Part shown: piece after piece, positions 1 through 64,000 of the stretch | How the letters are laid out: each line of letters starts with the position of its first letter | Position numbering within the stretch: position 1 is the stretch's first letter | DNA from: Candidatus Saccharimonadota bacterium | Lineage (GTDB): Bacteria > Patescibacteriota > Saccharimonadia > Saccharimonadales > Saccharimonadaceae | Reading direction: 5' to 3' | Assembly: GCA_009778675.1 (NCBI GenBank) | Contig: WRFU01000001.1 | Span: 797-64,796 of the forward strand | DNA length: 64,000 nt | Translations under genes and position numbers: made by a program | The notes under the pieces: generated by a model | Seen by the model: the letters and a program-made list of their open reading frames with translations, nothing else | Told to the model about the DNA's origin: nothing | Databases searched by the model: none

Positions 1-1219
1 TAACGGCTATACTCTTCAAAAGCTCTTGATTGACCTCATCTGTTAACTTACTCTTAGCATCTTCAACCTGGTCGCTAATAATACCGCCGACTTGTTTCGC
101 GCCCGAACTTGAACAGTCAGATGCAATTAGATTTTTATCTTTATCTTCTTTAGCACAGGATTGTTCAGTTTGGTTGCTCTGGTAAGTCCCGTCATTAGAC
201 TGTTGGGCGATGGCTTCGCCGGTAGGGTTATCGGTACTAGTATCATCGGCCGCTTTGGCACTTGGCATAATAGCCGCTAACAGCTTTTGTACCCACGACG
301 TGGCGGTTGAATCAGTGGTACTATCACTGCTACTATCGGGCATTTTTAGACCAGCGTTATTCTCGGTTAAGTTAAACCGGTTTTTAAAATCTTCGGCTGT
401 TCTGTCGTACCAAATTGCTACACGCGGGTTGTACACTTGGTATATACGGTCGCGAAAGCTAGCATCGTTATTCATGGCATCAGTAAAATCAGATTCTGTC
501 ATAGTCTTGCCGGTTGTATCATCGGTAATAGATGTAACTACAAATTGGCCATCCACTGTCGAACTAGGTGTAGTAGCCAGCGTAAAGCCGGCTGCCTTAG
601 ATGCATCAATGGTTTGTTGTGATACGGTGGTAAACACAGTATCAGTATTAAGATTGGATGAGTTAGTGGCCGAAGTAGCACCTTTCTGCCCACCACCAAA
701 GTATTTCTTGGTTAGCATCTCATTATAGCGTAGGTTAGATGTCCAACTGCCCGAAGCATATTTGTCAAATATTTGTTCCACCATATGTATAGGTTGCAGG
801 GCTAGCATCACAAACCCAACAATGACGACAATAACTATCAAAATAGCACCGATAGCTGCTGTCGGCGCGTATTTCATCATTCCACCGTTCTTGCCACTCT
901 TAGCGAGGTTGAGTAGTGCTTTGGGGTCTTTTTTTGCGATGGCGTTGACTAGGTCAGCACCTTGTTTAGCTGCACCTGCACCACCACCCTTGAATGGGAT
1001 GTCGCTTTCGCTATCTGTGCCCGCGCCGCCGCCGCCCGTGGCTTTTTTTTCCAAGTTATTTAGTAGGCTACCAGCTGCCTTGGCCTTGTCGTTGCCACCC
1101 GCTCCACTAGTCCCAATATTTTGACCAACGTCTGGCTTGTCTGGCGTAATAGCAGCTTTAGCCTGTTTGCCAAATGGCCCTAGCTCTTGCCCAGAATCTG
1201 GATTCTCACCATCGTTCAT
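1..1219 (-). CDS. T4SS-locus membrane protein, N-terminal ~406 aa only (ORF runs off the left edge)
   Basis: Absent from the ORF track because no stop lies in the window. I checked the minus-strand frame codon by codon from ATG 1219..1217 to position 2 and found no stop. It reads MNDGENPDSGQELGPFGKQAK..., with a Gly/Ala-rich N-terminus, one hydrophobic helix (AIGAILIVIVVIVGFVMLAL), then a Ser/Thr-rich region. It lies directly downstream of virB4 on the same strand. Confidence 0.6.
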   Translation of the reverse strand, partial: MNDGENPDSGQELGPFGKQAKAAITPDKPDVGQNIGTSGAGGNDKAKAAGSLLNNLEKKATGGGGAGTDSESDIPFKGGGAGAAKQGADLVNAIAKKDPKALLNLAKSGKNGGMMKYAPTAAIGAILIVIVVIVGFVMLALQPIHMVEQIFDKYASGSWTSNLRYNEMLTKKYFGGGQKGATSATNSSNLNTDTVFTTVSQQTIDASKAAGFTLATTPSSTVDGQFVVTSITDDTTGKTMTESDFTDAMNNDASFRDRIYQVYNPRVAIWYDRTAEDFKNRFNLTENNAGLKMPDSSSDSTTDSTATSWVQKLLAAIMPSAKAADDTSTDNPTGEAIAQQSNDGTYQSNQTEQSCAKEDKDKNLIASDCSSSGAKQVGGIISDQVEDAKSKLTDEVNQELLKSIAV

Positions 1220-1244
1220 AATCTATACTATTTTATCATAAAAC

Positions 1245-3104
1245 CTAAGCTTGTGGCGTTAGCTGCGGTTGGTTCTGCTGCTGCGATGCCACCTGCCCGG
1301 CTGGTGTAGTAGAAACTAATGATTCTTCAGTCTGACTGGCGATGATTTGTACATGGACATGATTTTGCCCGGCAAAGAACAGCCCTTGTCCAACTGGGAA
1401 GTTCGACAGCAATTTACGCTCGCCATCGGTTAACTTAAATACATCGGCCAATACATCCACCGCACTGGCTGATTGCTTTAGCAGCAATGTAATCGATGAG
1501 TTGGCCACAATCGAACGCCCCATTTTGCTGCCCATAAAATCTTCGACGTCTTGCGTGACGGTGGTCAGTCCTAGGTAATATTTACGGGCGCGCTTAGCAA
1601 TACTAAAGATAAAGTTAGCGCTATCATCATATTTCATCAACTGCCAGGCTTCATCGACAATCAGCATGCGCCTTTTTTGCCGAGCCCGGGTAATATTCCA
1701 AATATGGCTCAGCACAATATACATTGCTACTGGCCGCAATTCATCTTCTAAGTCGCGAATATTAAACACCACCATTTGGTTGTTAATTTCCACATTACTT
1801 TGCTGACTAAAAATACCAGCAAACGTACCCGTGGTATATTTGCGCAGTCGCTGCGCCAATTGTGGGCCAGTGCCTTCCATGTGCAGTAACGTGTCGTACA
1901 GATTACTAATCGTTGGCGGTATAGAATTGTGGGTTAATGGGTCACTAGTAATACCAGCTCGCGCGTAAGTATCAATTAGAGCTTGGTCTAAATCAGCTTC
2001 TTCGGCCGGTGTCAGGGCTGGCATCGCCTGGCCATTAGCGGCAATTTGTGCCCCACCTAACATCAACCTAAACAGACCATGCAGTGTTACCAGGTTAGAT
2101 TTTAGGGCGTTTTCGGCATCGTCGCTATCAATCACCTTGGGTAGATCAAACGGATTAATCCGCGTGTCACTACTTAAACTTAGGCGGATATAACTGCCAC
2201 CCACAGCGTCGCACAACTTTTGGTATTCATTTTCTGGGTCTATAATTAACACTTCGGTGCCAGTCATCATACTACGCAGGGCTTCGAGCTTGACCGTGAA
2301 CGATTTACCAGCGCCAGACTTAGCAAACACTACCATATTGGCATTTTCTAAACTAAACCGATCAAAAATCACCAAACCATTATTGTGCATATTAATGCCA
2401 TACAGCACACCCTTGTCTTGGGTTAAATCGGCACTAGTAAACGGAAAACTAGTACTAATTGCCCCAGTATTCATATTACGACGAATTTGCAACTGATCGG
2501 CCGCCTGTGGCAGGGTCGCATTTAACCCCTGTTCTTGCTGGCTACTAGCCACTTTACTAAACACCATTTGTTGGCCAAAAATTGTTTCAATTTTATGCTG
2601 CACAAAGTTCAGCTCTTCTAAGCTATCGGCGTAAATAGTAATATATAGCCCAAACCTAAAGAACTTTTCTTGGCCTAACTGCAATTGATCGCGTAAGTTC
2701 TCGGCGTCACTAATCGCCGCTTCTAGTTCTGGATCACGGACTCGCCCTTTTTCGCTGTTAATACTCATGCTGGCTTCTAACTGAGTCACTTTTTTGCGCA
2801 GATTCTTTAAAATCACTGCACTTTCCACCGGGTAAATATACATGCTAATATCTAACACCTCGTCGATGTTAATCAACGGGCTTAGCCAGCCAGTGTATAG
2901 CGTTCGCGGATAGCCATAAACATACATGGTGCGGCCAAATTTGGTGCCCAGGCGGAAGTGGTCGCTGTTAATTTCTAAACTACTCGGCGCGATAAGATCG
3001 CGCATAGTAGTAATGCCAGTTTGAAAGGCCTGCTCAACTTCAGCCTGCTCCTTGGCGCGTTGCTCGGCGGCAATATCTATAACGTCTTTTTGCTTTTTGG
3101 CCAT
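1245..3104 (-). CDS. virB4: VirB4/TrbE/PrgJ-family type IV secretion ATPase
   Basis: 619 aa. Walker A is FAKSGAGKSFTVK and Walker B is MLIVDEAWQL. The N-terminal domain has the usual VirB4 layout. It shares an operon with PrgI-like and VirB6-like genes. Confidence 0.9.
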   Translation of the reverse strand: MAKKQKDVIDIAAEQRAKEQAEVEQAFQTGITTMRDLIAPSSLEINSDHFRLGTKFGRTMYVYGYPRTLYTGWLSPLINIDEVLDISMYIYPVESAVILKNLRKKVTQLEASMSINSEKGRVRDPELEAAISDAENLRDQLQLGQEKFFRFGLYITIYADSLEELNFVQHKIETIFGQQMVFSKVASSQQEQGLNATLPQAADQLQIRRNMNTGAISTSFPFTSADLTQDKGVLYGINMHNNGLVIFDRFSLENANMVVFAKSGAGKSFTVKLEALRSMMTGTEVLIIDPENEYQKLCDAVGGSYIRLSLSSDTRINPFDLPKVIDSDDAENALKSNLVTLHGLFRLMLGGAQIAANGQAMPALTPAEEADLDQALIDTYARAGITSDPLTHNSIPPTISNLYDTLLHMEGTGPQLAQRLRKYTTGTFAGIFSQQSNVEINNQMVVFNIRDLEDELRPVAMYIVLSHIWNITRARQKRRMLIVDEAWQLMKYDDSANFIFSIAKRARKYYLGLTTVTQDVEDFMGSKMGRSIVANSSITLLLKQSASAVDVLADVFKLTDGERKLLSNFPVGQGLFFAGQNHVHVQIIASQTEESLVSTTPAGQVASQQQNQPQLTPQA

Positions 3105-3970
3105 TATCTTGCCTCCTGTGGGGGTGGCGGCGTACCTTCGCCCCTTTGCACGTACAAACTAGTCACTTTACTGAAATCAGCCAACGGCTCATGCACGGCC
3201 GTATCTGGATTGTAAAAATTGTAGAACAGAGTTGATAGTTCCTTGGTGTCTAACCGTACACTATGGACGCCCATCTGGAACAATCCGTTAACTACTAAAT
3301 CGACCCGATTATTTATCTCGGTCACCGCTTTGTCATAGGTAGCACGATCAATTTTGGTTACCGTTGCATCAGCACTACCACTACTGAACAGCTTTTTAAA
3401 GAAACCCTTACTTTGTGCCACAGCGTTTTCAATTGATTCCACGCTGGCGTACTGTACCACAATATAAAAACTCTTATCCATAATATTGGCCTCTTGGCTT
3501 AAAATATCAATAAATTGCATGTAGTCATCCATCAGCACATTCAGCAGCATGTTGTCTTGACCACGACGAATATCGGCCAAACGCTGCAAATAAGGCCCAA
3601 TATCAACTCGCTGCGAACGCACTAAAATCTGAGTGGTAAAATACAGCGAATTTAAGAAGTTTTGATAACTGTATTCCACACCATCTTTTTCGGTCTGACT
3701 CATCAAATCAAAATTGATCGATTCACAGGCCACCACTGCCCGAAAAGTGCCATCTTTCATGATCAACATACCATCGCGAATTTGCGAAACCTGCAAACTA
3801 TCCTGAGTACTTATAACCCCTGGTTTTTTGGCTGCTTTTACCGCCTTTTTGTCGTCGTCTTTGGTTGCCCCCGCCCCTTGCACGTTAGTGGCTGCAGGTG
3901 CAGTGGCAGCGGGCGCAGTTGCACCAACCGGGTTGGCGTTGGGAATTGCTGATTGTTCATTTGGATTCAT
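3104..3970 (-). CDS. T4SS-associated protein of unknown function
   Basis: 288 aa with an Ala/Thr/Pro low-complexity N-terminus followed by a globular domain. Its stop overlaps the virB4 start (TAATG). An SD (AAGGTGGG) lies upstream. Confidence 0.55.
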   Translation of the reverse strand: MNPNEQSAIPNANPVGATAPAATAPAATNVQGAGATKDDDKKAVKAAKKPGVISTQDSLQVSQIRDGMLIMKDGTFRAVVACESINFDLMSQTEKDGVEYSYQNFLNSLYFTTQILVRSQRVDIGPYLQRLADIRRGQDNMLLNVLMDDYMQFIDILSQEANIMDKSFYIVVQYASVESIENAVAQSKGFFKKLFSSGSADATVTKIDRATYDKAVTEINNRVDLVVNGLFQMGVHSVRLDTKELSTLFYNFYNPDTAVHEPLADFSKVTSLYVQRGEGTPPPPQEAR

Positions 3971-3985
3971 TAACTTTTGCCCACC

Positions 3986-4888
3986 TTACCTTAACGAAAC
4001 AAATACTTCGCCTTCATCCTTTTTAGTTGCTTTTTCGGCCTGTCGGGCGATTGTTTCAACTGACAGGTCATTGTTATTGGCCAAATTAACTATATCTGGC
4101 GAAATACCATTGTCCTGGTCTTCGTCTTTAATTATATCAGGCGCAGCGGCTACTTGACTAGGCGCAGCAGCTGGCGCGACTGGTTCGGGCACTGGTTTAT
4201 AAAATGATGTTATCTGTGGTGGTGCTTCAGCCGCTTCTGTAATAGCCGCCAAATCTGGCGTAGCGGCGGCTGGCTGAACACCAGTACTAGCGTCTTCTTG
4301 GGCAAAAGAATCCCGCATGCTTTTTATTACATCATCACGACGTTTTTGATCAGTGTTATCCATCAGCTGACTTAAATTGTTGGCCATTTGGCTATTTTCA
4401 TCTAGTACGTCGGTGGTACTCATGGCCTCTTGGTACAAATCATCACGCATCGGGCTACTGCCGCCAGTTTTGATCGCCCAACCCTGGCTGTCAGCCAAAT
4501 TCGATAAATAGGTCAACCGCTTATTGGCCTCGTTTTCACTTATATCTTTGGTGTATTGCACTTCTTCGACTTTTGGCGCGGTGATTTCTATTTGTGATTC
4601 AATGCCGTCGGCCTGCCAGATACGTTTTCGGGGTTTTAAAAAGAAAGACACAATTGCCAGTAGGTATGTTTCCATCGGCTGATCTTTTTTTAATGGCAAG
4701 GCCAATGCCCCAAACAGCACGATAACTGGTAAGGGTATAATTGCCAGCCCAATAAATAGCGTGCCCAAAGCCCAAGCTAATGCCACGCAGCCAGCTACAA
4801 TGACTAAATAAATAAACTGTCGAAAGCTAAACGGCCCTAAAAGTTTATCTTCGGCCTCCACGTTCTGCGGTACACTATACTGACCCAT
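3986..4888 (-). CDS. PrgI/VirB3-like T4SS membrane protein with long C-terminal extension
   Basis: 300 aa. The N-terminus (VPQNVEAEDKLLGPFSFRQFIYLVIVAG followed by two TM helices) matches the PrgI-family pattern. It sits two genes upstream of virB4, separated from it by the 288-aa ORF at 3104..3970. Confidence 0.55.
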   Translation of the reverse strand: MGQYSVPQNVEAEDKLLGPFSFRQFIYLVIVAGCVALAWALGTLFIGLAIIPLPVIVLFGALALPLKKDQPMETYLLAIVSFFLKPRKRIWQADGIESQIEITAPKVEEVQYTKDISENEANKRLTYLSNLADSQGWAIKTGGSSPMRDDLYQEAMSTTDVLDENSQMANNLSQLMDNTDQKRRDDVIKSMRDSFAQEDASTGVQPAAATPDLAAITEAAEAPPQITSFYKPVPEPVAPAAAPSQVAAAPDIIKDEDQDNGISPDIVNLANNNDLSVETIARQAEKATKKDEGEVFVSLR

Positions 4889-5023
4889 GATACCATCATA
4901 ACATTAGCATTAAATAAATAACAGATACCGCGTTGCCCAAAGGTCAACCCCTACGGTATACCAAAAGGTCGGTTTTTAATCAGAAGACAACAACAAAATA
5001 ACCCGACCCAACCGGTTACAGCC

Positions 5024-5052
5024 ATTGTAGCATACAACTTATGCTTTGTCAA
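5024..5052 (-). promoter_or_regulatory. consensus promoter cTATTGACA-17-TGcTACAAT upstream of the prgI-like/virB4 operon
   Basis: The minus strand reads cctATTGACAaagcataagttgtaTGcTACAAT. A second, proximal TGtTATGAT at 4895..4903 lies 6 nt from ATG 4888. Confidence 0.6.
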
Positions 5053-5173
5053 TAGGCAAAGTCATGTTATACTCGGACTGAAGTTAGCAATTTATAGCTA
5101 AGGCACCTTAGAGATTGGAGTAACACGCACGCCTTGTAAACGTCATGACCGTTTCGACCGAAAGGATTAGCTC

Positions 5174-5326
5174 ATGCCTATGTTCTTCTCTGCCTACACT
5201 GCGTCCAAAACCTACAGTATGCAATATCCGAACAGCATTTTGTGCTCATGTGGAGAAACAATTTGGGTGGCCAATGGCTCTAACCCTTATATCTGCCCCT
5301 ATTGCAGGCACACGCACAATCCTTAA
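5174..5326 (+). CDS. small zinc-ribbon protein (50 aa), below the ORF-track length cutoff
   Basis: My translation is MPMFFSAYTASKTYSMQYPNSILCSCGETIWVANGSNPYICPYCRHTHNP, with CxC...CxxC spacing. An SD (AAAGGA) lies 8 nt upstream and a TTGTCA-16-TGtTATACT promoter lies at 5046..5073. Strong hairpins follow at 5345..5370. I prefer it over the overlapping track ORF 5145..5372. Confidence 0.35.
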   Translation: MPMFFSAYTASKTYSMQYPNSILCSCGETIWVANGSNPYICPYCRHTHNP

Positions 5327-5444
5327 TTCAGATTGTCTTTTCATGAAAAGAACCTTATCCTGCGCAGGATAAGGTTCAAGCCATGATACCGGCAACCAAC
5401 TCTAATCAACAGCCCCATCAAATTAGGCGGGGCTGTTGTCGTAT

Positions 5445-8000
5445 TTAGTCGCGGCCAAGATCAGAATCTGACACTTCGGTAATGCCCAATGTGTCCTTTA
5501 GCTTAATCAGCTCGTCGATAACTTCTTTACCGGTAGCGCTTCTTAAAATGTCATCTTTAGAAAAGTCTTTCAGAGTCCGCGTAATTTCTTTCTTGATCGT
5601 TGCTCGCACTGCTATGGCTTCGGCGTCAGTGTTTAACCCTAGCGCAGTTTTAATAGCACCAACGTTACCTAGCAACGTATTGTAAATATCCAGTGCTGCA
5701 GGCTTTTGTCCACTCAAAGCTTTAGCGTTGACTTTGTCTTGCAAAGCTTCAAGCATAATTTTCTCTGGGTTGATAGCCGACGAACCTTCGCCAATTTGCG
5801 CCAAATTGCCCGGCCCTAAGTACAAAGCATCATCTTTGATTTTCGCATCCATCAACGCTTGAGAAAGCAGTTGACGGTAGCTATGCAGTCGCTCACCAGG
5901 CGCCACCAAACGGACTAAATTATTAATAGTTGGAATGTCCTTGGCAATCACAGCTCGTTGAATGGCGATTTCGACCATCGGATCATCCGCCTTATACATT
6001 CCGTTGGCGTCGACTTGATTTATATCAATAGTCTTGACCACATTACCAGCCGCATCAGTATAGTTAAGCGCGGTGGGGTTATCATAATTAAACAGAGCTT
6101 TAAATTTAGGATCGTCCTTATTATGTAATGTCTTTAGGTATGCTTCGATTGCGGTGCGTTCATCCACGTGGGCTTTTTGGCTGACCGCAATGGCTGATGC
6201 CAAGCTGCCCATTTTGCCAGTTTCGCCACGCACGCCCGACATTTTGGTTAGTATAGCGTCAACTCGTACTGGATCTCTTTCTTGACCCTTAGCTAGCAGA
6301 TCTGCAAAATCTTGGTTGTAGGCGGTCTTGGCATTTTCTACCGCTGCAGCACTGACTAGATCAGCGTAACCGCCAGTTTGGGATAGCTCAAGTGCCGCTT
6401 TGGCCATTTCGTTCGTTTTAACTTGATTTGGACTGATATGTAACTCATCACCGAAGAACTGTTGACGGTTGGCCTCTGTGTCTTGTAGCTCACCGCGCTT
6501 AACTTTATTGGAATAACGATTACCTACAGTACGAGCGGCTTGCCACTGGTACTCACGCTCACTAGCTGTAACATTCTTGTCATATTCGGCTTTCTGGTTG
6601 GCAAAGTAAGCTCGCTGCGCGCGAACGGCTTGGCCGCGAGTCCTGCCGCGCGTGTTTTTAGCTAATTCATTATAGTTAGCCTCTTCCTTAGTTTCAGCAG
6701 CTTTTAATTCAGCTTCACGCGTGCGCTTGCCTGTAGCCAGGCTACCAGCTATACCGGCTGGTGTTACAAAGCGACGCCAGCCGGCTCTCTCTGACCCTTT
6801 AGCTGCCATTTGAGCTCGCTTGAGTCGCTGTTGTTCAGCGCTCCAATCCTTAACACTCTTCTCGGCACCGTTAAAGGCTTTGCGTACGCCGTTACCAATG
6901 CCGCCCAATAGTGAGCCACTCATTTTCATCAAAAATGGTGAAAAGATCAGTGGTACTACCTGCACCGCCAGGCCTAAAATAACAGCAATAGCACTAGTAG
7001 CAGATTGCAAAATCGCCCAGCCCGCCAACTGTGCCGCGCCAAATAGCAGCGAAAAAGCCGGAAAGATTATTAGCATTTGCATCAACATTTTGCGCCACTT
7101 CTCGAACCATTTTTCGGTGTTAGGCAATAGGTAGGCCACAAAAGCTAGGGGCGAGATTAACACCAGTAGCACTATTAGCCCCTGGCGGGCAGCCAGTATG
7201 ATAATTGCTGCTATCACTGCCAATGCGGCCGAAAGTATCACTGGTACAATCAACGCCAATAAGCCAGTCCAACCGCCGGCTGCTATAAAACCTGCTCCAG
7301 CTCCTACTGCGCCAGCACCGCCCGCCAATAAATCCGTAAAAGTAAAATTAACCGCTACGGCGCCACTTTTTGCTGCGGCTGCCTCGCGGATGCTTACAAA
7401 TAGCCCGCTTAAACTAGCCCCCAGAATATTAGATACATCCACGGCTATAGTGCAAATTAAATAAGACAGATTGACTAGTATCGCCGCTATGATTATCCGT
7501 GGCAGCACTTTTTTAATGCCATAATTATTTATACCTAGACCGGTGACCTGTGAGTAAACCACCACCAGCATAAAAATTATAAACACTACGTTGGCGACAT
7601 TACGCATATATGACCACACGGTGTAAATTGGGGATTCAGTGTCGGTGGACAGTGGTTTAGTGACTAAAAATTTCGACAATACGTTGTTATATAAGTTGTC
7701 GATACTTTTGGCTAGCCAGCTAGATACCGAACAGACAATCCAACTGATATTACCAGCTTCATGGGTACAAAAATCACCACTTTTAGTTTGGTCGGTGTTT
7801 TTGTCGGTCGTAGTCTTAGTTTGGTCAGTCGGCTGAGTTTGAGTGGTTTGATCAGTGCTGGCTGGTACGGCGTTAGCATTATTTGGCGGCATCCATAAAC
7901 AAGCCACTAAAACTAGCGGTAAAAATAGCGCTAACAGTAGTTTTTTTGCTGTTTTTATTGCCACACCCAAAAAACCAGCAGCCTCTTTTCCAAACTGCAT
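5445..8000 (-). CDS. VirB6/TrbL/TcpH-like polytopic T4SS membrane protein
   Basis: 851 aa with a signal/anchor, a Thr/Gln-rich linker, a block of about 6-8 TM helices (res ~140-370), then a ~480-aa hydrophilic tail. It is divergent from the pilin array. Confidence 0.55.
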   Translation of the reverse strand: MQFGKEAAGFLGVAIKTAKKLLLALFLPLVLVACLWMPPNNANAVPASTDQTTQTQPTDQTKTTTDKNTDQTKSGDFCTHEAGNISWIVCSVSSWLAKSIDNLYNNVLSKFLVTKPLSTDTESPIYTVWSYMRNVANVVFIIFMLVVVYSQVTGLGINNYGIKKVLPRIIIAAILVNLSYLICTIAVDVSNILGASLSGLFVSIREAAAAKSGAVAVNFTFTDLLAGGAGAVGAGAGFIAAGGWTGLLALIVPVILSAALAVIAAIIILAARQGLIVLLVLISPLAFVAYLLPNTEKWFEKWRKMLMQMLIIFPAFSLLFGAAQLAGWAILQSATSAIAVILGLAVQVVPLIFSPFLMKMSGSLLGGIGNGVRKAFNGAEKSVKDWSAEQQRLKRAQMAAKGSERAGWRRFVTPAGIAGSLATGKRTREAELKAAETKEEANYNELAKNTRGRTRGQAVRAQRAYFANQKAEYDKNVTASEREYQWQAARTVGNRYSNKVKRGELQDTEANRQQFFGDELHISPNQVKTNEMAKAALELSQTGGYADLVSAAAVENAKTAYNQDFADLLAKGQERDPVRVDAILTKMSGVRGETGKMGSLASAIAVSQKAHVDERTAIEAYLKTLHNKDDPKFKALFNYDNPTALNYTDAAGNVVKTIDINQVDANGMYKADDPMVEIAIQRAVIAKDIPTINNLVRLVAPGERLHSYRQLLSQALMDAKIKDDALYLGPGNLAQIGEGSSAINPEKIMLEALQDKVNAKALSGQKPAALDIYNTLLGNVGAIKTALGLNTDAEAIAVRATIKKEITRTLKDFSKDDILRSATGKEVIDELIKLKDTLGITEVSDSDLGRD

Positions 8001-8006
8001 GTGTTT

Positions 8007-8035
8007 ATTTTAGCACATCTCTGTAGAAAAATCAA
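8007..8035 (-). promoter_or_regulatory. promoter TTGATT-17-TGcTAAAAT, with the ATG of the VirB6-like gene 6 nt after the -10 (leaderless layout)
   Basis: The minus strand reads TTGATTtttctacagagatgTGcTAAAATaaacacATG. Confidence 0.6.
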
Positions 8036-8076
8036 GCTTAAGAGCCAAAAAAGTTGCCGTTTGGCCTACCCCGGCT

Positions 8077-8102
8077 CGTCATCCTGAGTTTGTTTCAGGA
8101 TC
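8077..8102 (+). repeat. copy of the GTCATCCTGA-N-TTTCAGGATC hairpin repeat family
   Basis: The sequence cgtcatcctgagtttgtttcaggatc matches the copies clustered at 34.4-35.0 kb. Confidence 0.8.
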
Positions 8103-8181
8103 TAAGGTCACTCGAACACGGCCTTAACTAGTGCGAAAAAGTTGCTTTTTTACCCCGCATGTTATATATTCAAACCAGATT

Positions 8182-8922
8182 ATGAAAAAGAAAAACCTAC
8201 CCGCCATAAGATACTTGTTATCCATAGCCATTCTGTTACTTATGGTTCTGGGCTTCACTGTATATAATAGTGATGTTTATGGCGCTTCAAATTTTGTCAT
8301 GAAGAATTATGGTTATGCTCAGCCTTGCAGTGATGGTTATTGGCTCAAATCGGCTTGCTTGAAGGCGAACAGTTTACCGTGTAGAGCTGAAGTCAATAAG
8401 GCTGACTATGAAAGTTGCGTTAAGAAGGGCTGTGCAGCATTAAGCACCGATGTTTATAAAAATGCCTGTTTCTACTTTGCGACTGGGCCGGCTACTGGTA
8501 CACCCAGGACTAATAATGATCCCAAGCTTAAAACCAGTGATTTCGCGGAGCCGACCGCTTTTAACGCTACCACTGGCAAATTTACCACGGGTGCTAGCCT
8601 TGGGGGCGGTAGCAGCAATAGTGGCTCTACTGGCGTTAAAGGTTGCGACGAAACATCGATTATCAGTGTGGACTGCGATGATAAAGGTAGTGGTATCTGG
8701 GGATTGCTTGGTATTATTCTAAATATTATGACAGTTGGTGTTGGTATATTAGCGGTGGCGGGTATTGCTTTTGCCGCTGTAATTTACATTACGGCCGAAG
8801 GCAGCCCCGATCGGCTTAAAAAGGCCAAAACCTGGATCTTCAATGTGGTACTGGGGCTAGTGTTATATGGTTTGCTATGGGCCATAATGCAATTCTTTGT
8901 ACCAGGCGGGGTGTTTAACTAA
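8182..8922 (+). CDS. VirB2/TrbC-like pilin paralogue with a Cys-rich N-terminal domain
   Basis: I placed the start at MKKKNLPAIRYLL (signal peptide). The secreted region has 8 Cys. The C-terminal two-helix hairpin with ...ITAEGSPDRLKKAKTWIFNVVLGLV... fits the family motif shared with the next six genes. Confidence 0.55.
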   Translation: MKKKNLPAIRYLLSIAILLLMVLGFTVYNSDVYGASNFVMKNYGYAQPCSDGYWLKSACLKANSLPCRAEVNKADYESCVKKGCAALSTDVYKNACFYFATGPATGTPRTNNDPKLKTSDFAEPTAFNATTGKFTTGASLGGGSSNSGSTGVKGCDETSIISVDCDDKGSGIWGLLGIILNIMTVGVGILAVAGIAFAAVIYITAEGSPDRLKKAKTWIFNVVLGLVLYGLLWAIMQFFVPGGVFN

Positions 8923-9386
8923 TGAAAAAGGCGCTGTTATCTGCCCTAATTATCGCGGCTGGTGTGTTTAGCCTGTCACCTATGCTGGCTTCTACTACTC
9001 TGGCTGCTTCTAGTACTCCCCCTGCCGAAACTAGTAATTACGTCTATGATTGCAACGCCAACAGCTTTTTAACTTTTCGGGCGTGGTATGCTGGCAAATT
9101 ATGTGACAAGAAAGGTAATGTCGGCATTGACCGCAAGTATGGCAGCGATGGGCTTACTAAGTTTATCTGGACAGTCGTCCTAAATGTCGTTGATAACATT
9201 TTCCAGTTAATCGGTTATGTATCGGTCGGCTTTTTGATGTATGGTGGCTATTTATGGATATTCTCGCAAGGTGTACCCGAAAGTGTGGCCAAAGGCAAAA
9301 AAACCATCACCAATGCTATTGTGGGGCTAGTAATTGCTCTGTTCGCCACGCTAATAGTTAATGTTATTTTAGGAGTATTCATGTAA
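8922..9386 (+). CDS. VirB2/TrbC-like pilin paralogue
   Basis: 154 aa with a signal peptide and a C-terminal hairpin (..YGGYLWIFSQGVPESVAKGKKTITNAIVGLVIALFATLIV). Its start overlaps the upstream stop (TAATG). Confidence 0.6.
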   Translation: MKKALLSALIIAAGVFSLSPMLASTTLAASSTPPAETSNYVYDCNANSFLTFRAWYAGKLCDKKGNVGIDRKYGSDGLTKFIWTVVLNVVDNIFQLIGYVSVGFLMYGGYLWIFSQGVPESVAKGKKTITNAIVGLVIALFATLIVNVILGVFM

Positions 9387-9721
9387 TGAACGATATCGGT
9401 TTAAAATTATGGATAATGTTAACAAATGTGGCGGCATCCACGGCTCCAGCCACTGATGCTAGTTCCGCCCTTAAACAGGCTAACGTACCACATACGAACG
9501 CCAATACCGCCCTAACCAACATCTTAAACCTAGCTTATTTTGCGGCTGGTATTGCCTGCACGGTTATGATCGTGGTCGCTGGCATCAATTGGATTATTAG
9601 TAGCGGTCAGCCAGACAAGGTCAAAAAAGCTCAGCAAACCCTTACCTACGCAATTATTGGCCTGATTATCGTCGTGTCGGCTTTCGCGATTACGCGATTT
9701 ATAGTGGGTGGAGCAAGCTAG
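9386..9721 (+). CDS. VirB2/TrbC-like pilin paralogue
   Basis: 111 aa with the motif ..VAGINWIISSGQPDKVKKAQQTLTYAIIGLIIVVSAFAI. TAATG coupling. Confidence 0.65.
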   Translation: MNDIGLKLWIMLTNVAASTAPATDASSALKQANVPHTNANTALTNILNLAYFAAGIACTVMIVVAGINWIISSGQPDKVKKAQQTLTYAIIGLIIVVSAFAITRFIVGGAS

Positions 9722-9722
9722 C

Positions 9723-10106
9723 ATGAAAAAAATATTGCTATTGTTATTACCAATCACAGTTATAGGGCTAGTGTGTTTAGCACCGGTTTCAACGTTGGCC
9801 GCCGATCCGTACAATGCCTGCCAGTATAACCCAGATGCTGCCGCTTGTGCCGATAAAGATACAAAAGGTGCGCAAACCAATTTAGCGACACGCGTCCAAA
9901 CTGTTCTAGACACAGTTTATCTGACTGCGGGCATTCTAGCGATTATCTTTATTGTTTACGCTGGCATTCGCTACGTTACCGCTACCGGCCAGGCCGATAA
10001 GGTAAAGCTGGCTCAAAAGCAGCTCACCTATGCTATAGTAGGGTTAATCGTGGCTGTTGTCGCTTTTGGCATCACGCGGTTTGTCGTTTATTGGGTAACT
10101 AGATAA
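9723..10106 (+). CDS. VirB2/TrbC-like pilin paralogue
   Basis: The start is moved to MKKILLLLLPITV (SD GGTGGAG). Motif: IYAGIRYVTATGQADKVKLAQKQLTYAIVGLIVAVVAFGI. Confidence 0.7.
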   Translation: MKKILLLLLPITVIGLVCLAPVSTLAADPYNACQYNPDAAACADKDTKGAQTNLATRVQTVLDTVYLTAGILAIIFIVYAGIRYVTATGQADKVKLAQKQLTYAIVGLIVAVVAFGITRFVVYWVTR

Positions 10107-10118
10107 GGGGGTTAAACC

Positions 10119-10511
10119 ATGAAAATAAAAAATTTAATCGTGGCAGCAGGTCTAGTGTTTACAGTTGGCGCGGTCGCTTTAGTGCCAACCACCACTACAT
10201 TAGCTGCTACTATAGCGGCCACCAATTCTAAAGAAGCAGCCAAAAACGGTGTGATCGATGTCGGTGGTGATAACAAAGATAATGGCAGTGCACTAACAGG
10301 TACGATAAGCGCCTTAGTTAATACCGCATTGTTCATCGTCGGTGTTATAAGTGTTGTAATGATTATTTACGCCGGTATCCGCTACCAAACAGCGGCTGGT
10401 GATCCAGCCAAAATTAAAACCGCTCAACATACTTTAACTTACGCTATTGTTGGCCTTATAATTGCGATTTTGGCTTATGCTATCGTTAACTTTGTCATAG
10501 GTCAATTATAA
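10119..10511 (+). CDS. VirB2/TrbC-like pilin paralogue
   Basis: 130 aa with a signal peptide. Motif: IIYAGIRYQTAAGDPAKIKTAQHTLTYAIVGLIIAILAYAIVNFV. Confidence 0.75.
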   Translation: MKIKNLIVAAGLVFTVGAVALVPTTTTLAATIAATNSKEAAKNGVIDVGGDNKDNGSALTGTISALVNTALFIVGVISVVMIIYAGIRYQTAAGDPAKIKTAQHTLTYAIVGLIIAILAYAIVNFVIGQL

Positions 10512-10909
10512 TGAGCCGATTCGTGCAATTGATTAAACTGGCCTTAGTGGTTATTTGTAGTGTATTTGTGTTTTCTACTCTACTGACGCCGGCGTTATCT
10601 TATGCTGCCAAACCGGCGGATCAAATCAATAATGGCTTAAATCAAGCCGAAACAGGCGATGCCACGAAAAGCAGCACGAACCGTTCCTCTCTGCAAAACA
10701 CTGTTGGCAACCTTATCAATGCCGCCATTTTTATTGCTGGTATTTTGGCGGTTATCTTTATTGTTTACGCTGGTATCAGCTACGTGGTGTCGGCCGGCGA
10801 CCCAGCCAAGATCAAAACAGCTCAGCACATATTAACCTATTCTATTGTGGGGTTATTAATTTGTATCTTGGCCTTCGCTATTGTTAATTTTGTCTTAAGT
10901 AGGCTATAA
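10511..10909 (+). CDS. VirB2/TrbC-like pilin paralogue
   Basis: 132 aa. Motif: IVYAGISYVVSAGDPAKIKTAQHILTYSIVGLLICILAFAIVNFV. Confidence 0.75.
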   Translation: MSRFVQLIKLALVVICSVFVFSTLLTPALSYAAKPADQINNGLNQAETGDATKSSTNRSSLQNTVGNLINAAIFIAGILAVIFIVYAGISYVVSAGDPAKIKTAQHILTYSIVGLLICILAFAIVNFVLSRL

Positions 10910-11027
10910 TAAAGGCGTCTGAGTGAAAAGCTTAAGCCTGTTTAAGTTTTCCCAAAGGATGTGATTTATTATATCTTCTGATATAATTTACGATAAGTCT
11001 TAAGCATTAACACGAAAGGAATAATAA

Positions 11028-11414
11028 ATGAAAAAACTAACTAAGATCCTAGTAGCCGGTGCGGCAGCGCTTGCTTTGGCCTTTAGCTTTGTACCAGTAA
11101 CGGGTGTTCTGGCTGATCCAGTTGGTGGCCTTGGTGATGGAGTTAATCAAGCTAGATCTAATGACCAACCAAGTAATCTCTTTGGTGATGGCGGTATTAT
11201 TACTGGCGTTATTAATGCTGTGCTATTTATCGTCGGTATTTTAAGTGTTGTTATGATTATCTACGGTGGTATCCGTTACGCTACTAGTGCCGGTGAAGCC
11301 AAGCGTGTCACTGATGCTAAAAACACTATTATGTATGCTATTGTCGGCTTAATCGTCTCGATTTTGGCCTACGCCATTGTCAACTTCGTAATTGGTAACA
11401 TCATCCAGTCGTAG
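11028..11414 (+). CDS. VirB2/TrbC-like pilin paralogue
   Basis: 128 aa. Motif: IIYGGIRYATSAGEAKRVTDAKNTIMYAIVGLIVSILAYAIVNFV. It has its own promoter and SD, and is closest to the distal copy at 17234..17647. Confidence 0.75.
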   Translation: MKKLTKILVAGAAALALAFSFVPVTGVLADPVGGLGDGVNQARSNDQPSNLFGDGGIITGVINAVLFIVGILSVVMIIYGGIRYATSAGEAKRVTDAKNTIMYAIVGLIVSILAYAIVNFVIGNIIQS

Positions 11415-11612
11415 CCGCAACATCATCGGCTTATCCCAACCCGTCCTAGACTGTTTTAAATACCCGCCTAACTGGGCGGGTATTTAAAAAACCAACTCAT
11501 CCTCCAAACAAGTCCGACTTGTTTGGAGCAAAAATGTGGTGTGATAAAACTGCGCCCTAGGCGGGGGTGCAGTTTTAAAATCATAAGTGACTCGTAACAC
11601 TTATTGCTTAGC

Positions 11613-12089
11613 TTATAGAACTTTTATCTTCTTGGCTTTTTCTTCTTTAACTTTGTCGAACGAAATAGTCAAAACGCCATCTTTTAGTACGGCCTCGACA
11701 CCGTCTTCTTTGATTGGCACTGGCAGCGCAATCGTGCGACTAAATTCGCCCCAGTAACATTCCTGGACGTGCCAGTTGGCTACTTCGGTGCTATCACCAG
11801 AGTTCAGCGTGCCGCTGATTGTTAAAATATTATCAGAAATACTAACGTCTAGGTCTTTTTTATCGACGCCAGCCGTACGGGCTTTTACCACCAACTTATC
11901 AGCAGTTTCATAAACATCTACTGCTAGCTGGCCTGGGAATTCCTCGCTTGTTTCATCCCATTCTTCTTCTTGTACCGGGGCTTCTTCCGAAGTTTCTTCT
12001 AGTAGTTGTTCGTCATTCAAAAACGCAGCCGCTAGTTCGTCCTCGATTAGAAGATCATTATCTTGTTTACGAGCCATAATATCCTCCAC
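11613..12089 (-). CDS. Hsp20/alpha-crystallin small heat-shock protein
   Basis: 158 aa with an alpha-crystallin core (LAVDVYETADKLVVKARTAGVDKKDLDVSISDNILTISG...GVLTISFDK). Confidence 0.85.
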   Translation of the reverse strand: MEDIMARKQDNDLLIEDELAAAFLNDEQLLEETSEEAPVQEEEWDETSEEFPGQLAVDVYETADKLVVKARTAGVDKKDLDVSISDNILTISGTLNSGDSTEVANWHVQECYWGEFSRTIALPVPIKEDGVEAVLKDGVLTISFDKVKEEKAKKIKVL

Positions 12090-12147
12090 TTAGGCTTTGA
12101 ATAGCTTAATTATACAGGCAAATTGATTTATAATCAATGAAATAGAG

Positions 12148-12828
12148 GTGAACGTTGTAAATAACACTATGCTAGATGAACTATTAAATTTTATAGCACC
12201 GCACTACTGTTGTTCTTGCGGGCAAAAAGGGCAGATTTTATGCCATCGTTGTAAAAGCGACATCAATTTTGATGGTCTAAACTATTGTCTACTATGCGGA
12301 TCGCCGATCATTCATAGTTGCACGCGTTGCCGGCCGGCTTACGCTAAATCTTGGGTGGTTGGCAAACGTGAAGGTGCGCTTAAGGCGCTCATAAACCAGT
12401 ACAAATTTAGCCGTGCGCGTAGCGCCTACAGACCTTTAGCGCAAATGTTAGCCGATACACTGCCCCAACTGCCGCCAGATACCGTAATTGTACCTATCCC
12501 CACTATCGCCCCACACGTGCGGGCTCGCGGTTACGATCAAGTTAAGTTAATGGCCAAACAGCTAGCCAAACTAAAGAGTTGTGCCTATGCCCCACTTTTA
12601 GCCCGTAAAACTAACACCGTACAGCATGGTGCAACTCGCACCAAACGCCAGCAACAAGCTAAACAAGCTTTTTGTTGTCGAAAACAATTAAATCCATCTA
12701 CCCCATATCTTATTGTCGATGACATCAGCACCACTGGTGCGACTGTCAACGTGGCCGCTAAAGTGTTAAAAGCTGCCGGTGCGACTAAAGTCTGGGTGGC
12801 AGTGGTAGCCTGGCAGCCGCACAAATAG
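12148..12828 (+). CDS. comF: ComF-family phosphoribosyltransferase-domain protein
   Basis: The N-terminus has double CxxC zinc fingers (CCSCG..CHRC, CLLCG..CTRC). The C-terminal PRT motif is LIVDDISTTGAT. The start codon is uncertain (GTG 12148 or ATG 12169). Confidence 0.8.
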   Translation: MNVVNNTMLDELLNFIAPHYCCSCGQKGQILCHRCKSDINFDGLNYCLLCGSPIIHSCTRCRPAYAKSWVVGKREGALKALINQYKFSRARSAYRPLAQMLADTLPQLPPDTVIVPIPTIAPHVRARGYDQVKLMAKQLAKLKSCAYAPLLARKTNTVQHGATRTKRQQQAKQAFCCRKQLNPSTPYLIVDDISTTGATVNVAAKVLKAAGATKVWVAVVAWQPHK

Positions 12829-12895
12829 TCATCATCCCCCGGGAGCTTGTAGTTTTCGCAAGACCTCTCATCTTAATTTTTGGTACAATAACTTT

Positions 12896-14341
12896 ATGTC
12901 TAAACTAAAATGGCTACAGCCGCCGCGTTGGTTAGTTTTTGTCGTGATTTTTATTTTGTTCACGTTAGTAGCTTGGCGTCATTTAGATCCGGATTTTGGC
13001 TGGCATCTGGTATCTGGCCAGTATTTTCTGGCTCATGGTGTGCCAAAAACAGATATCTTTAGCTATACGGCCACGCACTTTTCGTGGGTCAATCACGAAT
13101 GGCTAAGCGATATCATCCTATCGATAATCTACAGTTTAGGTGGTTACGGTTTAGCTGCCGTAGTTTATGGTGTTATGTGGACACTATCTTTTTACCTAAT
13201 TGGCCGCCGTGCTAACGGTTGGGTATTGCTAGCCGCCATTGCAGCCGTGCTACCTTGTGCTGGCGTGCGCGGTGTTACATGGTCGGTGTTAGGTTTGGCA
13301 GCTCTACTAACCTTATTAAACATCTGGCGTCAAAAGCTATCTAGCCGGCGGCGTCTACTACTGGGTATTGCCATAGTAGCGTTAATCGGTCTTTGGGCGA
13401 ATTTGCATGGCGGTTTTATTGTAGGTATCGCAGTGGTTGTATTTTATGCATTTTTACAAAAATCTTGGCGCCTAGGCCTAGTTGCTATTGGCGGTGCCTT
13501 ATTGGCGTTGATTAATCCATACGGGATTGGTATTTACGTTGAAGTAACACGCACACTACTAGATACTAGCCTAAAAAGCAACATCGCAGAATGGGAACCA
13601 GCCTGGCACTTGATGAATTGGAGCGCCGCCGCTCTGTTGGTGCTATATGGTGTAGCCTTTTTATGGACAGTCTCCAATACCAAACATCGCTCATGGCGTA
13701 CCTTTTTAACAGCCGAAAACATCTTTTTGCTGGCGGCTTTTAGCGCCTACCGTAACTGGCCATTTTTTGCATTAGCAGCGATACCAATGGTAGATCACAA
13801 CGCAAAACAGATTGCCAAAGAACTAACAAACAAGCCGCCCCACCGTATCAACTGGATTTTTGCAGCAGCGATTGTTGGGATGATCGCATTCAGCGGCTGG
13901 CGAGTGTATCAGCAAGACTTTAGCGGCTCGTGGCAGCGCGAAGCTAATTCGCCGCAGGCCGCCGTTAGTTATCTGCAGGCTAATCCATGCCCGGGCAATT
14001 TATTTAACGATTATGACATCGGTGGCTACCTTATCTGGAAACTGCCGCAGGCTAAAGTGTTTATCGATGGCCGCATGCCCAGCTGGGAAATCGCACCTGG
14101 TGATCGTAACTACGGCCAGTTACCAAAATATTTTGATGTTTATAAAAAGATTTACGACAATAAAGATAAACAGTGGCGCACAGCCGAGTTTAAAGCCTAT
14201 AACATTAGGTGCGCGCTAATTGGTAAAAACTCAGATTTAGCTAAAGCCCTAAAGCACGAAAAATGGCACCAAGTCAAAAGTGCTGGCGGCTGGGTATTGC
14301 TGATAGAAAATTCAAATTCGCAATCAGGTGATACACAATGA
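12896..14341 (+). CDS. polytopic membrane protein, possible GT-C-type glycosyltransferase
   Basis: 481 aa with about 10 TM helices and a soluble C-terminal domain. It sits in a cluster with a second GT-C-like gene and a GT2 gene. The ATG is 6 nt after TGgTACAAT (12881..12889). Confidence 0.45.
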   Translation: MSKLKWLQPPRWLVFVVIFILFTLVAWRHLDPDFGWHLVSGQYFLAHGVPKTDIFSYTATHFSWVNHEWLSDIILSIIYSLGGYGLAAVVYGVMWTLSFYLIGRRANGWVLLAAIAAVLPCAGVRGVTWSVLGLAALLTLLNIWRQKLSSRRRLLLGIAIVALIGLWANLHGGFIVGIAVVVFYAFLQKSWRLGLVAIGGALLALINPYGIGIYVEVTRTLLDTSLKSNIAEWEPAWHLMNWSAAALLVLYGVAFLWTVSNTKHRSWRTFLTAENIFLLAAFSAYRNWPFFALAAIPMVDHNAKQIAKELTNKPPHRINWIFAAAIVGMIAFSGWRVYQQDFSGSWQREANSPQAAVSYLQANPCPGNLFNDYDIGGYLIWKLPQAKVFIDGRMPSWEIAPGDRNYGQLPKYFDVYKKIYDNKDKQWRTAEFKAYNIRCALIGKNSDLAKALKHEKWHQVKSAGGWVLLIENSNSQSGDTQ

Positions 14342-15588
14342 AAGTTCTCCAGAAGATCGCCAAGATCCCGTTGCCCGTTTTAATTTTAATGACGATTATA
14401 ATTGTCATGATCGTGGCAATATTTATTGCTAGTTCACCTACTGGCGAACAACAGTTTTCTGATTTAGCCCTTAGTTTCCTACGGGGACATTTATATTTTT
14501 GGGACAATCAACTGCGTGGTGATGCCACGTTATTTAACAGCCATTATTATTGGTCGCTGGGAATCTTTCCGGCACTATTGATTACGCCATTTATGGCAAT
14601 CTTTCAGTTATTCGGCGGATATTTTTATCAAGAATATTTATTTGTACCACTGGTAGTATTGGCATTATATTTAATCTATAGGCTTGCTAGGCGGTTTAAT
14701 TATAGCGGCCAAGATGCTGGCTACTTAGTGATAGTTGGCTTGGCCGGAACATCTTTACTGGGAATTGCACCAATCGCGATGAGTTGGTATTTAGCCTCGC
14801 TAATTGGTTTTGTATTGCTGCTCCTTGCATTAGTCGAATTTTTCGGGAAACGCCGCTATTGGGTATTAGGAGTTCTAACAGGGTTGCTAGTTTTGACGCG
14901 CCCACCTGCAGCTGTAGCATTGGCAGTATTTTTGATTCTGGACATGTTTTTGGCACAAAAGATAGAGTTTTGTAGGATCTTCAGTTGGCAGAACTGGTGT
15001 AAACTGGCTAAAGTCGCGTTACCTATTATACTAGCGCTAGTAATTTTCTGTACTTATAACTACGCACGTTTTAGCAACCCCTTGGAAACAGGCTATGCAC
15101 AACAAATCTATCCGAATGTCCAAATCAATAAGTACGATATTGCCGCACGTCAGTATGGTATTTTCAACATCCGCCACATTCCTGGGCAACTTTATAATAT
15201 GTTTTTTAGCATGCCAACCCCAGTATATTATCATGGCAAGGCGCCAGTGCTAACGCCACCATTTATTCGTAGCAATCGATATGGCATGAGCCTGTTTTTG
15301 ATTTCACCCTGGTTATTATGGCTCTTTACGGTTCGCCGGAAACATTGGTCAAAAGTAGCAGTTTTCCTATTAATAGCTGCCAGTGCAGGGATATTATTAA
15401 ATGCGTGTTTCTTCGGTCTGGGTTATGGGCTGTTCGGACTACGATACTCACTCGATTTCTTACCATTCTTGATGTGTGCGCTGTTTATGCTTTATCACAG
15501 ACAAAACAAACAGCTTACACGTGGCATGAAATCTTTAATTGTGATATCAGCGTTGTTTAATCTCTATTTATTACTGACTGCGATTTAA
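14338..15588 (+). CDS. ArnT/PMT-like (GT-C fold) membrane glycosyltransferase candidate
   Basis: 416 aa and polytopic. A 4-nt overlap couples it to the upstream gene. The general layout matches family 39/83-like transferases. Assignment is by architecture only. Confidence 0.45.
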   Translation: MKVLQKIAKIPLPVLILMTIIIVMIVAIFIASSPTGEQQFSDLALSFLRGHLYFWDNQLRGDATLFNSHYYWSLGIFPALLITPFMAIFQLFGGYFYQEYLFVPLVVLALYLIYRLARRFNYSGQDAGYLVIVGLAGTSLLGIAPIAMSWYLASLIGFVLLLLALVEFFGKRRYWVLGVLTGLLVLTRPPAAVALAVFLILDMFLAQKIEFCRIFSWQNWCKLAKVALPIILALVIFCTYNYARFSNPLETGYAQQIYPNVQINKYDIAARQYGIFNIRHIPGQLYNMFFSMPTPVYYHGKAPVLTPPFIRSNRYGMSLFLISPWLLWLFTVRRKHWSKVAVFLLIAASAGILLNACFFGLGYGLFGLRYSLDFLPFLMCALFMLYHRQNKQLTRGMKSLIVISALFNLYLLLTAI

Positions 15589-15615
15589 TAGTACAGATTT
15601 TGGTAAAATAGTTAA

Positions 15616-16308
15616 ATGAATACACCACAGTGCAGCCTAGTTTTGCCATGTCGTAATGAAGCGACCCATTTAACAGCAGTACTCGCAGCTGCTCCTAAGA
15701 TAGTTACTGAAATTATTATTGTTGATAACAATTCTACTGATAATACTGCCCAAGTTTGTGCGAAGTTGGCCAAGCAGGACTCACGCATTCGATACCTTCT
15801 TGATCCGCGGCAGAAAGATGGTGTTGGTTATGGCTTCGCTATCATGACGGGTCTGGTTGCGGCTAGGGGCGACTTTGTTATAGTGGCCGATGGTGATGGC
15901 AGCTACCCGTTTGGTGAGATCTTATCGGCTGTAGAATTCATGGAAAAGCAAAGGTTAGATTTTGTATCATGTTCGCGATATCCAGTCGGCTCGGGTGCTG
16001 AACCTATACCAATCAAACTGTGGGCGGGGGTAAGAATTCTGAACACCTGGGTAAAGTTGCTCTATGGGTTGAAATTCGATGATATTTTATCTGGCATGAT
16101 GATAATACGGCGTGCTAGTTTAAACAAGCTGCGTCTTGATGCGGGTGATTGGAATATGAGTCCGCAGTTAAAACTGGAAGCTTTTCGGCACTTACGTGCC
16201 AGTGAATTCCATATTTCCCAGCAACAACGCTTTGGCAAAACTAAACAGCACTACGTCAAAACAGGTATAAGTCATATGTTTTGGATTCTAGCTAATCGAT
16301 TCCAGTAA
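15616..16308 (+). CDS. family 2 glycosyltransferase (polyprenyl-phosphate sugar synthase-like)
   Basis: 230 aa with VLPCRNEA, IIIVDNNSTDNT and VADGDGSYP motifs. The ATG is 6 nt after TGgTAAAAT. Confidence 0.8.
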   Translation: MNTPQCSLVLPCRNEATHLTAVLAAAPKIVTEIIIVDNNSTDNTAQVCAKLAKQDSRIRYLLDPRQKDGVGYGFAIMTGLVAARGDFVIVADGDGSYPFGEILSAVEFMEKQRLDFVSCSRYPVGSGAEPIPIKLWAGVRILNTWVKLLYGLKFDDILSGMMIIRRASLNKLRLDAGDWNMSPQLKLEAFRHLRASEFHISQQQRFGKTKQHYVKTGISHMFWILANRFQ

Positions 16309-16370
16309 GTTCTAGGCATCATAAAAGCTCGGGTTGCGGCCTAACCTAAATACAAGGTATAATCCCCTAT

Positions 16371-16458
16371 GGAAGGTTGACCGAGTGGTTTAAGGTACCG
16401 GTCTTGAAAACCGGCGTGGGGCAACCCACCGCGAGTTCGAATCTCGCACCTTCCGCCA
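16371..16458 (+). tRNA. tRNA-Ser (anticodon UGA), CCA encoded
   Basis: Cloverleaf folded by hand: acceptor ggaaggt/accttcc, anticodon loop cuUGAaa, long variable arm, T-loop gttcgaatc. Confidence 0.9.
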
Positions 16459-16537
16459 TTTAATTATTGACGTAGTTAAAGCACTACGTTAACATTAAAG
16501 CATAATATAATAGTTAAAGCAGGATAGGACAAGCTTT

Positions 16538-16831
16538 ATGTATCAAATGACAGTTTCATCCCAAGGCCAAGTCACTCTACCCGCTAAATTGCGTCAAGCG
16601 TTGGGGGTAAAGCCTGGTGATTCTATCACAATCACGACGCAAAGTGGCGAAGTGGTATTAGAACGTTCAAAAACTCTAAGGGAGAAATTGGCCAACCTAC
16701 GTCGTGAGTTACCTAATGCTGCGCAGCTGGATATAGAAAACCACCGTGGCCAAACCGTAAATGAATTGCGTAATAATTACATGCAAAGCCATAGTGGCAA
16801 CCAATTAACCAGGGGTGAATATGGTTTATAG
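16538..16831 (+). CDS. AbrB/MazE/SpoVT-fold antitoxin (VapB-like)
   Basis: 97 aa. MTVSSQGQVTLPAKLRQALGVKPGDSITI is the swapped-hairpin motif. It overlaps the downstream PIN gene. Confidence 0.7.
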   Translation: MYQMTVSSQGQVTLPAKLRQALGVKPGDSITITTQSGEVVLERSKTLREKLANLRRELPNAAQLDIENHRGQTVNELRNNYMQSHSGNQLTRGEYGL

Positions 16832-17222
16832 AGAATCACTCGATGCCAACGTATTACTCCGTCTAGTTCTAAATGATGTGCCGATCCAAACAGAAAAAGT
16901 TATTAAATTGCTCGAACGCAAAAATGCCAGTTATGACGTGTCAGATTTAGCGATACACGAGTTGGCTTATGTGTTAGAGATGGCACTTGGTTTAAGCCGC
17001 GATTTTGTCGCCCAAACCATCGATATTATCATATCTACCCATAATATTAACTGTAACCGGACTTTGTTTGGCGAAGTACTGCCGGCTTATTTAAAGTATC
17101 CAAAACTATCATTTAACGATTGTTGCTTGGCAGGCTATGCCAAACTCAACCAAACTGAGCCACTGTGGACTTTTGATCACACACTAGCTGTACAATCAGG
17201 TATTGCCAAAGAAATAAAGTAG
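16815..17222 (+). CDS. PIN-domain toxin (VapC-like)
   Basis: 135 aa. The N-terminal LDANVLLRLV carries the first acidic residue. Size and operon position are typical of VapC. Confidence 0.65.
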   Translation: MNMVYRESLDANVLLRLVLNDVPIQTEKVIKLLERKNASYDVSDLAIHELAYVLEMALGLSRDFVAQTIDIIISTHNINCNRTLFGEVLPAYLKYPKLSFNDCCLAGYAKLNQTEPLWTFDHTLAVQSGIAKEIK

Positions 17223-17233
17223 GGTCGATCGTT

Positions 17234-17647
17234 TTAGACGTTTAACTGGGCGCCGGTACTAGAACTAGCCAACGAAGTAATAATAAAGTTAATAATAGCG
17301 TAAGACAATATGGCGATAATTAGGCCAATGATAGCATACATAATGGTGTTTTTAGCATCGGTAACGCGTTTGCTGTCACCACCCGAAATAATGTAGCGAA
17401 AACCACCATAAATCAGCATAATAACACTAATAATACCGACGCCAAACAGTAGCGTATTGGTGACTTGTGTAAAAATACCACTCGCGCCGAACAGATCTGT
17501 TGGTTGGTCGGTGCCTTTAGCTTCAAGCGCACCACCAGCCACGCCACCGGTTGTTGGTGCGGCAAAAATCCTACCAACCCAAATGTTTAACGTAGCATAA
17601 GCTGCCACTGTTGTGGCCAAAATAGTTTTTGCAATTTTTTTGATCAT
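17234..17647 (-). CDS. VirB2/TrbC-like pilin paralogue (distal eighth copy)
   Basis: 137 aa. Motif: LIYGGFRYIISGGDSKRVTDAKNTIMYAIIGLIIAILSYAIINFI. It is most similar to 11028..11414. Confidence 0.75.
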   Translation of the reverse strand: MIKKIAKTILATTVAAYATLNIWVGRIFAAPTTGGVAGGALEAKGTDQPTDLFGASGIFTQVTNTLLFGVGIISVIMLIYGGFRYIISGGDSKRVTDAKNTIMYAIIGLIIAILSYAIINFIITSLASSSTGAQLNV

Positions 17648-17824
17648 AGCTAGCCCTTTAAATACTTAGCTTAAATATAGCATGCTATAACTAGCCTGTC
17701 TAGATAAAGGCATGTTATAATCTAATACGACACGGAGTGCCGGAGCGTTTTAGCCAAAACGCGACAAAATCAGATGATTGACGGTCACCGTCCCCTGAGG
17801 GACAATTGGGTGTGTCAACTGTAA

Positions 17825-17917
17825 GGAGGAGTACCCAAGTGGCTGAAGGGGACGGTTTGCTAAATCGTTAGACTGGGGAGACCTGGTGCGGGAGTTCGAA
17901 TCTCCCCTCCTCCGCCA
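17825..17917 (+). tRNA. tRNA-Ser (anticodon GCU), CCA encoded
   Basis: Acceptor ggaggag/ctcctcc, anticodon loop uuGCUaa, long variable arm, T-loop gttcgaatc. Confidence 0.9.
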
Positions 17918-17931
17918 AATTAGGAGGTATT

Positions 17932-18249
17932 ATGCAATATTTTTGGTTATTTATCTCGGGGATGCTAGCATTTAACGCTATTCCCCACTTTGTTCATGGC
18001 ATCAGCGGTGAACCGTTCTTTCTGCCACAGCGTCAAAACCGCGGCCAACGCGGTGCACCAGTTGTTAACGTTGCCTGGGGGTTTGTAAACTTTTTATTGG
18101 CTGTTGTTATCTGGCGGTTCGTATTTGACTGGCCTACCGAATTTTACACCAAAATCCTAGTAATTTTAGCCGGCGGTCTACTACTAGCGATTGGTTTATC
18201 GTTCGGTTTCACCAAACGCGCCAAGCTAGCCAAGAGTAAAAAAGACTAG
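17932..18249 (+). CDS. small membrane protein (3 TM)
   Basis: 105 aa and hydrophobic. A strong SD (AGGAGG) precedes it and the terminator at 18294..18332 follows it. Confidence 0.5.
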   Translation: MQYFWLFISGMLAFNAIPHFVHGISGEPFFLPQRQNRGQRGAPVVNVAWGFVNFLLAVVIWRFVFDWPTEFYTKILVILAGGLLLAIGLSFGFTKRAKLAKSKKD

Positions 18250-18293
18250 CCTCCGATTGTCATCTCGAGCCTACCGAGAGATCTTTAATCCAC

Positions 18294-18332
18294 CCCCCGT
18301 TTGCATAGTCCGGCATTGCAAACGGGGGTTTT
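18294..18332 (+). terminator. intrinsic terminator
   Basis: A 12-bp stem (cccccgtttgca / tgcaaacggggg) followed by tttt. Confidence 0.8.
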
Positions 18333-18457
18333 ATGGTGTAATACGGCGGTTTTTCTATGGTTTTTTACCACCTACCCCCAATTTCTTACCACTTGCGCCA
18401 AAAACGTTTACTCGCTCGTAACACGAAGTATAATTAAACCAGGATCCAAAAATTGCA

Positions 18458-18910
18458 ATGAAAATCCGTATCGAAACCGATGATAGCTTGGACGAACCCG
18501 AGATTATCATTCGTAGCCCAAAACTAAACGGCGATGTGGCGAAAGTCCAAGTAGCAATTTTAGACGCACTGACTAAAAACCGTAAATTACCATTTATGCA
18601 GGGCGGTAAAGAGTATTATTTGACCCCCGATAGCATCCTATTTTTCGAAGCGGTCGATGGTAAAACTTATGCTCACACCCCTGCTAACGTTTACGAAACC
18701 CGGCAAAAATTGTACGAACTCGAAGATATTTTACCAAGCAGTTTTGTCCGCGCTGGTAAGTCGGTGGTTATTGGTACAAAGTACATTTTAGCTATCAGCC
18801 GTAATCTTACCGGCCCTAGCACTGTCCAGTTTCGGGGCAGTCACAAGCAAATCAATGTTTCACGCGGTTATTTCAAACAATTAAAGGATAAATTAAACGA
18901 AAGGGTTTAA
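18458..18910 (+). CDS. LytTR-domain DNA-binding protein without a receiver domain
   Basis: 150 aa. The segment YYLTPDSILFFEAVDGKTYAHT...FVRAGKSVVIGTKYI...INVSRGY is the LytTR pattern. Confidence 0.7.
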   Translation: MKIRIETDDSLDEPEIIIRSPKLNGDVAKVQVAILDALTKNRKLPFMQGGKEYYLTPDSILFFEAVDGKTYAHTPANVYETRQKLYELEDILPSSFVRAGKSVVIGTKYILAISRNLTGPSTVQFRGSHKQINVSRGYFKQLKDKLNERV

Positions 18911-18912
18911 AA

Positions 18913-19881
18913 ATGACAAAAGAAACGAAACAACAACCTAAAAAATCGGCGGCTGGCCGGTTTGCAAAACTGGTCACCGAAGGGTCCGAAGAATATCGCA
19001 AAAAATATGAAGGTCTGACTGAAGCAGAAATGGCCGATAAAATCGAGCAAGAAGTTAATGCCAAAATGGCACTAAAAACCGCTCGCCGCGATGCCGAATT
19101 AGAGCAAAAAATGGCCTACAAGCACGAAAAATGGCTATCTCATCGTAAACATAATGTGTTGTGGCGGGCATTTTGGGGTTTATTCTTTTTGGTGGCCGCC
19201 GCAGCTGTGTTATGCCAAATCCTTGGGGTCTTTACCTTTGTTATTAACATTTGGTGGCTAATTTTGGGGATTTTCTTGGTCGCGATTATGGTGCAAGCGG
19301 CCATAAACCTAAACTGGTTCTTTGTGTTTGTACCAGCTGCCGCTATTGCAACAATCCTAAACTACCAAACCAGTTGGTGGAATCTGTCTGGGCAAGGTGT
19401 TGGTGGTATCTTTGGCGTGGCAGTTTTGCTAACTATCGCCTTTTCTATCCTGTTTCATCACCAGAGTTATCGTGACTGGCGACGACATCTTAACAGTCAC
19501 CACGAGTTCCACGAATATTCCGACATTAGCGAAAGCGCCGACGACAGTCGCGAAGTGGCCATCCGTGCCAATATGGGTGAGGCCATCAAATATATCAACT
19601 CGCAAAATCTAGAAAAAGTCCTAATTGATTGTAAATTAGGCGCGGTTAAAGTCTATTTTGACAACGCTAAAATTGCCGGCGATGAGTTACTGGTAAACAT
19701 TAACTGCAGCCTAGGTGGCGTCGAAATGTACGTGCCAAAAACTTGGCACGTGGTGAGTGGACTTAACGCCATAGCTGGCGGTATGAGCGAAAAAAATCGC
19801 GCCCAGCTAACGCAAGATAGCCCAACTGTGCGTCTAAGCGGCAACACTAACCTTGGTGGTGTCGAGATAATCTACATATAA
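18913..19881 (+). CDS. membrane protein with LiaF-like C-terminal domain
   Basis: 322 aa with 4 TM helices. The C-terminus (LGGVEMYVPKTWHV...GNTNLGGVEIIYI) resembles the LiaF/DUF2154 beta-repeat tail. It is adjacent to the LytTR gene. Confidence 0.55.
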   Translation: MTKETKQQPKKSAAGRFAKLVTEGSEEYRKKYEGLTEAEMADKIEQEVNAKMALKTARRDAELEQKMAYKHEKWLSHRKHNVLWRAFWGLFFLVAAAAVLCQILGVFTFVINIWWLILGIFLVAIMVQAAINLNWFFVFVPAAAIATILNYQTSWWNLSGQGVGGIFGVAVLLTIAFSILFHHQSYRDWRRHLNSHHEFHEYSDISESADDSREVAIRANMGEAIKYINSQNLEKVLIDCKLGAVKVYFDNAKIAGDELLVNINCSLGGVEMYVPKTWHVVSGLNAIAGGMSEKNRAQLTQDSPTVRLSGNTNLGGVEIIYI

Positions 19882-19944
19882 TCCCACCAGCCATACCAGC
19901 GTAAGCGCATTGTAGCAGCCCCAAAAAGCTGCTACAATGCCTAT

Positions 19945-20583
19945 ATGGCAGGCGAAGCACCCAATTACTGGGGTAAATCAGACGATGAAATTAAAGCAAA
20001 TTCAGAGCGAGTTGAATTTGATCCGTCTACCCTACCCACCGATGGCTCACTGCCCAATGCCGAAGATCCCGAAGTAAATGAGCCAGACACGACCGAACCG
20101 GTTACCCCTGAACCAGTGACCCCTGATACAATCGTTAACTGGGATGCCAAAGAGCACCTAGTGCATGACAAAAATGCCGGTTGGTATTGGATTTTTGGCC
20201 TGGTGGTGATTGCGTTGATAGCCCTCGCGGCGCTGTTAATGCACTCCTGGACGTTTACCGCCCTGATTGTCGTTTCGGCGGCGGCTTTAATTATTTACAT
20301 TCGGCGTCCCCCGCGTGATATCCACTATTCTTTAGACAACCATGGCTTATCGGTCGATGGCAAAATTTATGATTTCGATAACTACAAATCTTTTGGCGTA
20401 CTAAAAGAAGACACCAACTACTCAATTATGATGATCCCCACCAGGCGTTTGTCGCCAGCCCTAACTGTTTACTTTCCCGAAGCTAGCGGCGAAGCCATCG
20501 TTGATCTATTCGGCGCTCATTTACCAATGCAAGAAGTCAAGTTAGACGCTCTTGATAAACTTATCCACCGTTTACGCATTTAG
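19945..20583 (+). CDS. hypothetical membrane protein
   Basis: 212 aa with an acidic N-terminus carrying an EPVTP repeat, two TM helices and a small C-terminal domain. The ATG is 6 nt after TGcTACAAT (19931..19938). Confidence 0.5.
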   Translation: MAGEAPNYWGKSDDEIKANSERVEFDPSTLPTDGSLPNAEDPEVNEPDTTEPVTPEPVTPDTIVNWDAKEHLVHDKNAGWYWIFGLVVIALIALAALLMHSWTFTALIVVSAAALIIYIRRPPRDIHYSLDNHGLSVDGKIYDFDNYKSFGVLKEDTNYSIMMIPTRRLSPALTVYFPEASGEAIVDLFGAHLPMQEVKLDALDKLIHRLRI

Positions 20584-20698
20584 TGCTTGTAAAAACATTG
20601 TAAAATATGCTACAATCCTAAGCGATATCCACCTCTGGTGGATGCCGCACCTTTATTCTTAGGTGGACTTGCGCTTTTATAAGTGGCAAGTCTATCGC

Positions 20699-20775
20699 GC
20701 ACCCGTAGCTCAGCTGGATAGAGCGCTGCCTTGCGGAGGCAGAGGTCGTGTGTTCGAATCACGCCGGGTGTACCA
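20699..20775 (+). tRNA. tRNA-Arg with anticodon GCG, CCA encoded
   Basis: Hand fold: acceptor gcacccg/cgggtgt (G1-U72), D-arm gctc...gagc, anticodon stem ctgcc/ggcag with loop uuGCGga, T-arm gtgtg-ttcgaat-cacgc. Confidence 0.75.
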
Positions 20776-20828
20776 TACTAAAGAAGACCATTTTATAGTG
20801 GCCTTTTTTAGATTTTACGCTCTTGCTA

Positions 20829-20857
20829 TTGACTTTCTATGCCGCTTGTGCTACAAT
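20829..20857 (+). promoter_or_regulatory. consensus promoter cTATTGACT-17-TGcTACAAT
   Basis: gctATTGACTttctatgccgcttgTGcTACAAT, upstream of 20889..21389. Confidence 0.65.
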
Positions 20858-20888
20858 GGAGCTATACAGTAATTAACGAAAGACAAAC

Positions 20889-21389
20889 ATGATAGAAAAT
20901 AATTCGGAACAGACACATCTAACTCCTGAACAGCGCCAAGAAGAGAGCGAAAAACGGCAAAACAGGACTAAATGGCAACGTCGCGGTGCATTAGCTGTAG
21001 GTGTTCTAATTTTAGCTAGTGGTGGATATGCGGGTAAAAAAGGCTATGAAGCTTGGCGATATAAGCAAGCCGCAGAGGAAAAAGCTGCTATGGTCGAACG
21101 TAACAGACAACCTGATTCTCGTATTCAATTTGCTTTAGATGCTGGTGCTCCTGAAGACGCCATTATATATGAATTACCGCAAGGTACACCAGGCGAAAAT
21201 ATTCGTAAACACGCGAAAGTTGTTTTCCCGGAAGTTAAAATCAACGAAGATTATCAGACAAAGGCCGAAGTACAAGAGAGCCAACGCGGGCTAAACAAGG
21301 CTAAAGCTGGTGAAGATGTTAAGCTTTGGGATTACGACGCTGATGGTGATGGCACAAGTGACGTGATTCTAGCTGAAGTATCTGAGTAG
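20889..21389 (+). CDS. hypothetical membrane-anchored protein
   Basis: 166 aa with a charged N-terminus and one TM helix. No recognisable motif. Confidence 0.45.
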   Translation: MIENNSEQTHLTPEQRQEESEKRQNRTKWQRRGALAVGVLILASGGYAGKKGYEAWRYKQAAEEKAAMVERNRQPDSRIQFALDAGAPEDAIIYELPQGTPGENIRKHAKVVFPEVKINEDYQTKAEVQESQRGLNKAKAGEDVKLWDYDADGDGTSDVILAEVSE

Positions 21390-21396
21390 CACGATT

Positions 21397-22476
21397 ATGG
21401 CTAACGATGACGATAGCAACCCCGAACTAGAACAAAACGTGTTTGCTGACCCCGAAAGCGAACAATCAACTGAACAATCAACTGAACAGTCAACTGAAGA
21501 TCGCGCAGAAGCTGAATCAACTTTTGGCAGCGAATTGAACCCGGCATTTGCTAATCGGGGCGATTATTACGGAGGCTTGCTAAAGGATGATCCTGAACAA
21601 GACGAACAAGATAATCGCACCCCTGAAGAAAAAGAAGAAGATGAAAAAGATCAGGTTGACGAAGCCGGGATTGCAGCAGATACAATGGAGGCCGGCAAAG
21701 CGCCACTTAGTATTGCCCGGGAGCCAGTAGCCAGCATTAGCGAACAGATATCAGTTGAGCCAGCGCCCGCCCCTACCAAGGCCGCAACTTCGGGTGAAGC
21801 CAAAACTAACTCGGTCGAAATGGCCGACAACCAAGTTGCAGCTGGTGCACTGTGCAGCCACGCCGAAGGTTCTATTCGTACCCTGCAAGAAGTCCAACCT
21901 ACTCAGGCCGAAACTGGTGTCGAATATAAAGATAAACTAACTGAAGCCCTGGGCAAAATTTCTGGTGATCTTGGCGCTATGGTTTATTCAATGCAAGCCT
22001 TAAATCTAGGTCATGCCGCCGAGCTAGTTTCTTTAAAAAAAGAGACTGTAGTTGGCGAAATACAGTCCGAAATCGAAGGCGCTAAGGACGATAAAGAAGA
22101 ATTAGCCAAAATCTATCAGGAAAGATTTGTTAACACCTCGACGGGTGTAATTCCAAAGATTGAAGTTGGGCTAAAACAAAATTCTTCACCAGACATGTTT
22201 GGCCAATTATTAGCCGAAGCTACAACCATACCCGAGCTGCTAGTGGCTGCTACATCTTATGTTGAAACAAAAAATTTGCTAAGAGCCGAGACTAAAGCTG
22301 CTATCGAAGCTTTTGTGAACCCCGAAGCTAAACAGGCTGCCGAGGAGGTGGTCGATGCCGATGAGGGGGTCGCTGGTGCGATGAATCAAGAAGATCTATT
22401 GGCTAAAGCCCGTGCGGCTGCTATGGATCATGCCGCCCAAAATTCCGAGAATTCTGACTACAAGCTAGCGGCATAA
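21397..22476 (+). CDS. hypothetical acidic protein
   Basis: 359 aa, rich in D/E, with an EQST x3 repeat near the N-terminus. Confidence 0.45.
   Translation: MANDDDSNPELEQNVFADPESEQSTEQSTEQSTEDRAEAESTFGSELNPAFANRGDYYGGLLKDDPEQDEQDNRTPEEKEEDEKDQVDEAGIAADTMEAGKAPLSIAREPVASISEQISVEPAPAPTKAATSGEAKTNSVEMADNQVAAGALCSHAEGSIRTLQEVQPTQAETGVEYKDKLTEALGKISGDLGAMVYSMQALNLGHAAELVSLKKETVVGEIQSEIEGAKDDKEELAKIYQERFVNTSTGVIPKIEVGLKQNSSPDMFGQLLAEATTIPELLVAATSYVETKNLLRAETKAAIEAFVNPEAKQAAEEVVDADEGVAGAMNQEDLLAKARAAAMDHAAQNSENSDYKLAA
21460..21495 (+). repeat. 12-bp tandem repeat x3 inside a CDS (EQST EQST EQST)
   Basis: gaacaatcaact gaacaatcaact gaacagtcaact. Confidence 0.9.
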
Positions 22477-22512
22477 GAAAGAGCCCGGTAAAACCGGGCT
22501 CTTTCGTACTTT

Positions 22513-23442
22513 TTACAAATGCAGATTAGGATCGAAAACTTCTGGGAAAAGCAAATGTAGCTTTTCCTCTAGCGATACAGTAATATCATCGCCAAGTATT
22601 AGCTCATGTTCGATGAACTCATTGTAGAGGGGGATCATTACTTCGCGCATTTGCGGGTGGGCACTCGTAGGCACACGCAGGCTGAAGATATATTTCCAGC
22701 CGTTTAGACTAGTCGACATCACAATCTCGGACTTAGTCGAGTTAGGCAAAACGCTGCGGGCTTCTTCGGGTTTGGCACCTAAGTCAATAAGTGCTTTGTA
22801 ACCTGTTTCGCAATACATGCAAACATCTTTCCAGATAGTATATTCTTCTGAGTCATATGCCCAAAAAAATGGATCGACAAAGGTAATTGCACTACCAAAC
22901 TTGCCGTTGGAGTAGTTACAGTATCTGGTGCTTTCCTGGCTGAAACTGGCGTCTCGTTGGCGTACTAATTCGTGCGTGACTCCTCTATCTACTGTGAATC
23001 GAACTACTAGCTGCCGCCATGGATCATCTTGCGCTGGCGTGAAGAGGTGTACTCCTTTGGGTAACTCAGTACGATTCATTATACATTGATATAATTCTGG
23101 CCACAGCTCCCAGATAGCTCGCAGGTTAGTGTAGACAAAACTATACGACCTACCCTGTTGTTGGCCAGATCGCATGAACGTAAAACGATGTCGAAATAGT
23201 TGACTAGACAATTGTGGGCTAGCACTGGAAGTAAACTTTAGATATACCCCCCCATGCTCTAAGACTGAAGTGTGCCCCCGCTTGACAATCATCTCCATAA
23301 AGTCTTTGTACGATGTGTCGGTGATCTTGTCCTCACTTTTGTAACAGGTTCGCCCTGCTAGCTCGGCCATTTTTGGAGCATCATAGTTAATGAGCTTCAT
23401 TTCTGGATCTAGGATGTCGGATCCTGCTGGTGTGATTATCAT
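22513..23442 (-). CDS. thyX: flavin-dependent thymidylate synthase
   Basis: 309 aa with HTSVLEHG and a ThyX-signature variant (RQRDASFSQESTRY, cf. RHRxxSxxxxSxRY). Confidence 0.85.
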   Translation of the reverse strand: MIITPAGSDILDPEMKLINYDAPKMAELAGRTCYKSEDKITDTSYKDFMEMIVKRGHTSVLEHGGVYLKFTSSASPQLSSQLFRHRFTFMRSGQQQGRSYSFVYTNLRAIWELWPELYQCIMNRTELPKGVHLFTPAQDDPWRQLVVRFTVDRGVTHELVRQRDASFSQESTRYCNYSNGKFGSAITFVDPFFWAYDSEEYTIWKDVCMYCETGYKALIDLGAKPEEARSVLPNSTKSEIVMSTSLNGWKYIFSLRVPTSAHPQMREVMIPLYNEFIEHELILGDDITVSLEEKLHLLFPEVFDPNLHL

Positions 23443-23503
23443 GATTCTTGCCTTCCTTCTCGTCGTTCTTGATCTGTAAAAGTACGTACCAGCAGTTAAT
23501 CAC

Positions 23504-23512
23504 GGGGGGGGG
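23504..23512. repeat. G9 homopolymer in the thyX / tRNA-Ser intergenic region
   Basis: cacGGGGGGGGGtattgg, counted directly. Confidence 0.95.
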
Positions 23513-23554
23513 TATTGGCAAGCATAAGAGGTAAAATGTGGTAGAATTGTGAAT

Positions 23555-23642
23555 GGAAGCGTGGCCGAGTGGTTGAAGGCGCACGACTCGAAATCGTGTA
23601 AGGCGCAAGCCTTCGGAGGTTCGAATCCTCTCGCTTCCGCCA
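23555..23642 (+). tRNA. tRNA-Ser (anticodon CGA), CCA encoded
   Basis: Acceptor ggaagcg/cgcttcc, anticodon loop cuCGAaa, long variable arm. TGgTAGAAT at 23539..23547 places the TSS at about the mature 5' end. Confidence 0.9.
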
Positions 23643-23777
23643 GAGTGAACTTTGACCTCTTTGGAGGTCGTTTTTATTCGGAAAAGTTTGGTTATAACCT
23701 GTACGCTGCCTCGTTGCTCTCATGTGTCCTGGCGATGGCAAGCGAGTAGTTTGCAAGGTGAGTGATATAATGGGCTG

Positions 23778-24164
23778 ATGGTAAAGATTTATGACATTCA
23801 ATTTGAGGACGGTGCCGATCCAGAACCACATGAGATTAAGACAGCTCTTTTTCTCAAGAAGTGTGGTAAAGACGTCAAGTTCCTTGCTCCTAAAAACGAG
23901 GATCATGTCAAAACACCTGACATTGCTATGGATAGACTGAAATGGGAAATTAAAGCACCTATCAGTAGTGGTTCGCGGGTAATCGAACATGCCCTACGGT
24001 CTGCTACAAAACAATCGCCGAATGTGATAATAGATTTACGCCGGTGCAAGCTAAACGAAGAAAAGGCTTTGCGGCAACTACACCATGAAGGCACAAGACG
24101 TGGCTCTACCCTAAAAAGACTCATGGTAATAACGAAATCTAAGCAGATTGTTGACATAAAGTAG
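23778..24164 (+). CDS. small basic hypothetical protein (possible nuclease-like toxin domain, unverified)
   Basis: 128 aa. The ATG is 6 nt after TGaTATAAT. The pattern KTPDIAMD..WEIKAP......ATKQSPNVIIDL is vaguely reminiscent of CdiA-CT/restriction-fold modules. I could not verify this. Confidence 0.4.
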   Translation: MVKIYDIQFEDGADPEPHEIKTALFLKKCGKDVKFLAPKNEDHVKTPDIAMDRLKWEIKAPISSGSRVIEHALRSATKQSPNVIIDLRRCKLNEEKALRQLHHEGTRRGSTLKRLMVITKSKQIVDIK

Positions 24165-24385
24165 TTGACCTGATAAAATGTGAGTATGGGCGGCGAGGCT
24201 CATGCCGGATGGCTAGAGTCGCGTCGCTTTTTTGTGGTCTCAAAATTTTTTCGGTTAAGCAAATTACTAGTTTATCGCAAGATAAATTAAGAGCTTTGCT
24301 CGTAAAATATGAGGCTGCCCATGCCATTGTTTGTTTATTCCGCTAGTGCTATTATGCTATTAAGGTTAAGTTAAGGAGACTCTTG

Positions 24386-26668
24386 ATGATGCACAAGATC
24401 CGCATCAAACATACTCGACACTTTAGGGTATCCTTTTTTGTTGGGACGGCGGTATTGGCGCTAATGTTTGGTTTAGTCAGTATGGCCGTTAAACTGCAAA
24501 GTCCCGCCCATGCAGCTGGTGTGCCATTTACAAGGGGTCAGGGATTAGTCTTTGTTTCTCAGGGTGATCCAACCAGGCTGTTCGAATCTGTCCAGCTGCC
24601 AGGCACTAATTCGACATCATTTAGCCCGGTTGGTCCGGCACAGTCTATAACCTACAATGCCATGGGCTTTAACCCCGCCGATATGTATCTTTATGCTATT
24701 AACTCTAGTAATAATCGCTTAATCCAGATTGATTCAACTGGCACAACGACCGGCTTGGGTACGGGTGCTGTGGCCAACCTACCGGTTTTGTCAGGTCAGC
24801 AGACTTACAATGCTGGTACGATCGGTAACTGTACCCCGGCTAACACGCTATGGATAGCATCGTCGGCTGGTGGTAATCACATTTATAGTATCGATGTTAC
24901 GGCTGCGCGGCCGACAGCCGTAGCGCTAACTTTGTCTACCTCTATTCCTAATCTGGCTGACTTTGTCTGCCAAGATGGCTATTTGTGGGGTGTTTATGGT
25001 GGTGGTGGCACTACTGCCGCATCGCCGAATGGCATGTATCGTATCAATATTACGACCGGCCAAGTTGATTGGTTTAGCCTAGCGGGTGTTATAACTACCG
25101 ATTGGGGCAATTCATTTGGTGCACAGTGGCTCTATGGCAATGGTAATTTGGGTATTTCTAACAATGCCTCTGGTAATATCCACCAGATTCAAATTAACAA
25201 TCCGACCTCTGCCACGCCAACTTTCGCTGAAGTCGCCGTGCTAAAAGGTCCGGCTAGCACCACTAATGATGGCGCATCTTACCAGGGTGATCCAGTGGAT
25301 CTTTCGGTTACTAAAACTGTCGTTACCGATTACGGACCTTCTGGGACGCTAGCCAATAACGACACTTATACCCCTGGCAGTAACGCGACTTACACCCTTA
25401 CGGTTAAGAATGCCAGCACAACTGGTGCTAACAGCAGCGGTTTTTACGTTACCGATACGCTAGATGCGCGAATCGATTCTAGCAACGTCACTTTTGACAA
25501 TTCCGCCTGTTATATTTCCCAGGTCGGTGTGGTAAATGTCACTAGTACAGTGGTAACTTGTGTAGCAGGGGCTTTAGCTGCTGGCCAATCAACTTCGTTC
25601 GATATTCATGTTATTACACCTGTGACCCATGACATATCAATCGTTAACACTGCTACGGTCACTGGTGATGAAACAGACCCCAACTTAGCCAATAATACCG
25701 ATTCCGTTTCGATCGATGCAGCTCCATCTGGCTATATTATTAGCAAAACCGCCGAAATCGAAGGCGGACACGTTAACGCCCGCCCTGGCGAAACAATCTT
25801 GTACACCATTACGGTTAAAAACACCGGTGCAACAGCTTATACCGCGCCCAATCTGGCTACTTTTTCCGATGATATCTCCGATGTATTAGATGACGCCACA
25901 CTAGTTTCACCATTGACTAGTGGTTTAACACTTGCCGGCACGACCTTAAACTGGGCAGGCGAACTAGCCATGCCTGGCAGCCCTGGCGATACTGTAGCAG
26001 TCCAATACGAGGTTACCATCAACACTCCAGATAATGGTAACAAAATTATGAATAATTTTATCACGGCTACCGGTGATGACGGTGGATGTAGCGGTCCATG
26101 CGCCACTCAAACTATAGTTGGTATTCCAGGCTATTCTATCAACAAAACGGTCAGTACCACCAAGGCTCATCCGGGCGATCTTGTCACTTATAATATCGTG
26201 GTCACTAACACCGGTACTGCTCCATACACCGCCCGTTATCCGATAACTATTGTCGACGACTTATCAGACGTGCTTGATGACACAGTATTCACTGGCACTA
26301 TGAGTGATGGTGCGTCTATATCGGGCTCAACTTTAACCTGGGTCGGTCCTTTGGACGTTGGCCAGTCGACCACTATTAGCTATACGGTGCGAGTGACTAA
26401 CCCGGCCGAAGGCAATCTAGTTATGAACAACCTGATTGTGCCACAAAATGGTGAGGGGTCATGTATTTCTTGCACCACCCAGACTGTAATAACCGTTCCT
26501 ACTCCGCCAGTTAATCCTGGTCCGTCTACGCCTATACCTGGTCTGCCAAATACCGGGCTAGCGCGCAGCCTAGATTTTATCGGGCGTCACTGGTATTTGC
26601 CACTGGCAGCTGCGGTTATTGCTGGTGCGGGGGCATGGCTATTACGTAAGAAATCCGCTAAAGTTTAG
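24386..26668 (+). CDS. cell-surface protein: signal anchor, propeller-like N-domain, DUF11-like repeats, LPXTG sorting signal
   Basis: About 760 aa with ATG 24386 after SD AAGGAG. It carries repeated units of the form ..Y.I.V.NTG.A.YTA.....DD.SDVLDD... The C-terminus reads LPNTG (26543..26557), then a hydrophobic helix, then RKKSAKV. Confidence 0.75.
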   Translation: MMHKIRIKHTRHFRVSFFVGTAVLALMFGLVSMAVKLQSPAHAAGVPFTRGQGLVFVSQGDPTRLFESVQLPGTNSTSFSPVGPAQSITYNAMGFNPADMYLYAINSSNNRLIQIDSTGTTTGLGTGAVANLPVLSGQQTYNAGTIGNCTPANTLWIASSAGGNHIYSIDVTAARPTAVALTLSTSIPNLADFVCQDGYLWGVYGGGGTTAASPNGMYRINITTGQVDWFSLAGVITTDWGNSFGAQWLYGNGNLGISNNASGNIHQIQINNPTSATPTFAEVAVLKGPASTTNDGASYQGDPVDLSVTKTVVTDYGPSGTLANNDTYTPGSNATYTLTVKNASTTGANSSGFYVTDTLDARIDSSNVTFDNSACYISQVGVVNVTSTVVTCVAGALAAGQSTSFDIHVITPVTHDISIVNTATVTGDETDPNLANNTDSVSIDAAPSGYIISKTAEIEGGHVNARPGETILYTITVKNTGATAYTAPNLATFSDDISDVLDDATLVSPLTSGLTLAGTTLNWAGELAMPGSPGDTVAVQYEVTINTPDNGNKIMNNFITATGDDGGCSGPCATQTIVGIPGYSINKTVSTTKAHPGDLVTYNIVVTNTGTAPYTARYPITIVDDLSDVLDDTVFTGTMSDGASISGSTLTWVGPLDVGQSTTISYTVRVTNPAEGNLVMNNLIVPQNGEGSCISCTTQTVITVPTPPVNPGPSTPIPGLPNTGLARSLDFIGRHWYLPLAAAVIAGAGAWLLRKKSAKV

Positions 26669-26669
26669 A

Positions 26670-27062
26670 ATGCCAGTCATGCAAGACTCAATTTTTACGA
26701 AAATTATCAAGGGCGAAATCCCATCGTATAAGATCTACGAAGATAGTAAAACTTACGCTTTTTTAGATATTCATCCAGATAGACCAGGCCACACTCTAGT
26801 AGTACCAAAAGTGCAAATAGAGAAATTCTATGATTTATCTGATGATGATTTTTCTCACCTCATGCTAGTATCCAAAAAAATAGCTCGTCATATGGAAGAT
26901 GTCTTGGGACAACGTATCATTTTACACATTATTGGTGCTGATGTGCCGCATGTGCATATTCATCTTGTCCCGGCTAATCCGAAACATGTACCGAGCGAGC
27001 CACCTCAAGCCTCAGAAGAAGAACTTGCTGTGATGGCTAAAAAATTGCAAATAAAATCATGA
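26670..27062 (+). CDS. HIT-family nucleotide hydrolase/transferase
   Basis: MQDSIFTKIIKGEIPS..., PGHTLVVPK, HVHIHLVP (the HxHxHxx motif). The start is ATG 26670 or 26679, not the track start at 26619. Confidence 0.85.
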   Translation: MPVMQDSIFTKIIKGEIPSYKIYEDSKTYAFLDIHPDRPGHTLVVPKVQIEKFYDLSDDDFSHLMLVSKKIARHMEDVLGQRIILHIIGADVPHVHIHLVPANPKHVPSEPPQASEEELAVMAKKLQIKS

Positions 27063-27514
27063 TAAAAATTATTACGGTCGGCAAAAAGCCGCCCCAAGAG
27101 ATTGCCCAAGCGATAGATGGCTACCAAAAGCGCCTACACGGGGCGTTTGAGCTAAAATGGGTTCTTATACCAAATTCGCCCTTGCCTGGCACTGTAGGGG
27201 CTAAAAATGAGTCACAGGCCATACTACGAAACCTACATATATCTGACTATGTGATTTTGCTAGATGAAACTGGTAAAAATATCAGTTCGAACGATCTGGC
27301 GCACCTATTAATCATTCAAATGGAGACTAATAAAGACATCGTGTTGGCGATCGGTGGTGCTTATGGAGTCGATGAATCAGTCAAACAACGAGCTGATTTT
27401 ACATGGTCGTTGTCTAAACTGGTTTTCCCGCACCAGTTAGTTAGGTTGCTGCTAACTGAACAAATTTACCGTGCCCAAACGATCGCCGCTGGCCACCCCT
27501 ACCACCACGAATAA
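27059..27514 (+). CDS. rlmH: 23S rRNA (pseudouridine1915-N3)-methyltransferase
   Basis: 151 aa with SPOUT RlmH motifs (IITVGKK, AIGGAYGV, LSKLVFPHQLVRLLL.EQIYRA). Confidence 0.85.
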   Translation: MIKIITVGKKPPQEIAQAIDGYQKRLHGAFELKWVLIPNSPLPGTVGAKNESQAILRNLHISDYVILLDETGKNISSNDLAHLLIIQMETNKDIVLAIGGAYGVDESVKQRADFTWSLSKLVFPHQLVRLLLTEQIYRAQTIAAGHPYHHE

Positions 27515-27523
27515 AGCCAAATG

Positions 27524-27550
27524 AAAAAGGGCAGATCTTTCGATCTGCCC
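27524..27550 (-). terminator. intrinsic terminator of the Ubl cassette (also the left copy of the flanking direct repeat)
   Basis: The minus strand reads gggcagatc-gaaa-gatctgccc followed by ttttt. Confidence 0.75.
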
Positions 27551-27578
27551 CAATTCTTAACACTTGATTCTCGCTTGC

Positions 27579-27860
27579 TTAGCCGTTGTTAACCTTACTG
27601 GTTAACACAATGGCATCGTTGGGCTGGACTACCGCTTTCGCCAGGGTATCCATGGCGGTTTCTGCGCCGTTAATGGTAACGGCGTGGATTTTCAGTTCCC
27701 CCAGGTCATAGCCAGCCGCCTCAGTGGCTTCACTGACTGTCATGCCATCGTGCAATTCGACGGTCACGGTCTCTTCACCTAACATGGTGACTCGAGCCGT
27801 TGGCACTTCCTCCGTTGTCGCGGTGGTTTCTTCTGGTGTGGTTGCAGGCGTCTTGCTCAT
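27579..27860 (-). CDS. ubiquitin-like beta-grasp protein candidate ending in C-terminal Gly
   Basis: 93 aa. A T/E/P-rich 25-aa tail precedes a body of about 65 aa. The protein ends ...IVLTSKVNNG-stop. Its ATG overlaps the E1 stop (ATGA). Confidence 0.6.
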   Translation of the reverse strand: MSKTPATTPEETTATTEEVPTARVTMLGEETVTVELHDGMTVSEATEAAGYDLGELKIHAVTINGAETAMDTLAKAVVQPNDAIVLTSKVNNG

Positions 27861-28531
27861 TGTACGGTTCCTTTCACTAGAAATTGCATTGTTTTGAGAT
27901 GACAGATTATACTACTGTCTATCTCAAGTTGTCGTACGAATCTGGTTAGATTCGCAATAATTAATCCAGCCAACACTGTTGGCGGATGAATTACCGTTCG
28001 TGCGGCGCATGGTAATGACGCCGCTTCGCTATCATCAAATAGCCAAAACTGCTTATAGTGGTCAACGGCCGCTACGTCTGATGGTAAAACCGTTAAGAGT
28101 TGCAACTGTTCGCCGCCAATTCGTCCATCCATATACAAGGGGACTTCCCAAAAAGCTTTTTCGATCGCTTGCCAAATTGCTTGGCGGCTAGCCATTGAAT
28201 CTACTCCACTAATGACGATGCCGGATAAATCTGTTTCGGCCGTTACCGTTTCTGGATGTGGCACAATTTTGCAATCTGCTTCCATCCACTCGGCGAAAGC
28301 CTGCATGGCTTCTACCTTAAGCTTGCCAACATCACTTTGCTTATATACCAACTGAGCCGGTATATTATGTGGCTCAACCACATCCGGGTCCCAAATGTGA
28401 ATTTCAGGCACGCCCAGCTTGATTAACGGTAAAAATAATGCACCACCGATACCACCGCAACCGATAATATGAATCGGCCAGGTAAATCCCGCCGGGTCAA
28501 AGATATCAGTTTGATTGTGATAATCCGTCAT
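27857..28531 (-). CDS. minimal ThiF/MoeB/E1-type adenylyltransferase
   Basis: 224 aa with a Rossmann loop (IIGCGGIGG), DPDVVEPHN and GVDSMASRQ. There is no rhodanese or UFD extension. Confidence 0.75.
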   Translation of the reverse strand: MTDYHNQTDIFDPAGFTWPIHIIGCGGIGGALFLPLIKLGVPEIHIWDPDVVEPHNIPAQLVYKQSDVGKLKVEAMQAFAEWMEADCKIVPHPETVTAETDLSGIVISGVDSMASRQAIWQAIEKAFWEVPLYMDGRIGGEQLQLLTVLPSDVAAVDHYKQFWLFDDSEAASLPCAARTVIHPPTVLAGLIIANLTRFVRQLEIDSSIICHLKTMQFLVKGTVQ

Positions 28532-29141
28532 CGGCTCCTCCTAACTCGAAACAATATGGTGTGCTGGCATCGTCAGGCCTAATAGCTGCATGCTTAACGT
28601 GTCCAAACCAACCAACTTCCTGCCTAGTAACTTTAGTAGATACTTCGGCACTGCAATTATCGCTAAGCCTATTATCAGCTGATAATTCTAACTCAACGGT
28701 GATTGGCAAGGAAAGCTTAAATGGCCGGTAAATATCAAGCTGAGCCTGATACTCCCCATATTTATTGGTGACTAAACTCACCATCCACTCACATGGATAA
28801 CGGGCGATACACGCGTCATCTGTGGCTGAGAAAAATGCCGGCATATAAACGTGTGAATGCCACTGGAAACGCAGTAGCGCCGTATTTATACCGGCTTGCA
28901 CCATATCATTGATATGCCTGTGCAGAGCTTGGTCATCGACGTCGGTTGATACCCCTGAAACGGTTTGTTCCAGAATAAAAACATCGCTTAAGTACAGCGT
29001 ATTCTCACCCGTAATTTGAATATAGCCGAAGCCATTAATCTCATCGGGGCAAGCTTGTACATAGGCCATCATTTTTTGCCAGACTGCCAATGGTGTTATT
29101 AACCTTATTGGGTTAGTCGCTGGTATTAGTTTGTTCATCAT
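28506..29141 (-). CDS. JAB/MPN (JAMM) metallopeptidase
   Basis: 211 aa. An upstream Glu (DEINGFG) plus WHSHVYMPAFFSATD give the exact HxHx7Sx2D motif. Confidence 0.75.
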   Translation of the reverse strand: MMNKLIPATNPIRLITPLAVWQKMMAYVQACPDEINGFGYIQITGENTLYLSDVFILEQTVSGVSTDVDDQALHRHINDMVQAGINTALLRFQWHSHVYMPAFFSATDDACIARYPCEWMVSLVTNKYGEYQAQLDIYRPFKLSLPITVELELSADNRLSDNCSAEVSTKVTRQEVGWFGHVKHAAIRPDDASTPYCFELGGADDGLSQSN

Positions 29142-30429
29142 CTGTCACCTCCACGGCTTTGAATGCTCGACTTATATTTTCCCAGTCTCCTTCGTTTACG
29201 CTATGTAAACAGGCAATAGCTAACTCGGCGGCTTCTAAAAACTGGCCTTTAAGCTGGTGGTCTTTGATCTCTTGCAGGCGTCCGCCAAAACAGAATCCAC
29301 TCCCTTCTTCATTATCGAAAGAGTAATTTGGATATCTGCCGCTCAAAGATGCACACCTTAACAAGCGGCTGTAAACGTCGTTTGTATAATTTGGCCCGAA
29401 TCGTAATTCCCAGTCGCCAAAATCGTACGTTTTGCCTTGGTATGGCACAAGAACACTTACTTGAATACTGATGTTGTCGTTAATGACCCTTATTCCGCGC
29501 ACACCTTCAAAACTAAGCAGTTTATCGAATTCGTGCTCAAGCGCGGTTGCATCTAACGGCGCTTTGCTAGCCGCCGCTGGTTCCAATTGTTTCAAGTGTG
29601 CTAAACACTCGTTACGTTCCGCCTGCATTGATCGTATCTCTTTACCGTGATTTTCAATGCTGCGATCTAAGTTTTTAGCTTGTGCCGACAAGTTTTTAAT
29701 CTCTTGGCGGCAATAATCTGACCAACCAGTTTGGCGCATTTTTAGCCAAGCTTGGCGCGCTGCGTTAGGTTGGCTAACAAAATGCTGCCGATAATGATAA
29801 ACACCATCGTCATCAGCCCTGTCTTCTACCGTGTAGTCTTGTCGCTCGCGTTCTCGTTCTTCCTGCCGCGCTACTTCTTTGACATGACGTACAAAGAAGA
29901 AACTGGCGATTAAGAATGGCCACGCAACTGGCAAATTGAGGAAGATGAAAAGGTAACTCCATCCATCTCTCCAATCCAAATCCAACAAATAAGCGTTTTC
30001 TTCGTACTTGTAACGGCTTAGGGCAATTATTACGGCGGTTAGCCACGAGCATGCCACCATCAATGGAAGATAAATCTTCCAAAAAGTTGTCCAACCCACT
30101 CGTCGGCCTAAAAACGTACTGTCTTTTGCTTCAAACTGACTACCAGTCTTGGCTAGCTTTTTTAACTCTTTCGCATAAAGCGTTACATTATTGACGGAAA
30201 TTGAATCGGCCTTAAGTTTTAATGCCGATTTCGCAAAGCTTTGTCGTTGGTCAGCAGACATGTTGTTTATAAACTTTGCAGTCTGTGCATTATCAGAATC
30301 GTTGCTGTTTACTGTTACAAAACCTAAACCTCCAAAAAATAATAAGATAATGACTGCAATAATTAAACTAAACAGAAAAGGCATAAAATACTCATCTAAG
30401 TCATTATTGCCATAACGATATCTTGCCAC
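29113..30429 (-). CDS. membrane-anchored coiled-coil protein with E2(UBC)-like C-terminal domain candidate
   Basis: About 438 aa from GTG 30429, which is 8 nt after SD AGGAGG (the track start 30438 overlaps the SD). It has three TM helices, a charged heptad-rich segment (EVARQEERERERQ, EIKNLSAQAKNLDRSIENHGKEIRSMQAERNE), and a C-terminal domain with RYPNYSFDNEEGSGFCFGG. The E2 assignment is by motif only. Confidence 0.5.
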   Translation of the reverse strand: MARYRYGNNDLDEYFMPFLFSLIIAVIILLFFGGLGFVTVNSNDSDNAQTAKFINNMSADQRQSFAKSALKLKADSISVNNVTLYAKELKKLAKTGSQFEAKDSTFLGRRVGWTTFWKIYLPLMVACSWLTAVIIALSRYKYEENAYLLDLDWRDGWSYLFIFLNLPVAWPFLIASFFFVRHVKEVARQEERERERQDYTVEDRADDDGVYHYRQHFVSQPNAARQAWLKMRQTGWSDYCRQEIKNLSAQAKNLDRSIENHGKEIRSMQAERNECLAHLKQLEPAAASKAPLDATALEHEFDKLLSFEGVRGIRVINDNISIQVSVLVPYQGKTYDFGDWELRFGPNYTNDVYSRLLRCASLSGRYPNYSFDNEEGSGFCFGGRLQEIKDHQLKGQFLEAAELAIACLHSVNEGDWENISRAFKAVEVTDDEQTNTSD

Positions 30430-30452
30430 AAATACCACCTCCTAAAATAGTC

Positions 30453-30514
30453 GTGAACATATATGTTCACAGTTTCAGTAACTGCTGAAACTGTGATTAA
30501 GTACCTATAGGTAC
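30453..30514 (-). promoter_or_regulatory. three palindromes in the ~130-nt leader of the Ubl cassette
   Basis: gtgaacatatatgttcac (30453..30470, perfect 18 bp); cagtttcag-taactg-ctgaaactg (30470..30493); gtacctataggtac (30501..30514, perfect 14 bp). Confidence 0.6.
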
Positions 30515-30580
30515 GAGAATCAAGTTGTTAAGTTGCTCTTAAGCCACAGTAAAAAATAGCCATGACTCAGGCATGACATG

Positions 30581-30609
30581 ATTGTAGCACAGATTATGCT
30601 TATAGTCAA
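30581..30609 (-). promoter_or_regulatory. consensus promoter cTATTGACT-17-TGcTACAAT for the Ubl cassette
   Basis: The minus strand reads ctATTGACTataagcataatctgTGcTACAAT. Confidence 0.65.
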
Positions 30610-30640
30610 TAGTCATATACGCATTATGCTAAATAAGTAA

Positions 30641-30662
30641 GGGCGGATCTTTCGATCCGCCC
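30641..30662 (-). terminator. terminator hairpin after the SPFH gene (also the right copy of the flanking direct repeat)
   Basis: gggcggatc-tttc-gatccgccc, followed by a T-rich tract on the minus strand. Confidence 0.65.
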
Positions 30663-30684
30663 TAATTCCACATGGTTTGTAAGG

Positions 30685-31563
30685 TTACTTGGTTTGAGCT
30701 GCCACAGCAGAACCGTACGGTACATAAATGAATTGTACCTTGCCGGAATTGCCCAAGTTCTGCAGCACGGCAGCTTCACTACCGGGTTTGTTGAGTGATT
30801 GTGCTAATGTTTCATTAGCTAAGGCGGTTTGCTGAGCTTCCAACACCTTTTGTTTGGCTGTTTCAACATCATTTACCGCCGCTGTGCGACGCGCTAAGGA
30901 ATCAACAATTGTCTGACTCTTGGGCGAAATACGGTTGATCTTGAAGTCAACTATTTGGAAATAATCACCACCAGCAAATCGCGCAATGTCAGCCTCTAAA
31001 GTATCCTGAACGCTATTATTGATGTCCAGCATATTCTCGCTCGACGCCTGAATAGCATCATACTTTTTAGCTTCAGTCTGCAGGTCTGACATTAGTGGTC
31101 GGCGCACGATCTGTTCCAACATTCGTGACCAACCTGCATCGGTCCAAGCCGCAAATTTGATACCTTGTTTCTCATGAAACTCGCGTATCTTGTCGGCTTT
31201 TAACCTAAACGACATCGAGCAAGTTACGACTAAGATGTTGCCATCTTTAGCGTTGATTTCGATTGCCGCATCACTGTCTGCCTCACCAGCTTTACCTTCG
31301 CCAACGATGTAAGTTCGATCAGTGGCTGGGTAAGCATAAGTCGTTGTGAAGAATCCTTTGTAGAAACGCCCAGCACCGCTTTGTTCAGTAGCTCGGTAAT
31401 TGGCTTTGCCAATTGTACCGGTGCCGTAAACCAAAGTGTAGTTGCTTTGCTTTGCAATGCCGGTTGTGTAGAAGAACATAATGATGGCGATGACAACAAC
31501 AACGGCCGCGCCGATGCCAACCCCCATGCCATGCTCAGTAAAAAAACTCTTTACCTTACTCAT
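30685..31563 (-). CDS. SPFH/band-7 (prohibitin/HflC-like) membrane protein
   Basis: The start is moved to MSKVKSFF (SD GGAAGGAG 6 nt upstream). It has an N-terminal TM helix and an SPFH-like core, and ends in an Ala/Gln-rich helix (AAVNDVETAKQKVLEAQQTALANE). Confidence 0.55.
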   Translation of the reverse strand: MSKVKSFFTEHGMGVGIGAAVVVVIAIIMFFYTTGIAKQSNYTLVYGTGTIGKANYRATEQSGAGRFYKGFFTTTYAYPATDRTYIVGEGKAGEADSDAAIEINAKDGNILVVTCSMSFRLKADKIREFHEKQGIKFAAWTDAGWSRMLEQIVRRPLMSDLQTEAKKYDAIQASSENMLDINNSVQDTLEADIARFAGGDYFQIVDFKINRISPKSQTIVDSLARRTAAVNDVETAKQKVLEAQQTALANETLAQSLNKPGSEAAVLQNLGNSGKVQFIYVPYGSAVAAQTK

Positions 31564-31581
31564 CTGATACTCCTTCCAATC

Positions 31582-31603
31582 AAGTGTGCGTATACGCACA
31601 CTT
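31582..31603. promoter_or_regulatory. perfect 22-bp palindrome in the SPFH 5' UTR
   Basis: aagtgtgcgtatacgcacactt, lying between promoter 31703..31731 and the SD. Confidence 0.6.
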
Positions 31604-31702
31604 TTTTCATACCACGAAAAAAGTGGTACTTTCCGATTACCTGAAAACTTTCCTTACAAAACCATGTAAAATAACACTCAAACTTCTTGTTTGAGCTTAT
31701 TG

Positions 31703-31731
31703 ATTGTAGCACAGTCTACGCCTACTGTCAA
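31703..31731 (-). promoter_or_regulatory. consensus promoter cTATTGACA-17-TGcTACAAT for the SPFH gene
   Basis: The minus strand reads ctATTGACAgtaggcgtagactgTGcTACAAT. The -35 lies just downstream of the valS stop codon (31735..31737). Confidence 0.65.
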
Positions 31732-31734
31732 TAG

Positions 31735-34362
31735 CTAAGCTATACTTTCAGTAATCTCCAACTCATTTTTTAACCGTTGTAACAGTTTTTTGGCCTCGGT
31801 TAATTGGTGTTTGGTTTCTTCCACTAGCTCGCCGGGGGCTTTTTTAATGTAATTATCGTTATGCAGGCGCATGTCTAGCCGGGCGATTTCATCTTCTACT
31901 GCCGCTAGCCTAGCTACCAAATTAGCGTGGTGGTGCTTAAGAGTCCTGGCATCTATATCTAGCCAGGCTGCGTGCCCAGATACCGCTAGCCGCATACCGT
32001 GCGGGACATCGATATCTTGCACCTCAGTAATTGGCGCCAGTTGTTTGATTAGGCTGCGATTGGTGTCGATTAGCTGATCACTCTGGAACAACAGATTATA
32101 GCGTTTATTGCCAGGCAGCTGGTTTGTAACTAGCCGTACCTCTGTTACCAGTTGTTTGATAGACTCAAATTGTTTGGCTTCTTCGCTACCAAAATGCATT
32201 TTCTCTGGCCAATGCTCTTTAATAAGCAAGTTATCCGTCCAACTTAAGTTTTGCCAAATTGCCTCTGTTACAAATGGTGCAAAGGGGTGGGCTAATTTAA
32301 GGCTAGTTTCTAGCACGAATGCTAAAACGTCGGGATTAAAGGTTGTTTTATTGGCTTCTACGTACCAATCAGCCACGTCGTTCCAAATAGTCTGGTACAC
32401 TGCTTCGCTGGCTTCGGCAAAGCGATAGGCAGCCAGGTTGCTTTCGACACTTCGACGGGCGGCGTTTAATTGCCGCACAATCCAGTGGTCGGCTGATGTT
32501 TCTAGTTGCATATCATGTGGTTGATACGATTCTTCTAGTTTATCTTGCACAAACCGAGCGATATTCCATAATTTATTGCAAAAGTTACGGGCGGCTACCA
32601 TGTTGCTTTTGCTAAATGCCTGGCTCATACCAGCGCTGCGCCCCGCGATAATCCCCATGCGAAAGGCGTCACTGCCATATTTGGCAATCATTTCCATTGG
32701 GCTTACCACATTACCCTTGCTTTTACTCATTTTTTGACCACTTTCATCTAAGACCATGCCGTGTACGTATAGATCTTTCCAGGGAACTTGATTTGTACGG
32801 TACAGCCCCAGCATGATCATTCTAGAATCCCACGGGAACAGCAGGTCGATGCCATTTTCCATCACAGTATTGGGGTAAAAACGAGCGAGATCAGGGGTTT
32901 GGCCTGGGCGATTAATCGAATTTTTGCCCTCTTTAGGCTCGGGCTCTGTCTCGTCATCTAGATAACCAGTCGTTATAAATGGCCATTGACCGCTTGAAAA
33001 CCAAGTGTCTAGCGTATCTTCATCTCTGGTATATGTTGTGCCATTTACAACAATCTCAGTTTGATCAACTCGGGTATCAAAAACCCACTCTGGTGCATTG
33101 TCCCCTTCTTCAAATTTGCTGAACATCGGGATTGGGATACCCCAAGGTATCTGGCGTGAAATATTCCAATCACGCAAATTTTTGTAGTATCCTACCAGTA
33201 CCTTACCCTTATTATTGGGGTAAAATTTAATATCGCCGTTTTCGATAGCCGCTATAGCTTGCTTGGCCAGTGGTTTAACTTTAACGAACCACTGTTCCAT
33301 CGGTAACGGTTCGATGACGCTGCCACATTTATAACAATGCCCAACACTGTGTGTAATGGCCTTTTCGCCACGCCTTAGCCCTAGTTTTTCTAGGTCGTCT
33401 AACACTTTATCGCGGGCGGCTATGGCGGTTAACCCGCGGTAGCTATCCCCCGCTGCTGATACCATTAGGCCATCGAAACCAATCACTTGGATTCTAGGCA
33501 GATTATGCCGTTCACCCACTTCAAAATCATTCGGATCATGAGCCGGTGTGATCTTAACCGCCCCAGTACCAACAGTCATATCAGCGTGTTCGTCAGCGAT
33601 AATCGGGATTTTTCTATCTGTTAGGGGCAGCTTAACCTTTTTGCCAACTAGTTTAGCGTAACGCTTGTCTTTAGGGTTAACAGCTACAGCGGTATCACCT
33701 AGCAGGGTTTCGGGGCGAGTGGTCGAAATTACAACTTCACCGCTGCCATCGACTAGCGGATAAGCGATATCCCACAAATACCCTTTGTCATCTTGATGGT
33801 CGACTTCGATATCGGCAAAGCTAGTTTGGTGCTCGGTGCAATAATTAACAATTTTCTCACCCCTGTAAATTAGCCCATCTTCCCACATCCGCTTAAAAGT
33901 GTCATAAACTGTATCAACCACCTTTTTATCTAGGGTAAATACTAGGTCTTGCCACGAGCACGATATGCCTAGGGCGCGAATCTGTAGTTCCATATTGCCG
34001 CGTTGCTTGGCTACAAAATCCCATACTTGACCATAAAGTTGGTCACGTGAAAAATCAAACCGACTCTGCCCGATTTTCTCGAGTTCGCGTTCGTACACTA
34101 CCCAGGTTTCGAACCCAGCATGATCAGCCCCTGGTATATAGATAGTGTCAAAGCCCTTCATACGGTGGTAACGCACTAAAATATCTTTTAGACCCATTTC
34201 GAAACCATGGCCAATGTGCAGATTGCCATTGGCATTTGGCGGTGGCATTACAGTGCTATAGGGCTGGCCAGTACCACTTGGCGCAAAGGCATTTTCGCCT
34301 TCCCATAAGGCGTAAATTATTGGCTCATTTTCGTTTGGTTCGTAAGCCTTACTAAACTTCAT
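31735..34362 (-). CDS. valS: valine--tRNA ligase
   Basis: 875 aa with a HIGH-type motif (NGNLHIGHG), KMSKSKGN, and a C-terminal coiled coil. The ATG is 7 nt after TGcTATACT. Confidence 0.95.
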   Translation of the reverse strand: MKFSKAYEPNENEPIIYALWEGENAFAPSGTGQPYSTVMPPPNANGNLHIGHGFEMGLKDILVRYHRMKGFDTIYIPGADHAGFETWVVYERELEKIGQSRFDFSRDQLYGQVWDFVAKQRGNMELQIRALGISCSWQDLVFTLDKKVVDTVYDTFKRMWEDGLIYRGEKIVNYCTEHQTSFADIEVDHQDDKGYLWDIAYPLVDGSGEVVISTTRPETLLGDTAVAVNPKDKRYAKLVGKKVKLPLTDRKIPIIADEHADMTVGTGAVKITPAHDPNDFEVGERHNLPRIQVIGFDGLMVSAAGDSYRGLTAIAARDKVLDDLEKLGLRRGEKAITHSVGHCYKCGSVIEPLPMEQWFVKVKPLAKQAIAAIENGDIKFYPNNKGKVLVGYYKNLRDWNISRQIPWGIPIPMFSKFEEGDNAPEWVFDTRVDQTEIVVNGTTYTRDEDTLDTWFSSGQWPFITTGYLDDETEPEPKEGKNSINRPGQTPDLARFYPNTVMENGIDLLFPWDSRMIMLGLYRTNQVPWKDLYVHGMVLDESGQKMSKSKGNVVSPMEMIAKYGSDAFRMGIIAGRSAGMSQAFSKSNMVAARNFCNKLWNIARFVQDKLEESYQPHDMQLETSADHWIVRQLNAARRSVESNLAAYRFAEASEAVYQTIWNDVADWYVEANKTTFNPDVLAFVLETSLKLAHPFAPFVTEAIWQNLSWTDNLLIKEHWPEKMHFGSEEAKQFESIKQLVTEVRLVTNQLPGNKRYNLLFQSDQLIDTNRSLIKQLAPITEVQDIDVPHGMRLAVSGHAAWLDIDARTLKHHHANLVARLAAVEDEIARLDMRLHNDNYIKKAPGELVEETKHQLTEAKKLLQRLKNELEITESIA

Positions 34363-34430
34363 AGTTACTAGTATAGCAGATCAGTACAGTTGTCGTATTG
34401 AGCCTACAAGTTACCTAGAATTCTACAAAG

Positions 34431-34523
34431 CGTCATCCTGAACTTGTTTCAGCCGTCATTTTGGGCTCGTGAGCCGTCATCCTGAACTTGTTTCAGCCGT
34501 CATCCTGAACTTGTTTCAGGATC
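34431..34523 (+). repeat. three direct copies (plus one fragment) of the CGTCATCCTGAACTTGTTTCAG(GATC) hairpin repeat
   Basis: Copies lie at 34431..34452, 34475..34496 and 34498..34523, with a fragment at 34454..34460. The last copy supplies the GIY-YIG C-terminus (DPETSSG-stop). Confidence 0.9.
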
Positions 34524-34796
34524 TAGCAAATCTTTCCACTCGGGGTTAATACTCTCAATCAAATTTATTTTCCAGTCCCTGTGCCAATTCTTAAGCTGTT
34601 TTTCGCGCTCGATAGCACTCGTCATATCTGCACCTTCTTCATAATATACTAATTTATAGGTTTTATATTTACTGGCAAAATTTGATTTTATACCTAATCG
34701 GTGCTCGAGTACTCGCTTCGATAAGTCACTAGTAGTGCCAATATACAATGTTCCATTTTTTCGGTTCGACAAGATATAGGTGTAGGCTGTTTTCAT
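34500..34796 (-). CDS. GIY-YIG (URI) domain nuclease, UPF0213-like
   Basis: 98 aa with YTYILSNRKNGTLYIGTTSDLSKRVLEH and a typical size. It is embedded in hairpin repeats. Confidence 0.8.
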   Translation of the reverse strand: MKTAYTYILSNRKNGTLYIGTTSDLSKRVLEHRLGIKSNFASKYKTYKLVYYEEGADMTSAIEREKQLKNWHRDWKINLIESINPEWKDLLDPETSSG

Positions 34797-34818
34797 ATTG
34801 ATTATTTTATATCAAATA

Positions 34819-34843
34819 GATCCCGAAACAAGTTCGGGATGAC
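34819..34843 (-). repeat. inverted-orientation variant of the hairpin repeat
   Basis: gatcccgaaacaagttcgggatgac. Confidence 0.8.
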
Positions 34844-34927
34844 ACTATATGAATTCAGACGACTATTTCACGTGAAATAAGCACTACTTAATAATGCCTT
34901 CACGTGAAAGTTGTGTAAAACCACCTT

Positions 34928-34952
34928 GTCATGCTGAATTTATTTCAGCATC
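34928..34952 (+). repeat. divergent copy of the hairpin repeat
   Basis: gtcatgctgaatttatttcagcatc. A further degenerate copy lies near 34976..34999. Confidence 0.7.
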
Positions 34953-35048
34953 TAACTACCCTTTTTTTGCTATCTATTCTGAAACAAGTCCAGATCGACA
35001 GATAGAGCAGCCTCACTTTTTGTTTTACATAAGCATTATAACACAAAG

Positions 35049-35075
35049 TAAGCGCCCCTGGGTAGGGGGCGCTTA
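35049..35075. terminator. bidirectional terminator-like hairpin
   Basis: taagcgcccc-loop-ggggcgctta, a 10-bp stem. Confidence 0.55.
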
Positions 35076-35099
35076 TAAGTAAATGGATTTGGCGTAGAT

Positions 35100-35564
35100 T
35101 TAGTGCGGGGTCAACAGACTGTGTGTTTCGCTATCGCCGATTAGTTTAATCGTTAAAGCTGAATGATGTTTTATTCGCTCCATTATATCCTGATGTAAAT
35201 AATTCGATAAATTATCACAATCGCGGCTATCGCAAACAAAGATCAAAACTTGATTATCTGATTTTCCGCAATGCATCTTGGCATAACTAACGTGGATTTT
35301 AATAAAATCTTCATCACTCTGGAGCTCCAAGTGGGTGTCAATGACGCTTAGTTTGGTTTTCTGCCTGACGTTTTCACTGAGCAGTTGTTGTAAATATTTG
35401 GTCGCGTGGTTCAACGACTCATCGTGGCTCATAGCGTATATAGCTACTCGCTTGCCATTTATCTCTTCAGTGATTTCGGTTGCAAGATACTTCATGTAAT
35501 TAGGTCTGTCGCCTTCATCATCATCGTATCTTACAACGATAAAATGGGTTACATCGTTAGCCAT
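35100..35564 (-). CDS. hypothetical protein
   Basis: The start is moved to MANDVTHFIV (SD GGAGG 8 nt upstream). No recognisable motif. Confidence 0.45.
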   Translation of the reverse strand: MANDVTHFIVVRYDDDEGDRPNYMKYLATEITEEINGKRVAIYAMSHDESLNHATKYLQQLLSENVRQKTKLSVIDTHLELQSDEDFIKIHVSYAKMHCGKSDNQVLIFVCDSRDCDNLSNYLHQDIMERIKHHSALTIKLIGDSETHSLLTPH

Positions 35565-35623
35565 AAAATGCCTCCAAATACTTGAAATGTACAAAACAGG
35601 CCTATTTTATACTAAAAGCCGTT

Positions 35624-36562
35624 TTAATGCAAGCGGAGGCGACGTTTTAAACCGCTTAACACCTTAAAAGCCGCATACCAGCCACGTTTACGGGGCTTTT
35701 CCCAGGTACCAAGGTAGCTTTTAGCCTGACCACCAAAAGATTTTTTGAACTTGGTAAAGCCATGCCAGGGGTGGGCAGGATCGCCGCTATCTGTTATACC
35801 ATAAAAATCGAACCATTTTAGACCTTTGACTTTGGCATCGATTATCATCCGGGCTAGTAGTATCGTGCTAGCAGCTAGTTTACGGTGTTCGTAGTCGGCC
35901 GCGGCATGGGCGTAATAGCGAGTAGTAGGGGAGTCATATACCAATGCGGCAGCGATAACAGGTTGGCTCGTGCCAGCCTCTGGCTTGTCTAATGTGACGT
36001 AATATAGCGTAGCCGCCCCAGAATCCACCTGTGCCCACAGATAATCCTCGGTGTGTACATGGATGCTATTATGCTTTGCCACAACACCGAGTAAATCAGT
36101 TAGATAGTGGATTTTGCTGGCATCGGTGGTGTGGTGCACACTTAGCCCTTTTTTGTGGTAATTATGGTACAGATTACGGTTGGTTTGCTGCATGCCGGCC
36201 AAAACGTCATTTTCGCTAGCCGATAAATCTAGCACCCAGGTGTGTTCGGGGTTAACTTGGCGGCTTTTATGAAAACCGTACTGATGCAGCGTATCTGTCG
36301 ATATTAGGCCAGTTGGCTCTATTCTGGTAAACATGACCCTTTTAGCCCGCGCCAGCTTGTGTAGGGAGTTAAATGCGCCTTCAAAGCCATTTTTGCCGCT
36401 GATATATGGACCGTAGGGTAGGTATAAATACCGCCCCAGGGGTGTGAACTCTAAAATCGCTAAATATGACCACCCCTGGCCGCTATCAGTAAATACTTGC
36501 TTGCCCAGGTGCTTGTTGAACCTTTCCCACTGCTCAGATTGCAAAAAGTGCTTTTCTTCCAT
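35624..36562 (-). CDS. FemAB-family peptidoglycan aminoacyltransferase
   Basis: The start is moved to MEEKHFLQSEQWERFNKHLG, a typical FemX-like N-terminus. That ATG is 6 nt after TATACT. The C-terminus has FDFYGI...GFTKFKKSFGG. The 75 aa upstream in the track ORF look non-coding. Confidence 0.6.
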   Translation of the reverse strand: MEEKHFLQSEQWERFNKHLGKQVFTDSGQGWSYLAILEFTPLGRYLYLPYGPYISGKNGFEGAFNSLHKLARAKRVMFTRIEPTGLISTDTLHQYGFHKSRQVNPEHTWVLDLSASENDVLAGMQQTNRNLYHNYHKKGLSVHHTTDASKIHYLTDLLGVVAKHNSIHVHTEDYLWAQVDSGAATLYYVTLDKPEAGTSQPVIAAALVYDSPTTRYYAHAAADYEHRKLAASTILLARMIIDAKVKGLKWFDFYGITDSGDPAHPWHGFTKFKKSFGGQAKSYLGTWEKPRKRGWYAAFKVLSGLKRRLRLH

Positions 36563-36734
36563 GCCTCTAGTATACGCTATTGATATATTAGCACTGCTAT
36601 GGTATAATACGGTCATGCTTAAGTTGTAGCTGCGTTGGTTATGACTCAGTGCAACTTGATAACTTGATTCTCGCGCTGTTATGAGCGTGTGACAATAATC
36701 TGAACGTTTGGTTCTATCGAGAAAGAGGTAGGTT

Positions 36735-37082
36735 ATGAGATTTGAAGAAACCCCAGGTTTGTTTGGGTCTGGTGTAGGCAGCGCCACAAACGGTGATTTT
36801 ACGTGTGGTGTATGTCATACAAGATACAATGAGGGCAATGACGAAAGCCGAGATTACTTTGGCGATTCTGTCCCTAACGCTTTCTTCGCTGGGCTGGAGA
36901 TCTGTGGCGATTGCTTTGAGCGGGTTGAAGACGAAGTTCTTAGAAGAATGAGTGATATTCTTCCATGGTATGGGAGAATCGTGGAAAAACGTCTGGCTAT
37001 GGCACTGCAACAACAAGCTGCAATTGATAGCTTGCCCGATGAGCCGCCCGTAGATAAGGAAGGTAATGGCCATGTCGGTTGA
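36735..37082 (+). CDS. hypothetical Cys-pair (zinc-ribbon-like) protein
   Basis: 115 aa with CGVC...CGDC and an SD (AAGAGGTAGG). I prefer it over the two long antisense track ORFs, which have poor composition. Confidence 0.45.
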   Translation: MRFEETPGLFGSGVGSATNGDFTCGVCHTRYNEGNDESRDYFGDSVPNAFFAGLEICGDCFERVEDEVLRRMSDILPWYGRIVEKRLAMALQQQAAIDSLPDEPPVDKEGNGHVG

Positions 37083-37245
37083 ATCATGTAGCACATGCGG
37101 AAACAGCACGAAAGATGGCAAACCGCGGGAGATGGAGCTTTGCCGAACGTGCAAAAAATACCCCCAGTGCCTTCGAGACGACAATTGGATTTCAGTGGGT
37201 TATGACAAAACCGATCCAGCCAATTCGCATCGCAGTGGTTGGTAA
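37072..37245 (+). CDS. small zinc-ribbon protein (57 aa), below the track cutoff
   Basis: My translation is MSVESCSTCGNSTKDGKPREMELCRTCKKYPQCLRDDNWISVGYDKTDPANSHRSGW. An SD (AAGGAAGG) precedes it and its start overlaps the upstream stop. Terminator 37271..37297 follows. Confidence 0.35.
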   Translation: MSVESCSTCGNSTKDGKPREMELCRTCKKYPQCLRDDNWISVGYDKTDPANSHRSGW

Positions 37246-37270
37246 ACGCCACTATCAGAATCAAGGAATC

Positions 37271-37297
37271 GGTCGGATCGTAAGATCCGGCCTTTTT
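37271..37297 (+). terminator. intrinsic terminator
   Basis: ggtcggatc-gtaa-gatccggcc followed by ttttt. Confidence 0.75.
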
Positions 37298-37347
37298 CAT
37301 ACTGTTTTATGTATTGACAATGTATACACACGGTATATACTAAAAGC

Positions 37348-37623
37348 ATGAGTAATGCAGTAATAAATATCCGTACAGATAAAGAACTAAAAGAAAAAGC
37401 CCAGGCCGTGGCCGACGAAATGGGTTTAAGTTTAAGCGCGCTGTTGAATAATCAGTTGCGCGAAGTAATCCGTACTAGGCAGGCTAGCTTTAGAGCTAAG
37501 CCCGAAAGAATGACCCCTAAAATGGAAAGTATCATCGCCGAAGCCATAGCAGAATACAACCGTGGCGAGTATTTAGGCCCATTTGATACTGCCGACGAAG
37601 CTATTAAGGCGCTAAAGAAATAA
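37348..37623 (+). CDS. RelB/DinJ-family antitoxin
   Basis: 91 aa with INIRTDKELKEKAQAVADEMGLSLSALLN (an RHH pattern). TTGACA-16-TATACT puts the ATG 6 nt after the -10. Confidence 0.8.
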   Translation: MSNAVINIRTDKELKEKAQAVADEMGLSLSALLNNQLREVIRTRQASFRAKPERMTPKMESIIAEAIAEYNRGEYLGPFDTADEAIKALKK

Positions 37624-37628
37624 TAATT

Positions 37629-37889
37629 ATGAGGGTGGTTATTCTCAAGTCGTTTTCGAAGCAGCATAAAAAACTACCACTTAAGATCCAGCAAAAATTT
37701 AGCGACAGGCTAAAGATATTTTTGACAGACTCTACCGATAGAAGATTACGGCTATACCCGCTAAAAGGTAAATACCAGGGTTGCTACAGTATTGATATTA
37801 CTGGTGATTTTAGGGCAATTTTACAATATCGAGAAGATGGTACAGTGGTAGTCTTTGCCTTTATCGGTACGCATAGCCAGCTATACTAG
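37629..37889 (+). CDS. RelE/YafQ-family mRNA interferase toxin
   Basis: 86 aa with ...LKGKYQGCYSIDITGDFRAILQYREDGTVVVFAFIGTHSQLY. Confidence 0.75.
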   Translation: MRVVILKSFSKQHKKLPLKIQQKFSDRLKIFLTDSTDRRLRLYPLKGKYQGCYSIDITGDFRAILQYREDGTVVVFAFIGTHSQLY

Positions 37890-37918
37890 TCATCAACTTC
37901 GGGGTTGATAACGTGCTA

Positions 37919-37947
37919 TTGACATTTTTGAGTGCTTGTGCTACAAT
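37919..37947 (+). promoter_or_regulatory. consensus promoter cTATTGACA-17-TGcTACAAT
   Basis: gctATTGACAtttttgagtgcttgTGcTACAAT, upstream of 37976..39145. Confidence 0.65.
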
Positions 37948-37975
37948 GAAAGCATAACTTAAATAACAAACAAAA

Positions 37976-39145
37976 ATGTCTGAAAAATTACCAAATAGCG
38001 ACGAAGTACTCGCAGCACACCAGCCAGAACAGTTAACTGAACAGCAAACTCAGATTCTTGGTGCCAAACTGGTTGAAATTAACCGAACGCTTGATACTTT
38101 ACCAACTATCACGACGGAAGGAATGCCCGAGGTCGACGATGGCCATGTTTTAAGTTTAAAGAGTGCTGAGGTTGATAAGCCAACGGGCGGTATTTTTATA
38201 AAAAGTGAAAAGTCTGATACGGTAGCAGATAGCTATGTCAACACTGAACAGGCAACTGATGCCCTAGGGCAGCTAGACGAGGAAACCGTTAACGGCGCAC
38301 AAATATACCAAGCAATGCAAGAAGCGCAGCAAGGATCAAGGCTAGAGCTAGATAACTTAGCGGCCATATCGAACCAAGACGCTCGTACTGTTGACGCTTT
38401 TTTGGGCCAGGAACGCATAGGTGGTGGCGCGCAGATGCTTGGTAACGAGCAGATTGAACTTGAAAATGGTGAGTGGCTTAGCCGGGATGAAATAACAGCA
38501 GCACTTGAAAAGCTGTTAGTAGACGACGGCAACAGCGGAGAGGTCGCACCGACACCACAAGATGGAGGCGAAACTTTAGAATCTGCTAAAAAAATCACTA
38601 AACGCGAAAAACTAGATAAGTTTAAAAAAGCAGCAGCCGTTATTGGTGCTACGGTGGCCACTGCTTTACTAATTAGCGTACCGGCCATTGCTCAAGCTCC
38701 AGGGTATCACCAGACGCCAGAGCCGACTCCGGCCATCACTTATACGGTTGAGACCCCAACGGCAGAGACTGTTAACGATAGGCTTACTGGCCCAAGGATA
38801 GGTGATATCAATCAGCTTAAAGAGGGGACTGAGTATACGATTGCCAGTGACCGCAGTGATGTCAGCGGTGAGATTGGTAATAAGTACCGTCAGCCTGGTG
38901 AATATACGGTTGATCGGGCGGCATTTTTAAATAGCGAAGGTAAAATTATTGGCACCACTCATCAACCCGGAGAGGATATTGAACAAGCTAAAACTGCTAT
39001 CGAAAATGAAACAGGACAAAAAGTTGATAAAACCGAAATACACTATAACCAGGGTGAAAGTTTAGAACATAATAAGCCAACTGGTTGGGTGGGGTATAAT
39101 CAGAGTAACTACGAATCAATTGGCAATGTTATGGATGGGAAATAA
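37976..39145 (+). CDS. hypothetical protein with central TM helix
   Basis: 389 aa with an acidic N-terminal half, a TM helix (AAAVIGATVATALLISVPAIA), and an extracytoplasmic C-terminal half. Confidence 0.45.
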   Translation: MSEKLPNSDEVLAAHQPEQLTEQQTQILGAKLVEINRTLDTLPTITTEGMPEVDDGHVLSLKSAEVDKPTGGIFIKSEKSDTVADSYVNTEQATDALGQLDEETVNGAQIYQAMQEAQQGSRLELDNLAAISNQDARTVDAFLGQERIGGGAQMLGNEQIELENGEWLSRDEITAALEKLLVDDGNSGEVAPTPQDGGETLESAKKITKREKLDKFKKAAAVIGATVATALLISVPAIAQAPGYHQTPEPTPAITYTVETPTAETVNDRLTGPRIGDINQLKEGTEYTIASDRSDVSGEIGNKYRQPGEYTVDRAAFLNSEGKIIGTTHQPGEDIEQAKTAIENETGQKVDKTEIHYNQGESLEHNKPTGWVGYNQSNYESIGNVMDGK

Positions 39146-39146
39146 A

Positions 39147-39389
39147 ATGCAACTACAACCGGGTGAAAAAATCACGCTAGACGACAACAAGGAGTACTTA
39201 GTTATTGGACGGGCTGATAGCTATGTATTGCTGGCAACAATCACAAAACCACTGGAATTGCAGGTGGTATCAGAAACTATTAGTGGTAAAAGTGTTCAAT
39301 TGGCTCGCGTTAAAGATAAAGCTTTGATTAAAACGGTTACTAGTAAAATTGCCCAAAATCTGGCTAGACCAATCGTAACGACGGATTAA
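39147..39389 (+). CDS. small hypothetical protein
   Basis: 80 aa starting at MQLQPGEKITL. Its 3' end overlaps the convergent tsaD by 26 nt. Confidence 0.4.
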   Translation: MQLQPGEKITLDDNKEYLVIGRADSYVLLATITKPLELQVVSETISGKSVQLARVKDKALIKTVTSKIAQNLARPIVTTD

Positions 39390-40614
39390 CATCAAGGTCA
39401 TATGGATCGGTAGGTTCGTCTTTTTTGGTGTGCCAGAAGCCGGCAGCTGCGACCATGGCGGCATTGTCGGTGCACAGATCTATGGGCGCATAGTCGATGT
39501 TAATTGGCAAGCGCTGTTTTAATTGTTGGCGCAGGTATTGGTTGGCCGACACACCACCAGCAATTACCACTGTTTTAGGCTTAAAATGATCATAAGCTAG
39601 TAGGGTTTTGTCTACCAAAGTGTCAACGGCGGTTTTTTCGAAACTAGCCGCAAAATCATAGCGTTGCGGATCTGTTAATAGCTCGGCTAGCTGGTGGCTG
39701 GGGAAACTAATTGGTTTACCGACCGCTTTCTGCACGGCTCGCAAAGTAGCGGTTTTTAGACCAGAAAAGCTGAAATCATACGGTGAATCTAGCTTGGATT
39801 TTGGTAATTTATATTTGTTACGGTCGCCTTTTAGTGCCGCTTTACTGATTTCGGGTCCACCAGGGTAGGGTAGGCCAATAATTTTGGCAACTTTATCGAA
39901 CACTTCGCCCACAGCGTCATCACGCGTGCTGCCAATAATTTCAAAATCGCCGTGGTTTTTAAGCATAATTAATTGGGTGTGCCCACCGCTTACCACGAGG
40001 GCTAGAATGGGGAAGGTTGGCAAAGACGAAGCCAGATGATCAGCCTGATTTTCGCCCTCCAAGCCGAGCGTTTTGTCGCTACGCGACAAAGCCGACTGCC
40101 CAAAATCCGGCTGATTATCTGGCTTCGTCTTTAGAAAATTAGCATAAATGTGGCTTTCAATATGGTGAATGGGGTAAAGTGGTTTGTTTTTTAGAATTGC
40201 CAGCGTACGAGCAGCTAGTGTACCAACTAGCAACGAACCAATTAACCCCGGCGCGTATGTTACAGCAATAGCGTCGATTTGATCCCAGGGGTCAGAGCGC
40301 AGCTGCTCAGTCGAATTTTCGCCCTCCAAGCCGAGCGTTTTAGCCTGCAACTTCTTGGGGCTAGCCGCCAAGAACTTGGCAGGTAAAGCCGACTGCCCAA
40401 AATCCAACCGAGCAGCTGCGCTCTGAACCGCTTCATCAATCACGGCATTAATTACTTCAATATGGCTACGAGCGGCTACCTCTGGCACCACGCCACCGTA
40501 AACTTTATGAATATCGATTTGTGAATTGACCACGTTGCTTAAAATATGTGTGCCGTCTTGCACCACGGCCGCCGCGGTTTCATCGCAACTGGTTTCTATG
40601 CCCAAAATTCTCAT
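39364..40614 (-). CDS. tsaD: tRNA N6-adenosine threonylcarbamoyltransferase with two in-frame repeat insertions
   Basis: MRILGIETSCDETAAAVV, HIESH and GGVSAN motifs. It is about 75 aa longer than typical TsaD. The ATG at 40614 is 7 nt after TGtTATAAT. Confidence 0.9.
   Translation of the reverse strand: MRILGIETSCDETAAAVVQDGTHILSNVVNSQIDIHKVYGGVVPEVAARSHIEVINAVIDEAVQSAAARLDFGQSALPAKFLAASPKKLQAKTLGLEGENSTEQLRSDPWDQIDAIAVTYAPGLIGSLLVGTLAARTLAILKNKPLYPIHHIESHIYANFLKTKPDNQPDFGQSALSRSDKTLGLEGENQADHLASSLPTFPILALVVSGGHTQLIMLKNHGDFEIIGSTRDDAVGEVFDKVAKIIGLPYPGGPEISKAALKGDRNKYKLPKSKLDSPYDFSFSGLKTATLRAVQKAVGKPISFPSHQLAELLTDPQRYDFAASFEKTAVDTLVDKTLLAYDHFKPKTVVIAGGVSANQYLRQQLKQRLPINIDYAPIDLCTDNAAMVAAAGFWHTKKDEPTDPYDLDVNPSLRLV
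40025..40129. repeat. palindromic insertion element, copy A, in frame within tsaD
   Basis: Outer inverted repeats are gacgaagccagatgatcagcc / ggctgattatctggcttcgtc. Internal modules are attttcgccctccaagccgagcgtttt and aaagccgactgcccaaaatcc. The centre is ttgtcgc-ta-gcgacaa. Confidence 0.8.
40293..40425. repeat. palindromic insertion element, copy B, in frame within tsaD
   Basis: Outer inverted repeats are cagagcgcagctgctc / gagcagctgcgctctg (perfect 16 bp). It carries the same two internal modules as copy A and a different imperfectly palindromic centre. Confidence 0.8.
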
Positions 40615-40660
40615 CACCCCTATTATAACACGCCTTTCTACGTAAAATATGCACGGAGCG

Positions 40661-40689
40661 TTGACAGCCAGCAGTTAGTATGATATCCT
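40661..40689 (+). promoter_or_regulatory. promoter TTGACA-17-(TGa)TATCCT facing an ORF-poor 330-nt region
   Basis: TTGACAgccagcagttagtaTGaTATCCT. Confidence 0.45.
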
Positions 40690-40696
40690 TGACAAG

Positions 40697-41024
40697 CTGA
40701 CTTTGAGTGTTTGGGTCTATTTTCCCCGATGTTAGAGGTTCCCCAAGGTGCGCCCTAGGGACAACGCTAGCTAAGGCTGGGTATATCCAGCAAAGTCACA
40801 ACTTTGCAGATTTATATATCGATGGGTATAAATCATTGAGCAATATTTTGTTCTATCATCAGAACAGCCGCCAATCGTGCGCAATACCTCCGAACATCCA
40901 TCGTAGCCAGTTCGTCGAGGTGGCATAGTTCCAGTATCATTGCACTTGCGTCCTCCCCGAAAGCACATAAGTCTAAAACTGGACAACTATGTAACAGCCC
41001 CACTTCGGTGAGGCTTTCCTTTTA
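40697..41024 (+). ncRNA. candidate structured ncRNA of unknown class
   Basis: It is bounded by the promoter above and by a cUUCGg-tetraloop hairpin plus ttccttttaatt (40996..41027). It contains several local hairpins: gctgg-gtatat-ccagc, gcaaag-tcacaa-ctttgc, gttct-atcatc-agaac, and cctccgaac...gttcgtcgagg. Only two implausible ~70-aa ORFs lie here. Confidence 0.3.
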
Positions 41025-41064
41025 ATTCCTTGGTACTTATAAGACGATCTTATAAGTCTACCGA

Positions 41065-41994
41065 TTAAGAACTGGTAGTGTTGTACTTTATAGTGCTGAA
41101 CATGTATTGTATACTCTGCAAAATAGCCTTTTCGTCATTTTTACTGCTAGTCATATCAGTATAAAGCCTGGCTTCAATATAGGAGTAGCTATTGCTAAGC
41201 GTTGCAAAATAAATTAGTAGGCGAGTATTTTTCATGGGCTTATTATTAACACCAATGGTGTAATCACCAGCTTTTCCAACAACAATACCCCAGGTTTGAC
41301 CGTTAAGTTGGGTGGTTGCGTAATCATGGTAGGCACCCTTTGATTGAAGCTCATCAGTAAAATTATTTTTCATATCATCAAAGGAAATGCTGCCGGTAAG
41401 ATGAAAATTATTATCAAACTGCATTGTGGAACCTCGCCAAATGGCGAGCCAAGTATCATTTGTTTTATACTTTAGGCCTAGGCCGTCATCACCCCAGTTA
41501 TCTTGTATAAAAGCACTATCTTGTTGCCAACTACCTGGCATCGAAACACTGATATTATCGCTTGAGGCTGCCGACTCTTGACTTTGCCAAATCGTTAAGC
41601 CCTGAGCTTGCCCCGGTGCATAACTCTTGGCGGAATATTTGTTGGGGTCTTCGAACAGGGTGCCGTCAGTTGTGGTTTCGTTAGCCCCAGTATTATTATT
41701 TGCGGCGGGTTGGCTAGGTTGATCTGGTGTAGTAACCTTACTGAGCAATGAAAATGCGACAATACAGACTACCGCAAGTACCAGAACCGACGACAAAGTT
41801 ATTAAGGTGACTTTTAGGGCGGTATTAGTTTTTGGCCGCGGAACTGCAGGTGGTGGCATTGGTGCTAGCTGCTGAGGATAAGGGGGATGATTAGGTATTG
41901 ATGTTGGTGCAAAATATGGTTGTTGGTCTGGGTAGGCAGGCTGTGGTTGAGGGCTTGGTGGTTGTTGTGGCTGCAATGGCTGCTGTGGTTTCAT
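41065..41994 (-). CDS. Pro/Gln-rich membrane-anchored extracytoplasmic protein
   Basis: 309 aa with a PQ-rich N-terminus, one TM helix and a beta-rich C-terminal domain. Confidence 0.5.
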   Translation of the reverse strand: MKPQQPLQPQQPPSPQPQPAYPDQQPYFAPTSIPNHPPYPQQLAPMPPPAVPRPKTNTALKVTLITLSSVLVLAVVCIVAFSLLSKVTTPDQPSQPAANNNTGANETTTDGTLFEDPNKYSAKSYAPGQAQGLTIWQSQESAASSDNISVSMPGSWQQDSAFIQDNWGDDGLGLKYKTNDTWLAIWRGSTMQFDNNFHLTGSISFDDMKNNFTDELQSKGAYHDYATTQLNGQTWGIVVGKAGDYTIGVNNKPMKNTRLLIYFATLSNSYSYIEARLYTDMTSSKNDEKAILQSIQYMFSTIKYNTTSS

Positions 41995-42037
41995 ATCTAC
42001 TTAATCTTATCATATCACAGTGTGTTAGAATTAAGGT

Positions 42038-43327
42038 ATGAAAAAGATACTTGTAAAAGTAGTGCGCAAAGCTTTGCCACAAGAGGTGACGCAAAAGTTG
42101 GAAGTTAATTACCGCAAAGCCCGGCTAAGTATGCTGGATCGCTATTATGGCCGGCCGGCCAAAGGCCTAAAAGTGATCGCCATTACCGGTACCAATGGTA
42201 AAACTACCACCGCTAATTACATTAACGAGATTTTAAAAGAGGCGGGTTATAAAACCGCGATGTTCACGACCGCTGTCATAGAAATTGATGGTAAACGGAA
42301 ACGCAATGATTACAACGCTACCATACCACCGGTCAGTGTGATAGAAAAGTTCTTCGCGGCTGCCAAGCGAGTAAAAGCCGATTACGTGGTGCTAGAGGTC
42401 ACCGCCCATGCCTTAGATCAGCACAAGCTAGATAATGTGCCGATTATGATGGCTATAATGACCAACCTGACCCAAGATCATCTGGATTATTTTAAAGATA
42501 TGGATCATTATGCGGCCGTCAAAGGCCTGCTGTTTAGTGGTGAGCCGCAATATATTGTGTTAAACCGCGACGACGATTGGTTTGACTATTTTGATAAGTT
42601 TAATGCCGGCGAGCTTAAAATAACTTACGGCAAAGATAAAGATTCTAGTGTCAAAATTAGTGATTTTAAACTATACAAAAAAGGCACCGAAGCCCATCTA
42701 ACCATTAATAAAGATCGCCTAGAAGTTGCCACTAATTTACCGGGTGAGTTTAACGTGTATAACATGGCTGCCGCGGTAGCTGCCACTAGCTTACTAAATA
42801 TCACAACCGCCAATATGCAAGAGGGGATTGCTAATTTAGAAGAACTACCTGGCCGATTTGAACGTGCCGTGCAGGGTTTAAGTTACGATGTGATAGTAGA
42901 TTATGCCCATACCCCAGATGCGCTAGAAAAGTTACTGCGCAGCACCAAACAAATCACACCGGGTCGGGTAATGTTGGTGTTCGGTGCCACCGGTGACCGC
43001 GACAAAGCCAAGCGCCCCATAATGGGTGAAATTGCAGCTAAAAACGCCGATAAAATCTATGTGACCGATGAAGAGAACTATCATGAACCGGCTGACGAAA
43101 TCCGCAAAGCAGTCATGTTAGGTGTGATTCGTGGTGGCGGCGAACTAAAAACTACCGAAATCGCCGACCGCTACAAAGCTATCGAAACGGCGTTGGCTGA
43201 TGCTCGCAAGGGTGACACCATCTTGATTACAGGTATGGGTCACGAAGTTTTCCGCATAATCAACGGCAAAAAACAGCCGTGGAACGACGTGGCAGTCATC
43301 AAAGAGATTTTAGCGGAAAAATCTTAA
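42038..43327 (+). CDS. murE: Mur ligase, MurE-like
   Basis: 429 aa with AITGTNGKTTT (P-loop), Mur ligase middle and C-terminal domains, and a short N-terminal domain. The ATG is 6 nt after TGtTAGAAT. Confidence 0.7.
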   Translation: MKKILVKVVRKALPQEVTQKLEVNYRKARLSMLDRYYGRPAKGLKVIAITGTNGKTTTANYINEILKEAGYKTAMFTTAVIEIDGKRKRNDYNATIPPVSVIEKFFAAAKRVKADYVVLEVTAHALDQHKLDNVPIMMAIMTNLTQDHLDYFKDMDHYAAVKGLLFSGEPQYIVLNRDDDWFDYFDKFNAGELKITYGKDKDSSVKISDFKLYKKGTEAHLTINKDRLEVATNLPGEFNVYNMAAAVAATSLLNITTANMQEGIANLEELPGRFERAVQGLSYDVIVDYAHTPDALEKLLRSTKQITPGRVMLVFGATGDRDKAKRPIMGEIAAKNADKIYVTDEENYHEPADEIRKAVMLGVIRGGGELKTTEIADRYKAIETALADARKGDTILITGMGHEVFRIINGKKQPWNDVAVIKEILAEKS

Positions 43328-43728
43328 CGGTCAGTATCACGGTAGTGTATGGTTCTGGTACCGTTGGTAGATCCGTCCCCAACACGTATAATGTTTTCAT
43401 TAGCCAGCACATAGCCATGTTCGCGCGAAGCTGTATTGTCTTGTTCAGATATTTGGTAATCATTACCAGTTTTTCGGCCGATGCTGGTGACGCCTTCTAC
43501 TGGTACATGCCTGCCATCAGTTGGGTCAATTAAATCATAGCCGTCATCAGTTTTAGCTAGATATCCAATGGCATCACCCCAATGTAGCTCTAGTAAAGCT
43601 GTGCCTAGTTTTTTATCTTGTGCGTTATCTGTTTCATTAGAATATTCAAACTCAAAAGGTACTATGCCATCTACTGGTATGACAGTTTCACCATTATGTG
43701 TGTCGTGGACTCTTTCTTCAATGCTCAT
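43324..43728 (-). CDS. FHA-domain protein
   Basis: 134 aa. The C-terminal segment IGRKTGNDYQISEQDNTASREHGYVLANENIIRVGDGSTNGT is the FHA core pattern. Confidence 0.7.
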   Translation of the reverse strand: MSIEERVHDTHNGETVIPVDGIVPFEFEYSNETDNAQDKKLGTALLELHWGDAIGYLAKTDDGYDLIDPTDGRHVPVEGVTSIGRKTGNDYQISEQDNTASREHGYVLANENIIRVGDGSTNGTRTIHYRDTDR

Positions 43729-43754
43729 ATTTGTTTTTAATTAAATATACTATC

Positions 43755-43783
43755 ATGGTAGCATACATAGCCCATAAAGTCAA
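43755..43783 (-). promoter_or_regulatory. promoter TTGACT-17-TGcTACCAT for the FHA gene
   Basis: The minus strand reads cATTGACTttatgggctatgtaTGcTACCAT. Confidence 0.6.
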
Positions 43784-43887
43784 TGAGCAAGCAACTTAGT
43801 TAGTAGAAGGCCATTATTATGCCTTAAGTTATCCACAGGCTTAACAGGGGTAGCGAAATTTTCTTAGCACGAAATTGGCTAAAAGTG

Positions 43888-43916
43888 TTGACTTTTTAAA
43901 ACGCTTGTGCTAGTAT
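43888..43916 (+). promoter_or_regulatory. promoter TTGACT-17-TGcTAGTAT driving the hairpin-array transcript
   Basis: gTTGACTttttaaaacgcttgTGcTAGTAT. It shares the gcttgtgcta context of the promoters at 20829 and 37919. Confidence 0.6.
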
Positions 43917-44070
43917 AGAAACATGCAAGAACAGCAATGGTCTTGCAGCCGGAGAGTAAGGTTGATTGGAAAGGTGCAGCGTAAAAAACTGTTGCCTTTT
44001 TATCATCCGAGCTTTCCACCTTAACAATTAATCATCATCTGATTCATAGCTTTAGCTAGTTTGTCTAAAC

Positions 44071-44520
44071 TTTGAGCTGATCATGCGGCGAGTATGTTTT
44101 TTACCTTTTGGTTTGACTCATGCTCTTCGCATGATCGGCTTGAACAATAGACTTCAATCTAGACTTCGAGTTGGTCATGCGGTAAATATGATTTTCAAGT
44201 TTTCTTGATTTGTTGTGTTTATCGCATGACCGACTTGAACGATGGATCTTTCTAAACTTCGAGTTGGTCGTGTAGCGCATGTGCTTTTTGGTTTTTAACT
44301 TTAATTTACGTTCGCTACACGACCAGCTGGAACGATAGATTCGGCCTAAATTTTAAGCTTTGTAATCGTGGTAAATGTATTAGTTAAGTTTTCTTGATTG
44401 GTATGTTTATTGCCTTATTGGTTTAGGATCGAGCCGGTAGCTTTTACTTTCGAGTTGATCATGCGGTGAATATATTTTTAAGTTTTCTTAATTCTATGTT
44501 TATCGCACGATCAACTTGAG
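44071..44520 (+). repeat. five tandem ~94-nt units, each a 17-26 bp hairpin with a U-rich ~30-45-nt apical region
   Basis: Hairpins are R1 44071..44144, R2 44165..44239, R3 44258..44332, R4 (degenerate) ~44352..44440, and R5 44449..44520. Example arms: ttcgagttggtcatgcggtaaa / tttatcgcatgaccgacttgaa. Confidence 0.85.
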
Positions 44521-44787
44521 GTGAAGGTGTTTAGTAAAATTCTTAATCAATTGAAAGATTGGTTTTGAAAATTACTATTTACTAGCTATTTTACTTAGCG
44601 GTTTACCTCCTTTTCGCGACTGAGTATATTGATTGATGTGCGAACTAGGCTCATTACTTGGTTCTTCCCATTTTATCTATGAATTTTGTAACTTTTGTTA
44701 CTTTGGTGATTATGTTAAGACTATCGGGGTGTGCGAGTTTCAATTTGCCTTTTTGGCATCTAGTTACTTTAACACCCCGTAACCCTT

Positions 44788-44817
44788 GTGCCCGAGCCTT
44801 GCTTGGGCACTTTTCTT
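44788..44817 (+). terminator. intrinsic terminator ending the hairpin-array transcript
   Basis: gtgcccgag-ccttg-cttgggcac followed by ttttctt. Confidence 0.7.
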
Positions 44818-44883
44818 ATGGTTATATCTTGCTACAAGGCCGAGCCTTGCAGCAGAAGTTTTGGGGATCAAGAATAGTTAAAA

Positions 44884-44910
44884 TTAGCACTCGGGTATTG
44901 CAAGTGCTAA
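44884..44910 (+). promoter_or_regulatory. CIRCE operator (HrcA binding site)
   Basis: TTAGCACTC-gggtattgc-aAGTGCTAA matches TTAGCACTC-N9-GAGTGCTAA with one mismatch. It overlaps the groES promoter. Confidence 0.85.
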
Positions 44911-44926
44911 TTTTTTTCGCTAAAAT
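44898..44926 (+). promoter_or_regulatory. groESL promoter TTGCAA-17-TAAAAT
   Basis: The -35 lies inside the CIRCE right arm. Confidence 0.55.
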
Positions 44927-45089
44927 TATAAATGACATTGTGGCGTTCTTTTGCAATTTACTTTTTATGGGTACACTCTAAGGTGTGCTCCTCACAAGGG
45001 TCGTTACCCTTTGCGAGAGCCCCAGAAAAAGCAAATTGTCAAAAGAACAGCCAAAACAGTTCACAAAGGGTTAATCATAGGGAGGAATT

Positions 45090-45341
45090 ATGACTATAAA
45101 ACCGTTGGCCGATCGAATTGTGGCCAAAAAACAAGAAGCGAAAAATATGACCGATTCGGGTTTGTATCTAGGCGAGGCAAAGGAGAAACCTAGTTTTGCT
45201 GTGGTGGAGGCTGTCGGGCCCGATGTAAAATCCGTCAAAAAGGGTGATAAAATTCTTTATGATTACAGTGGCACAAGTGTCACCATCGGTGGCGAAGAAT
45301 ACTTGATTATTAAAGAAGAGGGCGTCTTGGCGACGTTATAG
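45090..45341 (+). CDS. groES: co-chaperonin GroES
   Basis: 83 aa starting MTIKPLADRIV, with SD GGGAGG. Confidence 0.9.
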   Translation: MTIKPLADRIVAKKQEAKNMTDSGLYLGEAKEKPSFAVVEAVGPDVKSVKKGDKILYDYSGTSVTIGGEEYLIIKEEGVLATL

Positions 45342-45350
45342 GAGGAAAAA

Positions 45351-46997
45351 ATGGCAAAGAAAGTTTTTTACGATGAAGAAGCCCGCGAAAAGGTGTTGGG
45401 CGGGGCGAAGGCTTTGTATGACGCGGTCAAGGTAACATTTGGGCCAAAAGGTCATAATGTAGTGATCGCTAAGCAGTACGGTGGCCCAACGATCACCCAT
45501 GATGGTGTGACGGTGGCCGAAGGTATCGACTTAGACGAAAAAGATGATGCCACACTTGGTTATAAGGTTGGTGCGGATTTGATCAAACAGGCGGCCACTA
45601 AACTTAATAAAGTCGCGGGGGATGGCACTACTACGGTGACGGTGCTGACTTATCATATTTTGGCCGAGGCTAATAAATTAATTGCCGCGGGTCATAATCC
45701 GCAAGAATTGCGTAAGGGTATCGAAGAAGCTGGCGCAGAGGTGGTAAAGGGGCTAGATAAATTGGCTGAAAATATTGCTGGTAACCCTAGTCGCGTCGCC
45801 GAAGTCGCTACGATTAGCGCTGGTAGTGAAGAAATCGGTAAACTAATTGCTGACGTTATTAGTAAGATCGGTCAGGATGGTGTGGTGACGGTAGAAGCTG
45901 GCCAAGGTTTGCAGCTAGAAAATGAGGTGGTCGAAGGTTTTAGTTTTGACCGAGGTTATAGTAGCCCGTTCTTTATTACTGACGCCAATCGTCAGGAAGC
46001 TGTTTACGACAAACCAGATATTTTGATCACCGATAAAAAGATCAGTAATGCTGCTGAATTTGTGCCATTTTTGGAAAAGATGGTAGCGGCTGGAAAGAAA
46101 GATCTAGTATTGATTTCGGAAGAAGTTGAGGGCGAGGCGCTAAGTGTGCTTGTGTTGAATCGCTTAAAGGGTGTATTTAACACTTTGGCTATTAAGGCAC
46201 CAAGTTTTGGTGATCGCCGCAAAGAAACCTTAGAAGATATTGCTATTTTAACTGGTGCTACGGTGGTCAGTAGCGATCTGGGTATGAATTTTGAGGAAAT
46301 CGACCTGGAAGTTTTGGGCAGCGCCCGAAAAGTAATTGCGACGGCGAATGAAACGACGATTGTAGAAGGTTCGGGGAAGGCACACGATGTTAAATTACGG
46401 ATTGAAGCTATAAAGGCTCAGGCGGGTAACGCCACTAGTGATTACGAACGTGAGCAGTTTGATAAGCGAGTGGCGGCACTACTTGGTAAAGTAGCTGTGA
46501 TAAAAGTTGGTGGTGCGACCGAAACCGAAATCGACGAAAAGAAATTTAGGGTTGATGATGCGGTGGCGGCGACTAAAGCAGCGCTAAGTGAAGGTATTGT
46601 GCCAGGTGGTGGCGTGGCGTTAGTCAATTTGAGCGTCAGTCTTAAGGTTGAAGGGGCTGATTTAACTACGGCTGGGCGAAAGATTTTGAAGAATGCTTTA
46701 ATGGCGCCGTTTACACACATCACCGAAAATGCGGGGTTAAACAGCGCGGCGTTGTTGGCTCAGGTAGAAACGGCCAAACCGGGGCGTGGTGTGAATGTTA
46801 TGAAACCAGGCGATGGGATTGTTGACATGAAAAAAGCTGGTGTGGTAGACCCAGCTAAAGTTACTAAAGAAGCGGTACAAAATGCTGTGTCGATTGCGGC
46901 CACGGCCATTACCATGGGTGCATTGGTGGTAGATGTGCCAGAACCAGAACCTCCGATGCCACCAGGTGGCGGTATGGGTGGCATGGGGATGATGTAA
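45351..46997 (+). CDS. groEL: chaperonin GroEL
   Basis: 548 aa with AGDGTTT and a C-terminal GGMGGMGMM. Confidence 0.97.
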   Translation: MAKKVFYDEEAREKVLGGAKALYDAVKVTFGPKGHNVVIAKQYGGPTITHDGVTVAEGIDLDEKDDATLGYKVGADLIKQAATKLNKVAGDGTTTVTVLTYHILAEANKLIAAGHNPQELRKGIEEAGAEVVKGLDKLAENIAGNPSRVAEVATISAGSEEIGKLIADVISKIGQDGVVTVEAGQGLQLENEVVEGFSFDRGYSSPFFITDANRQEAVYDKPDILITDKKISNAAEFVPFLEKMVAAGKKDLVLISEEVEGEALSVLVLNRLKGVFNTLAIKAPSFGDRRKETLEDIAILTGATVVSSDLGMNFEEIDLEVLGSARKVIATANETTIVEGSGKAHDVKLRIEAIKAQAGNATSDYEREQFDKRVAALLGKVAVIKVGGATETEIDEKKFRVDDAVAATKAALSEGIVPGGGVALVNLSVSLKVEGADLTTAGRKILKNALMAPFTHITENAGLNSAALLAQVETAKPGRGVNVMKPGDGIVDMKKAGVVDPAKVTKEAVQNAVSIAATAITMGALVVDVPEPEPPMPPGGGMGGMGMM

Positions 46998-47018
46998 ATT
47001 ACACCCCAGCGTTGAAAC

Positions 47019-47049
47019 AAAAGAGACCAGTTGCGGTCTCTTTTGTTTT
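47019..47049 (+). terminator. intrinsic terminator after groEL
   Basis: aaaagagacc-agttgc-ggtctctttt followed by gtttt. Confidence 0.8.
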
Positions 47050-47114
47050 ATGTTAAGCTAGCAGTTGGTGGGGCTAATTTCAAGCCCCTTGATCTTTGTG
47101 AGGAAGGTGATTAA

Positions 47115-47621
47115 ATGGCTCGTAATAAAAATATCGAACCTGAACCGCAGATAGAAACTGAGGTTGATTGCGATGTGGTGTATGGCGAAAGCCCCGATTT
47201 ACTTGTCAGCATAAATGTCGAGTATAGGTTTGATGGTATTAAGTGGCATTTACCGCTGGAGGACGGCATTTATAGTGTGATTTTGAAATTAACGCTGGAT
47301 AATGACAATCATTTTGTGTCTGGTAGATTGTACCTGGATGCATTATTAGAATGTTTGGGTGACTTGAGTAATATCGATCAGCGGAATGAGTTTGCGCTTA
47401 AAATTGTCGACAGAATCCATCGCATAGCGTATCGCTACTGTTCAGAAATTGACCCAGATCTCGGTTCAGATCTATTTGACGAACTGCGTATTAAGACGGA
47501 GATAGTAACTGGTGGCCTAATGCCGGACTTTGTGGGACCAGCCAAAACACTATGGCGTCAAAAATTAGGTTTACGTGATCTGCCAGGCGCACCTGGTGAA
47601 CCAGGCACACGATCAATCTAA
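47115..47621 (+). CDS. hypothetical protein
   Basis: 168 aa with SD GAGGAAGG. No motif recognised. Confidence 0.4.
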   Translation: MARNKNIEPEPQIETEVDCDVVYGESPDLLVSINVEYRFDGIKWHLPLEDGIYSVILKLTLDNDNHFVSGRLYLDALLECLGDLSNIDQRNEFALKIVDRIHRIAYRYCSEIDPDLGSDLFDELRIKTEIVTGGLMPDFVGPAKTLWRQKLGLRDLPGAPGEPGTRSI

Positions 47622-47636
47622 ATCAGCTTTCGAACC

Positions 47637-47666
47637 AAAAACTGCTCAGTTAACTGAGCAGTTTTT
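47637..47666. terminator. bidirectional terminator
   Basis: aaaaactgctcag-ttaa-ctgagcagttttt, lying between convergent genes. Confidence 0.8.
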
Positions 47667-47686
47667 ATTAGCAAACTTTATAAAGT

Positions 47687-48223
47687 TTAGGCAGCGGCTT
47701 GTTCGGGCTTGTCGATAGCATCGACTTCTTTGATGATTTCAAGTAGGGCATTGGCCTTTTTGGCTTCGTCGGTGATTTGCTTGGCGACGTTGTAAGCAGG
47801 TTCAACTACGCTAGGGTCATCGGCAGTTTTGAAGATTAATAGGTAAATATCGAACTTTTCTTCGGGCGAAATGTCGAGCTTATCTATTAGTGGTTTTAGA
47901 TCTTGTAGGGCGTTAGTTTTGACTGATTCTAATTCTGCATCACCAGTGGTAGAAGTAGCGTTCATTAAACCGTTAACGGCGTCGATAACCCCGGGGCTGG
48001 GTGTGGCATTAGCATAAATAGATGCCGATGGGGTAGCTGCAGTAGTGTCGGCAGGTTGAGCTGGCTGGCCAATAGTCGCTGGTTCTTCGGCTTCGTCTTT
48101 AATATCAACCTTTTTCTTTTTGTTATCAGTTATGATCGCGTTGTTGGTAGCCTCAACATCGGCTAGCGCCTTGGCCAGTTCTTGCTCGTCTACCTGATTA
48201 GTATCAGCTTGTTGTGTATCCAT
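47687..48223 (-). CDS. hypothetical acidic protein
   Basis: 178 aa with a low-complexity N-terminal half. Confidence 0.4.
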   Translation of the reverse strand: MDTQQADTNQVDEQELAKALADVEATNNAIITDNKKKKVDIKDEAEEPATIGQPAQPADTTAATPSASIYANATPSPGVIDAVNGLMNATSTTGDAELESVKTNALQDLKPLIDKLDISPEEKFDIYLLIFKTADDPSVVEPAYNVAKQITDEAKKANALLEIIKEVDAIDKPEQAAA

Positions 48224-48294
48224 TGCCCGCCCTTTTAGTAATTAATTACAATAACTGATAAGATAATATCACATTTTGATAAACACAAGCAAGA

Positions 48295-49452
48295 TTAGAA
48301 GTCTAAAATGTCGGAAATATGAGTTTGTTGGACAGAAAAGCTCTCCCTGGTTTCGGTTTTGGGGAGCATGACTAGGATACCGGCTTTAGTATGCGGCTGG
48401 GAGGGAACATAGTAGTGGCAGAAAGCATTGAGAGCACATCGGCCGCAAGAGCTGAACCAAGCCTCGGAATCCTTGAACGAATCTAATTGCGGTTTATGAA
48501 ACTCAAATTCTTTACCCGCTGGTGTCTCTATTATTTCAGTGCGATTACCTGGGGTTTTATTACAAGCATTGGAAGACAGTAACCACATGGCATCGATGAC
48601 ATTAATCGGGTCAAGCTTGCGCTTTTCAGCATAATTATAGGTTATTTTTCGAAGTTGTTGTTCGAATAAACTCTGGCCATCAGGTTTACGGTGGAATCCA
48701 TCATAACCGTTAGGCACAAGAATATTTATTAAGCCTAAACTAATAGCATCACGAAAATTATGGATATCACCTGGTGCTGGAATATTAATGAAGCCTTCTT
48801 CGCCGTATCGAGGCAAGAATCCTTCAGTCTGCAATAAATAAATATATAATGCCGCCATTTTTGGCTGGATACCCATAAAACCGCCGCCTTTGTGATCGTT
48901 GCGCAATACCGCTAAGCAATCTTTGTAAGTTTTGCAGCCGTCAAGCAAACCCCGCGGATCACCGTCATGATCGCGTTGTAACTTAGCTGCGTTATATTGC
49001 CAACATTTAGCCACGACATTTTGACGGCCGCTGCCCACTACTGTTTTTAGAGTGGTCGCCAATTCTTGTTCGTCGCAGTCTATTAGTGTCTGGCAATCGA
49101 ATAGTTCGGGGTGTTGGTTAAACAGCCGTGTCAAACCATGCATGGCCGGGATAGACTTGGTAACTTGTTGGTAAGCCAAGGCATTAAAAAAGAACATAGC
49201 ATGTTCTTTGCTGTGATACAGCTCGCCACCTTCTTTCATACAGTTGGGCTTGATACCTACGGTAGTTATAGATGTGTCGAATGGGTACTCGTTATTGAAA
49301 TAAGTTTCCATTAACTGATCTAAAGCCTTATCGGCATTGGGGCTGATTTCACTCTTGACTTTACTAGTGGCTTTTAAAGCTCGCCGCCTAAAAGGGTCTA
49401 ATTGCTCTGGATTTGGCATAAAACCTATTAAACCCCAACTGTTTGCATACAT
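48295..49452 (-). CDS. hypothetical protein (weak HhH-glycosylase-like hints only)
   Basis: 385 aa. The segment GGGFMGIQPKMAALYIYLL and the C-terminal Cys cluster (CGRCALNAFC) faintly recall HhH-GPD/FeS enzymes. Not verified. Confidence 0.35.
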   Translation of the reverse strand: MYANSWGLIGFMPNPEQLDPFRRRALKATSKVKSEISPNADKALDQLMETYFNNEYPFDTSITTVGIKPNCMKEGGELYHSKEHAMFFFNALAYQQVTKSIPAMHGLTRLFNQHPELFDCQTLIDCDEQELATTLKTVVGSGRQNVVAKCWQYNAAKLQRDHDGDPRGLLDGCKTYKDCLAVLRNDHKGGGFMGIQPKMAALYIYLLQTEGFLPRYGEEGFINIPAPGDIHNFRDAISLGLINILVPNGYDGFHRKPDGQSLFEQQLRKITYNYAEKRKLDPINVIDAMWLLSSNACNKTPGNRTEIIETPAGKEFEFHKPQLDSFKDSEAWFSSCGRCALNAFCHYYVPSQPHTKAGILVMLPKTETRESFSVQQTHISDILDF

Positions 49453-49498
49453 GCAATCTTAAGCGGCTTAATGGTTTATGTTAGACTGATTAATGGAA

Positions 49499-49590
49499 GG
49501 TGAGGTGGCCGAGCGGTTGAAGGCGCACGCTTGGAAAGCGTGTATGCGGCGCAAGTTGCATCTGGGGTTCAAATCCCCATCTCACCGCCA
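49499..49590 (+). tRNA. tRNA-Ser (anticodon GGA), CCA encoded
   Basis: Acceptor ggtgagg/tctcacc, anticodon loop uuGGAaa, long variable arm, T-loop gttcaaatc. Confidence 0.9.
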
Positions 49591-49593
49591 AAA

Positions 49594-50166
49594 TTATTTT
49601 GTATCTAAGAAGTTTTGGATAATTTGATCACCAAATATATTACTAGGCTCTGTACCTTCAGGGTGGAATTGCACAGCGTAAAAAGGTTTTGTTTGATGGC
49701 ACATAGCGGCATTGTCTAGGGTAGATGTTGTCGCGCACGAAACAAACCCAGGCGGCAGTTTGGTAATATAATCCAGATGGATCATTGGGGTATTAATAGT
49801 ATTTGGCAGACCTTTAAACAGTGGGTTTGGTTGCAAAAAGGTTTTATACATATGATTTTCGCGTTTTGGCAAATGGCTGACATGTCCGCCATTTGTTATG
49901 GCCATAACTTGCATGCCGTAACAAATACCCAGGATTGGTTTATTTAGTTTAAAAATTGCTGGGTTAATTAATGGTGCGTTTGGTTCATAAACATGGTCTG
50001 GTCCACCGGATAGCACGATATGGGTAATATTAGGCGCGCTAACATATTGCATTAGTTGGGCATCGTCGTGGTCAATAAGGTCGAAGTCTATCTTTGATCG
50101 CTTTAAACATTTGAATAAACTGCGATTATATTTAGTGCTATAATTTATCACCGCTAATTTTGGCAT
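49594..50166 (-). CDS. class I glutamine amidotransferase (GuaA N-domain-like)
   Basis: 190 aa with ILGICYGMQVM (nucleophile Cys) and VQFHPE. The ATG is 6 nt after TGgTATAAT. Confidence 0.8.
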   Translation of the reverse strand: MPKLAVINYSTKYNRSLFKCLKRSKIDFDLIDHDDAQLMQYVSAPNITHIVLSGGPDHVYEPNAPLINPAIFKLNKPILGICYGMQVMAITNGGHVSHLPKRENHMYKTFLQPNPLFKGLPNTINTPMIHLDYITKLPPGFVSCATTSTLDNAAMCHQTKPFYAVQFHPEGTEPSNIFGDQIIQNFLDTK

Positions 50167-50210
50167 AGGTGGATTATACCAAAAATACCCAACAAATTTA
50201 AATTAAGAAC

Positions 50211-50241
50211 TTCTGCTACAAGGCCGGGTCTTGTAGCAGAA
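50211..50241. terminator. 12-bp hairpin, related to the hairpin at 44828..44858
   Basis: ttctgctacaag-gccgggt-cttgtagcagaa. A second hairpin (aagccccag...ctggggctt) lies at 50250..50275. Confidence 0.55.
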
Positions 50242-50390
50242 TATAAGTAAAGCCCCAGTATTTAGGCTGGGGCTTGATGCTGACAATGCCATTATGGGTG
50301 TGGCTGATATTGTTAAACTAGCCGGCAAAAACGATTGCCAATTTTTTACGGAATTGTATTTTGAAGTTTGAGCTGACTATATCTACGAGG

Positions 50391-51298
50391 CTATTCTTCT
50401 AGATCGGCATAATCTCTGAGAAGTCTAAGAGTCTCAGGTTGTCGTAATTTATTGATCGCGTGGCATTCGACGCTACCTATACGATTTGTGGAAACTCCAA
50501 ATTCTTTAGCGACTTCTTCTTGGGTGCGAGCGTGGCCATCTAATAAGCCAAAACGTAGTTCTATCACCTTTTTTTCTCTCACGCTTAGCTCATCTAGGGC
50601 TTTTTCCACTAGTTCTGCTCGTTCATGTTTAAAGATCTCGCGTTCTGGATCTGCCATATGGCTCGCTGCTTCGTTGGTCAATGATTTTTCTATTAAAGGC
50701 CTTTCTGCACTTTCGCCTTTTTGTGATACAGGTACTTCGTTTATGCCAACAGTGTCATCAGAATATTGAGCAGCACCGTCAATGGATTGCATATAATTAG
50801 TCAATGCTTCTGCTTGATTTATATCTCCAACTGTCATTGATCCTTGTCTGTCTCTACCGTCTATGGCGAGACTATTTCTTATGCCAAACTTTTGAGCAAT
50901 TTCTTGGTTGGTCAATGGCGGCAAATGTTTATTCGCCCTAGTATTATTAATTTGCCTGGTTTTAGTGATTATGGTGCGAGGTTTCTCTGGAAGATGAATT
51001 TCATGTAGCAGTTCTCGTTTACGTATAGCTAAACTTTCTGGTATGTGGGAAGCCAAATTGTAGGTATTAAGGCTGCCTTTTTCTGGGTCATGATTCCGTT
51101 CATTTTCTAGATATTTCATTAGAGCCTCTTGAGCCAAATCCTCTGTGGTAACAATAGTTTGGCTACTTGGGACTTTAGCTAATTCTGCACTGGCATGTGC
51201 GAAGGCATAAGCAATATATTTCTCTGGGTTATCATAAATTCCGTCGCTAGGGGGGGGGTACTATTTTCTTTTGTTTTAGCTGTTTGTAATTTTTCCAT
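50391..51298 (-). pseudogene. divergent sigma-70-family factor whose 5' region is out of frame at a C9/G9 tract
   Basis: The track ORF (50391..51137, TTG start) has region 4 (LSVREKKVIELRFGL...TQEEVAKEFGVSTNRIGSVECHAINKL), a region-3-like segment and a region-2-like EDLAQEALMKYLENERNHDPEKG. The same frame stays open upstream to the G9 run at 51250..51258. An ATG at 51298, 6 nt after the TGcTACCAT promoter, reads MEKLQTAKTKENSTPP in a different frame. One extra G/C would fuse the two. Confidence 0.55.
51250..51258. repeat. G9 homopolymer at the frameshift point of the sigma-like gene
   Basis: ctaGGGGGGGGGtac, counted directly. Confidence 0.95.
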
Positions 51299-51304
51299 AT
51301 CTTC

Positions 51305-51333
51305 ATGGTAGCACAGCGATGCAGTTTTGTCAA
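51305..51333 (-). promoter_or_regulatory. consensus promoter cTATTGACA-17-TGcTACCAT
   Basis: The minus strand reads cctATTGACAaaactgcatcgctgTGcTACCATgaagatATG. Confidence 0.65.
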
Positions 51334-51381
51334 TAGGCAGATCAACTGACAAGATAACAACTTCGTAGTATACTAATTAAT

Positions 51382-53076
51382 ATGGAGAATATATCCAATA
51401 CTATTGAAGTTGCTGTAAAGGGATTGTTTAATATTGATGTTGAAGTTAGTTTGACTCGTCCAGAACCGAAGTTTGGCGACTATGCAACCAATGTAGCTAT
51501 GCAGCTAGCTAAACAACTAAAGCAGAATCCGCGTGATATAGCAGCTAAATTAGTAGTTGAATTAAAAAAGAACAAGTCCTTTAGCGCTGTAGAAGTAGCC
51601 GGGGCAGGGTTTATTAATTTTAGACTATCGGACACTAATTTACTTAATGACCTAAACTATATTTTGACCCATAGCGATAGTTATGGTTTGTCGCAAGCAT
51701 ATGCTAACAAAGTAGTGGTAACAGAGTTTTCGGATCCGAATGCTTTTAAGGTGCTGCATGTTGGACATTTATATACCTCGATCGTAGGTGATGCTGTGTC
51801 AAATTTGGTTGAATTCGCTGGTGGACAAGTGCATCGGGTTAATTTTGGTGGTGATGTTGGGCTGCACGTCGCTAAGTGTATGTGGGGGATCATTAATAGG
51901 CTAGGTGGTGAAAAACCGGCCAAGTTACCAACGGATTTATCAATTCGTGACCGTATGCAATGGGTGGCTGATTCATACGTGGAGGGTAATAAAGCTTATG
52001 AAAACGAAACCACCAGACCTGAAATTGTAGAGATTAACAAACGAATTTATGCTATTTACGAAACTGATGACAAAACTAGTGATTTTGCTAAAATTTACTG
52101 GGATTGTCGTAGCTGGAGCTATGATTATTTTGATGATTTTTATGAACGAATTGGTGTCAAATTTGAAAAATATTATCCTGAAAGTACCACAGCACCACTC
52201 GGACTAGAAACTGTGTTGGAACAGACAAAACAAGGTGTCTACGAAAAAAGCGATGGCGCGATTGTATTTAACGGCGAACCATATGGTTTGCACACCCGCG
52301 TATTTATTAATAGCAATGGTCTGCCAACTTACGAAGCCAAAGATGTCGGTTTAATTCAACTAAAATGGCAAGATTATCATTTTGATAAATCATTAATTAT
52401 CACTGGTAATGACATTATCGATTACATGAAGGTTGTAGTAAAAAGTATTGAACAATTTGCGCCCCAACCAGCGCAGCGCACTCAACACATCACACATGGT
52501 ATGCTAAAGCTAGCTGGTGCGGTCAAAATGGCTAGCCGTCTAGGCAATTTTCTAAAAGCCGAAGACGTATTAGACACGGTTGAGGCTTTTCAAAAAGAGT
52601 CTCAAGGTAAGACTGATCAAGATACGGTATTGGGCGCGGTGCGTTATGCGCTATTAAAAAATCGATTAGGCCCAGATGTGATTTTTGAACCAGAAACTTC
52701 GGTTAATGCTCAGGGTAATAGCGGGCCATATTTGCAATATTCGCTGGCGCGTGCCAAATCGATTTTACGTAAGTTGCCAAATGATCATGCTGGCGAATTG
52801 CTCACAAATCAAGATTTAGACGAAAGTGAACGCGCTATCCTAACCAAGATTCTTGAATTTCCAGATGTCGTACAAGCCGCCACGCAAGATTTAACGCCGC
52901 ATTTAATTTGTAATTATTTGTACGAACTAGCCCAAAGTTTCAATCGTTTTTATGAAAAATCGAAAGTACAGGCTGACCCGCGTGAAGCATTAAGAGCTCG
53001 TTTGGTTTATGCCTATTCAATTGTATTAGAACGTGGACTGACTATTTTAGGCATTCCCACACCAGAAAAAATGTAA
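51382..53076 (+). CDS. argS: arginine--tRNA ligase
   Basis: 564 aa with a HIGH-type motif (LHVGHL) and the ArgRS anticodon-binding C-terminus ending in M. The ATG is 7 nt after TATACT. Confidence 0.95.
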   Translation: MENISNTIEVAVKGLFNIDVEVSLTRPEPKFGDYATNVAMQLAKQLKQNPRDIAAKLVVELKKNKSFSAVEVAGAGFINFRLSDTNLLNDLNYILTHSDSYGLSQAYANKVVVTEFSDPNAFKVLHVGHLYTSIVGDAVSNLVEFAGGQVHRVNFGGDVGLHVAKCMWGIINRLGGEKPAKLPTDLSIRDRMQWVADSYVEGNKAYENETTRPEIVEINKRIYAIYETDDKTSDFAKIYWDCRSWSYDYFDDFYERIGVKFEKYYPESTTAPLGLETVLEQTKQGVYEKSDGAIVFNGEPYGLHTRVFINSNGLPTYEAKDVGLIQLKWQDYHFDKSLIITGNDIIDYMKVVVKSIEQFAPQPAQRTQHITHGMLKLAGAVKMASRLGNFLKAEDVLDTVEAFQKESQGKTDQDTVLGAVRYALLKNRLGPDVIFEPETSVNAQGNSGPYLQYSLARAKSILRKLPNDHAGELLTNQDLDESERAILTKILEFPDVVQAATQDLTPHLICNYLYELAQSFNRFYEKSKVQADPREALRARLVYAYSIVLERGLTILGIPTPEKM

Positions 53077-53087
53077 AAAGGAGTTGT

Positions 53088-53444
53088 ATGGAAAAAGAAA
53101 TTAAAACCGTGCGGATTATTAAAAAAGCCGAGCCAGGTCCTAGTAGTTTTATAAAGTTTTTGCGTGATCAAAGTGTACTGGGCGTGGCCATGGGCATGGT
53201 AATCGGTGTCGCCGGTAGTGCGTTTATCAACTCACTAATCAATAATATTGTGATGCCACCAATCGCGTTGTTGCTGGGGGCGGCCAATGGGCTTAAAAGT
53301 ATGGTTTGGGTTATTACCACGGACAGTGGCAATACGGCGACTATTAGCTATGGGCAATTTATCAATGATTTAATTAATTTTTTGGTTATCGCGTTCGTAG
53401 TTTATATTGTGATCCGAATCTTTAAAGTTCAAGCTAAAAGATAA
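53088..53444 (+). CDS. mscL: large-conductance mechanosensitive channel
   Basis: 118 aa with FLRDQSVLGVAMGMVIGVAGSAFINSLINNIVMPPI. Confidence 0.85.
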   Translation: MEKEIKTVRIIKKAEPGPSSFIKFLRDQSVLGVAMGMVIGVAGSAFINSLINNIVMPPIALLLGAANGLKSMVWVITTDSGNTATISYGQFINDLINFLVIAFVVYIVIRIFKVQAKR

Positions 53445-53445
53445 C

Positions 53446-53775
53446 ATGGATCAATCACAAGTCACAAAATTGATTCATAGTTTGGGCGACGTCGTGGAAG
53501 ATCACGATACCCGCGAGCATTTAATACTATTTCGTACCAAAGCAAATAAAAAAATTTGTGCCATTATTTACGGTGGTAGCAGCCCACTTAGAATTGAAGC
53601 CAAATGTGACCAAAGGTTAGCTAAAGTACTACGGGCTAAGTATGAAACAGTCCTACCTAGCCACAATATGGACGGTCGAACTTGGAATGAGATCATTTGC
53701 AGCGGCCAACTTAGTGAACAGCAAATCAAAGATCTACTAACGCATAGCTATAATCTGGTGACTGCCGCCGCTTAA
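53446..53775 (+). CDS. MmcQ/YjbR-family protein
   Basis: 109 aa. The pattern ...KICAIIYGG..PLRIEAKCD....LRAKYETVLPSHNMDGRTWNEI....L......LLTHSYNLV fits the YjbR fold family. Confidence 0.55.
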   Translation: MDQSQVTKLIHSLGDVVEDHDTREHLILFRTKANKKICAIIYGGSSPLRIEAKCDQRLAKVLRAKYETVLPSHNMDGRTWNEIICSGQLSEQQIKDLLTHSYNLVTAAA

Positions 53776-54389
53776 CTGGTTTTAGCAAAATCATCAAAAC
53801 TTTGCTGTATTAACCGTAGGTTGCTAGCGATGTTGTCTAAAGTTTGCCTAAAACTTGTAGACCTAGAATGGGCAGTAATTTGAGCGATATTATTTAAAAT
53901 TAACTCTAGTTCGTAACTCATACTGGTGCTATAAGTACGATCTAAAATAACGTTAAGTTTAGCATTGGTAAGTTGAGCGTTTAAATCATCACTATGTTTA
54001 GTTTGATCAACGTAAAACTTGGCTTTTTTATCAAGCTTGGCTACGTCGATTTTTTGTTCTTTAAGCGCCGCTGTTAAATCACGGATAGAATTTGTCAGTT
54101 GAGTGCTAAAGCTGCTATTGATAGCCCGTAAATTGCTATCTTTTAAATCATCTTGATACTTTGTGGAACTAGTCTGCAAATTAGTTAGTTGTAAGTATAG
54201 GGTTTTGGAGCGCTGCGAGGTACTGGTAGAACCAGAAGATAGAATTAGCGATATAACCAACACTAGCACCAAAACTAGTAGCAGCCCGCCGATCATTAAA
54301 ACTAGCTTATTGTCTAATAAACTTTTCTTGGGTGTCACACTAGCTTGAATCTGCTGTAGATATTCGTTGCCTAATGGTTGATTGTCCAT
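53772..54389 (-). CDS. hypothetical membrane-anchored protein
   Basis: I prefer the start at MDNQPLGNEY, which lies 8 nt after TGcTAAAAT. It has one TM helix and a helical C-terminal region. Confidence 0.45.
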   Translation of the reverse strand: MDNQPLGNEYLQQIQASVTPKKSLLDNKLVLMIGGLLLVLVLVLVISLILSSGSTSTSQRSKTLYLQLTNLQTSSTKYQDDLKDSNLRAINSSFSTQLTNSIRDLTAALKEQKIDVAKLDKKAKFYVDQTKHSDDLNAQLTNAKLNVILDRTYSTSMSYELELILNNIAQITAHSRSTSFRQTLDNIASNLRLIQQSFDDFAKTS

Positions 54390-54464
54390 TTGTTTCCATT
54401 TTAGCACATTTAACGATAGCCCTTATGATATAATAAATTATTGGTTAAAATAGAGTGAGGTGTT

Positions 54465-56270
54465 ATGCAATTGTCATATAAGTGTAACAAGTTTAGAATT
54501 CTTGCAGCAGTTTTGGCAGTATTAATGTTGGTATTTGGCTGTTTATCGGCTAGGCAAGATATTGACGCCGCTCCGATGCCGCCGGCTATTGGTGCTGTAA
54601 ATGCCACTGTTAATAATGAAATCGATTTAGTTGCAGCAATTAACAATGCTCCAACTAATGGCAATCAGTATGTAATTGCAGTTAGTGGCACAGTTGAGCT
54701 TACGGCTCGATTGAATATTCCTACGGGCACAAATATTGCTTTGACTGGTGGCGGAACTTTGTCCGGCATGGCAACTTTTGATACGACAGGCGAAGTATAT
54801 GTTGCCGGCCACCTATTGCTTGGTAATATTACAATCACCCACGATACTAATGTTCTGGGTCGCGGTATCTTTATTCCGGCTGGTGGTCATCTTGATATGC
54901 TAAGTGGCGCGAACATTACAGGTAATAGTTACAACAGTACCGCTTCAACTGGTGGTTATGGTATTGGCGCTGGAGTAGCGTTAGTCAATAATGCTACTTT
55001 TGACATGTGGAGCGGTACGATTTCGAATAATCACGCCACTGGTACTGGTGTGGCTGGTGATGGTGGTGGCGTATTCGTTGGTCAAGGTACGGGTTCAGTT
55101 TTCACGATGTATGGTGGATCAATTACAAATAATACCGGCATAGTAGGGTCGGCTGTATTTTTCGGTCTAACTGGTGGTAACTTTACTATGAATGGTGGCT
55201 CGATCACTAATAACATTGGCACTGGTGAAGGTACAATTGGTATGTATGGCGCTAACGCGATATTTACTATGAATGGTGGCTCGATCACTCACAACACTTC
55301 TGACAATGGCGGTGGTGTAAGCGTTCTTGATGGTCAGGATGGTACTAAAACCTTCACCATGAATGGTGGAATTATTGCCAACAATACAGTCACAAATGTT
55401 GGTGGGGCAGTAGAGATATCACCTGGTGGAGGAGTCGGGGCAACCGAGACTTTTACCATGAATGATGGGGTTATTGCGAATAATACGGCTCTAAATGGCG
55501 GTGGTATTGGTTTAAACCCGGCTGGGGGAAGCTTCACGGCTCATGCACCAATAATTACCCTAGCTGGGGGCACTATCAATGGTAATGCAGCCACAAATAG
55601 CGGCGGTGGTATTTATGCTGTTGGGGGTACAATTAACCAGGGTCGAGAAATTGATACCATTAATATTGCCGGGACGAATATTTTAAACAATAGTGCCGTT
55701 AATGGTGGCGGTGTCTATAATGCTATTTATTCTCAGTTGAATATTACTGATGGCACTATTAGCGGTAATACGGCTAGCACTGACGGTGGCGGTGTTTATA
55801 CTGTAGACTACACTACGTTGAGTGTTGATGCTGGCGTGGTCTTTGCCGATAATTCTGCCGCAACGGCTTCTACTCGCGATGCAGCTGATGATGTGGTTTA
55901 TTCTGCACAAATTGCAGCGACTGATTGGACAGAACCTTTTACGCAAGGCTATAATAATTTTGATATTAATTATGTCTTAGGCGTTCCGCAACAAGTTGTC
56001 TGGTTTAATACCAAGGGCGGTTCTACTATTACACCAGTGGTGGTAGGTAATGGCGCATCAGTTACTCAGCCAGCCGATCCGACACGTAGTGGCTATATCT
56101 TTGTCGGCTGGTTTGATAGTAATCTTATGGATGAATACGATTTTGATTCGCCCGTTACAGACAATCTAACGCTATCCGCTAAATGGGCAGCTGTGCCGAA
56201 AATACCAAATACTGGTTATGCTACAGTTGCTAACGATGCCATAATTCCTACAACCAACATTGCCTTATAA
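54465..56270 (+). CDS. secreted beta-helix repeat protein with C-terminal Listeria/Bacteroides-type repeat domain
   Basis: 601 aa with a signal peptide and repeated FTM(N/Y)GG(S/I)I(T/A)NN and GGG(V/I)Y units (a Pmp-like right-handed helix). It also has VWFNTKGGSTITP...GYIFVGWFD...DFDSPVTDNLTLSAKW, and the tail contains IPNTG. Confidence 0.6.
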   Translation: MQLSYKCNKFRILAAVLAVLMLVFGCLSARQDIDAAPMPPAIGAVNATVNNEIDLVAAINNAPTNGNQYVIAVSGTVELTARLNIPTGTNIALTGGGTLSGMATFDTTGEVYVAGHLLLGNITITHDTNVLGRGIFIPAGGHLDMLSGANITGNSYNSTASTGGYGIGAGVALVNNATFDMWSGTISNNHATGTGVAGDGGGVFVGQGTGSVFTMYGGSITNNTGIVGSAVFFGLTGGNFTMNGGSITNNIGTGEGTIGMYGANAIFTMNGGSITHNTSDNGGGVSVLDGQDGTKTFTMNGGIIANNTVTNVGGAVEISPGGGVGATETFTMNDGVIANNTALNGGGIGLNPAGGSFTAHAPIITLAGGTINGNAATNSGGGIYAVGGTINQGREIDTINIAGTNILNNSAVNGGGVYNAIYSQLNITDGTISGNTASTDGGGVYTVDYTTLSVDAGVVFADNSAATASTRDAADDVVYSAQIAATDWTEPFTQGYNNFDINYVLGVPQQVVWFNTKGGSTITPVVVGNGASVTQPADPTRSGYIFVGWFDSNLMDEYDFDSPVTDNLTLSAKWAAVPKIPNTGYATVANDAIIPTTNIAL

Positions 56271-56305
56271 GTGCGCCAAAGTACGCTGAATGTTATACTT
56301 GCAAT

Positions 56306-58054
56306 ATGCAAGATGCAAAAGAAGAAATCCGAGATCGTCTAGCTATCGAAGATATTGTCGGTGAATATGTTGAATTAAAGCGAGCCGGACGTAACTTTAA
56401 AGCCCTAAGCCCGTTTACTAGTGAAAAAACACCATCTTTTATGGTCAGCCCCGAAAAGCGCATTTGGCATGATTTCTCGTCTAACAAGGGTGGCGATGTT
56501 TTCAGTTTTGTGATGGAAGTTGAAGGTATGACTTTTCACGAAAGTGTCGAATACCTGGCTAAAAAAGCTGGTGTCGATTTGTCACTGTATTCATCAAAAG
56601 ATAGCGCCGATTTAGCCAAAAAACGTGCCCGCATGTTAGAAATTAACAAATTGGCCGAAAGATATTACCAAACCATACTCACCAAAAACAAACATGCTAT
56701 GGATTACGTGTTTTATAAGCGTAATTTAAATCGTAAAACAGTCGCGAATTTTAAAATTGGCTACTCACCCAATACTGGCTCGGCCTTGACTGATTTTTTA
56801 CTGAGCCGGGGTTTTAACAAACAAGAGCTGGATACAGCGGGTGTCACAAACCGGTTTGGGCACGATTTGTTCCGCAGCAGAATGATCATCCCCCTAATGA
56901 ATGTTAGTGGCGAAACGATTGGTTTTACTGGGCGGGTGGTTGATCCTGACCAAGATGGACCAAAATATTTAAATACCAAGCAAACTTTAATCTACGATAA
57001 AAGTCGCCATGTATTTGGACTATCCCAAGCCAAAGAATCAATCCGCAAAAATGATTATGCGGTGGTGGTCGAAGGTAACTTAGATGTTGTGTCTAGCCAC
57101 CAGGTAGGCGTAGATATGGTAGTTGCGACGGCTGGTACAGCTTTAACGCCGCAGCACCTAAAAGCTATTGCCCGTTTTTCTGAAAATATTCGTCTAAGTT
57201 TCGATAATGATGCTGCCGGTATGGCGGCAGCCCAGCGGGCAATTGAAATTGCCCAAGGTTTGGGTCTAGAATTATCGATAATTTCAATGCCAGAATTTGC
57301 TAAAGATCCAGATGAACTGGTTCAAAAAGATGTAAAACTGTGGCAACAAGCTATTACTAAACATCAGCCAGCCATCGATTGGCTGCTAGGCCAATACGAA
57401 ACAAAATTAGATTTAAAATCAGCCGCCGGTAAACGTAACTATAGCACTATGGCTGTTAAATTGATCAATAATTTATCTGATGAAATCGAAAAAGAGCATT
57501 ACTACAAAATAGTGGCCAACAAACTTGGGGCTAATGTTGATACCCTTAAACGTAAATCAGACGCGGTGCAACTAAATGTTGCTGCACCAAAGGTTAAAAA
57601 AACCGTCAAAACAACTTGCGATATTGATGAACTAGCAGCCCACCAAGATAGTATCTTGGCGTTGTTATTATATAAACCATCTTTGCGCCAAACTAATACT
57701 TTAGATCCTAAATTATTTAGTGGCGAACTTAGGGCAAAAATGTATGATTTCATGATGTCTAAACCTAAACTAGTAGTTGACGATGTTGACAAAAATGATG
57801 CAAAACTCTATACTTACGCTGGAACATTAAACTTAAGAGCCGAAGTACGCTACGCAGGTTGGGAAGAGCTCGACCTCAGCAAAGAATTAGATCGGCTAAT
57901 ACAAAGTCTAAAAATCGAAAAACTAAAATTAGCTAAACAGGCCTTAGACGCCCAACTAGCTCAAGCTGAGGCTGACAATCAAGCCGCAAAAATCGAAAAT
58001 TTACTAGAACAAATTAATGAATTAAACAAGGAGATCATTAGTGGTAAAAGATAA
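56306..58054 (+). CDS. dnaG: DNA primase
   Basis: 582 aa with EKTPSF, a TOPRIM region ([17 protein letters not shown]) and a C-terminal helical domain. The ATG is 6 nt after TGtTATACT. Confidence 0.9.
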
Positions 58055-59030
58055 GAAACCAATTGATGATAAGCTAGAATTACCGGTGGAAGTCGACGAT
58101 GAAGATATCGTTGAAGATCCATCGACGCTAGATGAAGATATTGAAGAAGACGAAGAAGAAGTTGTGGCCATGGCGCCAAGTCCTCACGATGATACTTCGG
58201 ACGATTCCGTCCGCTTGTATTTGCGTGAAATTGGCAAAATTCCGCTACTAACAGCCGAAGAAGAATATGATTTAGCCCAGAAGGTAATAAAAGGTAATAA
58301 AAAAGCTAAAGATAAAATGGTCGAAGCCAACATGCGTTTAGTGGTTAGTATTGCCAAACGTTATTCTGGTCGTGGCCTAGATTTTCTCGATTTGATTCAA
58401 GAAGGTAACACCGGGCTGCTAAGGGCGGTCGAAAAATTCGATCCTAATAAGGGTTTTAAATTTAGCACTTACGCTACTTGGTGGATTCGCCAAGCTATTA
58501 CGCGAGCTATCGCCGACCAAGCCCGGACGATTCGTATACCGGTGCATATGGTCGAAACAATCAACAAACTACTCAGAACCCAACGCCGTTTAACACAGGA
58601 ACTTAATCGTGAGCCAACGGTCGAAGAACTATCTAAAGCCTTAGAAATCGAGCCCGAAAAAGTCGAATATGTGATGAAAATTAAGCAAGATATTAGTTCG
58701 TTAGATGCCACCGTTGGCCACGAAGGCGATGATGACGATTCGGCGCTAGGTGATTTTATTGAAGATGAAGAACGTATCACACCTGAAGAATCGGCCGCTA
58801 GCCAGCTGCTCAAAGAGCAAATTCGCGATATTTTATCATCCTTAAGCGATCGCGAGCAAAAGATTATCAAAATGCGGTTTGGTCTAGATGGTGGTAAAAG
58901 CCATACCCTAGAAGAAGTTGGCCAGGAATTCGCTGTTACCCGCGAACGTATCCGTCAAATTGAAGCCAAGGCTCTAAGCAAACTACGCAAACATAAAGAC
59001 ACTAAAAAATTACACGAATATCTACAGTAG
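58041..59030 (+). CDS. rpoD: primary sigma-70 factor
   Basis: 329 aa with a GTG start after SD AAGGAG. Motifs: [46 protein letters not shown], and region 4 ([15 protein letters not shown]). Confidence 0.9.
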
Positions 59031-59036
59031 AGCAAA

Positions 59037-59957
59037 ATGAGTACTCGCCGCATAGTTTTAGTTCATAACAAACGCAGCTCCAAAGCTAAAAGTGTTTACA
59101 AAAAAGTTATTCATCCACTAGAGCAAGCCAACCTGGCCGATGGCCAATTGGTAAAATACCAAATTACTCCAATTGGCCCAAAGAATAACGCCATATTGTT
59201 AAGCCGCAAATTGCACGAAGGTGATTTAGTTATTGCCGCAGGTGGCGATGGAACGGCTTCGATTGCGGCCAACGCCATTTTGCAAACTAGCTTTTCAAAG
59301 ATTCATTTTGCGGCGCTTGGTTTTGGTAATTTTAATGATATCGCGCGCACTTTTCCGGCCGATCAACTGGGTATAAATAAACTCATAGCTGGGGATTATG
59401 CCATTGAAAAACTTCGCCCACTAGAGATTAAAGCCAACAATAAACGTTTCCGCTACGGTGTTTTATACACAAGTTTTGGTTTGTTGGCTGGTGCTGCTAA
59501 TCAGTTTGAAGATAAAGCTAAACGCCAAAAGCTTTACCATGGTGGCGCGAATATTATTTATAGCACACTCATGCTGCTGCCATATTATTTAAAGAATAAA
59601 AAGCGTCATTTTTTGCCAAGCTTTACATTAGATAGTCGCCAATACGAAGCTGTAACAGATTACCTGGCAATCAATGGCTCTAGAATGGCCAAGATTTTTA
59701 AAACCGGTCGGCCAATTTACAGAAAACCAGAATTCTTGCGAGTGATTTTAGATGTTTCGCATTTTGTGCGTACCACGCCGTATTTATTAGAAAGCGTTAC
59801 CGGGCACATGCCGGGCGAACTAAGTAAACGTGACGATTTGATATTCAAAACTCCATCACACATCGCTACTCAAACTGATGGTGAATATGAAGAGTTCCTA
59901 GGTGTTGATAAAATAACTATTCAAAAAGCTGAAAAATATTTAAATATGGTAGTTTAG
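59037..59957 (+). CDS. DAGK-catalytic-domain lipid kinase (YegS/BmrU-like)
   Basis: 306 aa with VIAAGGDGTASIAAN. Confidence 0.7.
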   Translation: MSTRRIVLVHNKRSSKAKSVYKKVIHPLEQANLADGQLVKYQITPIGPKNNAILLSRKLHEGDLVIAAGGDGTASIAANAILQTSFSKIHFAALGFGNFNDIARTFPADQLGINKLIAGDYAIEKLRPLEIKANNKRFRYGVLYTSFGLLAGAANQFEDKAKRQKLYHGGANIIYSTLMLLPYYLKNKKRHFLPSFTLDSRQYEAVTDYLAINGSRMAKIFKTGRPIYRKPEFLRVILDVSHFVRTTPYLLESVTGHMPGELSKRDDLIFKTPSHIATQTDGEYEEFLGVDKITIQKAEKYLNMVV

Positions 59958-59958
59958 C

Positions 59959-59983
59959 ACTTAGTGTCTTGACAACACTAAGT
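59959..59983. promoter_or_regulatory. operator O1: ACTTAGTGT-N7-ACACTAAGT
   Basis: Perfect 9-bp arms. The spacer is the -35 hexamer region. Confidence 0.65.
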
Positions 59984-59998
59984 AGGGTATGCTAAACT
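59969..59998 (+). promoter_or_regulatory. promoter TTGACA-18-TGcTAAACT
   Basis: cTTGACAacactaagtagggtaTGcTAAACT. Operator O1 overlaps it. Confidence 0.55.
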
Positions 59999-60010
59999 AC
60001 TGTTAGTCAT

Positions 60011-60035
60011 ACTTAGTGTCATATACACACTAAGT
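60011..60035. promoter_or_regulatory. operator O2: ACTTAGTGT-N7-ACACTAAGT
   Basis: Its arms are identical to O1 and extend to 11 bp (atacttagtgt/acactaagtat). It lies between the TSS and the SD. Confidence 0.65.
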
Positions 60036-60083
60036 ATGGAGGACTTTTACAATTGGATACCAAGACGAAAGGAAGTGTTTACA

Positions 60084-61010
60084 ATGAGTCAACTGAGAAC
60101 TAAGTATGAAGAGATTGTTGATGTTAGCAAAATTGCAACGAGGGGCGAAGATGAGCAGCCATCGGACATCGCATATAAAGCTAGCGCCGAGAATCTAAAA
60201 CCAAGCATGGATGACGGCAAAAAGGTATTATTGCTTACCATTGATATGCAGAACGATTTTATGCCAGGAATTGGTAGCCTCGGTGTGCCCGGAGCTAAAG
60301 AAGATGTGCAGCGACTGACAAGGTTTATCTACAATAATATGGGTCACATTACACAAATTATGTGTAGTCTTGACACGCACCATCTTGCTCAGATTTTCCA
60401 CCCTTGCTGGTGGATTGATGAACATGGTGACCATCCGACACCGTTTACCATCATATCTTATGATGATGTCAAAAATGGTGTTTGGAAACCGGTCTATGGT
60501 AACCCGAAACGCTCGGTTGAGTATGTTAAAGCTCTGGAAGCTGGCGGTAAGCAGCAACTGTGCATCTGGCCGTACCACTGTTTAAAGGGTACAAACGGCG
60601 CAGCGCTTGAAAACCAGTTTGCCAGGATGGTGTATTTCCATGAAGCAGCTCGGGCTTCCCAGGCACGTTTGATCGTAAAAGGCGAGGATATCTACAGTGA
60701 AATGTATGGTATCATCAAGGCCGAATACGATCCCAATGGTTTCGTCAATACCCCAGTGCTAAATGCAATTGAGGATTTTGACGAAATTTACGTTGCCGGT
60801 GAAGCTGCCAGTCACTGTTTGCCAGCGTCTGTTGAGCAAATTCTGGAGCATTACTCTAATCGGCCTGAAGTACTCGCCCGGATATTTATCCTGGAAGATT
60901 GTACGTCACCGGTGGCAACATTTGAGCAGTATGCCAAGGATAAGTTTGAATCATTCAAACAACAGTATGGCATTCAAGTGGTCAAATCGACCGATGTTGT
61001 TTTGGCCTAG
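60084..61010 (+). CDS. isochorismatase-superfamily hydrolase, nicotinamidase (PncA/Pnc1)-like
   Basis: The start is moved to MSQLRTKYEE (SD AAGGAAG). Motifs: LLLTIDMQNDF..GSLGVPGA, LDTHH..IFH, WPYHC, VKGED and VAGEAASHC, matching the Asp/Lys/Cys triad and metal-site positions of Pnc1-type enzymes as I recall them. Confidence 0.6.
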   Translation: MSQLRTKYEEIVDVSKIATRGEDEQPSDIAYKASAENLKPSMDDGKKVLLLTIDMQNDFMPGIGSLGVPGAKEDVQRLTRFIYNNMGHITQIMCSLDTHHLAQIFHPCWWIDEHGDHPTPFTIISYDDVKNGVWKPVYGNPKRSVEYVKALEAGGKQQLCIWPYHCLKGTNGAALENQFARMVYFHEAARASQARLIVKGEDIYSEMYGIIKAEYDPNGFVNTPVLNAIEDFDEIYVAGEAASHCLPASVEQILEHYSNRPEVLARIFILEDCTSPVATFEQYAKDKFESFKQQYGIQVVKSTDVVLA

Positions 61011-61041
61011 AACCTGCGACTTTTGGAAGGAGTTGATTACC

Positions 61042-61722
61042 ATGACGGAGATTTTTGGCGCTAGTACTGTAAATGACAACCTTGCGATTGACGACATTGA
61101 AAATGAACGGCAGACCTTAATCGGACTACTGGTAGACGAATCAGGATCGATGGGAGGTTACCAAAGTGTTATGTCAGATTGTTTGCAGAAATTTAAGCAA
61201 GCGCTTAAAGATTCCAAGCAAGAAGATGAGATTTTGGTGTCTTATACGGGGTTTGATGACAATATTCGAAGCGGTGGTTATCAGCTGATTGATGATCTGT
61301 TGGTTAACTACCATGTTGGTGGTATGACCGCGCTATATGATGCTATTGTCGACGCTCAAGTTAAATTGTTTGATGGTAACGGCAATGGTTACCAAGAACA
61401 ATTGCGAGCCAATGGCATCAAGACTAAAGGTGTAGTGGCGATTTTTTCTGACGGTCAGGATAATTCATCGCAAGCGTCGCTTAAAAAAGCCCGTCAAGCG
61501 GTACAGTTCCTGCAGAGCCAAGAAATCGTCGTAGCATTTATCGCTTTCGGTGATGATGCTCATGGAATTGCCCAAGATTTAGGTATAGACGACCAAAATA
61601 TTTTGGAAGTTTCAGCCAGCGAATCAGAGCTACGGCGCGTTTTTGCAGTGTTATCAAAAAGTGCAATTTCAGCCTCGATGAGTGCAGCTACTGGTGCGTC
61701 TAGTAACGCTTTTTTCGTGTAG
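61042..61722 (+). CDS. von Willebrand factor A domain protein (TerY-like)
   Basis: 226 aa from the ATG after SD GGAAGGAG (the track start 60763 is an upstream artefact). The MIDAS motif is LLVDESGSM, followed by ...GGMTALYDA... and IFSDGQDN. Confidence 0.75.
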   Translation: MTEIFGASTVNDNLAIDDIENERQTLIGLLVDESGSMGGYQSVMSDCLQKFKQALKDSKQEDEILVSYTGFDDNIRSGGYQLIDDLLVNYHVGGMTALYDAIVDAQVKLFDGNGNGYQEQLRANGIKTKGVVAIFSDGQDNSSQASLKKARQAVQFLQSQEIVVAFIAFGDDAHGIAQDLGIDDQNILEVSASESELRRVFAVLSKSAISASMSAATGASSNAFFV

Positions 61723-61735
61723 TTCGATTGCCATT

Positions 61736-61779
61736 AAGGGGCGCAAAGCTGTTACGCTTTTGTGCCCCTTTCACTTTTT
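61736..61779 (+). terminator. terminator/attenuator-like hairpin between the vWA and PP2C genes
   Basis: aaggggcgcaaa-loop-tttgtgcccctt (one G-U pair) followed by tcacttttt. Confidence 0.5.
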
Positions 61780-61794
61780 AAGGAGGTGTTAGAA

Positions 61795-62469
61795 ATGGCC
61801 AAATCAATCAACATTAGTAAGATTGGCGCGGATCACCTGTTTTATGGTAAGAACCGACAAGATTTTGTCATTAATCTGCCAGGTTTTAAAATTGTGCTAG
61901 ATGGTTGTGGTTCGATGCCTTTTTCGGAAGTTGGTGTTAGCCTATTTGGTCAATTATTGGCTAAGCGTAGCCAGGATCTAAACGTGAATAACTTTGAACA
62001 AGTTGTTGATGGAATTTTTACACAACTAACAAATTTATCACCAGAATCGGATGAGTTTTGTTTGGATAACCTTTGTTTTACAATTTTGGCCTGTTTTGAA
62101 TTAGACCACACTTGGGTAGTTAAAGTTTGCGGCGACGGTTTTATATTATTGCATCAAGCTAACCGAGTGGATTATGTGCCATTAGACGATGGCAAATATC
62201 CCCGGTACTATGCCTATAATTACATTCGTGATAAAACTTTATTGCTACAATATGCAAATGGCGTCGATTTTACGACTTTCAGTTTTAGCAAAATCGGCTT
62301 TTCCAATATTGGTGTAGCTAGCGATGGACTGCGCTTTGTTTACGATTTAGCTTTAGACGAGCAGGTTGAGTTTCAAAAACGTTTGCTTAGTGGTAAGTCA
62401 GGCAAATTGTCCATGCTAATCAATCGTAACCAAGCTGTATTTAAAGACGATATTTCGATTTGTTTTTAA
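61795..62469 (+). CDS. PP2C-like protein phosphatase candidate
   Basis: 224 aa from the ATG after SD AGGAGG. The segment KIGADHLFYGKNRQDFV...VLDGCGS resembles the N-terminal motif of bacterial PP2C_2-type proteins. Position within the triad supports the call. Confidence 0.55.
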   Translation: MAKSINISKIGADHLFYGKNRQDFVINLPGFKIVLDGCGSMPFSEVGVSLFGQLLAKRSQDLNVNNFEQVVDGIFTQLTNLSPESDEFCLDNLCFTILACFELDHTWVVKVCGDGFILLHQANRVDYVPLDDGKYPRYYAYNYIRDKTLLLQYANGVDFTTFSFSKIGFSNIGVASDGLRFVYDLALDEQVEFQKRLLSGKSGKLSMLINRNQAVFKDDISICF

Positions 62470-62481
62470 GGGGTGATAGCT

Positions 62482-64000
62482 ATGAGTGTGCAATTAACAC
62501 CAACGGCGTTGCGCAGGCTTAACAAATTGGCTGAAGGCGGCGAAGCGATAATCTACGATTATAAACCAGATAAGGTAGTTAAAGTTTTCGGCTCAAAGGC
62601 CAACCTAAACCATAAGCAAGCCAAAGTTGAAAGATTGCTAAAGGCTAAGCTGCCAACTGAAGTAGTTTTGCCAAACGACACCTTGCTAATGAATGGCCAT
62701 TTCAATGGTTATGTAATGGCTAAAGTTGCCGGTGAGGCTGTTCACCAGCTGACCAAACGTAAATTTCTACAGATTAATCGGCTTAACAATAAAGCAGTTT
62801 TAGGGCTAACTCTACAGATCAGCAAAGTCCTGGATATTCTGCATCAACACGGTGTGGTGGTAGGTGATATCAGTGACTATAATATTTTGTTTGAACCGGG
62901 TAAACAACTGCAGCCACGATTTATTGATGTAGATAGCTGGGGGATCGGTGGCCTATCACCTGATGCTTTTACTGAAGGGTTTATGCCAACTGAAGCTTAT
63001 CTAAAAAACGGTATGCAGCTTAACGCCAACACTGACTTGTTCGGTTTTGGTGTGTTAGCTTTTAACTTGCTGAGCACCATACATCCATTTAACGGGACTT
63101 TAAAAAGTTCCCCCAATATGACAACTATGGAGCGAATTAGGCATCATGCTTCGGTACTTGGGACTAATAAAATTATAATTCCTAAAATGGTACCATCATG
63201 GCAATGGTTGTCGCCCGACTTACAAAATGCTTTTTTGCAAATTTTTGAACAAGATGTTAGATCCAGCTTAGTATCAGTGTTAGAAGATCAGTTGCAGCAT
63301 AGTAAATATTGTCGGTCACACAAATTGTACTACTATGATAAATATTCTGACTGCCCACTATGCAGTAGGTCAGCCAGGATTATCGCGGTGCCAGTAAAAG
63401 CGACAAGGCATCAGATTGCTATTAGTGTCATATTCGAAGCAGCCGATGTTGAACTACTGTTGAGTACCCATCATTATTTATCACGTAGTGGCCGCATTGT
63501 ACATATTTCTAGCCAACGTAGTGAGTTAGTGTGCTTTGGACACAAAGTGGAGTTTTCAGATGATGGCCAGTTAGCTTTTGTGGCTAGCCAAGATGCAGTG
63601 CAGGTTATTGATGATCAAGGTGCTCAAGTTGGCCTAGTAGAACGAGCTCATGGCAGCGATTTTAAAGTGATCAAACAGATGCTATATTACATTGATCGAT
63701 CGTATCAACTATGCAGTATTAAATTTAATCCTTTGGGTAATCAAAAATCTTGTTTGGCTTTAGCTTATCGACCACTATTCGGAGTTTCGGCTAAGGGGGA
63801 TATATGCGTAGTTTCGCGTTACCCAGGTAAATTGCAGGTGCAGATTAACCAGCATAATTTTGAGCTGGTTTGCCCTGACAAAATACAAGAATATGTGATT
63901 ACGCAAGATGGGTTAACTGGCAAATGGTTGTTTATCTACCGGTTGAATAATGGGAAATATCGTACGGTTGTATTTAGTAAAACAGCAATTGAATATGACC
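62482..64000 (+). CDS. Hanks-type Ser/Thr protein kinase with zinc-ribbon and repeat-rich C-terminal region (3' end beyond the window)
   Basis: Not in the track because it is edge-truncated. I translated all 506 codons and found no stop. Motifs: GGEAIIYDY...VVKVF, catalytic loop VVVGDISDYNILF, IDVDSWG, then CRSH...CPLC, then a beta-rich region. Confidence 0.7.
   Translation, partial: MSVQLTPTALRRLNKLAEGGEAIIYDYKPDKVVKVFGSKANLNHKQAKVERLLKAKLPTEVVLPNDTLLMNGHFNGYVMAKVAGEAVHQLTKRKFLQINRLNNKAVLGLTLQISKVLDILHQHGVVVGDISDYNILFEPGKQLQPRFIDVDSWGIGGLSPDAFTEGFMPTEAYLKNGMQLNANTDLFGFGVLAFNLLSTIHPFNGTLKSSPNMTTMERIRHHASVLGTNKIIIPKMVPSWQWLSPDLQNAFLQIFEQDVRSSLVSVLEDQLQHSKYCRSHKLYYYDKYSDCPLCSRSARIIAVPVKATRHQIAISVIFEAADVELLLSTHHYLSRSGRIVHISSQRSELVCFGHKVEFSDDGQLAFVASQDAVQVIDDQGAQVGLVERAHGSDFKVIKQMLYYIDRSYQLCSIKFNPLGNQKSCLALAYRPLFGVSAKGDICVVSRYPGKLQVQINQHNFELVCPDKIQEYVITQDGLTGKWLFIYRLNNGKYRTVVFSKTAIEYD

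Follow-up and report, generated by a model that had tools for sequence, protein, structure and literature searches.

A tandem array of predicted VirB2-like pilin genes in a Saccharibacteria type IV secretion locus

The pilin genes and their neighbourhood

The window (the whole stretch of DNA analysed, 64,000 nucleotides from a Candidatus Saccharimonadota bacterium) harbors eight paralogous predicted pilin genes, seven in tandem on the + strand and one distal on the - strand, as an earlier note on this DNA had described; an ORF check recovered all of them (8/8). The tandem genes, numbered p1 to p7 in array order and named after the subunit types introduced below, start with type 1 (8182..8922, +, 246 aa), which combines a signal peptide, a Cys-rich head of ∼130 aa with 8 Cys, a C-x9-C motif, a two-helix hairpin and a C-terminal PGGVF that is invariant among homologues. 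Type 2 (8922..9386, +, 154 aa) contains a signal peptide, a C...WYxGxxC head carrying a Cys pair and the hairpin, so that the Cys-rich or extended character ascribed earlier to the first two genes is borne out. Type 3 (9386..9721, +, 111 aa) consists of the hairpin without a canonical signal peptide, and type 4 (9723..10106, +, 127 aa) of a signal peptide, a Cys-pair head and the hairpin. Type 5 is represented by copy a (10119..10511, +, 130 aa) and its lineage-specific duplicate, copy b (10511..10909, +, 132 aa), with a head motif in copy b (P-A-D-Q-I-N-N-G-L-N) that resembles the P5 heads of relatives. Type 6 (11028..11414, +, 128 aa), the candidate major subunit, is preceded by its own spacer and Shine-Dalgarno site, and a second, distal type 6 copy (17234..17647, -, 137 aa) lies 6 kb from the array. 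The exposed part of types 3-6 comprises only ∼30-45 residues.

Hairpin identity among the eight copies ranges from 28 to 66%, and the heads are less alike still; the hairpins of type 5 copies a and b are 62% identical, and those of the two type 6 genes 66%. Signal peptides had been described earlier in every copy and were found, as judged by eye, in seven. The third gene lacks a canonical leader, a property kept by the third-position genes of relatives, and the number of classical Sec leaders is therefore 7/8 rather than 8/8. TAATG stop/start overlaps, also noticed earlier, occur at three junctions (p1/p2, p2/p3 and p5/p6), and the remaining gaps measure 1 nt (p3/p4), 12 nt (p4/p5) and 118 nt (p6/p7). 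An extended -10 box in this last spacer, TGATATAAT (10979..10987, +), is a putative separate promoter of type 6, and a promoter-like site, TAGACA-17-TATATT with TG (17674..17702, -), lies upstream of the distal copy; both are consensus matches only.

On the opposite strand to the array, the window encodes a VirB4-like ATPase (1245..3104, -, 619 aa; PF19044, 103 bits, and PF12846) present as a single copy in the genome, a conserved 288-aa protein (3104..3970, -), a PrgI/VirB3-like protein (3986..4888, -, 300 aa; PF12666, 47.3 bits) and an 851-aa polytopic membrane protein (5445..8000, -) transcribed divergently from the array. A Pfam scan of the latter returned no match, and its designation as a VirB6-like platform, drawn from position and topology, is therefore putative. 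VirB4 (PF19044) and PrgI (PF12666) are encoded less than 7 kb from the pilins, and the locus contains neither a relaxase nor a coupling gene. A relative of this VirB4 is encoded at 557 loci in all, and its identity to the VirB4 of the 80 best Saccharibacteria loci is 80-85%. Almost all of the nearest loci belong to metagenome-assembled genomes and, in the protein collection, proteins of the present genome are found on one contig only; it appears to be the genome of an uncultured organism.

The locus is syntenic with that of Candidatus Southlakia epibionticum ML1, in which SEML1_0014-0019 are in tandem and SEML1_0024 is distal (Wang et al. 2023, PMC10633639). In both, VirB4, an unknown protein of ∼290 aa, PrgI (903 bp in each) and a VirB6-like protein are encoded on one strand and the tandem PF18895 pilins divergently from them; beyond these lie Hsp20, ComF and, close to a tRNA-Ser, the distal pilin on the opposite strand. 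The 288-aa protein takes the place of SEML1_0009, by synteny only, and the 851-aa protein that of SEML1_0011/0013. The two loci differ in that Southlakia has two larger VirB6-like genes against one (851 aa) in the window, and six tandem pilins against seven, the additional gene being due to the duplication of type 5. The type 1 head is also far larger in the window, where it is an orphan.

Family membership and predicted fold

PF18895 (T4SS_pilin, the family of Patescibacteria VirB2-like pilins; gathering score 26.6 bits) matches all eight genes over their C-terminal ∼65-70 aa, and nothing else in the 825-kb genome matches it. The scores of seven copies lie at 37.5-49.6 bits (type 2, 46.6; type 3, 49.6; type 4, 39; type 5a, 42.2; type 5b, 42.5; type 6, 37.5; distal type 6, 38.2), and for type 1 the protein scan gives 23.1 bits and a six-frame genome scan 26.6 bits. 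The assignment to a pilin family made earlier is thus upheld by HMM search. Type 3 (9386-9721) also matches PF04956 (TrbC) with 27.6 bits (E 3.3e-6, profile positions 8-96 of 98); the gathering score of 27.9 bits is reached by none of the eight copies, and the other seven gave no match at E up to 0.01. On these scores the window pilins are treated as presumptive distant relatives of PF04956 TrbC/VirB2, not as members. NF045849 (Mycoplasma ICE pilin-like; cut-off 40) is matched by five window pilins at 32-40 bits, with type 5 copy a at 40.4 bits.

The pilins share a topology of two hydrophobic helices separated by a short, charged, Lys-rich loop, and the AF2 model of type 6 (11028..11414) shows the hairpin (H57-85/H91-126) with pLDDT above 90. 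Among the solved VirB2/TraA pilins, none was matched significantly by Foldseek or sequence searches of the PDB. The helical hairpin is a poorly discriminating fold. Given the PF18895 matches, the near-threshold TrbC match, the hairpin model and the T4SS neighbours, the prediction that all eight genes encode VirB2-like T4SS pilins is supported, in agreement with the earlier description of such pilins beside one VirB4/VirB6 set, in which the VirB6 label stays putative.

With Gram-negative VirB2/TrbC/TraA the window pilins have in common the leader, two hydrophobic helices, a basic loop and the VirB3/VirB4/VirB6 genes alongside. However, the window system has no outer membrane, VirB5, VirB7, VirB9 or VirB10, and classical Gram-negative T4SSs have one major pilin against eight genes here. 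A further likeness is to PrgF(B2) of pCF10, one of the VirB2-like proteins of Gram-positive conjugative T4SSs. It is a small membrane protein whose two helices flank a charged loop, it belongs to a monoderm MPF-FATA-type T4SS, and it has been modelled as a pilus on a VirB6 pentamer (ter Beek et al. 2025 preprint). External label has been shown to reach the hairpin loop residues of PrgF. That system is conjugative, with one pilin gene, a relaxase and a coupling protein, whereas the system in the window is chromosomal and its six types are spread over eight genes.

Array position, subunit types and fusions in relatives

Arrays of 2-11 pilin genes (PF18895/PF04956) near virB4, with a mean VirB2 identity of about 25%, have been described in Patescibacteria and are abundant in Saccharimonadia (Quinonero-Coronel et al. 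2025, PMC12102498). What the window contains agrees with that account; the multi-pilin array is already published and normal for Saccharibacteria, and the window is an ordinary further example. The pilin number singled out earlier as unusual is so relative to classical T4SSs, but not to this published norm. Of 41 related genomes drawn from its family or order, 39 have 5-14 pilin copies, with no internal stops among the matches listed. Tandem arrays were present in all loci fetched from relatives (20/20), and the number of middle copies differs between lineages.

What groups the pilin copies is their place in the array rather than the genome they come from: on a maximum likelihood tree of 134 pilins, position labels change 20 times (77.7±3.1 when shuffled) and genome labels 105 times (111.3±2.4 when shuffled). 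First-position genes form one clade (a1, SH-aLRT 100), as do second-position genes (a2, SH-aLRT ∼89-90) and the last together with the distal genes (SH-aLRT 92), the distal window copy grouping with the distal copies of relatives. The window middle genes (a3-a6) group together (SH-aLRT 97), type 5 copies a and b are sisters, and lineage-specific duplication is seen in middle copies only. This clustering indicates that the pilin set is old and fixed.

Class HMMs built without the window sequences put the window genes into types in array order (type 1 to a1, 170.8 bits; type 2 to a2, 149.9; type 3 to P3, 88.5; type 4 to P4, 91.4; type 6 to P6, 147.5; distal copy to P6, 153.8), with a tie between P4 and P5 for type 5 copy a (99.8 and 98.6 bits). 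Since the middle genes group together on the tree, their assignment rests on HMM margins of 0-15 bits plus head motifs, and only small margins set type 4 apart from type 5. Across genera each type keeps its own head motifs, the type 1 class having a hypervariable head and the PGGVF C-terminus and the type 2 class a C...WYxGL...C head. Southlakia has the same six types in identical order. Taken jointly with the VirB2-like identity and co-assembly of the pilins, it is probable that the array is an ancient set of six subunit types whose membership and gene order are both fixed, rather than a stock of exchangeable variants.

Natural fusions join neighbouring types. In relatives, 25 of 318 pilin ORFs contain two hairpins and join type 2 to type 3, and one homologue joins type 1 to type 2. 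A natural type 2-3 fusion was modelled with AF2 at only moderate confidence (pLDDT 68.6), at which hairpin packing is not firmly readable. Homologues of type 1 align only with the C-terminal ∼40% of the protein, and the head is an orphan, without homologues among 5.8 billion proteins. The heads of these homologues are variable, and some of the proteins bear C-terminal enzyme domains (tyrosine-phosphatase-like or endonuclease/exonuclease/phosphatase) on Gly/Ser linkers; such cargo fusions are seen in type 1 only. One relative has a second T4SS cluster, in which a VirB6-like protein carries a pilin hairpin at its start.

A comparison of the window pilin copies revealed no near-identical DNA tracts, no invertible elements and no inverted repeats at their flanks; the best direct repeats that two copies share have 63-72% DNA identity over 81-104 nt. 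In Southlakia, SEML1_0014-0019 were all scored essential by Tn-seq and the distal SEML1_0024 non-essential (PMC10633639). Polar effects of transposon insertion in the operon may contribute in part to this per-gene essentiality. Several array genes are expressed in Nanosynbacter lyticus TM7x.

A putative heteromeric assembly and its alternatives

The explanation preferred here, and thought likely to be correct, is that the array encodes the VirB2-like pilins of a chromosomal monoderm-type T4SS, conserved across the Saccharibacteria, as a fixed heteromeric set of six types. Sec would export seven pilins, which would then lose their leaders, and type 3 would probably insert without one; all would sit in the membrane as two-helix hairpins with the Lys-rich loop in the cytoplasm. 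A VirB4-powered machine would then extract them onto the putative VirB6-like platform. We infer that together the pilins would form a single heteromeric pilus or conduit directed at the host cell, in a stoichiometry where type 6 is the repeating subunit and types 1-5 are low-copy specialised subunits. The results shown directly are homology, synteny, positional orthology and natural fusions. Pilin variety has been proposed to provide versatility towards different hosts (PMC12102498), whereas the positional orthologues across genera and the fusions of adjacent types found here point to co-assembly and make a heteropolymeric filament the best fit of the three meanings offered in the earlier note. 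Positional clustering and type 2-3 fusions favour such a fixed assembly over switching or antigenic variation. By analogy only, the minor pilins of type IV pili and T2SS pseudopili are likewise conserved, non-interchangeable small subunits in fixed order beside a major subunit; their fold and assembly machine are unrelated and homology is not claimed.

Tentatively, and with rather less confidence than in the six-type set itself, the array might specify an ordered VirB2-family structure, with type 6 as the shaft, types 2 and 3 as obligate neighbours and type 1 as the outward carrier. As part of the same tentative proposal, type 1 might show its fast-evolving head or enzyme domain to the host, replacing the missing VirB5 tip. 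If true, this would be an assembly logic not known for any VirB2 pilus.

Three other explanations were weighed against the heteromeric set. The genes could encode Sec-secreted effectors or T4SS substrates rather than structural proteins, for instance small hairpins inserting into the host membrane. Classical signal peptides in 7/8 copies would agree with this, as would the TM7x papers, in which the genes are termed a 'Sec-secreted array' of putative effectors with stage-dependent expression. A VirB2-type filament has also not been reported in Saccharibacteria, a point that counts against the preferred explanation too: the filaments isolated from the Saccharibacterium Mycosynbacter amalyticus are Ig-like Pam pilins, not VirB2-like, and polymerisation into a pilus or conduit is not reported for any PF18895 member in the literature on Saccharibacteria T4SS. 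Yet the PF18895, TrbC and NF045849 matches span the whole hairpin, the two helices and short Lys-rich loop constitute a pilin membrane topology, the fixed six-type set and neighbour-type fusions suggest parts of one structure, and PrgF is a precedent for a structural role, all of which render effectors unlikely.

No better are the prospects of the hairpin being mainly a membrane anchor or export module that displays diverse surface domains without forming a filament. The variable heads and C-terminal enzymes of type 1 homologues and the hairpin at the start of the relative's VirB6-like protein are in line with it, and for type 1 the generic anchoring module suggested earlier is partly supported. 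It does not extend to the other types, as cargo fusions are limited to type 1 and types 3-6, with so few exposed residues, have little to display; that the pilin genes are strictly linked with VirB4, PrgI and the putative VirB6 gene, and share their essentiality, points instead to a role in the machine. Least probable of all are alternative major pilins, deployed singly or exchanged for one another in antigenic or host-range variation, as has been proposed for VirB2 paralogues in Anaplasma and Bartonella and suggested for Patescibacteria (PMC12102498), a notion that the low identity between copies, the orphan type 1 head and the differing middle-copy number would suit, but against which stand grouping by position rather than genome, a lack of recombination substrates (DNA identity at most 72%), type-specific head motifs across genera, the essentiality of all six tandem Southlakia genes (PMC10633639) and co-expression of several array genes in TM7x, so that the switchable set envisaged earlier is not supported.

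The fixed order, the type 2-3 fusions, the leaderless type 3, the cargo-bearing type 1 and the dispensable type 6 spare together point to a single heteromeric part of a machine and away from a variation system. The window itself represents no new kind of system; the comparison narrows the hypotheses for a known array. Few functions have been demonstrated to be essential when Saccharibacteria live as epibionts; the T4SS with its pilin array is among them, and, extrapolating from the Southlakia Tn-seq, we infer that the array described here may have a role in epibiotic growth, for which the six-type scheme points to genes to delete, tag or co-model.

The pilin genes and their neighbourhood

The ORF list and the matches to Pfam PF18895 (T4SS_pilin) bear out an array of seven tandem genes on the plus strand, genes 1 to 7 (8182-8922, 8922-9386, 9386-9721, 9723-10106, 10119-10511, 10511-10909 and 11028-11414), and one distal gene on the minus strand (17234-17647). 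The earlier note had taken the products for VirB2/TrbC-like T4SS pilins and this identity is right, PF18895 being matched by all eight across their C-terminal ~65-70 residues. With the cut-off at 26.6 bits, seven of them lie at 37.5-49.6 bits; gene 1 has 23.1 bits when the protein is scanned and 26.6 bits in the six-frame scan of the genome. Gene 3 (9386-9721) also aligns almost completely with the TrbC/VirB2 profile (27.6 bits, under the cut-off of 27.9). A signal peptide had been claimed for every copy, which holds for the others but not for gene 3, where a canonical one is missing. The NCBIfam model NF045849 (Mbov_0395, a pilin-like protein of conjugal transfer in Mycoplasma ICEs) matches five of the copies at 9386-11414 and 17234-17647 with 32-40 bits, one of them reaching the cut-off (best 40.4 versus 40), and a control search with PF18895 also recovered a match in Haloferax volcanii. 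Together these matches hint at membership of the monoderm/archaeal MPF-FATA lineage for this family of pilins, as opposed to borrowing from diderm T4SSs. The organism's own genome (825 kb, 39 contigs, 95.7% complete) contains exactly these eight PF18895 matches and one VirB4.

TAATG overlaps occur at the junctions of genes 1/2, 2/3 and 5/6, and upstream of gene 7 a 118-nt spacer carries TGATATAAT (10979-10987), an extended -10 box, together with a good Shine-Dalgarno site. In the divergent intergenic region upstream of gene 1 (8001-8181), a TGTTATATAT box ends ~12 nt before ATG 8182, and the transcript of the array may thus have little or no leader. A GTG at 8131 was considered as the start of gene 1 and dropped: translation from ATG 8182 begins with a proper signal peptide and agrees with the 246-aa product on record.

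Four opposite-strand genes are transcribed divergently from the array. They encode an 851-aa polytopic membrane protein (5445-8000, minus strand), called VirB6-like from its position alone; a PrgI/VirB3-like protein (3986-4888, minus strand; PF12666); a VirB4-like ATPase (1245-3104, minus strand; PF19044 and PF12846); and, neighbouring the latter two on the same strand, an unknown protein of 288 aa. Downstream of the array follow genes for Hsp20, a ComF-like protein, two membrane proteins and a GT2 glycosyltransferase, then a tRNA-Ser, a two-gene cassette, the distal pilin and a second tRNA-Ser. Two small overlapping ORFs of 97 and 135 aa (16538-17222, plus strand), which lie between the distal pilin gene and the glycosyltransferase genes, resemble, by eye, an AbrB/SpoVT-type antitoxin and a PIN-type toxin.

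Elsewhere in the genome, open frames of 919 aa (match at G000:C17:15592-16026, plus strand) and 899 aa (G000:C7:8446-8634, minus strand) match TraG-D_C, a domain of T4SS coupling proteins, at 27.8 and 25.3 bits (Pfam cut-off 22), so that genes for candidate VirD4-like ATPases may lie apart from the T4SS locus. Cumulative GC skew reaches its minimum (-0.48) at ~34000-36000 of the window and rises steadily afterwards, and the replication origin may lie there, ~25 kb from the pilin array. T4SS genes close to dnaA have been noted before in Patescibacteria.

Subunit types in related genomes

PF18895 matches number 5-14 in 39 of 41 genomes of the same family or order, with no internal stops among the matches listed. 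A tandem array is present in all 20 loci fetched from relatives, and an opposite-strand copy lies a few kb off in six of them. In a maximum likelihood tree of 134 pilins, the genes group by their position in the array: those of the first position (SH-aLRT 100), those of the second (~89-90) and those of the last together with the distal ones (92) each make up a single clade. Third-position genes fall into two clades (86 and 97), and the middle genes show lineage-specific duplications. The position label requires 20 changes on this tree as compared to 77.7 +/- 3.1 when labels are shuffled; the genome label requires 105 as compared to 111.3 +/- 2.4.

Class HMMs, built with the window's own genes left out, assign these in order to types 1, 2, 3, 4, ambiguously 4/5 twice, 6 and 6, the last being the distal copy. 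Genes 5 and 6 share 62% identity in their hairpins, and the heads of both are of the Cys-free P-A-[SD]-[EQ]-I-x-x-G-[VL]-N kind found in type 5 of relatives, on which grounds both are read as a duplicated type 5. The array as a whole is read as a fixed set of six types.

The window's VirB4 is 80-85% identical to that of the best 80 of 557 loci encoding a relative, mostly titled Candidatus Saccharibacteria or Saccharimonadales; the closest pilin homologues reach only ~60% identity. Among the 80 further loci recovered through VirB4, 29 carry an uncut array (3-6 genes), with the class order kept wherever the classes are present and a type 6 copy on the other strand in 21.

Type-specific heads, fusions and models

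In type 1, the cysteines of a C-x9-C motif directly preceding the hairpin, a Trp and the PGGVF at the extreme C-terminus are all invariant. Its head varies among homologues from almost nothing to >100 residues, and that of the window (~130 aa, 8 Cys) found no homologue among 5.8 billion proteins; the nearest type 1 homologues are at most 69% identical over only 40% of the length. In some homologues a Gly/Ser linker and a further C-terminal domain, tyrosine-phosphatase-like or of the endonuclease/exonuclease/phosphatase kind, follow PGGVF, pointing to type 1 as a carrier of host-facing cargo. Five such proteins from other metagenomes (P0125, P0134, P0151, P0154 and P0148) comprise three with the tyrosine-phosphatase family PF13350, one with the endonuclease/exonuclease/phosphatase domain PF03372 and one with an unassigned domain of 230 aa.

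Type 2 heads conserve C...WYxGL...C, and type 3 proteins (~100 aa) are without a classical leader in most genomes. Type 6, whose nearest homologues are ~60% identical, has nearly invariant G38, L51, G53 and N63 in its heads, which are therefore not hypervariable. At such divergence of types 1 and 6 from their nearest homologues, saturation of synonymous sites would be expected to defeat a dN/dS comparison of the variable heads.

Two-hairpin ORFs account for 25 of 318 pilin ORFs in relatives, in several families, and always join a type 2 to a type 3-like module; one homologue fuses type 1 to type 2. Given a VirB2-type hairpin with both termini extracellular, the fusions are topologically consistent, and they explain an export route for leaderless type 3. 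We read these natural fusions as Rosetta-stone evidence that neighbouring types would be adjacent in one assembly. An AlphaFold2 model of a relative's type 2-3 fusion, made to see if the two hairpins pack as neighbouring protomers, gave four helices at low confidence (pLDDT 68.6, pTM 0.48).

The AlphaFold2 model of type 6 starts with a signal helix, followed by a loosely ordered head and the hairpin (helices 57-85 and 91-126, pLDDT >90). Foldseek returned no PDB match for it at E <=0.001; since a helical hairpin fits many unrelated proteins, fold comparison neither confirms nor denies kinship with VirB2. A profile of the eight genes, searched against PDB sequences, hit nothing but sensory rhodopsin transducers, at chance level (E >1).

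Pilin hairpins also occur in longer proteins. A second, separate T4SS cluster in one relative (L029, G012:C2:14000-22000) consists of a pilin, a 490-aa protein, a PrgI-like protein, a 219-aa protein and VirB4 (first two ORFs 3398-3775 and 3782-5254), and its 490-aa VirB6-like polytopic protein starts with a PF18895 hairpin. Three further relatives (G005, G014 and G025) have comparable open frames, 442-497 aa long, that include a pilin hairpin.

Published arrays and the meaning of multiple pilins

Arrays of this kind have been described: 441 VirB2 arrays of 2-11 genes each, with 25% mean identity, are reported from 383 Patescibacteria assemblies, Saccharimonadia and Microgenomatia being the richest, and a part in adaptation to different hosts was suggested (Quinonero-Coronel et al. 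2025, PMC12102498). The locus of Candidatus Southlakia epibionticum ML1 has the layout of the window, namely VirB4, a ~290-aa gene, PrgI (903 bp in both), VirB6-like genes, plus-strand pilins, Hsp20, ComF, tRNA-Ser and a distal minus-strand pilin, but with six plus-strand tandem pilins instead of seven. In its Tn-seq data all six tandem pilins scored as essential and the distal SEML1_0024 as non-essential (Wang et al. 2023, PMC10633639), although polar effects within the operon could have inflated the per-gene calls. In TM7x (Nanosynbacter lyticus) the corresponding genes are labelled putative effectors and several are expressed. Filaments isolated from another Saccharibacterium are made of Pam pilins, unrelated to the VirB2-like ones. 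PrgF of pCF10 is VirB2-like, essential for conjugation and modelled as a pilus on a VirB6 pentamer (2025 preprint); monoderm T4SSs therefore do have pilins.

Three readings of the multiple copies had been offered. Assembly of the pilin types into a putative heteropolymeric filament fits best. Use of the hairpin as a generic export and anchoring module suits type 1 but not the other types. Switching or antigenic variation is unsupported, given that no recombination cassettes or invertible promoters were found among the pilin copies, that the tree does not group the copies by genome, that head motifs are conserved within types and that every tandem gene was scored essential in Southlakia. The pilin array is a real, correctly recognised and already described feature. 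Its example in the window is ordinary, with an additional copy of type 5 and a type 1 whose orphan head is unusually large.

Follow-up and report, generated by a model that had tools for sequence, protein, structure and literature searches.

In-frame hairpin inserts in tsaD of a termite-gut Saccharibacteria genome are probably copies of a dispersed palindromic element

The tsaD gene of a termite-gut Saccharibacteria genome, studied here within a window of 64,000 nucleotides (the whole stretch of DNA analysed), contains two palindromic inserts that keep the reading frame and share a core found again at other loci. These segments are probably copies of a dispersed, translated insertion element resembling, by description, the Rickettsia palindromic elements (RPEs). 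Such an element would be small, non-autonomous and hairpin-forming, and would make up a dispersed repeat family of this genome. Both copies would have landed in insertion-tolerant surface loops of TsaD, where they would persist only by virtue of preserving the frame and containing no stop codon. Transcription and translation would turn them into disordered loops, 33 and 41 amino acids long, on an intact enzyme core, as selfish or near-neutral passengers of the kind known from Rickettsia.

To our knowledge, selfish palindromes lying in frame in essential genes have so far been seen as peculiar to Rickettsia. Rickettsia and Saccharibacteria are both ultrasmall and host-dependent, with reduced genomes, and the presence in Saccharibacteria of a comparable family with a different anatomy suggests that genome reduction repeatedly leads to such elements. 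The elements also suggest a general route to disordered surface loops in conserved enzymes. In practice, they make proteins longer, interrupt assemblies at the repeats and can misguide both the annotation of marker genes, tsaD among them, and their alignment for phylogeny.

Anatomy of the tsaD inserts

The host gene and the parts of both copies were located as follows (window coordinates). L286 is an insert-free, empty-site orthologue and L123 a further orthologue.

39364-40617, minus strand: tsaD, encoding the tRNA t6A37 threonylcarbamoyltransferase subunit TsaD (open reading frame, PF00814, homologues and structure matches)
40022-40132, minus strand: copy 1, whole hairpin, with 31-nt arms at 40022-40052 and 40102-40132 that are 94% complementary
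40021-40119, minus strand: copy 1 insert of 99 nt or 33 codons, DNQPDFGQSALSRSDKTLGLEGENQADHLASSL, missing in L286 by codon alignment
40053-40101, minus strand: copy 1 core, 49 nt, 65% GC, in sense order module B, hairpin GTCGC-GTA-GCGAC and module A
40035-40052, minus strand: copy 1 inner arm a', 18 nt, pairing at 16/18 positions with arm a
40102-40119, minus strand: copy 1 inner arm a, 18 nt, partner of a' at 40035-40052
40022-40034, minus strand: copy 1 N', final 13 nt of the insert, 13/13 reverse complement of the native upstream flank, with no L286 counterpart
40120-40132, minus strand: copy 1 N, native codons (L)KTKP abutting the insert upstream and forming the outer stem with N'
40289-40429, minus strand: copy 2, whole hairpin, with 31-nt arms at 40289-40319 and 40399-40429 that are 87% complementary
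40294-40416, minus strand: copy 2 insert of 123 nt or 41 codons, AARLDFGQSALPAKFLAASPKKLQAKTLGLEGENSTEQLRS, missing in L286 and L123
40320-40398, minus strand: copy 2 core, 79 nt, with modules A and B as in copy 1 flanking a 43-nt central hairpin (40342-40384)
40294-40301, minus strand: copy 2 N', 8 nt, 8/8 reverse complement of the native upstream flank
40417-40428, minus strand: copy 2 N, native codons VQSA upstream of the insert, aligned with orthologues

The tsaD frame encodes 417 aa from a GTG start, or 416 aa from the ATG at 40614. Its product matched Pfam family PF00814 and about 8000 homologues, as well as the solved TsaD structures 6nak and 4ydu (E-values from 1e-66 to 1e-73). Membership in the Kae1/TsaD/Qri7 family (PF00814) was supported by a full-length match, by the conserved residues, with every residue invariant in 120 Saccharibacteria TsaD proteins retained, and by a confident AlphaFold2 core. 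The sequence-only reading had estimated TsaD to be about 75 aa longer than usual; the excess over the insert-free orthologue (P0004/L286) was 74 aa (33 + 41). Alignment with 6nak and 4ydu gave three blocks, broken exactly at both inserts, and the solved structures have no counterpart loops. The AlphaFold2 model had a mean pLDDT of 85, with core values above 90, and its lowest-confidence stretches (residues 80-97 and 169-189, pLDDT below 50) fall within the two inserts. In the model, both inserts are low-confidence loops on an intact TsaD core; orthologue alignment and structural model thus place the extra segments in two loops, in agreement with the surface peptides that had been proposed. An apparently long tsaD match (L160/L254) proved to be an artefact of a gene truncated by the contig end.

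On the sense strand, each copy comprises 18-nt arm a, module B (GGGCAGTCGGCTTT), a small hairpin, module A (AAAACGCTCGGCTTGGAGGGCG) and 18-nt arm a', the unit measuring 85 nt (copy 1) or 115 nt (copy 2). The modules are an exact 27-mer (40048-40074 and 40315-40341) and an exact 21-mer (40088-40108 and 40385-40405), each occurring exactly twice in the 64-kb window. No module matches arose in 100 shuffles, and no third copy was present in the window at up to 3 or up to 6 mismatches. The modules of the two copies are identical at 48/48 positions, while arms a and a' agree at only 12/18 and 13/18; the small hairpin between the modules (40075-40087 and 40342-40384) varies in sequence and length. 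TRF detected no period-7 repeats in these arms.

The inverted repeats of copies 1 and 2 are the two strongest in the window. Folding of the tsaD sense strand gave −66.3 kcal/mol for copy 1 (z −9.2) and −87.8 kcal/mol for copy 2 (z −8.9) relative to shuffles. Rfam 15 covariance models yielded no family match; the best scores, from microRNA-precursor models (27 and 20 bits, where the gathering scores are 90 and 103), reflect generic hairpin likeness. The reading frame is open across both inserts, and DFGQSAL and KTLGLEGEN are encoded in both copies.

The earlier claim of two palindromic elements in frame inside tsaD was therefore confirmed by the open reading frame, the inverted repeats and the folding, and the common modules, the two shared peptides, the palindromic centres and the preserved frame held as well. 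Its dimensions required correction: the segments had been placed at 40025-40129 and 40293-40425, which identifies both inserts but is slightly too narrow, and the bounding inverted repeats are 31 nt long, not 16-21 bp.

Copies of the core beyond tsaD

Other copies were sought in Logan contigs of the source termite-gut metagenome (run X1; run X2 represents the same contigs and is not independent). In ENA, the genome of the window is represented by assembly ERZ27257295, with contig k141_1029392 and its bin-mates. The element core occurred at at least three other loci, on contigs with a depth of 8.4-10.2x compared with 10.3-10.9x for the genome itself, and a 45-nt unitig across the core had a depth of 21, twice the genome depth. 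By depth alone, the extra contig copies are assigned to the window's genome, where they may be intergenic. An identical stretch of 59 nt (copy 1, 40048-40106) recurs elsewhere between arms that are unrelated in sequence yet complementary to each other. The private arms of copy 3 are perfect and 20 nt long (TAGGCTTTTTGCTATTTACC / GGTAAATAGCAAAAAGCCTA), those of copy 4 measure 22 nt around a centre of 11 nt, and copy 5 consists of module A alone. The AT-rich flanks of these contigs contradict an origin as tsaD alleles or chimeras. Neither an occupied/empty polymorphism nor an excision joint was seen in the DNA contigs, which drop rare variants.

A diverged core was found in frame in a different gene of a different genome, L289 (a GTDB representative, isolate Cf509_bin11, labelled Nomurabacteria). 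Here the insert occupies a loop ahead of the DPFCGTG motif of a 412-aa methyltransferase, the orthologues of which mostly lack the segment; a putative N/N' spans no more than 6 nt there. Module B encodes GQSA, the same as in tsaD, whereas an 11-nt centre shifts the frame of module A, giving KNARLGG instead of KTLGLEGEN. This change of frame in module A shows that it is the nucleotide sequence that is conserved. Judged from sequence comparison, the core is a dispersed repeat and not a TsaD-specific peptide. The proposed module search thus recovered copies in depth-matched contigs of the same metagenome and an in-frame diverged copy in L289. The contrary picture, a protein insertion confined to TsaD with no repeats elsewhere and no palindromes in orthologues, was not found; orthologues are palindromic at the same sites.

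Protein searches were performed with the tsaD-frame peptide and a synthetic concatenation of the other frames. Besides TsaD, no protein with the core in any frame was detected among proteins of 230-790 aa in a collection of 5.8 billion, so in-frame residence is documented only for tsaD and the L289 methyltransferase. At the nucleotide level, the 18-mer CGCTCGGCTTGGAGGGCG was compared with GTDB genomes, and among the matches listed were chance matches in GC-rich genomes. A pattern of both modules with a 20-50-nt gap gave 0 matches, as did a 22-mer in JGI metagenomes and a 20-mer in viral contigs. A relaxed two-block pattern returned one true match, L289, and a looser version added three chance matches. 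A Pfam scan of ten neighbouring genes revealed no Y1/HUH transposase, and no transposase or nuclease attributable to the element was found; a GIY-YIG gene is located at 34500-34796.

Target sites and origin of the stems

According to the codon alignment with L286, both inserts sit exactly between native codons, and this empty-site alignment showed no direct target duplication at either insert. Instead, the native upstream flank recurs without mismatch, in inverted orientation, in the outermost 13 nt (copy 1) and 8 nt (copy 2) of the stem. The flank codons have counterparts in orthologues: (L)KTKP aligns with IDAKP (L286), GSSP (L120, the closest relative) and DTEP (L123), and VQSA aligns with VQQA (L123), VQNA (L122) and VSKG (L286). 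In copy 2, complementarity beyond N' runs on imperfectly into 40289-40293. With 2 and 3 mismatches in the inner a/a' pairs and none in N/N', a/a' looks older than N/N'.

Two inserts and one empty-site orthologue point, tentatively and with rather less than even confidence, to a fold-back synthesis step. The unit would be joined behind the upstream target flank N; the a/a' stem would then fold, and the 3' end of a' would serve as a primer for DNA synthesis running back over N. This would append N', an inverted copy of 13 nt in one case and 8 nt in the other, before the downstream DNA is rejoined. Fold-back copying would explain the seamless transition from stem to copy-specific sequence, the missing direct duplication and the variation of stems between loci around a constant core. 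The inverted target-flank duplication is a concrete, testable footprint of insertion chemistry.

A more far-reaching version, which we consider possible but doubtful, is that the 49-59-nt core with a short stem represents a minimal mobile hairpin integrating by self-primed fold-back with an inverted duplication of the target site. Each insertion would build a new locus-specific extension of the closing stem; terminal repeats common to the family and direct duplications would both be missing, and a dedicated transposase might not be needed. If true, this would be a mode of insertion as yet undescribed among bacterial repeats, and it would explain the repeated gain of hairpin-encoded loops at the same sites in Saccharibacteria proteins.

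Saccharibacteria orthologues carry unrelated hairpin inserts in the same two loops, often composed of period-7 repeats and their mirror image. Inserts of at least 12 aa at these sites were frequent among the roughly 90 tsaD loci collected, and many of them fold as hairpins (z from −2 to −8.5, compared with an average of about −0.3 for control windows of the same genes). The density of long inverted repeats in the inserts exceeded that of flanking DNA about 12-fold and that of the remaining tsaD sequence about 37-fold. Most TsaD orthologues are without the core, and the similarity between the window inserts and orthologue inserts at the same sites was not significant at the nucleotide level or at the peptide level (p = 0.09-0.8 for the peptides). 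In L120, core-less hairpins with 27-30-nt arms are present at both tsaD sites, and femAB contains an in-frame palindrome of 161 nt with perfect 31-nt arms, which the window's femAB lacks. The window copies and the L289 copy fold better on the sense strand, and 28 of 35 orthologue inserts fold better on the antisense strand. GC skew in the window was ambiguous for orienting the copies relative to replication.

Because L120 has core-less hairpins at the same sites, a mobile core could have entered the apex of pre-existing loop palindromes, in which case the copy-specific arms would be the old hairpin. Such hairpins also occur in many other Saccharibacteria, often with period-7 repeats and a mirror image, and the right arm of copy 2 encodes TEQL, resembling TDQL at the same position in L120, which would make part of this arm ancestral. 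However, the window arms show no significant similarity to the L120 arms or insert peptides, and part of the outer stem consists of codons native to the insert-free L286 as well, so that an inverted target duplication would be required at some stage under this scenario too. The perfect N/N' next to the imperfect a/a' fits stem extension at the time of insertion, and we regard entry into an old hairpin as improbable.

Less probable still, and unlikely in our view, is retention by the host, with the core acting as a functional structured nucleic acid, or its peptide as a functional addition, in growth-related genes, serving regulation or protein interactions, and not as selfish DNA. The complete identity of the modules could speak for this, as about 4-5 differences would be expected from arm mismatch rates in a rough calculation, but it may just reflect recent spread. 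The central hairpin is variable in sequence and length yet always paired. On the B-to-A strand, most arm mismatches take the form of G-T wobbles (about 11 vs 1), and this strand is the mRNA strand in both host genes, although C-to-T changes on the non-template strand explain this bias equally well; since the wobble bias can be mutational, strand asymmetry gives no verdict on RNA-level selection. Rfam offered nothing beyond the generic microRNA-precursor likeness, far below gathering scores, and absence of the core from most TsaD orthologues also argues against a retained function. A protein-level role is made unlikely by the reading of module A in two frames and by the lack of an AlphaFold2 fold.

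It is also conceivable that nothing is mobile, and that slippage and template switching expand tolerant loops while gene conversion within tsaD makes the copies alike. Template switching creates and homogenises inverted repeats (according to PMC8604942 and PMC7202029), and inserts in these two loops are hypervariable across the phylum, often with period-7 tandem repeats and their reverse complement. Yet identical non-palindromic modules of 27 and 21 nt occur at at least three more loci with unrelated flanks and also in a different gene of L289, and the same 48 nt cannot arise independently by local slippage. This explanation is largely refuted by the extra copies and is very improbable. An assembly or amplification artefact can practically be dismissed: fold-back chimeras are known from some amplification and assembly procedures, but the ENA assembly and Logan's assembly of the public run do not differ in a single letter over the two elements, the reading frame is kept through the palindromes, and relatives from two separate JGI samples have hairpin inserts at the same sites.

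Comparison with known repeat families

A literature search found no description of such elements in Saccharibacteria. Compared by description, the closest known analogue of the proposed insertion element appears to be the Rickettsia palindromic element. Copies of an RPE are alike along their whole length, whereas here only a core of 49-59 nt is shared, the closing stem is locus-specific, and the outer part of this stem repeats the target flank in inverted orientation. RPE-1 to RPE-10 (Ogata et al. 2000 Science 290:347; 2002 Genome Res 12:808; via PMC6649704 and PMC10969869) are described in these sources as palindromic repeats of about 100-150 bp dispersed in the reduced genome of an obligate symbiont, and the hairpins here measure 111 and 141 nt. 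Multiple dispersed copies in one genome were likewise found, those at other loci being placed in it by contig depth. RPEs are further described as lying in frame in unrelated housekeeping genes, at positions compatible with the fold, and adding an extra peptide; for the present element such read-through is predicted in TsaD and the L289 methyltransferase. The cited accounts know of no associated transposase for RPEs. Each RPE family encodes a conserved peptide (as stated in PMC10969869), in contrast to the different frames of module A. The host also differs, being a member of Saccharibacteria/CPR from a termite gut. The likeness to RPEs put forward from the sequence therefore stands for dispersal, in-frame state and loop location, but not for anatomy.

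Bacterial MITEs, such as Correia/NEMIS, ERIC and RUP (reviewed in PMC10969869), are comparable as small, non-coding, non-autonomous, multi-copy and hairpin-forming repeats that are occasionally intragenic with in-frame fusions. They have family-wide terminal inverted repeats and direct target-site duplications produced by a DDE transposase. In the present element, the termini are copy-specific: copies 1 and 2 on the one hand and copies 3 and 4 on the other have unrelated arms, and arm sharing is limited to the inner parts within pairs of copies. An inverted copy of the upstream flank is present in place of a direct duplication.

REPINs (REP doublets) are mobilised by RAYT proteins, which are IS200/IS605-like Y1 transposases. 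Their hairpin units of about 100 nt are thought to move as single-stranded DNA, with no classical terminal inverted repeats or direct duplications, and in these respects they resemble the present element. However, REPINs have conserved arms (REP sequences), a variable loop and extragenic locations, and here the opposite arrangement was found, with a conserved centre and variable arms, two copies being intragenic. Palindrome-associated elements derived from IS200/IS605 have distinct subterminal hairpins at their left and right ends and insert 3' of a fixed tetra- or pentanucleotide; the element here is one long hairpin. The bases adjacent to the core were CCGG, TTGG, TACC and TGCC among the copies, which are too few to define a target.

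Long inverted repeats embedded in translated genes are also known as the coding palindromes of Nematomorpha mitochondria, for which concerted arm evolution was reported and template switching proposed as the mechanism that maintains them (PMC6649704). Those repeats encode conserved protein parts and do not form a dispersed family around a common core, whereas the segments in tsaD are loop inserts missing from orthologues.

The host gene and its two inserts

The window is part of a 106-kb contig assembled from a metagenome (ENA), and the public runs in which it occurs are termite-gut metagenomes. The host gene, tsaD, is surrounded by genes for a Mur ligase, hypothetical proteins, femAB, a 98-aa GIY-YIG protein and valS, in broad synteny with relatives. 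Every one of the nearest TsaD homologues found by homologue search came from Saccharibacteria. Insert borders were set by codon alignment with loci L286, L120, L122 and L123 from other genomes. The L286 orthologue (protein P0004, 342 aa) has no insert, and its accession points to the same ENA assembly series.

Features of the tsaD locus
39364..40617, minus strand: tsaD ORF
40021-40119: site 1 insert (copy 1), 99 nt, between native ...CTA AAG ACG AAG CCA and CCA ACC TTC CCC...
40022-40052/40102-40132: inverted repeat of copy 1, 31-nt arms, 94% complementarity
40294-40416: site 2 insert (copy 2), 123 nt, between native ...GTT CAG AGC GCA and GAC CCC TGG...
40289-40319/40399-40429: inverted repeat of copy 2, 31-nt arms, 87% complementarity

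As the sequence-only reading had proposed, the two segments share two modules and the frame is open across both. Module A (27-mer; 40048-40074 and 40315-40341) and module B (21-mer; 40088-40108 and 40385-40405) have exactly two copies each in the window; no third copy was found there at up to 3 or up to 6 mismatches, and shuffles gave zero matches. That reading had also located the segments in the right place, although their true coordinates are slightly wider, and had noticed the inverted repeats, whose proposed size of 16-21 bp was too short. These repeats are the top two by strength across the 64 kb, with no comparable inverted repeat in other coding regions of the window. Single-strand folding of the tsaD sense strand gave -66.3 kcal/mol for copy 1 (z-score -9.2) and -87.8 kcal/mol for copy 2 (z-score -8.9).

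On the sense strand, both inserts consist of an inner arm a (18 nt), the core, the inner arm a' (18 nt) and N', an inverted copy of the native flank N. The core runs from module B (GGGCAGTCGGCTTT) through a small hairpin, whose length is 13 nt in copy 1 and 43 nt in copy 2, to module A (AAAACGCTCGGCTTGGAGGGCG), with a GC-content of 65% versus 44% in the window. N' matches the reverse complement of N, which borders the insert directly on its upstream side, at every position (13/13 nt for copy 1 and 8/8 nt for copy 2), while a and a', which belong to the insert, pair at 16/18 and 15/18 positions, respectively. The long stem is therefore composite: its inner part is insert-borne, and its outer part is formed by native tsaD codons paired with their own inverted duplicate. 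Direct repeats were absent from the insert borders of both tsaD sites in the codon alignment.

The inserts add loops, probably disordered, to an intact TsaD enzyme, since the protein keeps all residues invariant in 120 Saccharibacteria TsaD, the solved TsaD structures 6nak and 4ydu match it in three blocks whose breaks coincide exactly with query residues 64-107 and 170-201, and the AlphaFold2 model (mean pLDDT 85, core mostly >90) has its lowest pLDDT (<50) at residues 80-97 and 169-189, within both inserts.

A dispersed core and its known counterparts

The sequence-only reading had called for a search for module copies beyond tsaD, and these were found in depth-matched contigs and in a methyltransferase gene of another MAG. 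The former came from Logan contigs of the source metagenome, for which the two runs, X1 and X2, yield identical contigs and are not independent; as contigs and not reads were surveyed, rare empty or excised forms would escape. The genome had a depth of 10.3-10.9x and the other core-bearing contigs, with different flanks, 8.4-10.2x; copies 3-5 were assigned to the window's genome by depth alone. At copy 3, two contigs terminate in the core, and a core unitig of 45 nt reaches a depth of 21. Its arms are perfect (20 nt, TAGGCTTTTTGCTATTTACC / GGTAAATAGCAAAAAGCCTA) and unrelated to the tsaD arms, and a stop is met in the tsaD-type frame. In copy 4 the centre is 11 nt long and the arms are 22 nt, with two mismatches; only the inner CTATTTACC is common to it and copy 3. 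Copy 5 is module A alone. Identical modules thus occur at no fewer than four loci, whose centres and stems differ. The GC-rich core is thus a multi-copy dispersed repeat, and its self-complementary stems are copy-specific. Other copies in this genome may be intergenic.

Exact-pattern scans for both modules with a 20-50-nt gap gave no match in GTDB representative genomes, nor did exact-pattern scans of JGI metagenomes and of viral contigs. A pattern permitting short centres recovered one true relative, located on the 160-kb contig L289 of a MAG, Cf509_bin11, that bears the label Nomurabacteria. Here the core is embedded in frame within a 412-aa methyltransferase, directly before the DPFCGTG motif, where most orthologues have a short loop; the in-frame state and the loop location are common to two host genes. 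Module B is identical to that of tsaD and in the same frame (GQSA). The small hairpin at the centre differs (TGCC-GAA-GGCA, 11 nt), so module A, with 3 changes, falls in another frame and is read as KNARLGG. Since module A is read in different frames in the two genes, the core is conserved as nucleotide sequence and not as peptide. Protein searches with the element peptides, whichever the frame, gave no further host among proteins of 230-790 aa. Beyond the LEWL motif, the methyltransferase (L289 6417-7655) has a second variable region, another site of insert turnover, where the closest relative (P0123) is ~25 residues longer.

The sequence-only reading had likened the inserts to Rickettsia palindromic elements (RPEs), and a functional parallel was borne out: both are in frame, palindromic, multi-copy, translated (presumably so here) and found in a reduced symbiont genome (for RPEs, PMC10969869 and PMC6649704). 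However, RPE families each encode a conserved peptide (PMC10969869), whereas the tsaD element shares the core only and has one module read in two frames. By the tests run, it is a functional analogue of RPEs and not a member. Classical MITEs are defined by terminal repeats common to the family and by direct duplication of the target; the element shows neither, and REPINs have the inverse architecture. The sequence-only reading was aware of no such elements in this kind of genome, and full-text searches likewise found no paper linking them to Saccharibacteria or the candidate phyla radiation.

Hairpin-encoded loops in relatives and a proposed insertion step

TsaD length in Saccharibacteria ranges from 341 to 437 aa, and the variation falls at the same two sites. 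Many orthologue inserts form hairpins (z-scores -2 to -8.5, versus an average of ~-0.3 for control windows in the same genes). Long inverted repeats in inserts have ~12x the density seen in flanks and ~37x that of the remaining tsaD sequence. Several insert arms are period-7 tandem repeats (L155 1704-1776, L249 1742-1769, L251 1941-2021, L242, L250, L148), with units such as CTTTCAG x4, GGCGACT x4 or TCGCCCA x3.7 on one side facing their reverse complement on the other. Additional period-7 arrays are present in L251 tsaD at 2339-2361 and 2632-2664.

The closest relative, L120 (74% aa identity), carries hairpins at both tsaD sites without significant similarity to the window's element. Its femAB (2452-3651) contains an in-frame 161-nt palindrome at 3028-3188 with perfect 31-nt arms. 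This palindrome is absent from femAB of L123 and of the window (35624-36787, minus strand), so the latter represents an empty site for the L120 insertion. Hairpin-encoded loops thus recur in genes of this phylum, with the core family of the window as a lineage-restricted case.

We infer that the a-core-a' unit is a non-autonomous mobile hairpin, which would survive in essential genes only when in frame within a tolerant loop and would be translated as a disordered peptide. Fold-back synthesis is our tentative preference for the mechanism of insertion, on the basis of two inserts and one empty-site orthologue. The unit would join behind flank N, the a/a' stem would form, the 3' end of a' would prime copying of N into N', and the strand would rejoin downstream DNA. 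Such a sequence of steps would explain how the stem passes without a break into private sequence, why a direct duplication is missing, why N/N' pairing is perfect but a/a' pairing is not, and why both tsaD copies have the same sidedness.

Entry of the core into the tip of hairpins already present, the main alternative, agrees with the core-less hairpins of relatives at the same sites but seems rather unlikely. The core might also act as functional RNA or single-stranded DNA, given that the modules are identical although the arms diverged, that the centre always forms a hairpin, and that arm mismatches on the module B-to-A strand are, by our count, mostly G-T wobbles. However, C-to-T changes on the non-template strand can explain the wobble bias, Rfam gave no match, and a sense-strand advantage is not consistent among orthologue inserts. 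Purely local slippage was excluded because unrelated loci share 48 nt.

Other repeats and genes near tsaD

The tsaD-femAB interval (37976-39389) holds a 389-aa ORF without a Pfam match and an 89-aa ORF, at a place where relatives are empty or carry just a short RelB-like gene; the pair may be a lineage-specific insertion. An intergenic array at 44063-44339 comprises three related tandem hairpins with a period of ~95 nt and arms of ~17-34 nt (e.g., TTCGAGTTGGTCATGCG...CGCATGACCGACTTGAA), a family distinct from the tsaD element.

The hairpin repeat (C)GTCATCCTGAACTTGTTTCAG(G) is present several times in the flanks (34431-34525, 34820-34845) of the GIY-YIG gene (34500-34796, minus strand, 98 aa, PF01541), with no sequence link seen to the tsaD element. 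The TCCTGAACTTGTTTCAGGA motif, also in these flanks, recurs as an inverted repeat with 34-nt arms upstream of tsaD in L157 (1270-1426), an unrelated Saccharibacteria MAG, and the repeat seems to be phylum-wide. In many Saccharibacteria loci the palindrome TTTCACGTGAAA, often paired, lies downstream of the tsaD region (flanks of L128, L131, L136, L226, L233, L234, L239 and L249), and it occurs twice near the GIY-YIG gene of the window (34866-34912); it resembles a conserved operator-type site.

Follow-up and report, generated by a model that had tools for sequence, protein, structure and literature searches.

A candidate noncoding RNA gene with five tandem long hairpins upstream of groESL in Saccharibacteria

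What occupies the 1.36-kb gap between credible genes that separates an FHA-domain gene from groES? The question was raised by a first-pass annotation of the window (the whole 64-kb stretch of Saccharibacteria DNA that was analyzed), which had placed a promoter-to-terminator unit with five tandem hairpins between an FHA-domain gene and a CIRCE-controlled groESL operon. The Pfam match of the FHA-domain gene and the position of the CIRCE operator agreed with this placement, and the promoter (TTGACT-17-TAGTAT with TG) and the terminator at 44788 that had been proposed were both found by scan. The transcription signals and flanking genes are listed below.

43327: end of the Mur ligase gene
43324-43728, minus strand: FHA-domain gene (Pfam FHA, E = 1e-4)
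43888..43916, plus strand: sigma-70-type promoter from the promoter scan, with -35 TTGACT at 43888-43893, a 17-nt spacer, TG at 43908-43909, and -10 TAGTAT at 43911-43916
44788..44817, plus strand: intrinsic terminator with a 10-bp stem (7 G-C pairs) and a 3-nt loop, followed by UUUUCUUAU (scan match 44788-44810)
44658..44981: TTG-start ORF of 107 aa, overlapping the 3' end of the RNA unit and spanning the terminator and CIRCE
44884-44910: CIRCE operator, 3' of the RNA-unit terminator
44898-44926: promoter-like site TTGCAA-17-TAAAAT overlapping CIRCE, 3' of the RNA terminator
45090: groES, with groEL next, downstream of the RNA unit

From these signals we infer a transcription start near 43923, and the promoter/terminator scan gave no own promoter or terminator for the individual hairpin units. 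The annotation had also stated that the unit contained no ORF of 60 aa or more. This was not exact, as the 107-aa TTG-start ORF overlaps the 3' end, but it held for credible ORFs. The 107-aa ORF had no Pfam match and its similarity elsewhere was limited to translated CIRCE, and we regard it as spurious, a false gene. It was called as a gene automatically in a public assembly (L001 1748-2071).

The proteins that flank the unit are labeled by NCBI as those of uncultured Candidatus Saccharibacteria (TM7), and the 80 groEL loci nearest to that of the window all belong to Saccharibacteria. The neighbors that could be named by Pfam were housekeeping genes, with no mobile-element or defense genes among them and no PADLOC match. 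The FHA protein matched only itself among 5.8 billion proteins, so it could not be used as a marker of the locus; the same-position gene in the nearest relative that has one there (contig L084) was only 26% identical to it. A perfect DnaA-box consensus TTATCCACA lies at 43829-43837, 50 nt before the RNA promoter's -35. A replication origin at the locus was considered and rejected, because DnaA boxes were not enriched in the window (6 found vs 8.3 expected). Elsewhere in the window there are four tandem copies of a 23-nt palindrome, CGTCATCCTGAACTTGTTTCAGC, with related inverted copies near (34431-34519, 34820-34845, and about 34979-35000); these palindromes sit in a 738-nt gap between long ORFs (34362-35100) that coincides with the cumulative GC skew minimum, and between them there is apparently a short ORF on the minus strand. 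The window has five tRNA genes (16371-49590), four for tRNA-Ser (anticodons TGA, GCT, CGA, and GGA) and one for tRNA-Arg (GCG).

The repeat search found copies starting at 44064, 44158, 44251, and 44442 (spacings 94, 93, and 191 nt), each of them an inverted repeat, and a degenerate fourth unit falls between the last two. Together with the folds of each unit, this confirmed the five tandem hairpins with a period of 93-97 nt, which are joined via 3-10-nt linkers. Tandem Repeats Finder did not report the array, and pairwise identity among the units R1 to R5 was only 42-68%. The parts of the predicted transcript are as follows, with bit scores from covariance model R2.

43924..43947, plus strand: P1, the first hairpin of the 5' domain, UGCAAGAAC...GGUCUUGCA (predicted fold)
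43951..44017, plus strand: P2, an imperfect hairpin of about 67 nt (predicted fold, -27.6 kcal/mol)
44016..44028, plus strand: 13-nt block CCACCUUAACAAU, unchanged in L086 and predicted to be mostly single-stranded
44063..44152, plus strand: R1, 97.4 bits on plus and 41.4 on minus; fold -47.2 kcal/mol on plus (z = -10.2), -32.5 on minus
44157..44247, plus strand: R2, 92.5 bits on plus and 37.1 on minus; fold -48.7 kcal/mol on plus (z = -10.5), -26.6 on minus
44250..44340, plus strand: R3, 87.7 bits on plus and 41.0 on minus; fold -41.8 kcal/mol on plus (z = -8.6), -29.9 on minus
44344..44435, plus strand: R4, the most diverged, 63.2 bits on plus and no match on minus; fold -33.3 kcal/mol on plus (z = -5.3), -6.5 on minus
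44441..44528, plus strand: R5, 84.0 bits on plus and 37.7 on minus; fold -43.8 kcal/mol on plus (z = -11.3), -22.9 on minus
44529..44787, plus strand: U-rich 3' tail, with a hairpin at 44725-44779 and the block AACACCCCGUAACCCU immediately 5' of the terminator

The stem of a unit has 26-38 predicted pairs with few interruptions, and the module is laid out as a 5-bp outer helix, a small internal loop, a helix of about 26 bp in which G-U pairs keep fixed positions, and a U-rich tip whose loop is UUUU. A loop motif had been reported in R2, R4, and R5; it was present in all three, but the R5 copy has one mismatch (aagttttcttAatt). The 3' tail folded with z = -5.4 on the plus strand and -3.3 on the minus strand, and UUACU occurs six times in it (z = 6.4).

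The next question is whether this array is an RNA or a repeat of the DNA. The whole 901-nt unit folded at -363.6 kcal/mol on the plus strand (z = -20.7) and at -236.9 on the minus strand (z = -10.7), and the predicted folds contained 41 G-U pairs on the plus strand vs 4 on the minus strand. In R4, 15 pairs are G-U. An excess of plus-strand G-U pairs had been noted before and taken to favor an RNA over a DNA repeat, and our counts went the same way. The five units were then aligned with a single homologous hairpin from a second genome (L086, described below), giving a common structure of 31 pairs in six hairpins. In this common stem, G-U outnumbered A-C by 35 to 3, although these cells are not independent because some of the G-U pairs were inherited. 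A standard pair was formed in 91.4% of the cells of the alignment, while only 35-43% of cells were paired in the slide control, in which partners were moved 1-3 columns, and none of 500 shuffles attained the observed pairing values. Changes on both sides were found in 14 of the 31 pairs, which is covariation mostly between paralogous units of one genome, as two genomes carry the locus; the paired stem changes that had been quoted for R1 to R3 were present in the sequence. At two positions the wobble pair recurs, as a U-G pair in six of six hairpins and as a G-U pair in five of six.

Since the units are only 42-68% identical and still paired, they are old duplicates in which the pairing has been kept. 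A DNA palindrome or a minus-strand RNA would not produce the asymmetry between G-U and A-C. Transcription-linked mutation bias could contribute to the G-U excess without structural selection, and this explanation also needs transcription of the plus strand. Thus, the reading as a plus-strand RNA and not a DNA repeat is supported, at the level of sequence comparison, by the G-U asymmetry, the fixed G-U positions, the compensatory changes, and the promoter and terminator kept in the second genome.

The second genome is represented by L086, an ENA metagenome contig with the nearest GroEL (87% identical). Between the end of its Mur ligase gene (murE) and CIRCE-groES there is a 1.25-kb gap with no called genes, laid out as in the window. 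Its promoter has a -35 of TTGACA (TTGACT in the window), and the -10 block TGTGCTAGTATAGA is kept while the spacer has diverged. The stem of P1 is as in the window with two compensatory changes (U-A to C-G and G-C to A-U) and with 12 nt inserted into the loop, and the equivalent of P2 at 536-603 is different in sequence and folds at -30.0 kcal/mol, vs -27.6 in the window. The 13-nt block, which as DNA is CCACCTTAACAAT, matched L086 602-614 in 13 of 13 positions, and in the 5' alignment only the 14-nt -10 block is a longer identical stretch. The complement of the 13-nt block was not enriched in the window. The hairpin module is present as one copy at 658-785 (70 bits) that is 44-65% identical to the units of the window. 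It carries compensatory changes relative to R2 and a tip about 40 nt longer, and the base of the stem is kept as CUUCGAGUUGGUC / GACCAACUU (GACCRACUU). The terminator at about 1421-1450 differs from that of the window in ways that keep the stem. No ORF of the unit is conserved between the two genomes. At the position of the FHA-domain gene L086 has no gene. It reads TTTTCCACA at 403-411, 52 nt upstream of its -35 and within an otherwise poorly conserved stretch. Past CIRCE, the groES leader of the window (44927-45089) is about 100 nt longer than that of L086 and holds a 22-nt inverted repeat (arms 44945-44966 and 45027-45048).

The two genes are not equivalent along their full length, because the distal half in L086 is A/C-rich and folds better on the minus strand. 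The region 600-1420 of L086 has 35% A and 12% G and carries ACUAAC nine times (0.5 expected, z = 11), while the tail of the window is the opposite, U-rich. The hairpins of the distal part are only moderate, and the better minus-strand fold covers about 920-1440. An inversion in L086, suggested by weak minus-strand model matches at 1173-1266 and 1311-1400, was rejected, as blastn gave no minus-strand similarity. Only the final 40 nt or so of the 3' tail could be aligned between the two genomes. An anti-Shine-Dalgarno-like ACCUCCUUU in both tails was dropped, because by our estimate a shared 9-mer is about what chance would give.

Further copies and known families were then searched for. Rfam 15 (4227 models) at gathering thresholds gave five tRNAs only in the window, so the Rfam check suggested with the annotation gave no family for the RNA unit. 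In E-value mode (E up to 10) over 43700-45100, the array gave matches of only 15-29 bits, far below family thresholds; these were hairpin-shaped, and all but one were miRNA precursor models (thresholds 53-211 bits). A 19-nt arm pattern with up to 3 mismatches matched in the 64-kb window at the RNA locus only. The covariance-model search that had been proposed was run with two models on the window and about 735 kb of DNA from 90 Saccharibacteria loci. It recovered the five units and, as the one further hairpin, that of L086, with overall scores of 63-97 bits on the plus strand and 36-41 on the minus strand; model R1 gave no hairpin on 80 groEL loci of GTDB Saccharibacteria. When the whole unit was compared with all loci by blastn and nhmmer, similarity beyond CIRCE was limited to L086 and to L083, a contig of the same sample as L086 whose sequence includes this promoter and roughly the first 50 nt of the RNA before it stops (3241). 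CIRCE was the sole part of the region common to most relatives (40 loci in the same searches). Distant-mode blastn against phages and plasmids gave no match, the hairpin pattern and the 5'-domain pattern gave chance matches or none in viral contigs, and a metagenome scan with GGTCTTGN{60,80}CCACCTTAACAAT gave 19 chance matches, none of them similar to the locus, in a collection that lacks the source contig. Our literature searches found neither such an RNA nor any regulatory RNA described for Saccharibacteria or for other CPR bacteria of ultrasmall size.

The distribution is therefore narrow, with two genomes. The unit was absent at the locus in L087 (86% GroEL identity), L110 (81%), and L127 (78%), in L088-L090 and L111-L112 (80%), and in the GTDB set (72-77%). 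In the six closest relatives without it, the gap 5' of groES is only 75-312 nt, and in the syntenic GTDB examples that we inspected, protein genes occupy the interval between murE and groES. Because the other relatives checked at the locus do not have the unit, the gene probably originated in, or was inserted into, an ancestor common to L086 and the window genome. The amplification of the hairpin would be about as old as the split of these two lineages, because the identity between units (42-68%) is about the same as that between the L086 hairpin and the units (44-65%). In L086, copies may have been lost or eroded. L083 breaks off within the RNA's 5' domain, and the end of L084 (2047) lies 25 nt past its FHA-like gene; contig ends at or near the locus in relatives may come from strain variation or from repeats that break assembly.

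The most likely answer to the opening question is a clade-restricted, stand-alone RNA that is absent from Rfam. We propose that a plus-strand transcript would run from the conserved sigma-70 promoter to the conserved intrinsic terminator, 5' of the separately controlled groESL, and would carry in order the conserved 5' domain (P1, P2, and the single-stranded CCACCUUAACAAU), the hairpin module or modules (five in tandem in the window and one in L086), and a variable tail. Each module would be recognized at the base of its stem as double-stranded RNA, and then either a double-strand-specific protein would bind it or a nuclease such as RNase III would excise it, so that the RNA would act as a dose-scalable precursor or decoy. 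An autonomous module read at its base is suggested by the length of the stems, by sequence conservation at the stem base and not in the loop, and by the variable copy number; recognition at the base is suggested because CUUCGAGUUGGUC / GACCRACUU is kept in both genomes while the tips differ by an insertion of about 40 nt. The stems are also far longer than the display of a loop needs. RNase III generally cuts dsRNA helices of about 20 bp or more, so the hairpins would be expected to be sensitive to it; this cleavage explains why bacterial RNAs seldom have such stems.

For the stand-alone RNA gene together with this mechanism, we give a rough probability of 0.55, which is a compromise figure for two parts of different strength. 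That the locus of about 0.9 kb is a noncoding RNA gene on the plus strand is very probable. That each hairpin is an autonomous double-stranded module, bound by a protein or cut by a nuclease, is a tentative proposal. A bolder version, which we hold to be slightly more doubtful still, is that the hairpin is the recognition unit of a dsRNA-binding protein or nuclease in a new class of Saccharibacteria riboregulator, working as a tunable decoy or as a precursor of multiple sRNAs. This class would be like microRNA clusters in shape only and might be linked to the epibiotic lifestyle.

The explanation that survives best beside this one is that the product is an sRNA of about 80 nt, made of P1 and the terminator-like tip of P2, and that the array is read-through with little or no function of its own. 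The tip of P2 (43976-43995, followed by CUUUUUAUC) was flagged by the terminator scan and looks like an attenuator or intrinsic terminator; both genomes have at this point a stem with a U run behind it, and the 5' domain is the best-conserved part of the unit. The tip could stop most transcripts after about 80 nt, and it also allows a variant in which read-through into the array is regulated. But the conserved 13-nt block and the conserved hairpin both lie 3' of this U run, the old and diverged hairpins keep more than 90% pairing with a G-U bias, and both genomes have a second, strong terminator at the end of the unit, which makes the short product unlikely as the whole story.

Less likely again is a palindromic repeat of the DNA, selfish or neutral and either MITE-like or a palindrome minisatellite, that expanded between genes and is merely co-transcribed. 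The unit length and palindromic form are like those of Correia, ERIC, and RUP-type elements, the copy number varies between relatives, and the related contigs L083 and L084 end at or near the locus. A dispersed MITE had been named in the annotation as what would speak against an RNA, but the searched DNA (the 64-kb window and about 735 kb of other Saccharibacteria loci) held no dispersed copies, the phage, plasmid, and viral collections gave nothing, and the sole copy in L086 is at the orthologous position. Strand asymmetry and fixed G-U pairs are unexpected for a DNA palindrome, and no transposase is nearby.

A role in cis on groESL, either as a long leader or as a regulator placed 5' of the operon, is very unlikely; read-through and a thermosensor are examples of how it might work. 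In both genomes the unit immediately precedes groESL and has the same orientation, but a strong terminator lies between them, CIRCE and the overlapping promoter-like site come only after this terminator, and the other relatives checked have the CIRCE-groES arrangement without the RNA. Strand-specific hairpins of single-stranded DNA, like attC sites, IS200/IS605 ends, or single-strand origins, are more improbable still: DNA hairpins also tolerate G-T wobble and strand asymmetry alone is not exclusive to RNA, but RYYYAAC is absent from 44060-44530 and GTTRRRY occurs there once, by chance, the genes scanned on either side include no integrase, transposase, or Rep, and the promoter and terminator are conserved around the array. 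Equally improbable is the reading as a repeat RNA like the type III antitoxins, or as a bifunctional RNA encoding a 33-aa peptide, both raised in the annotation and now largely refuted, for although the order of promoter, repeats, terminator, and gene resembles toxIN loci and the ORF 43923..44024 exists, the downstream gene is groES, no neighbor has a PADLOC match to a defense system, the units are 93-97-nt hairpins and not pseudoknots of about 36 nt, and the orthologous L086 sequence has no ATG and stops in all three frames.

What we describe is thus a well-delimited candidate for a regulatory RNA in Saccharibacteria. Its transcription signals are clear, and its hairpins are strand-specific, unusually long, and still paired after old duplications. 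If the hairpins are processed or bound by a protein, a layer of regulation would be shown in organisms with very small genomes, and the hairpin of about 90 nt would be a simple handle for pull-down.

Several known systems resemble parts of this unit. The Correia/NEMIS, ERIC, RUP, and BOX elements are also imperfect palindromes of about 90-130 nt that give long RNA hairpins, and Correia elements are RNase III substrates, but they are dispersed in tens to hundreds of copies, whereas the present hairpins are in tandem at a single locus, within a transcription unit that is conserved. Type III antitoxin RNAs such as ToxI share with the present RNA the single promoter, the tandem repeats, the terminator past the array, and units that could be excised singly; theirs are pseudoknots of about 34-45 nt with a toxin gene, in contrast to hairpins of 93-97 nt followed by groES. 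STAXI and similar tandem motifs in Rfam also repeat a structured unit in noncoding DNA, but our unit matched no Rfam model, and it differs in structure and in genomic context. Consecutive long hairpins on one transcript are likewise a feature of polycistronic microRNA precursor clusters and of the RNase III processing hairpins of phage T7; this resemblance is of shape only, with no sequence or family relation, and to our knowledge no bacterial pathway uses products like those of microRNA clusters. Sponges of the CsrB, RsmX-Y-Z, and CrcZ type are like the present RNA in being stand-alone, with their own promoter and terminator and a repeated module of variable copy number. The sponge logic of CsrB/RsmZ that the annotation had suggested does not apply in the strict sense, because those RNAs present GGA or A-rich motifs in loops or single strands, whereas all five GGA of this transcript are in or bordering paired stretches (none in hairpin loops) and the part that is conserved here is the base of the stem.
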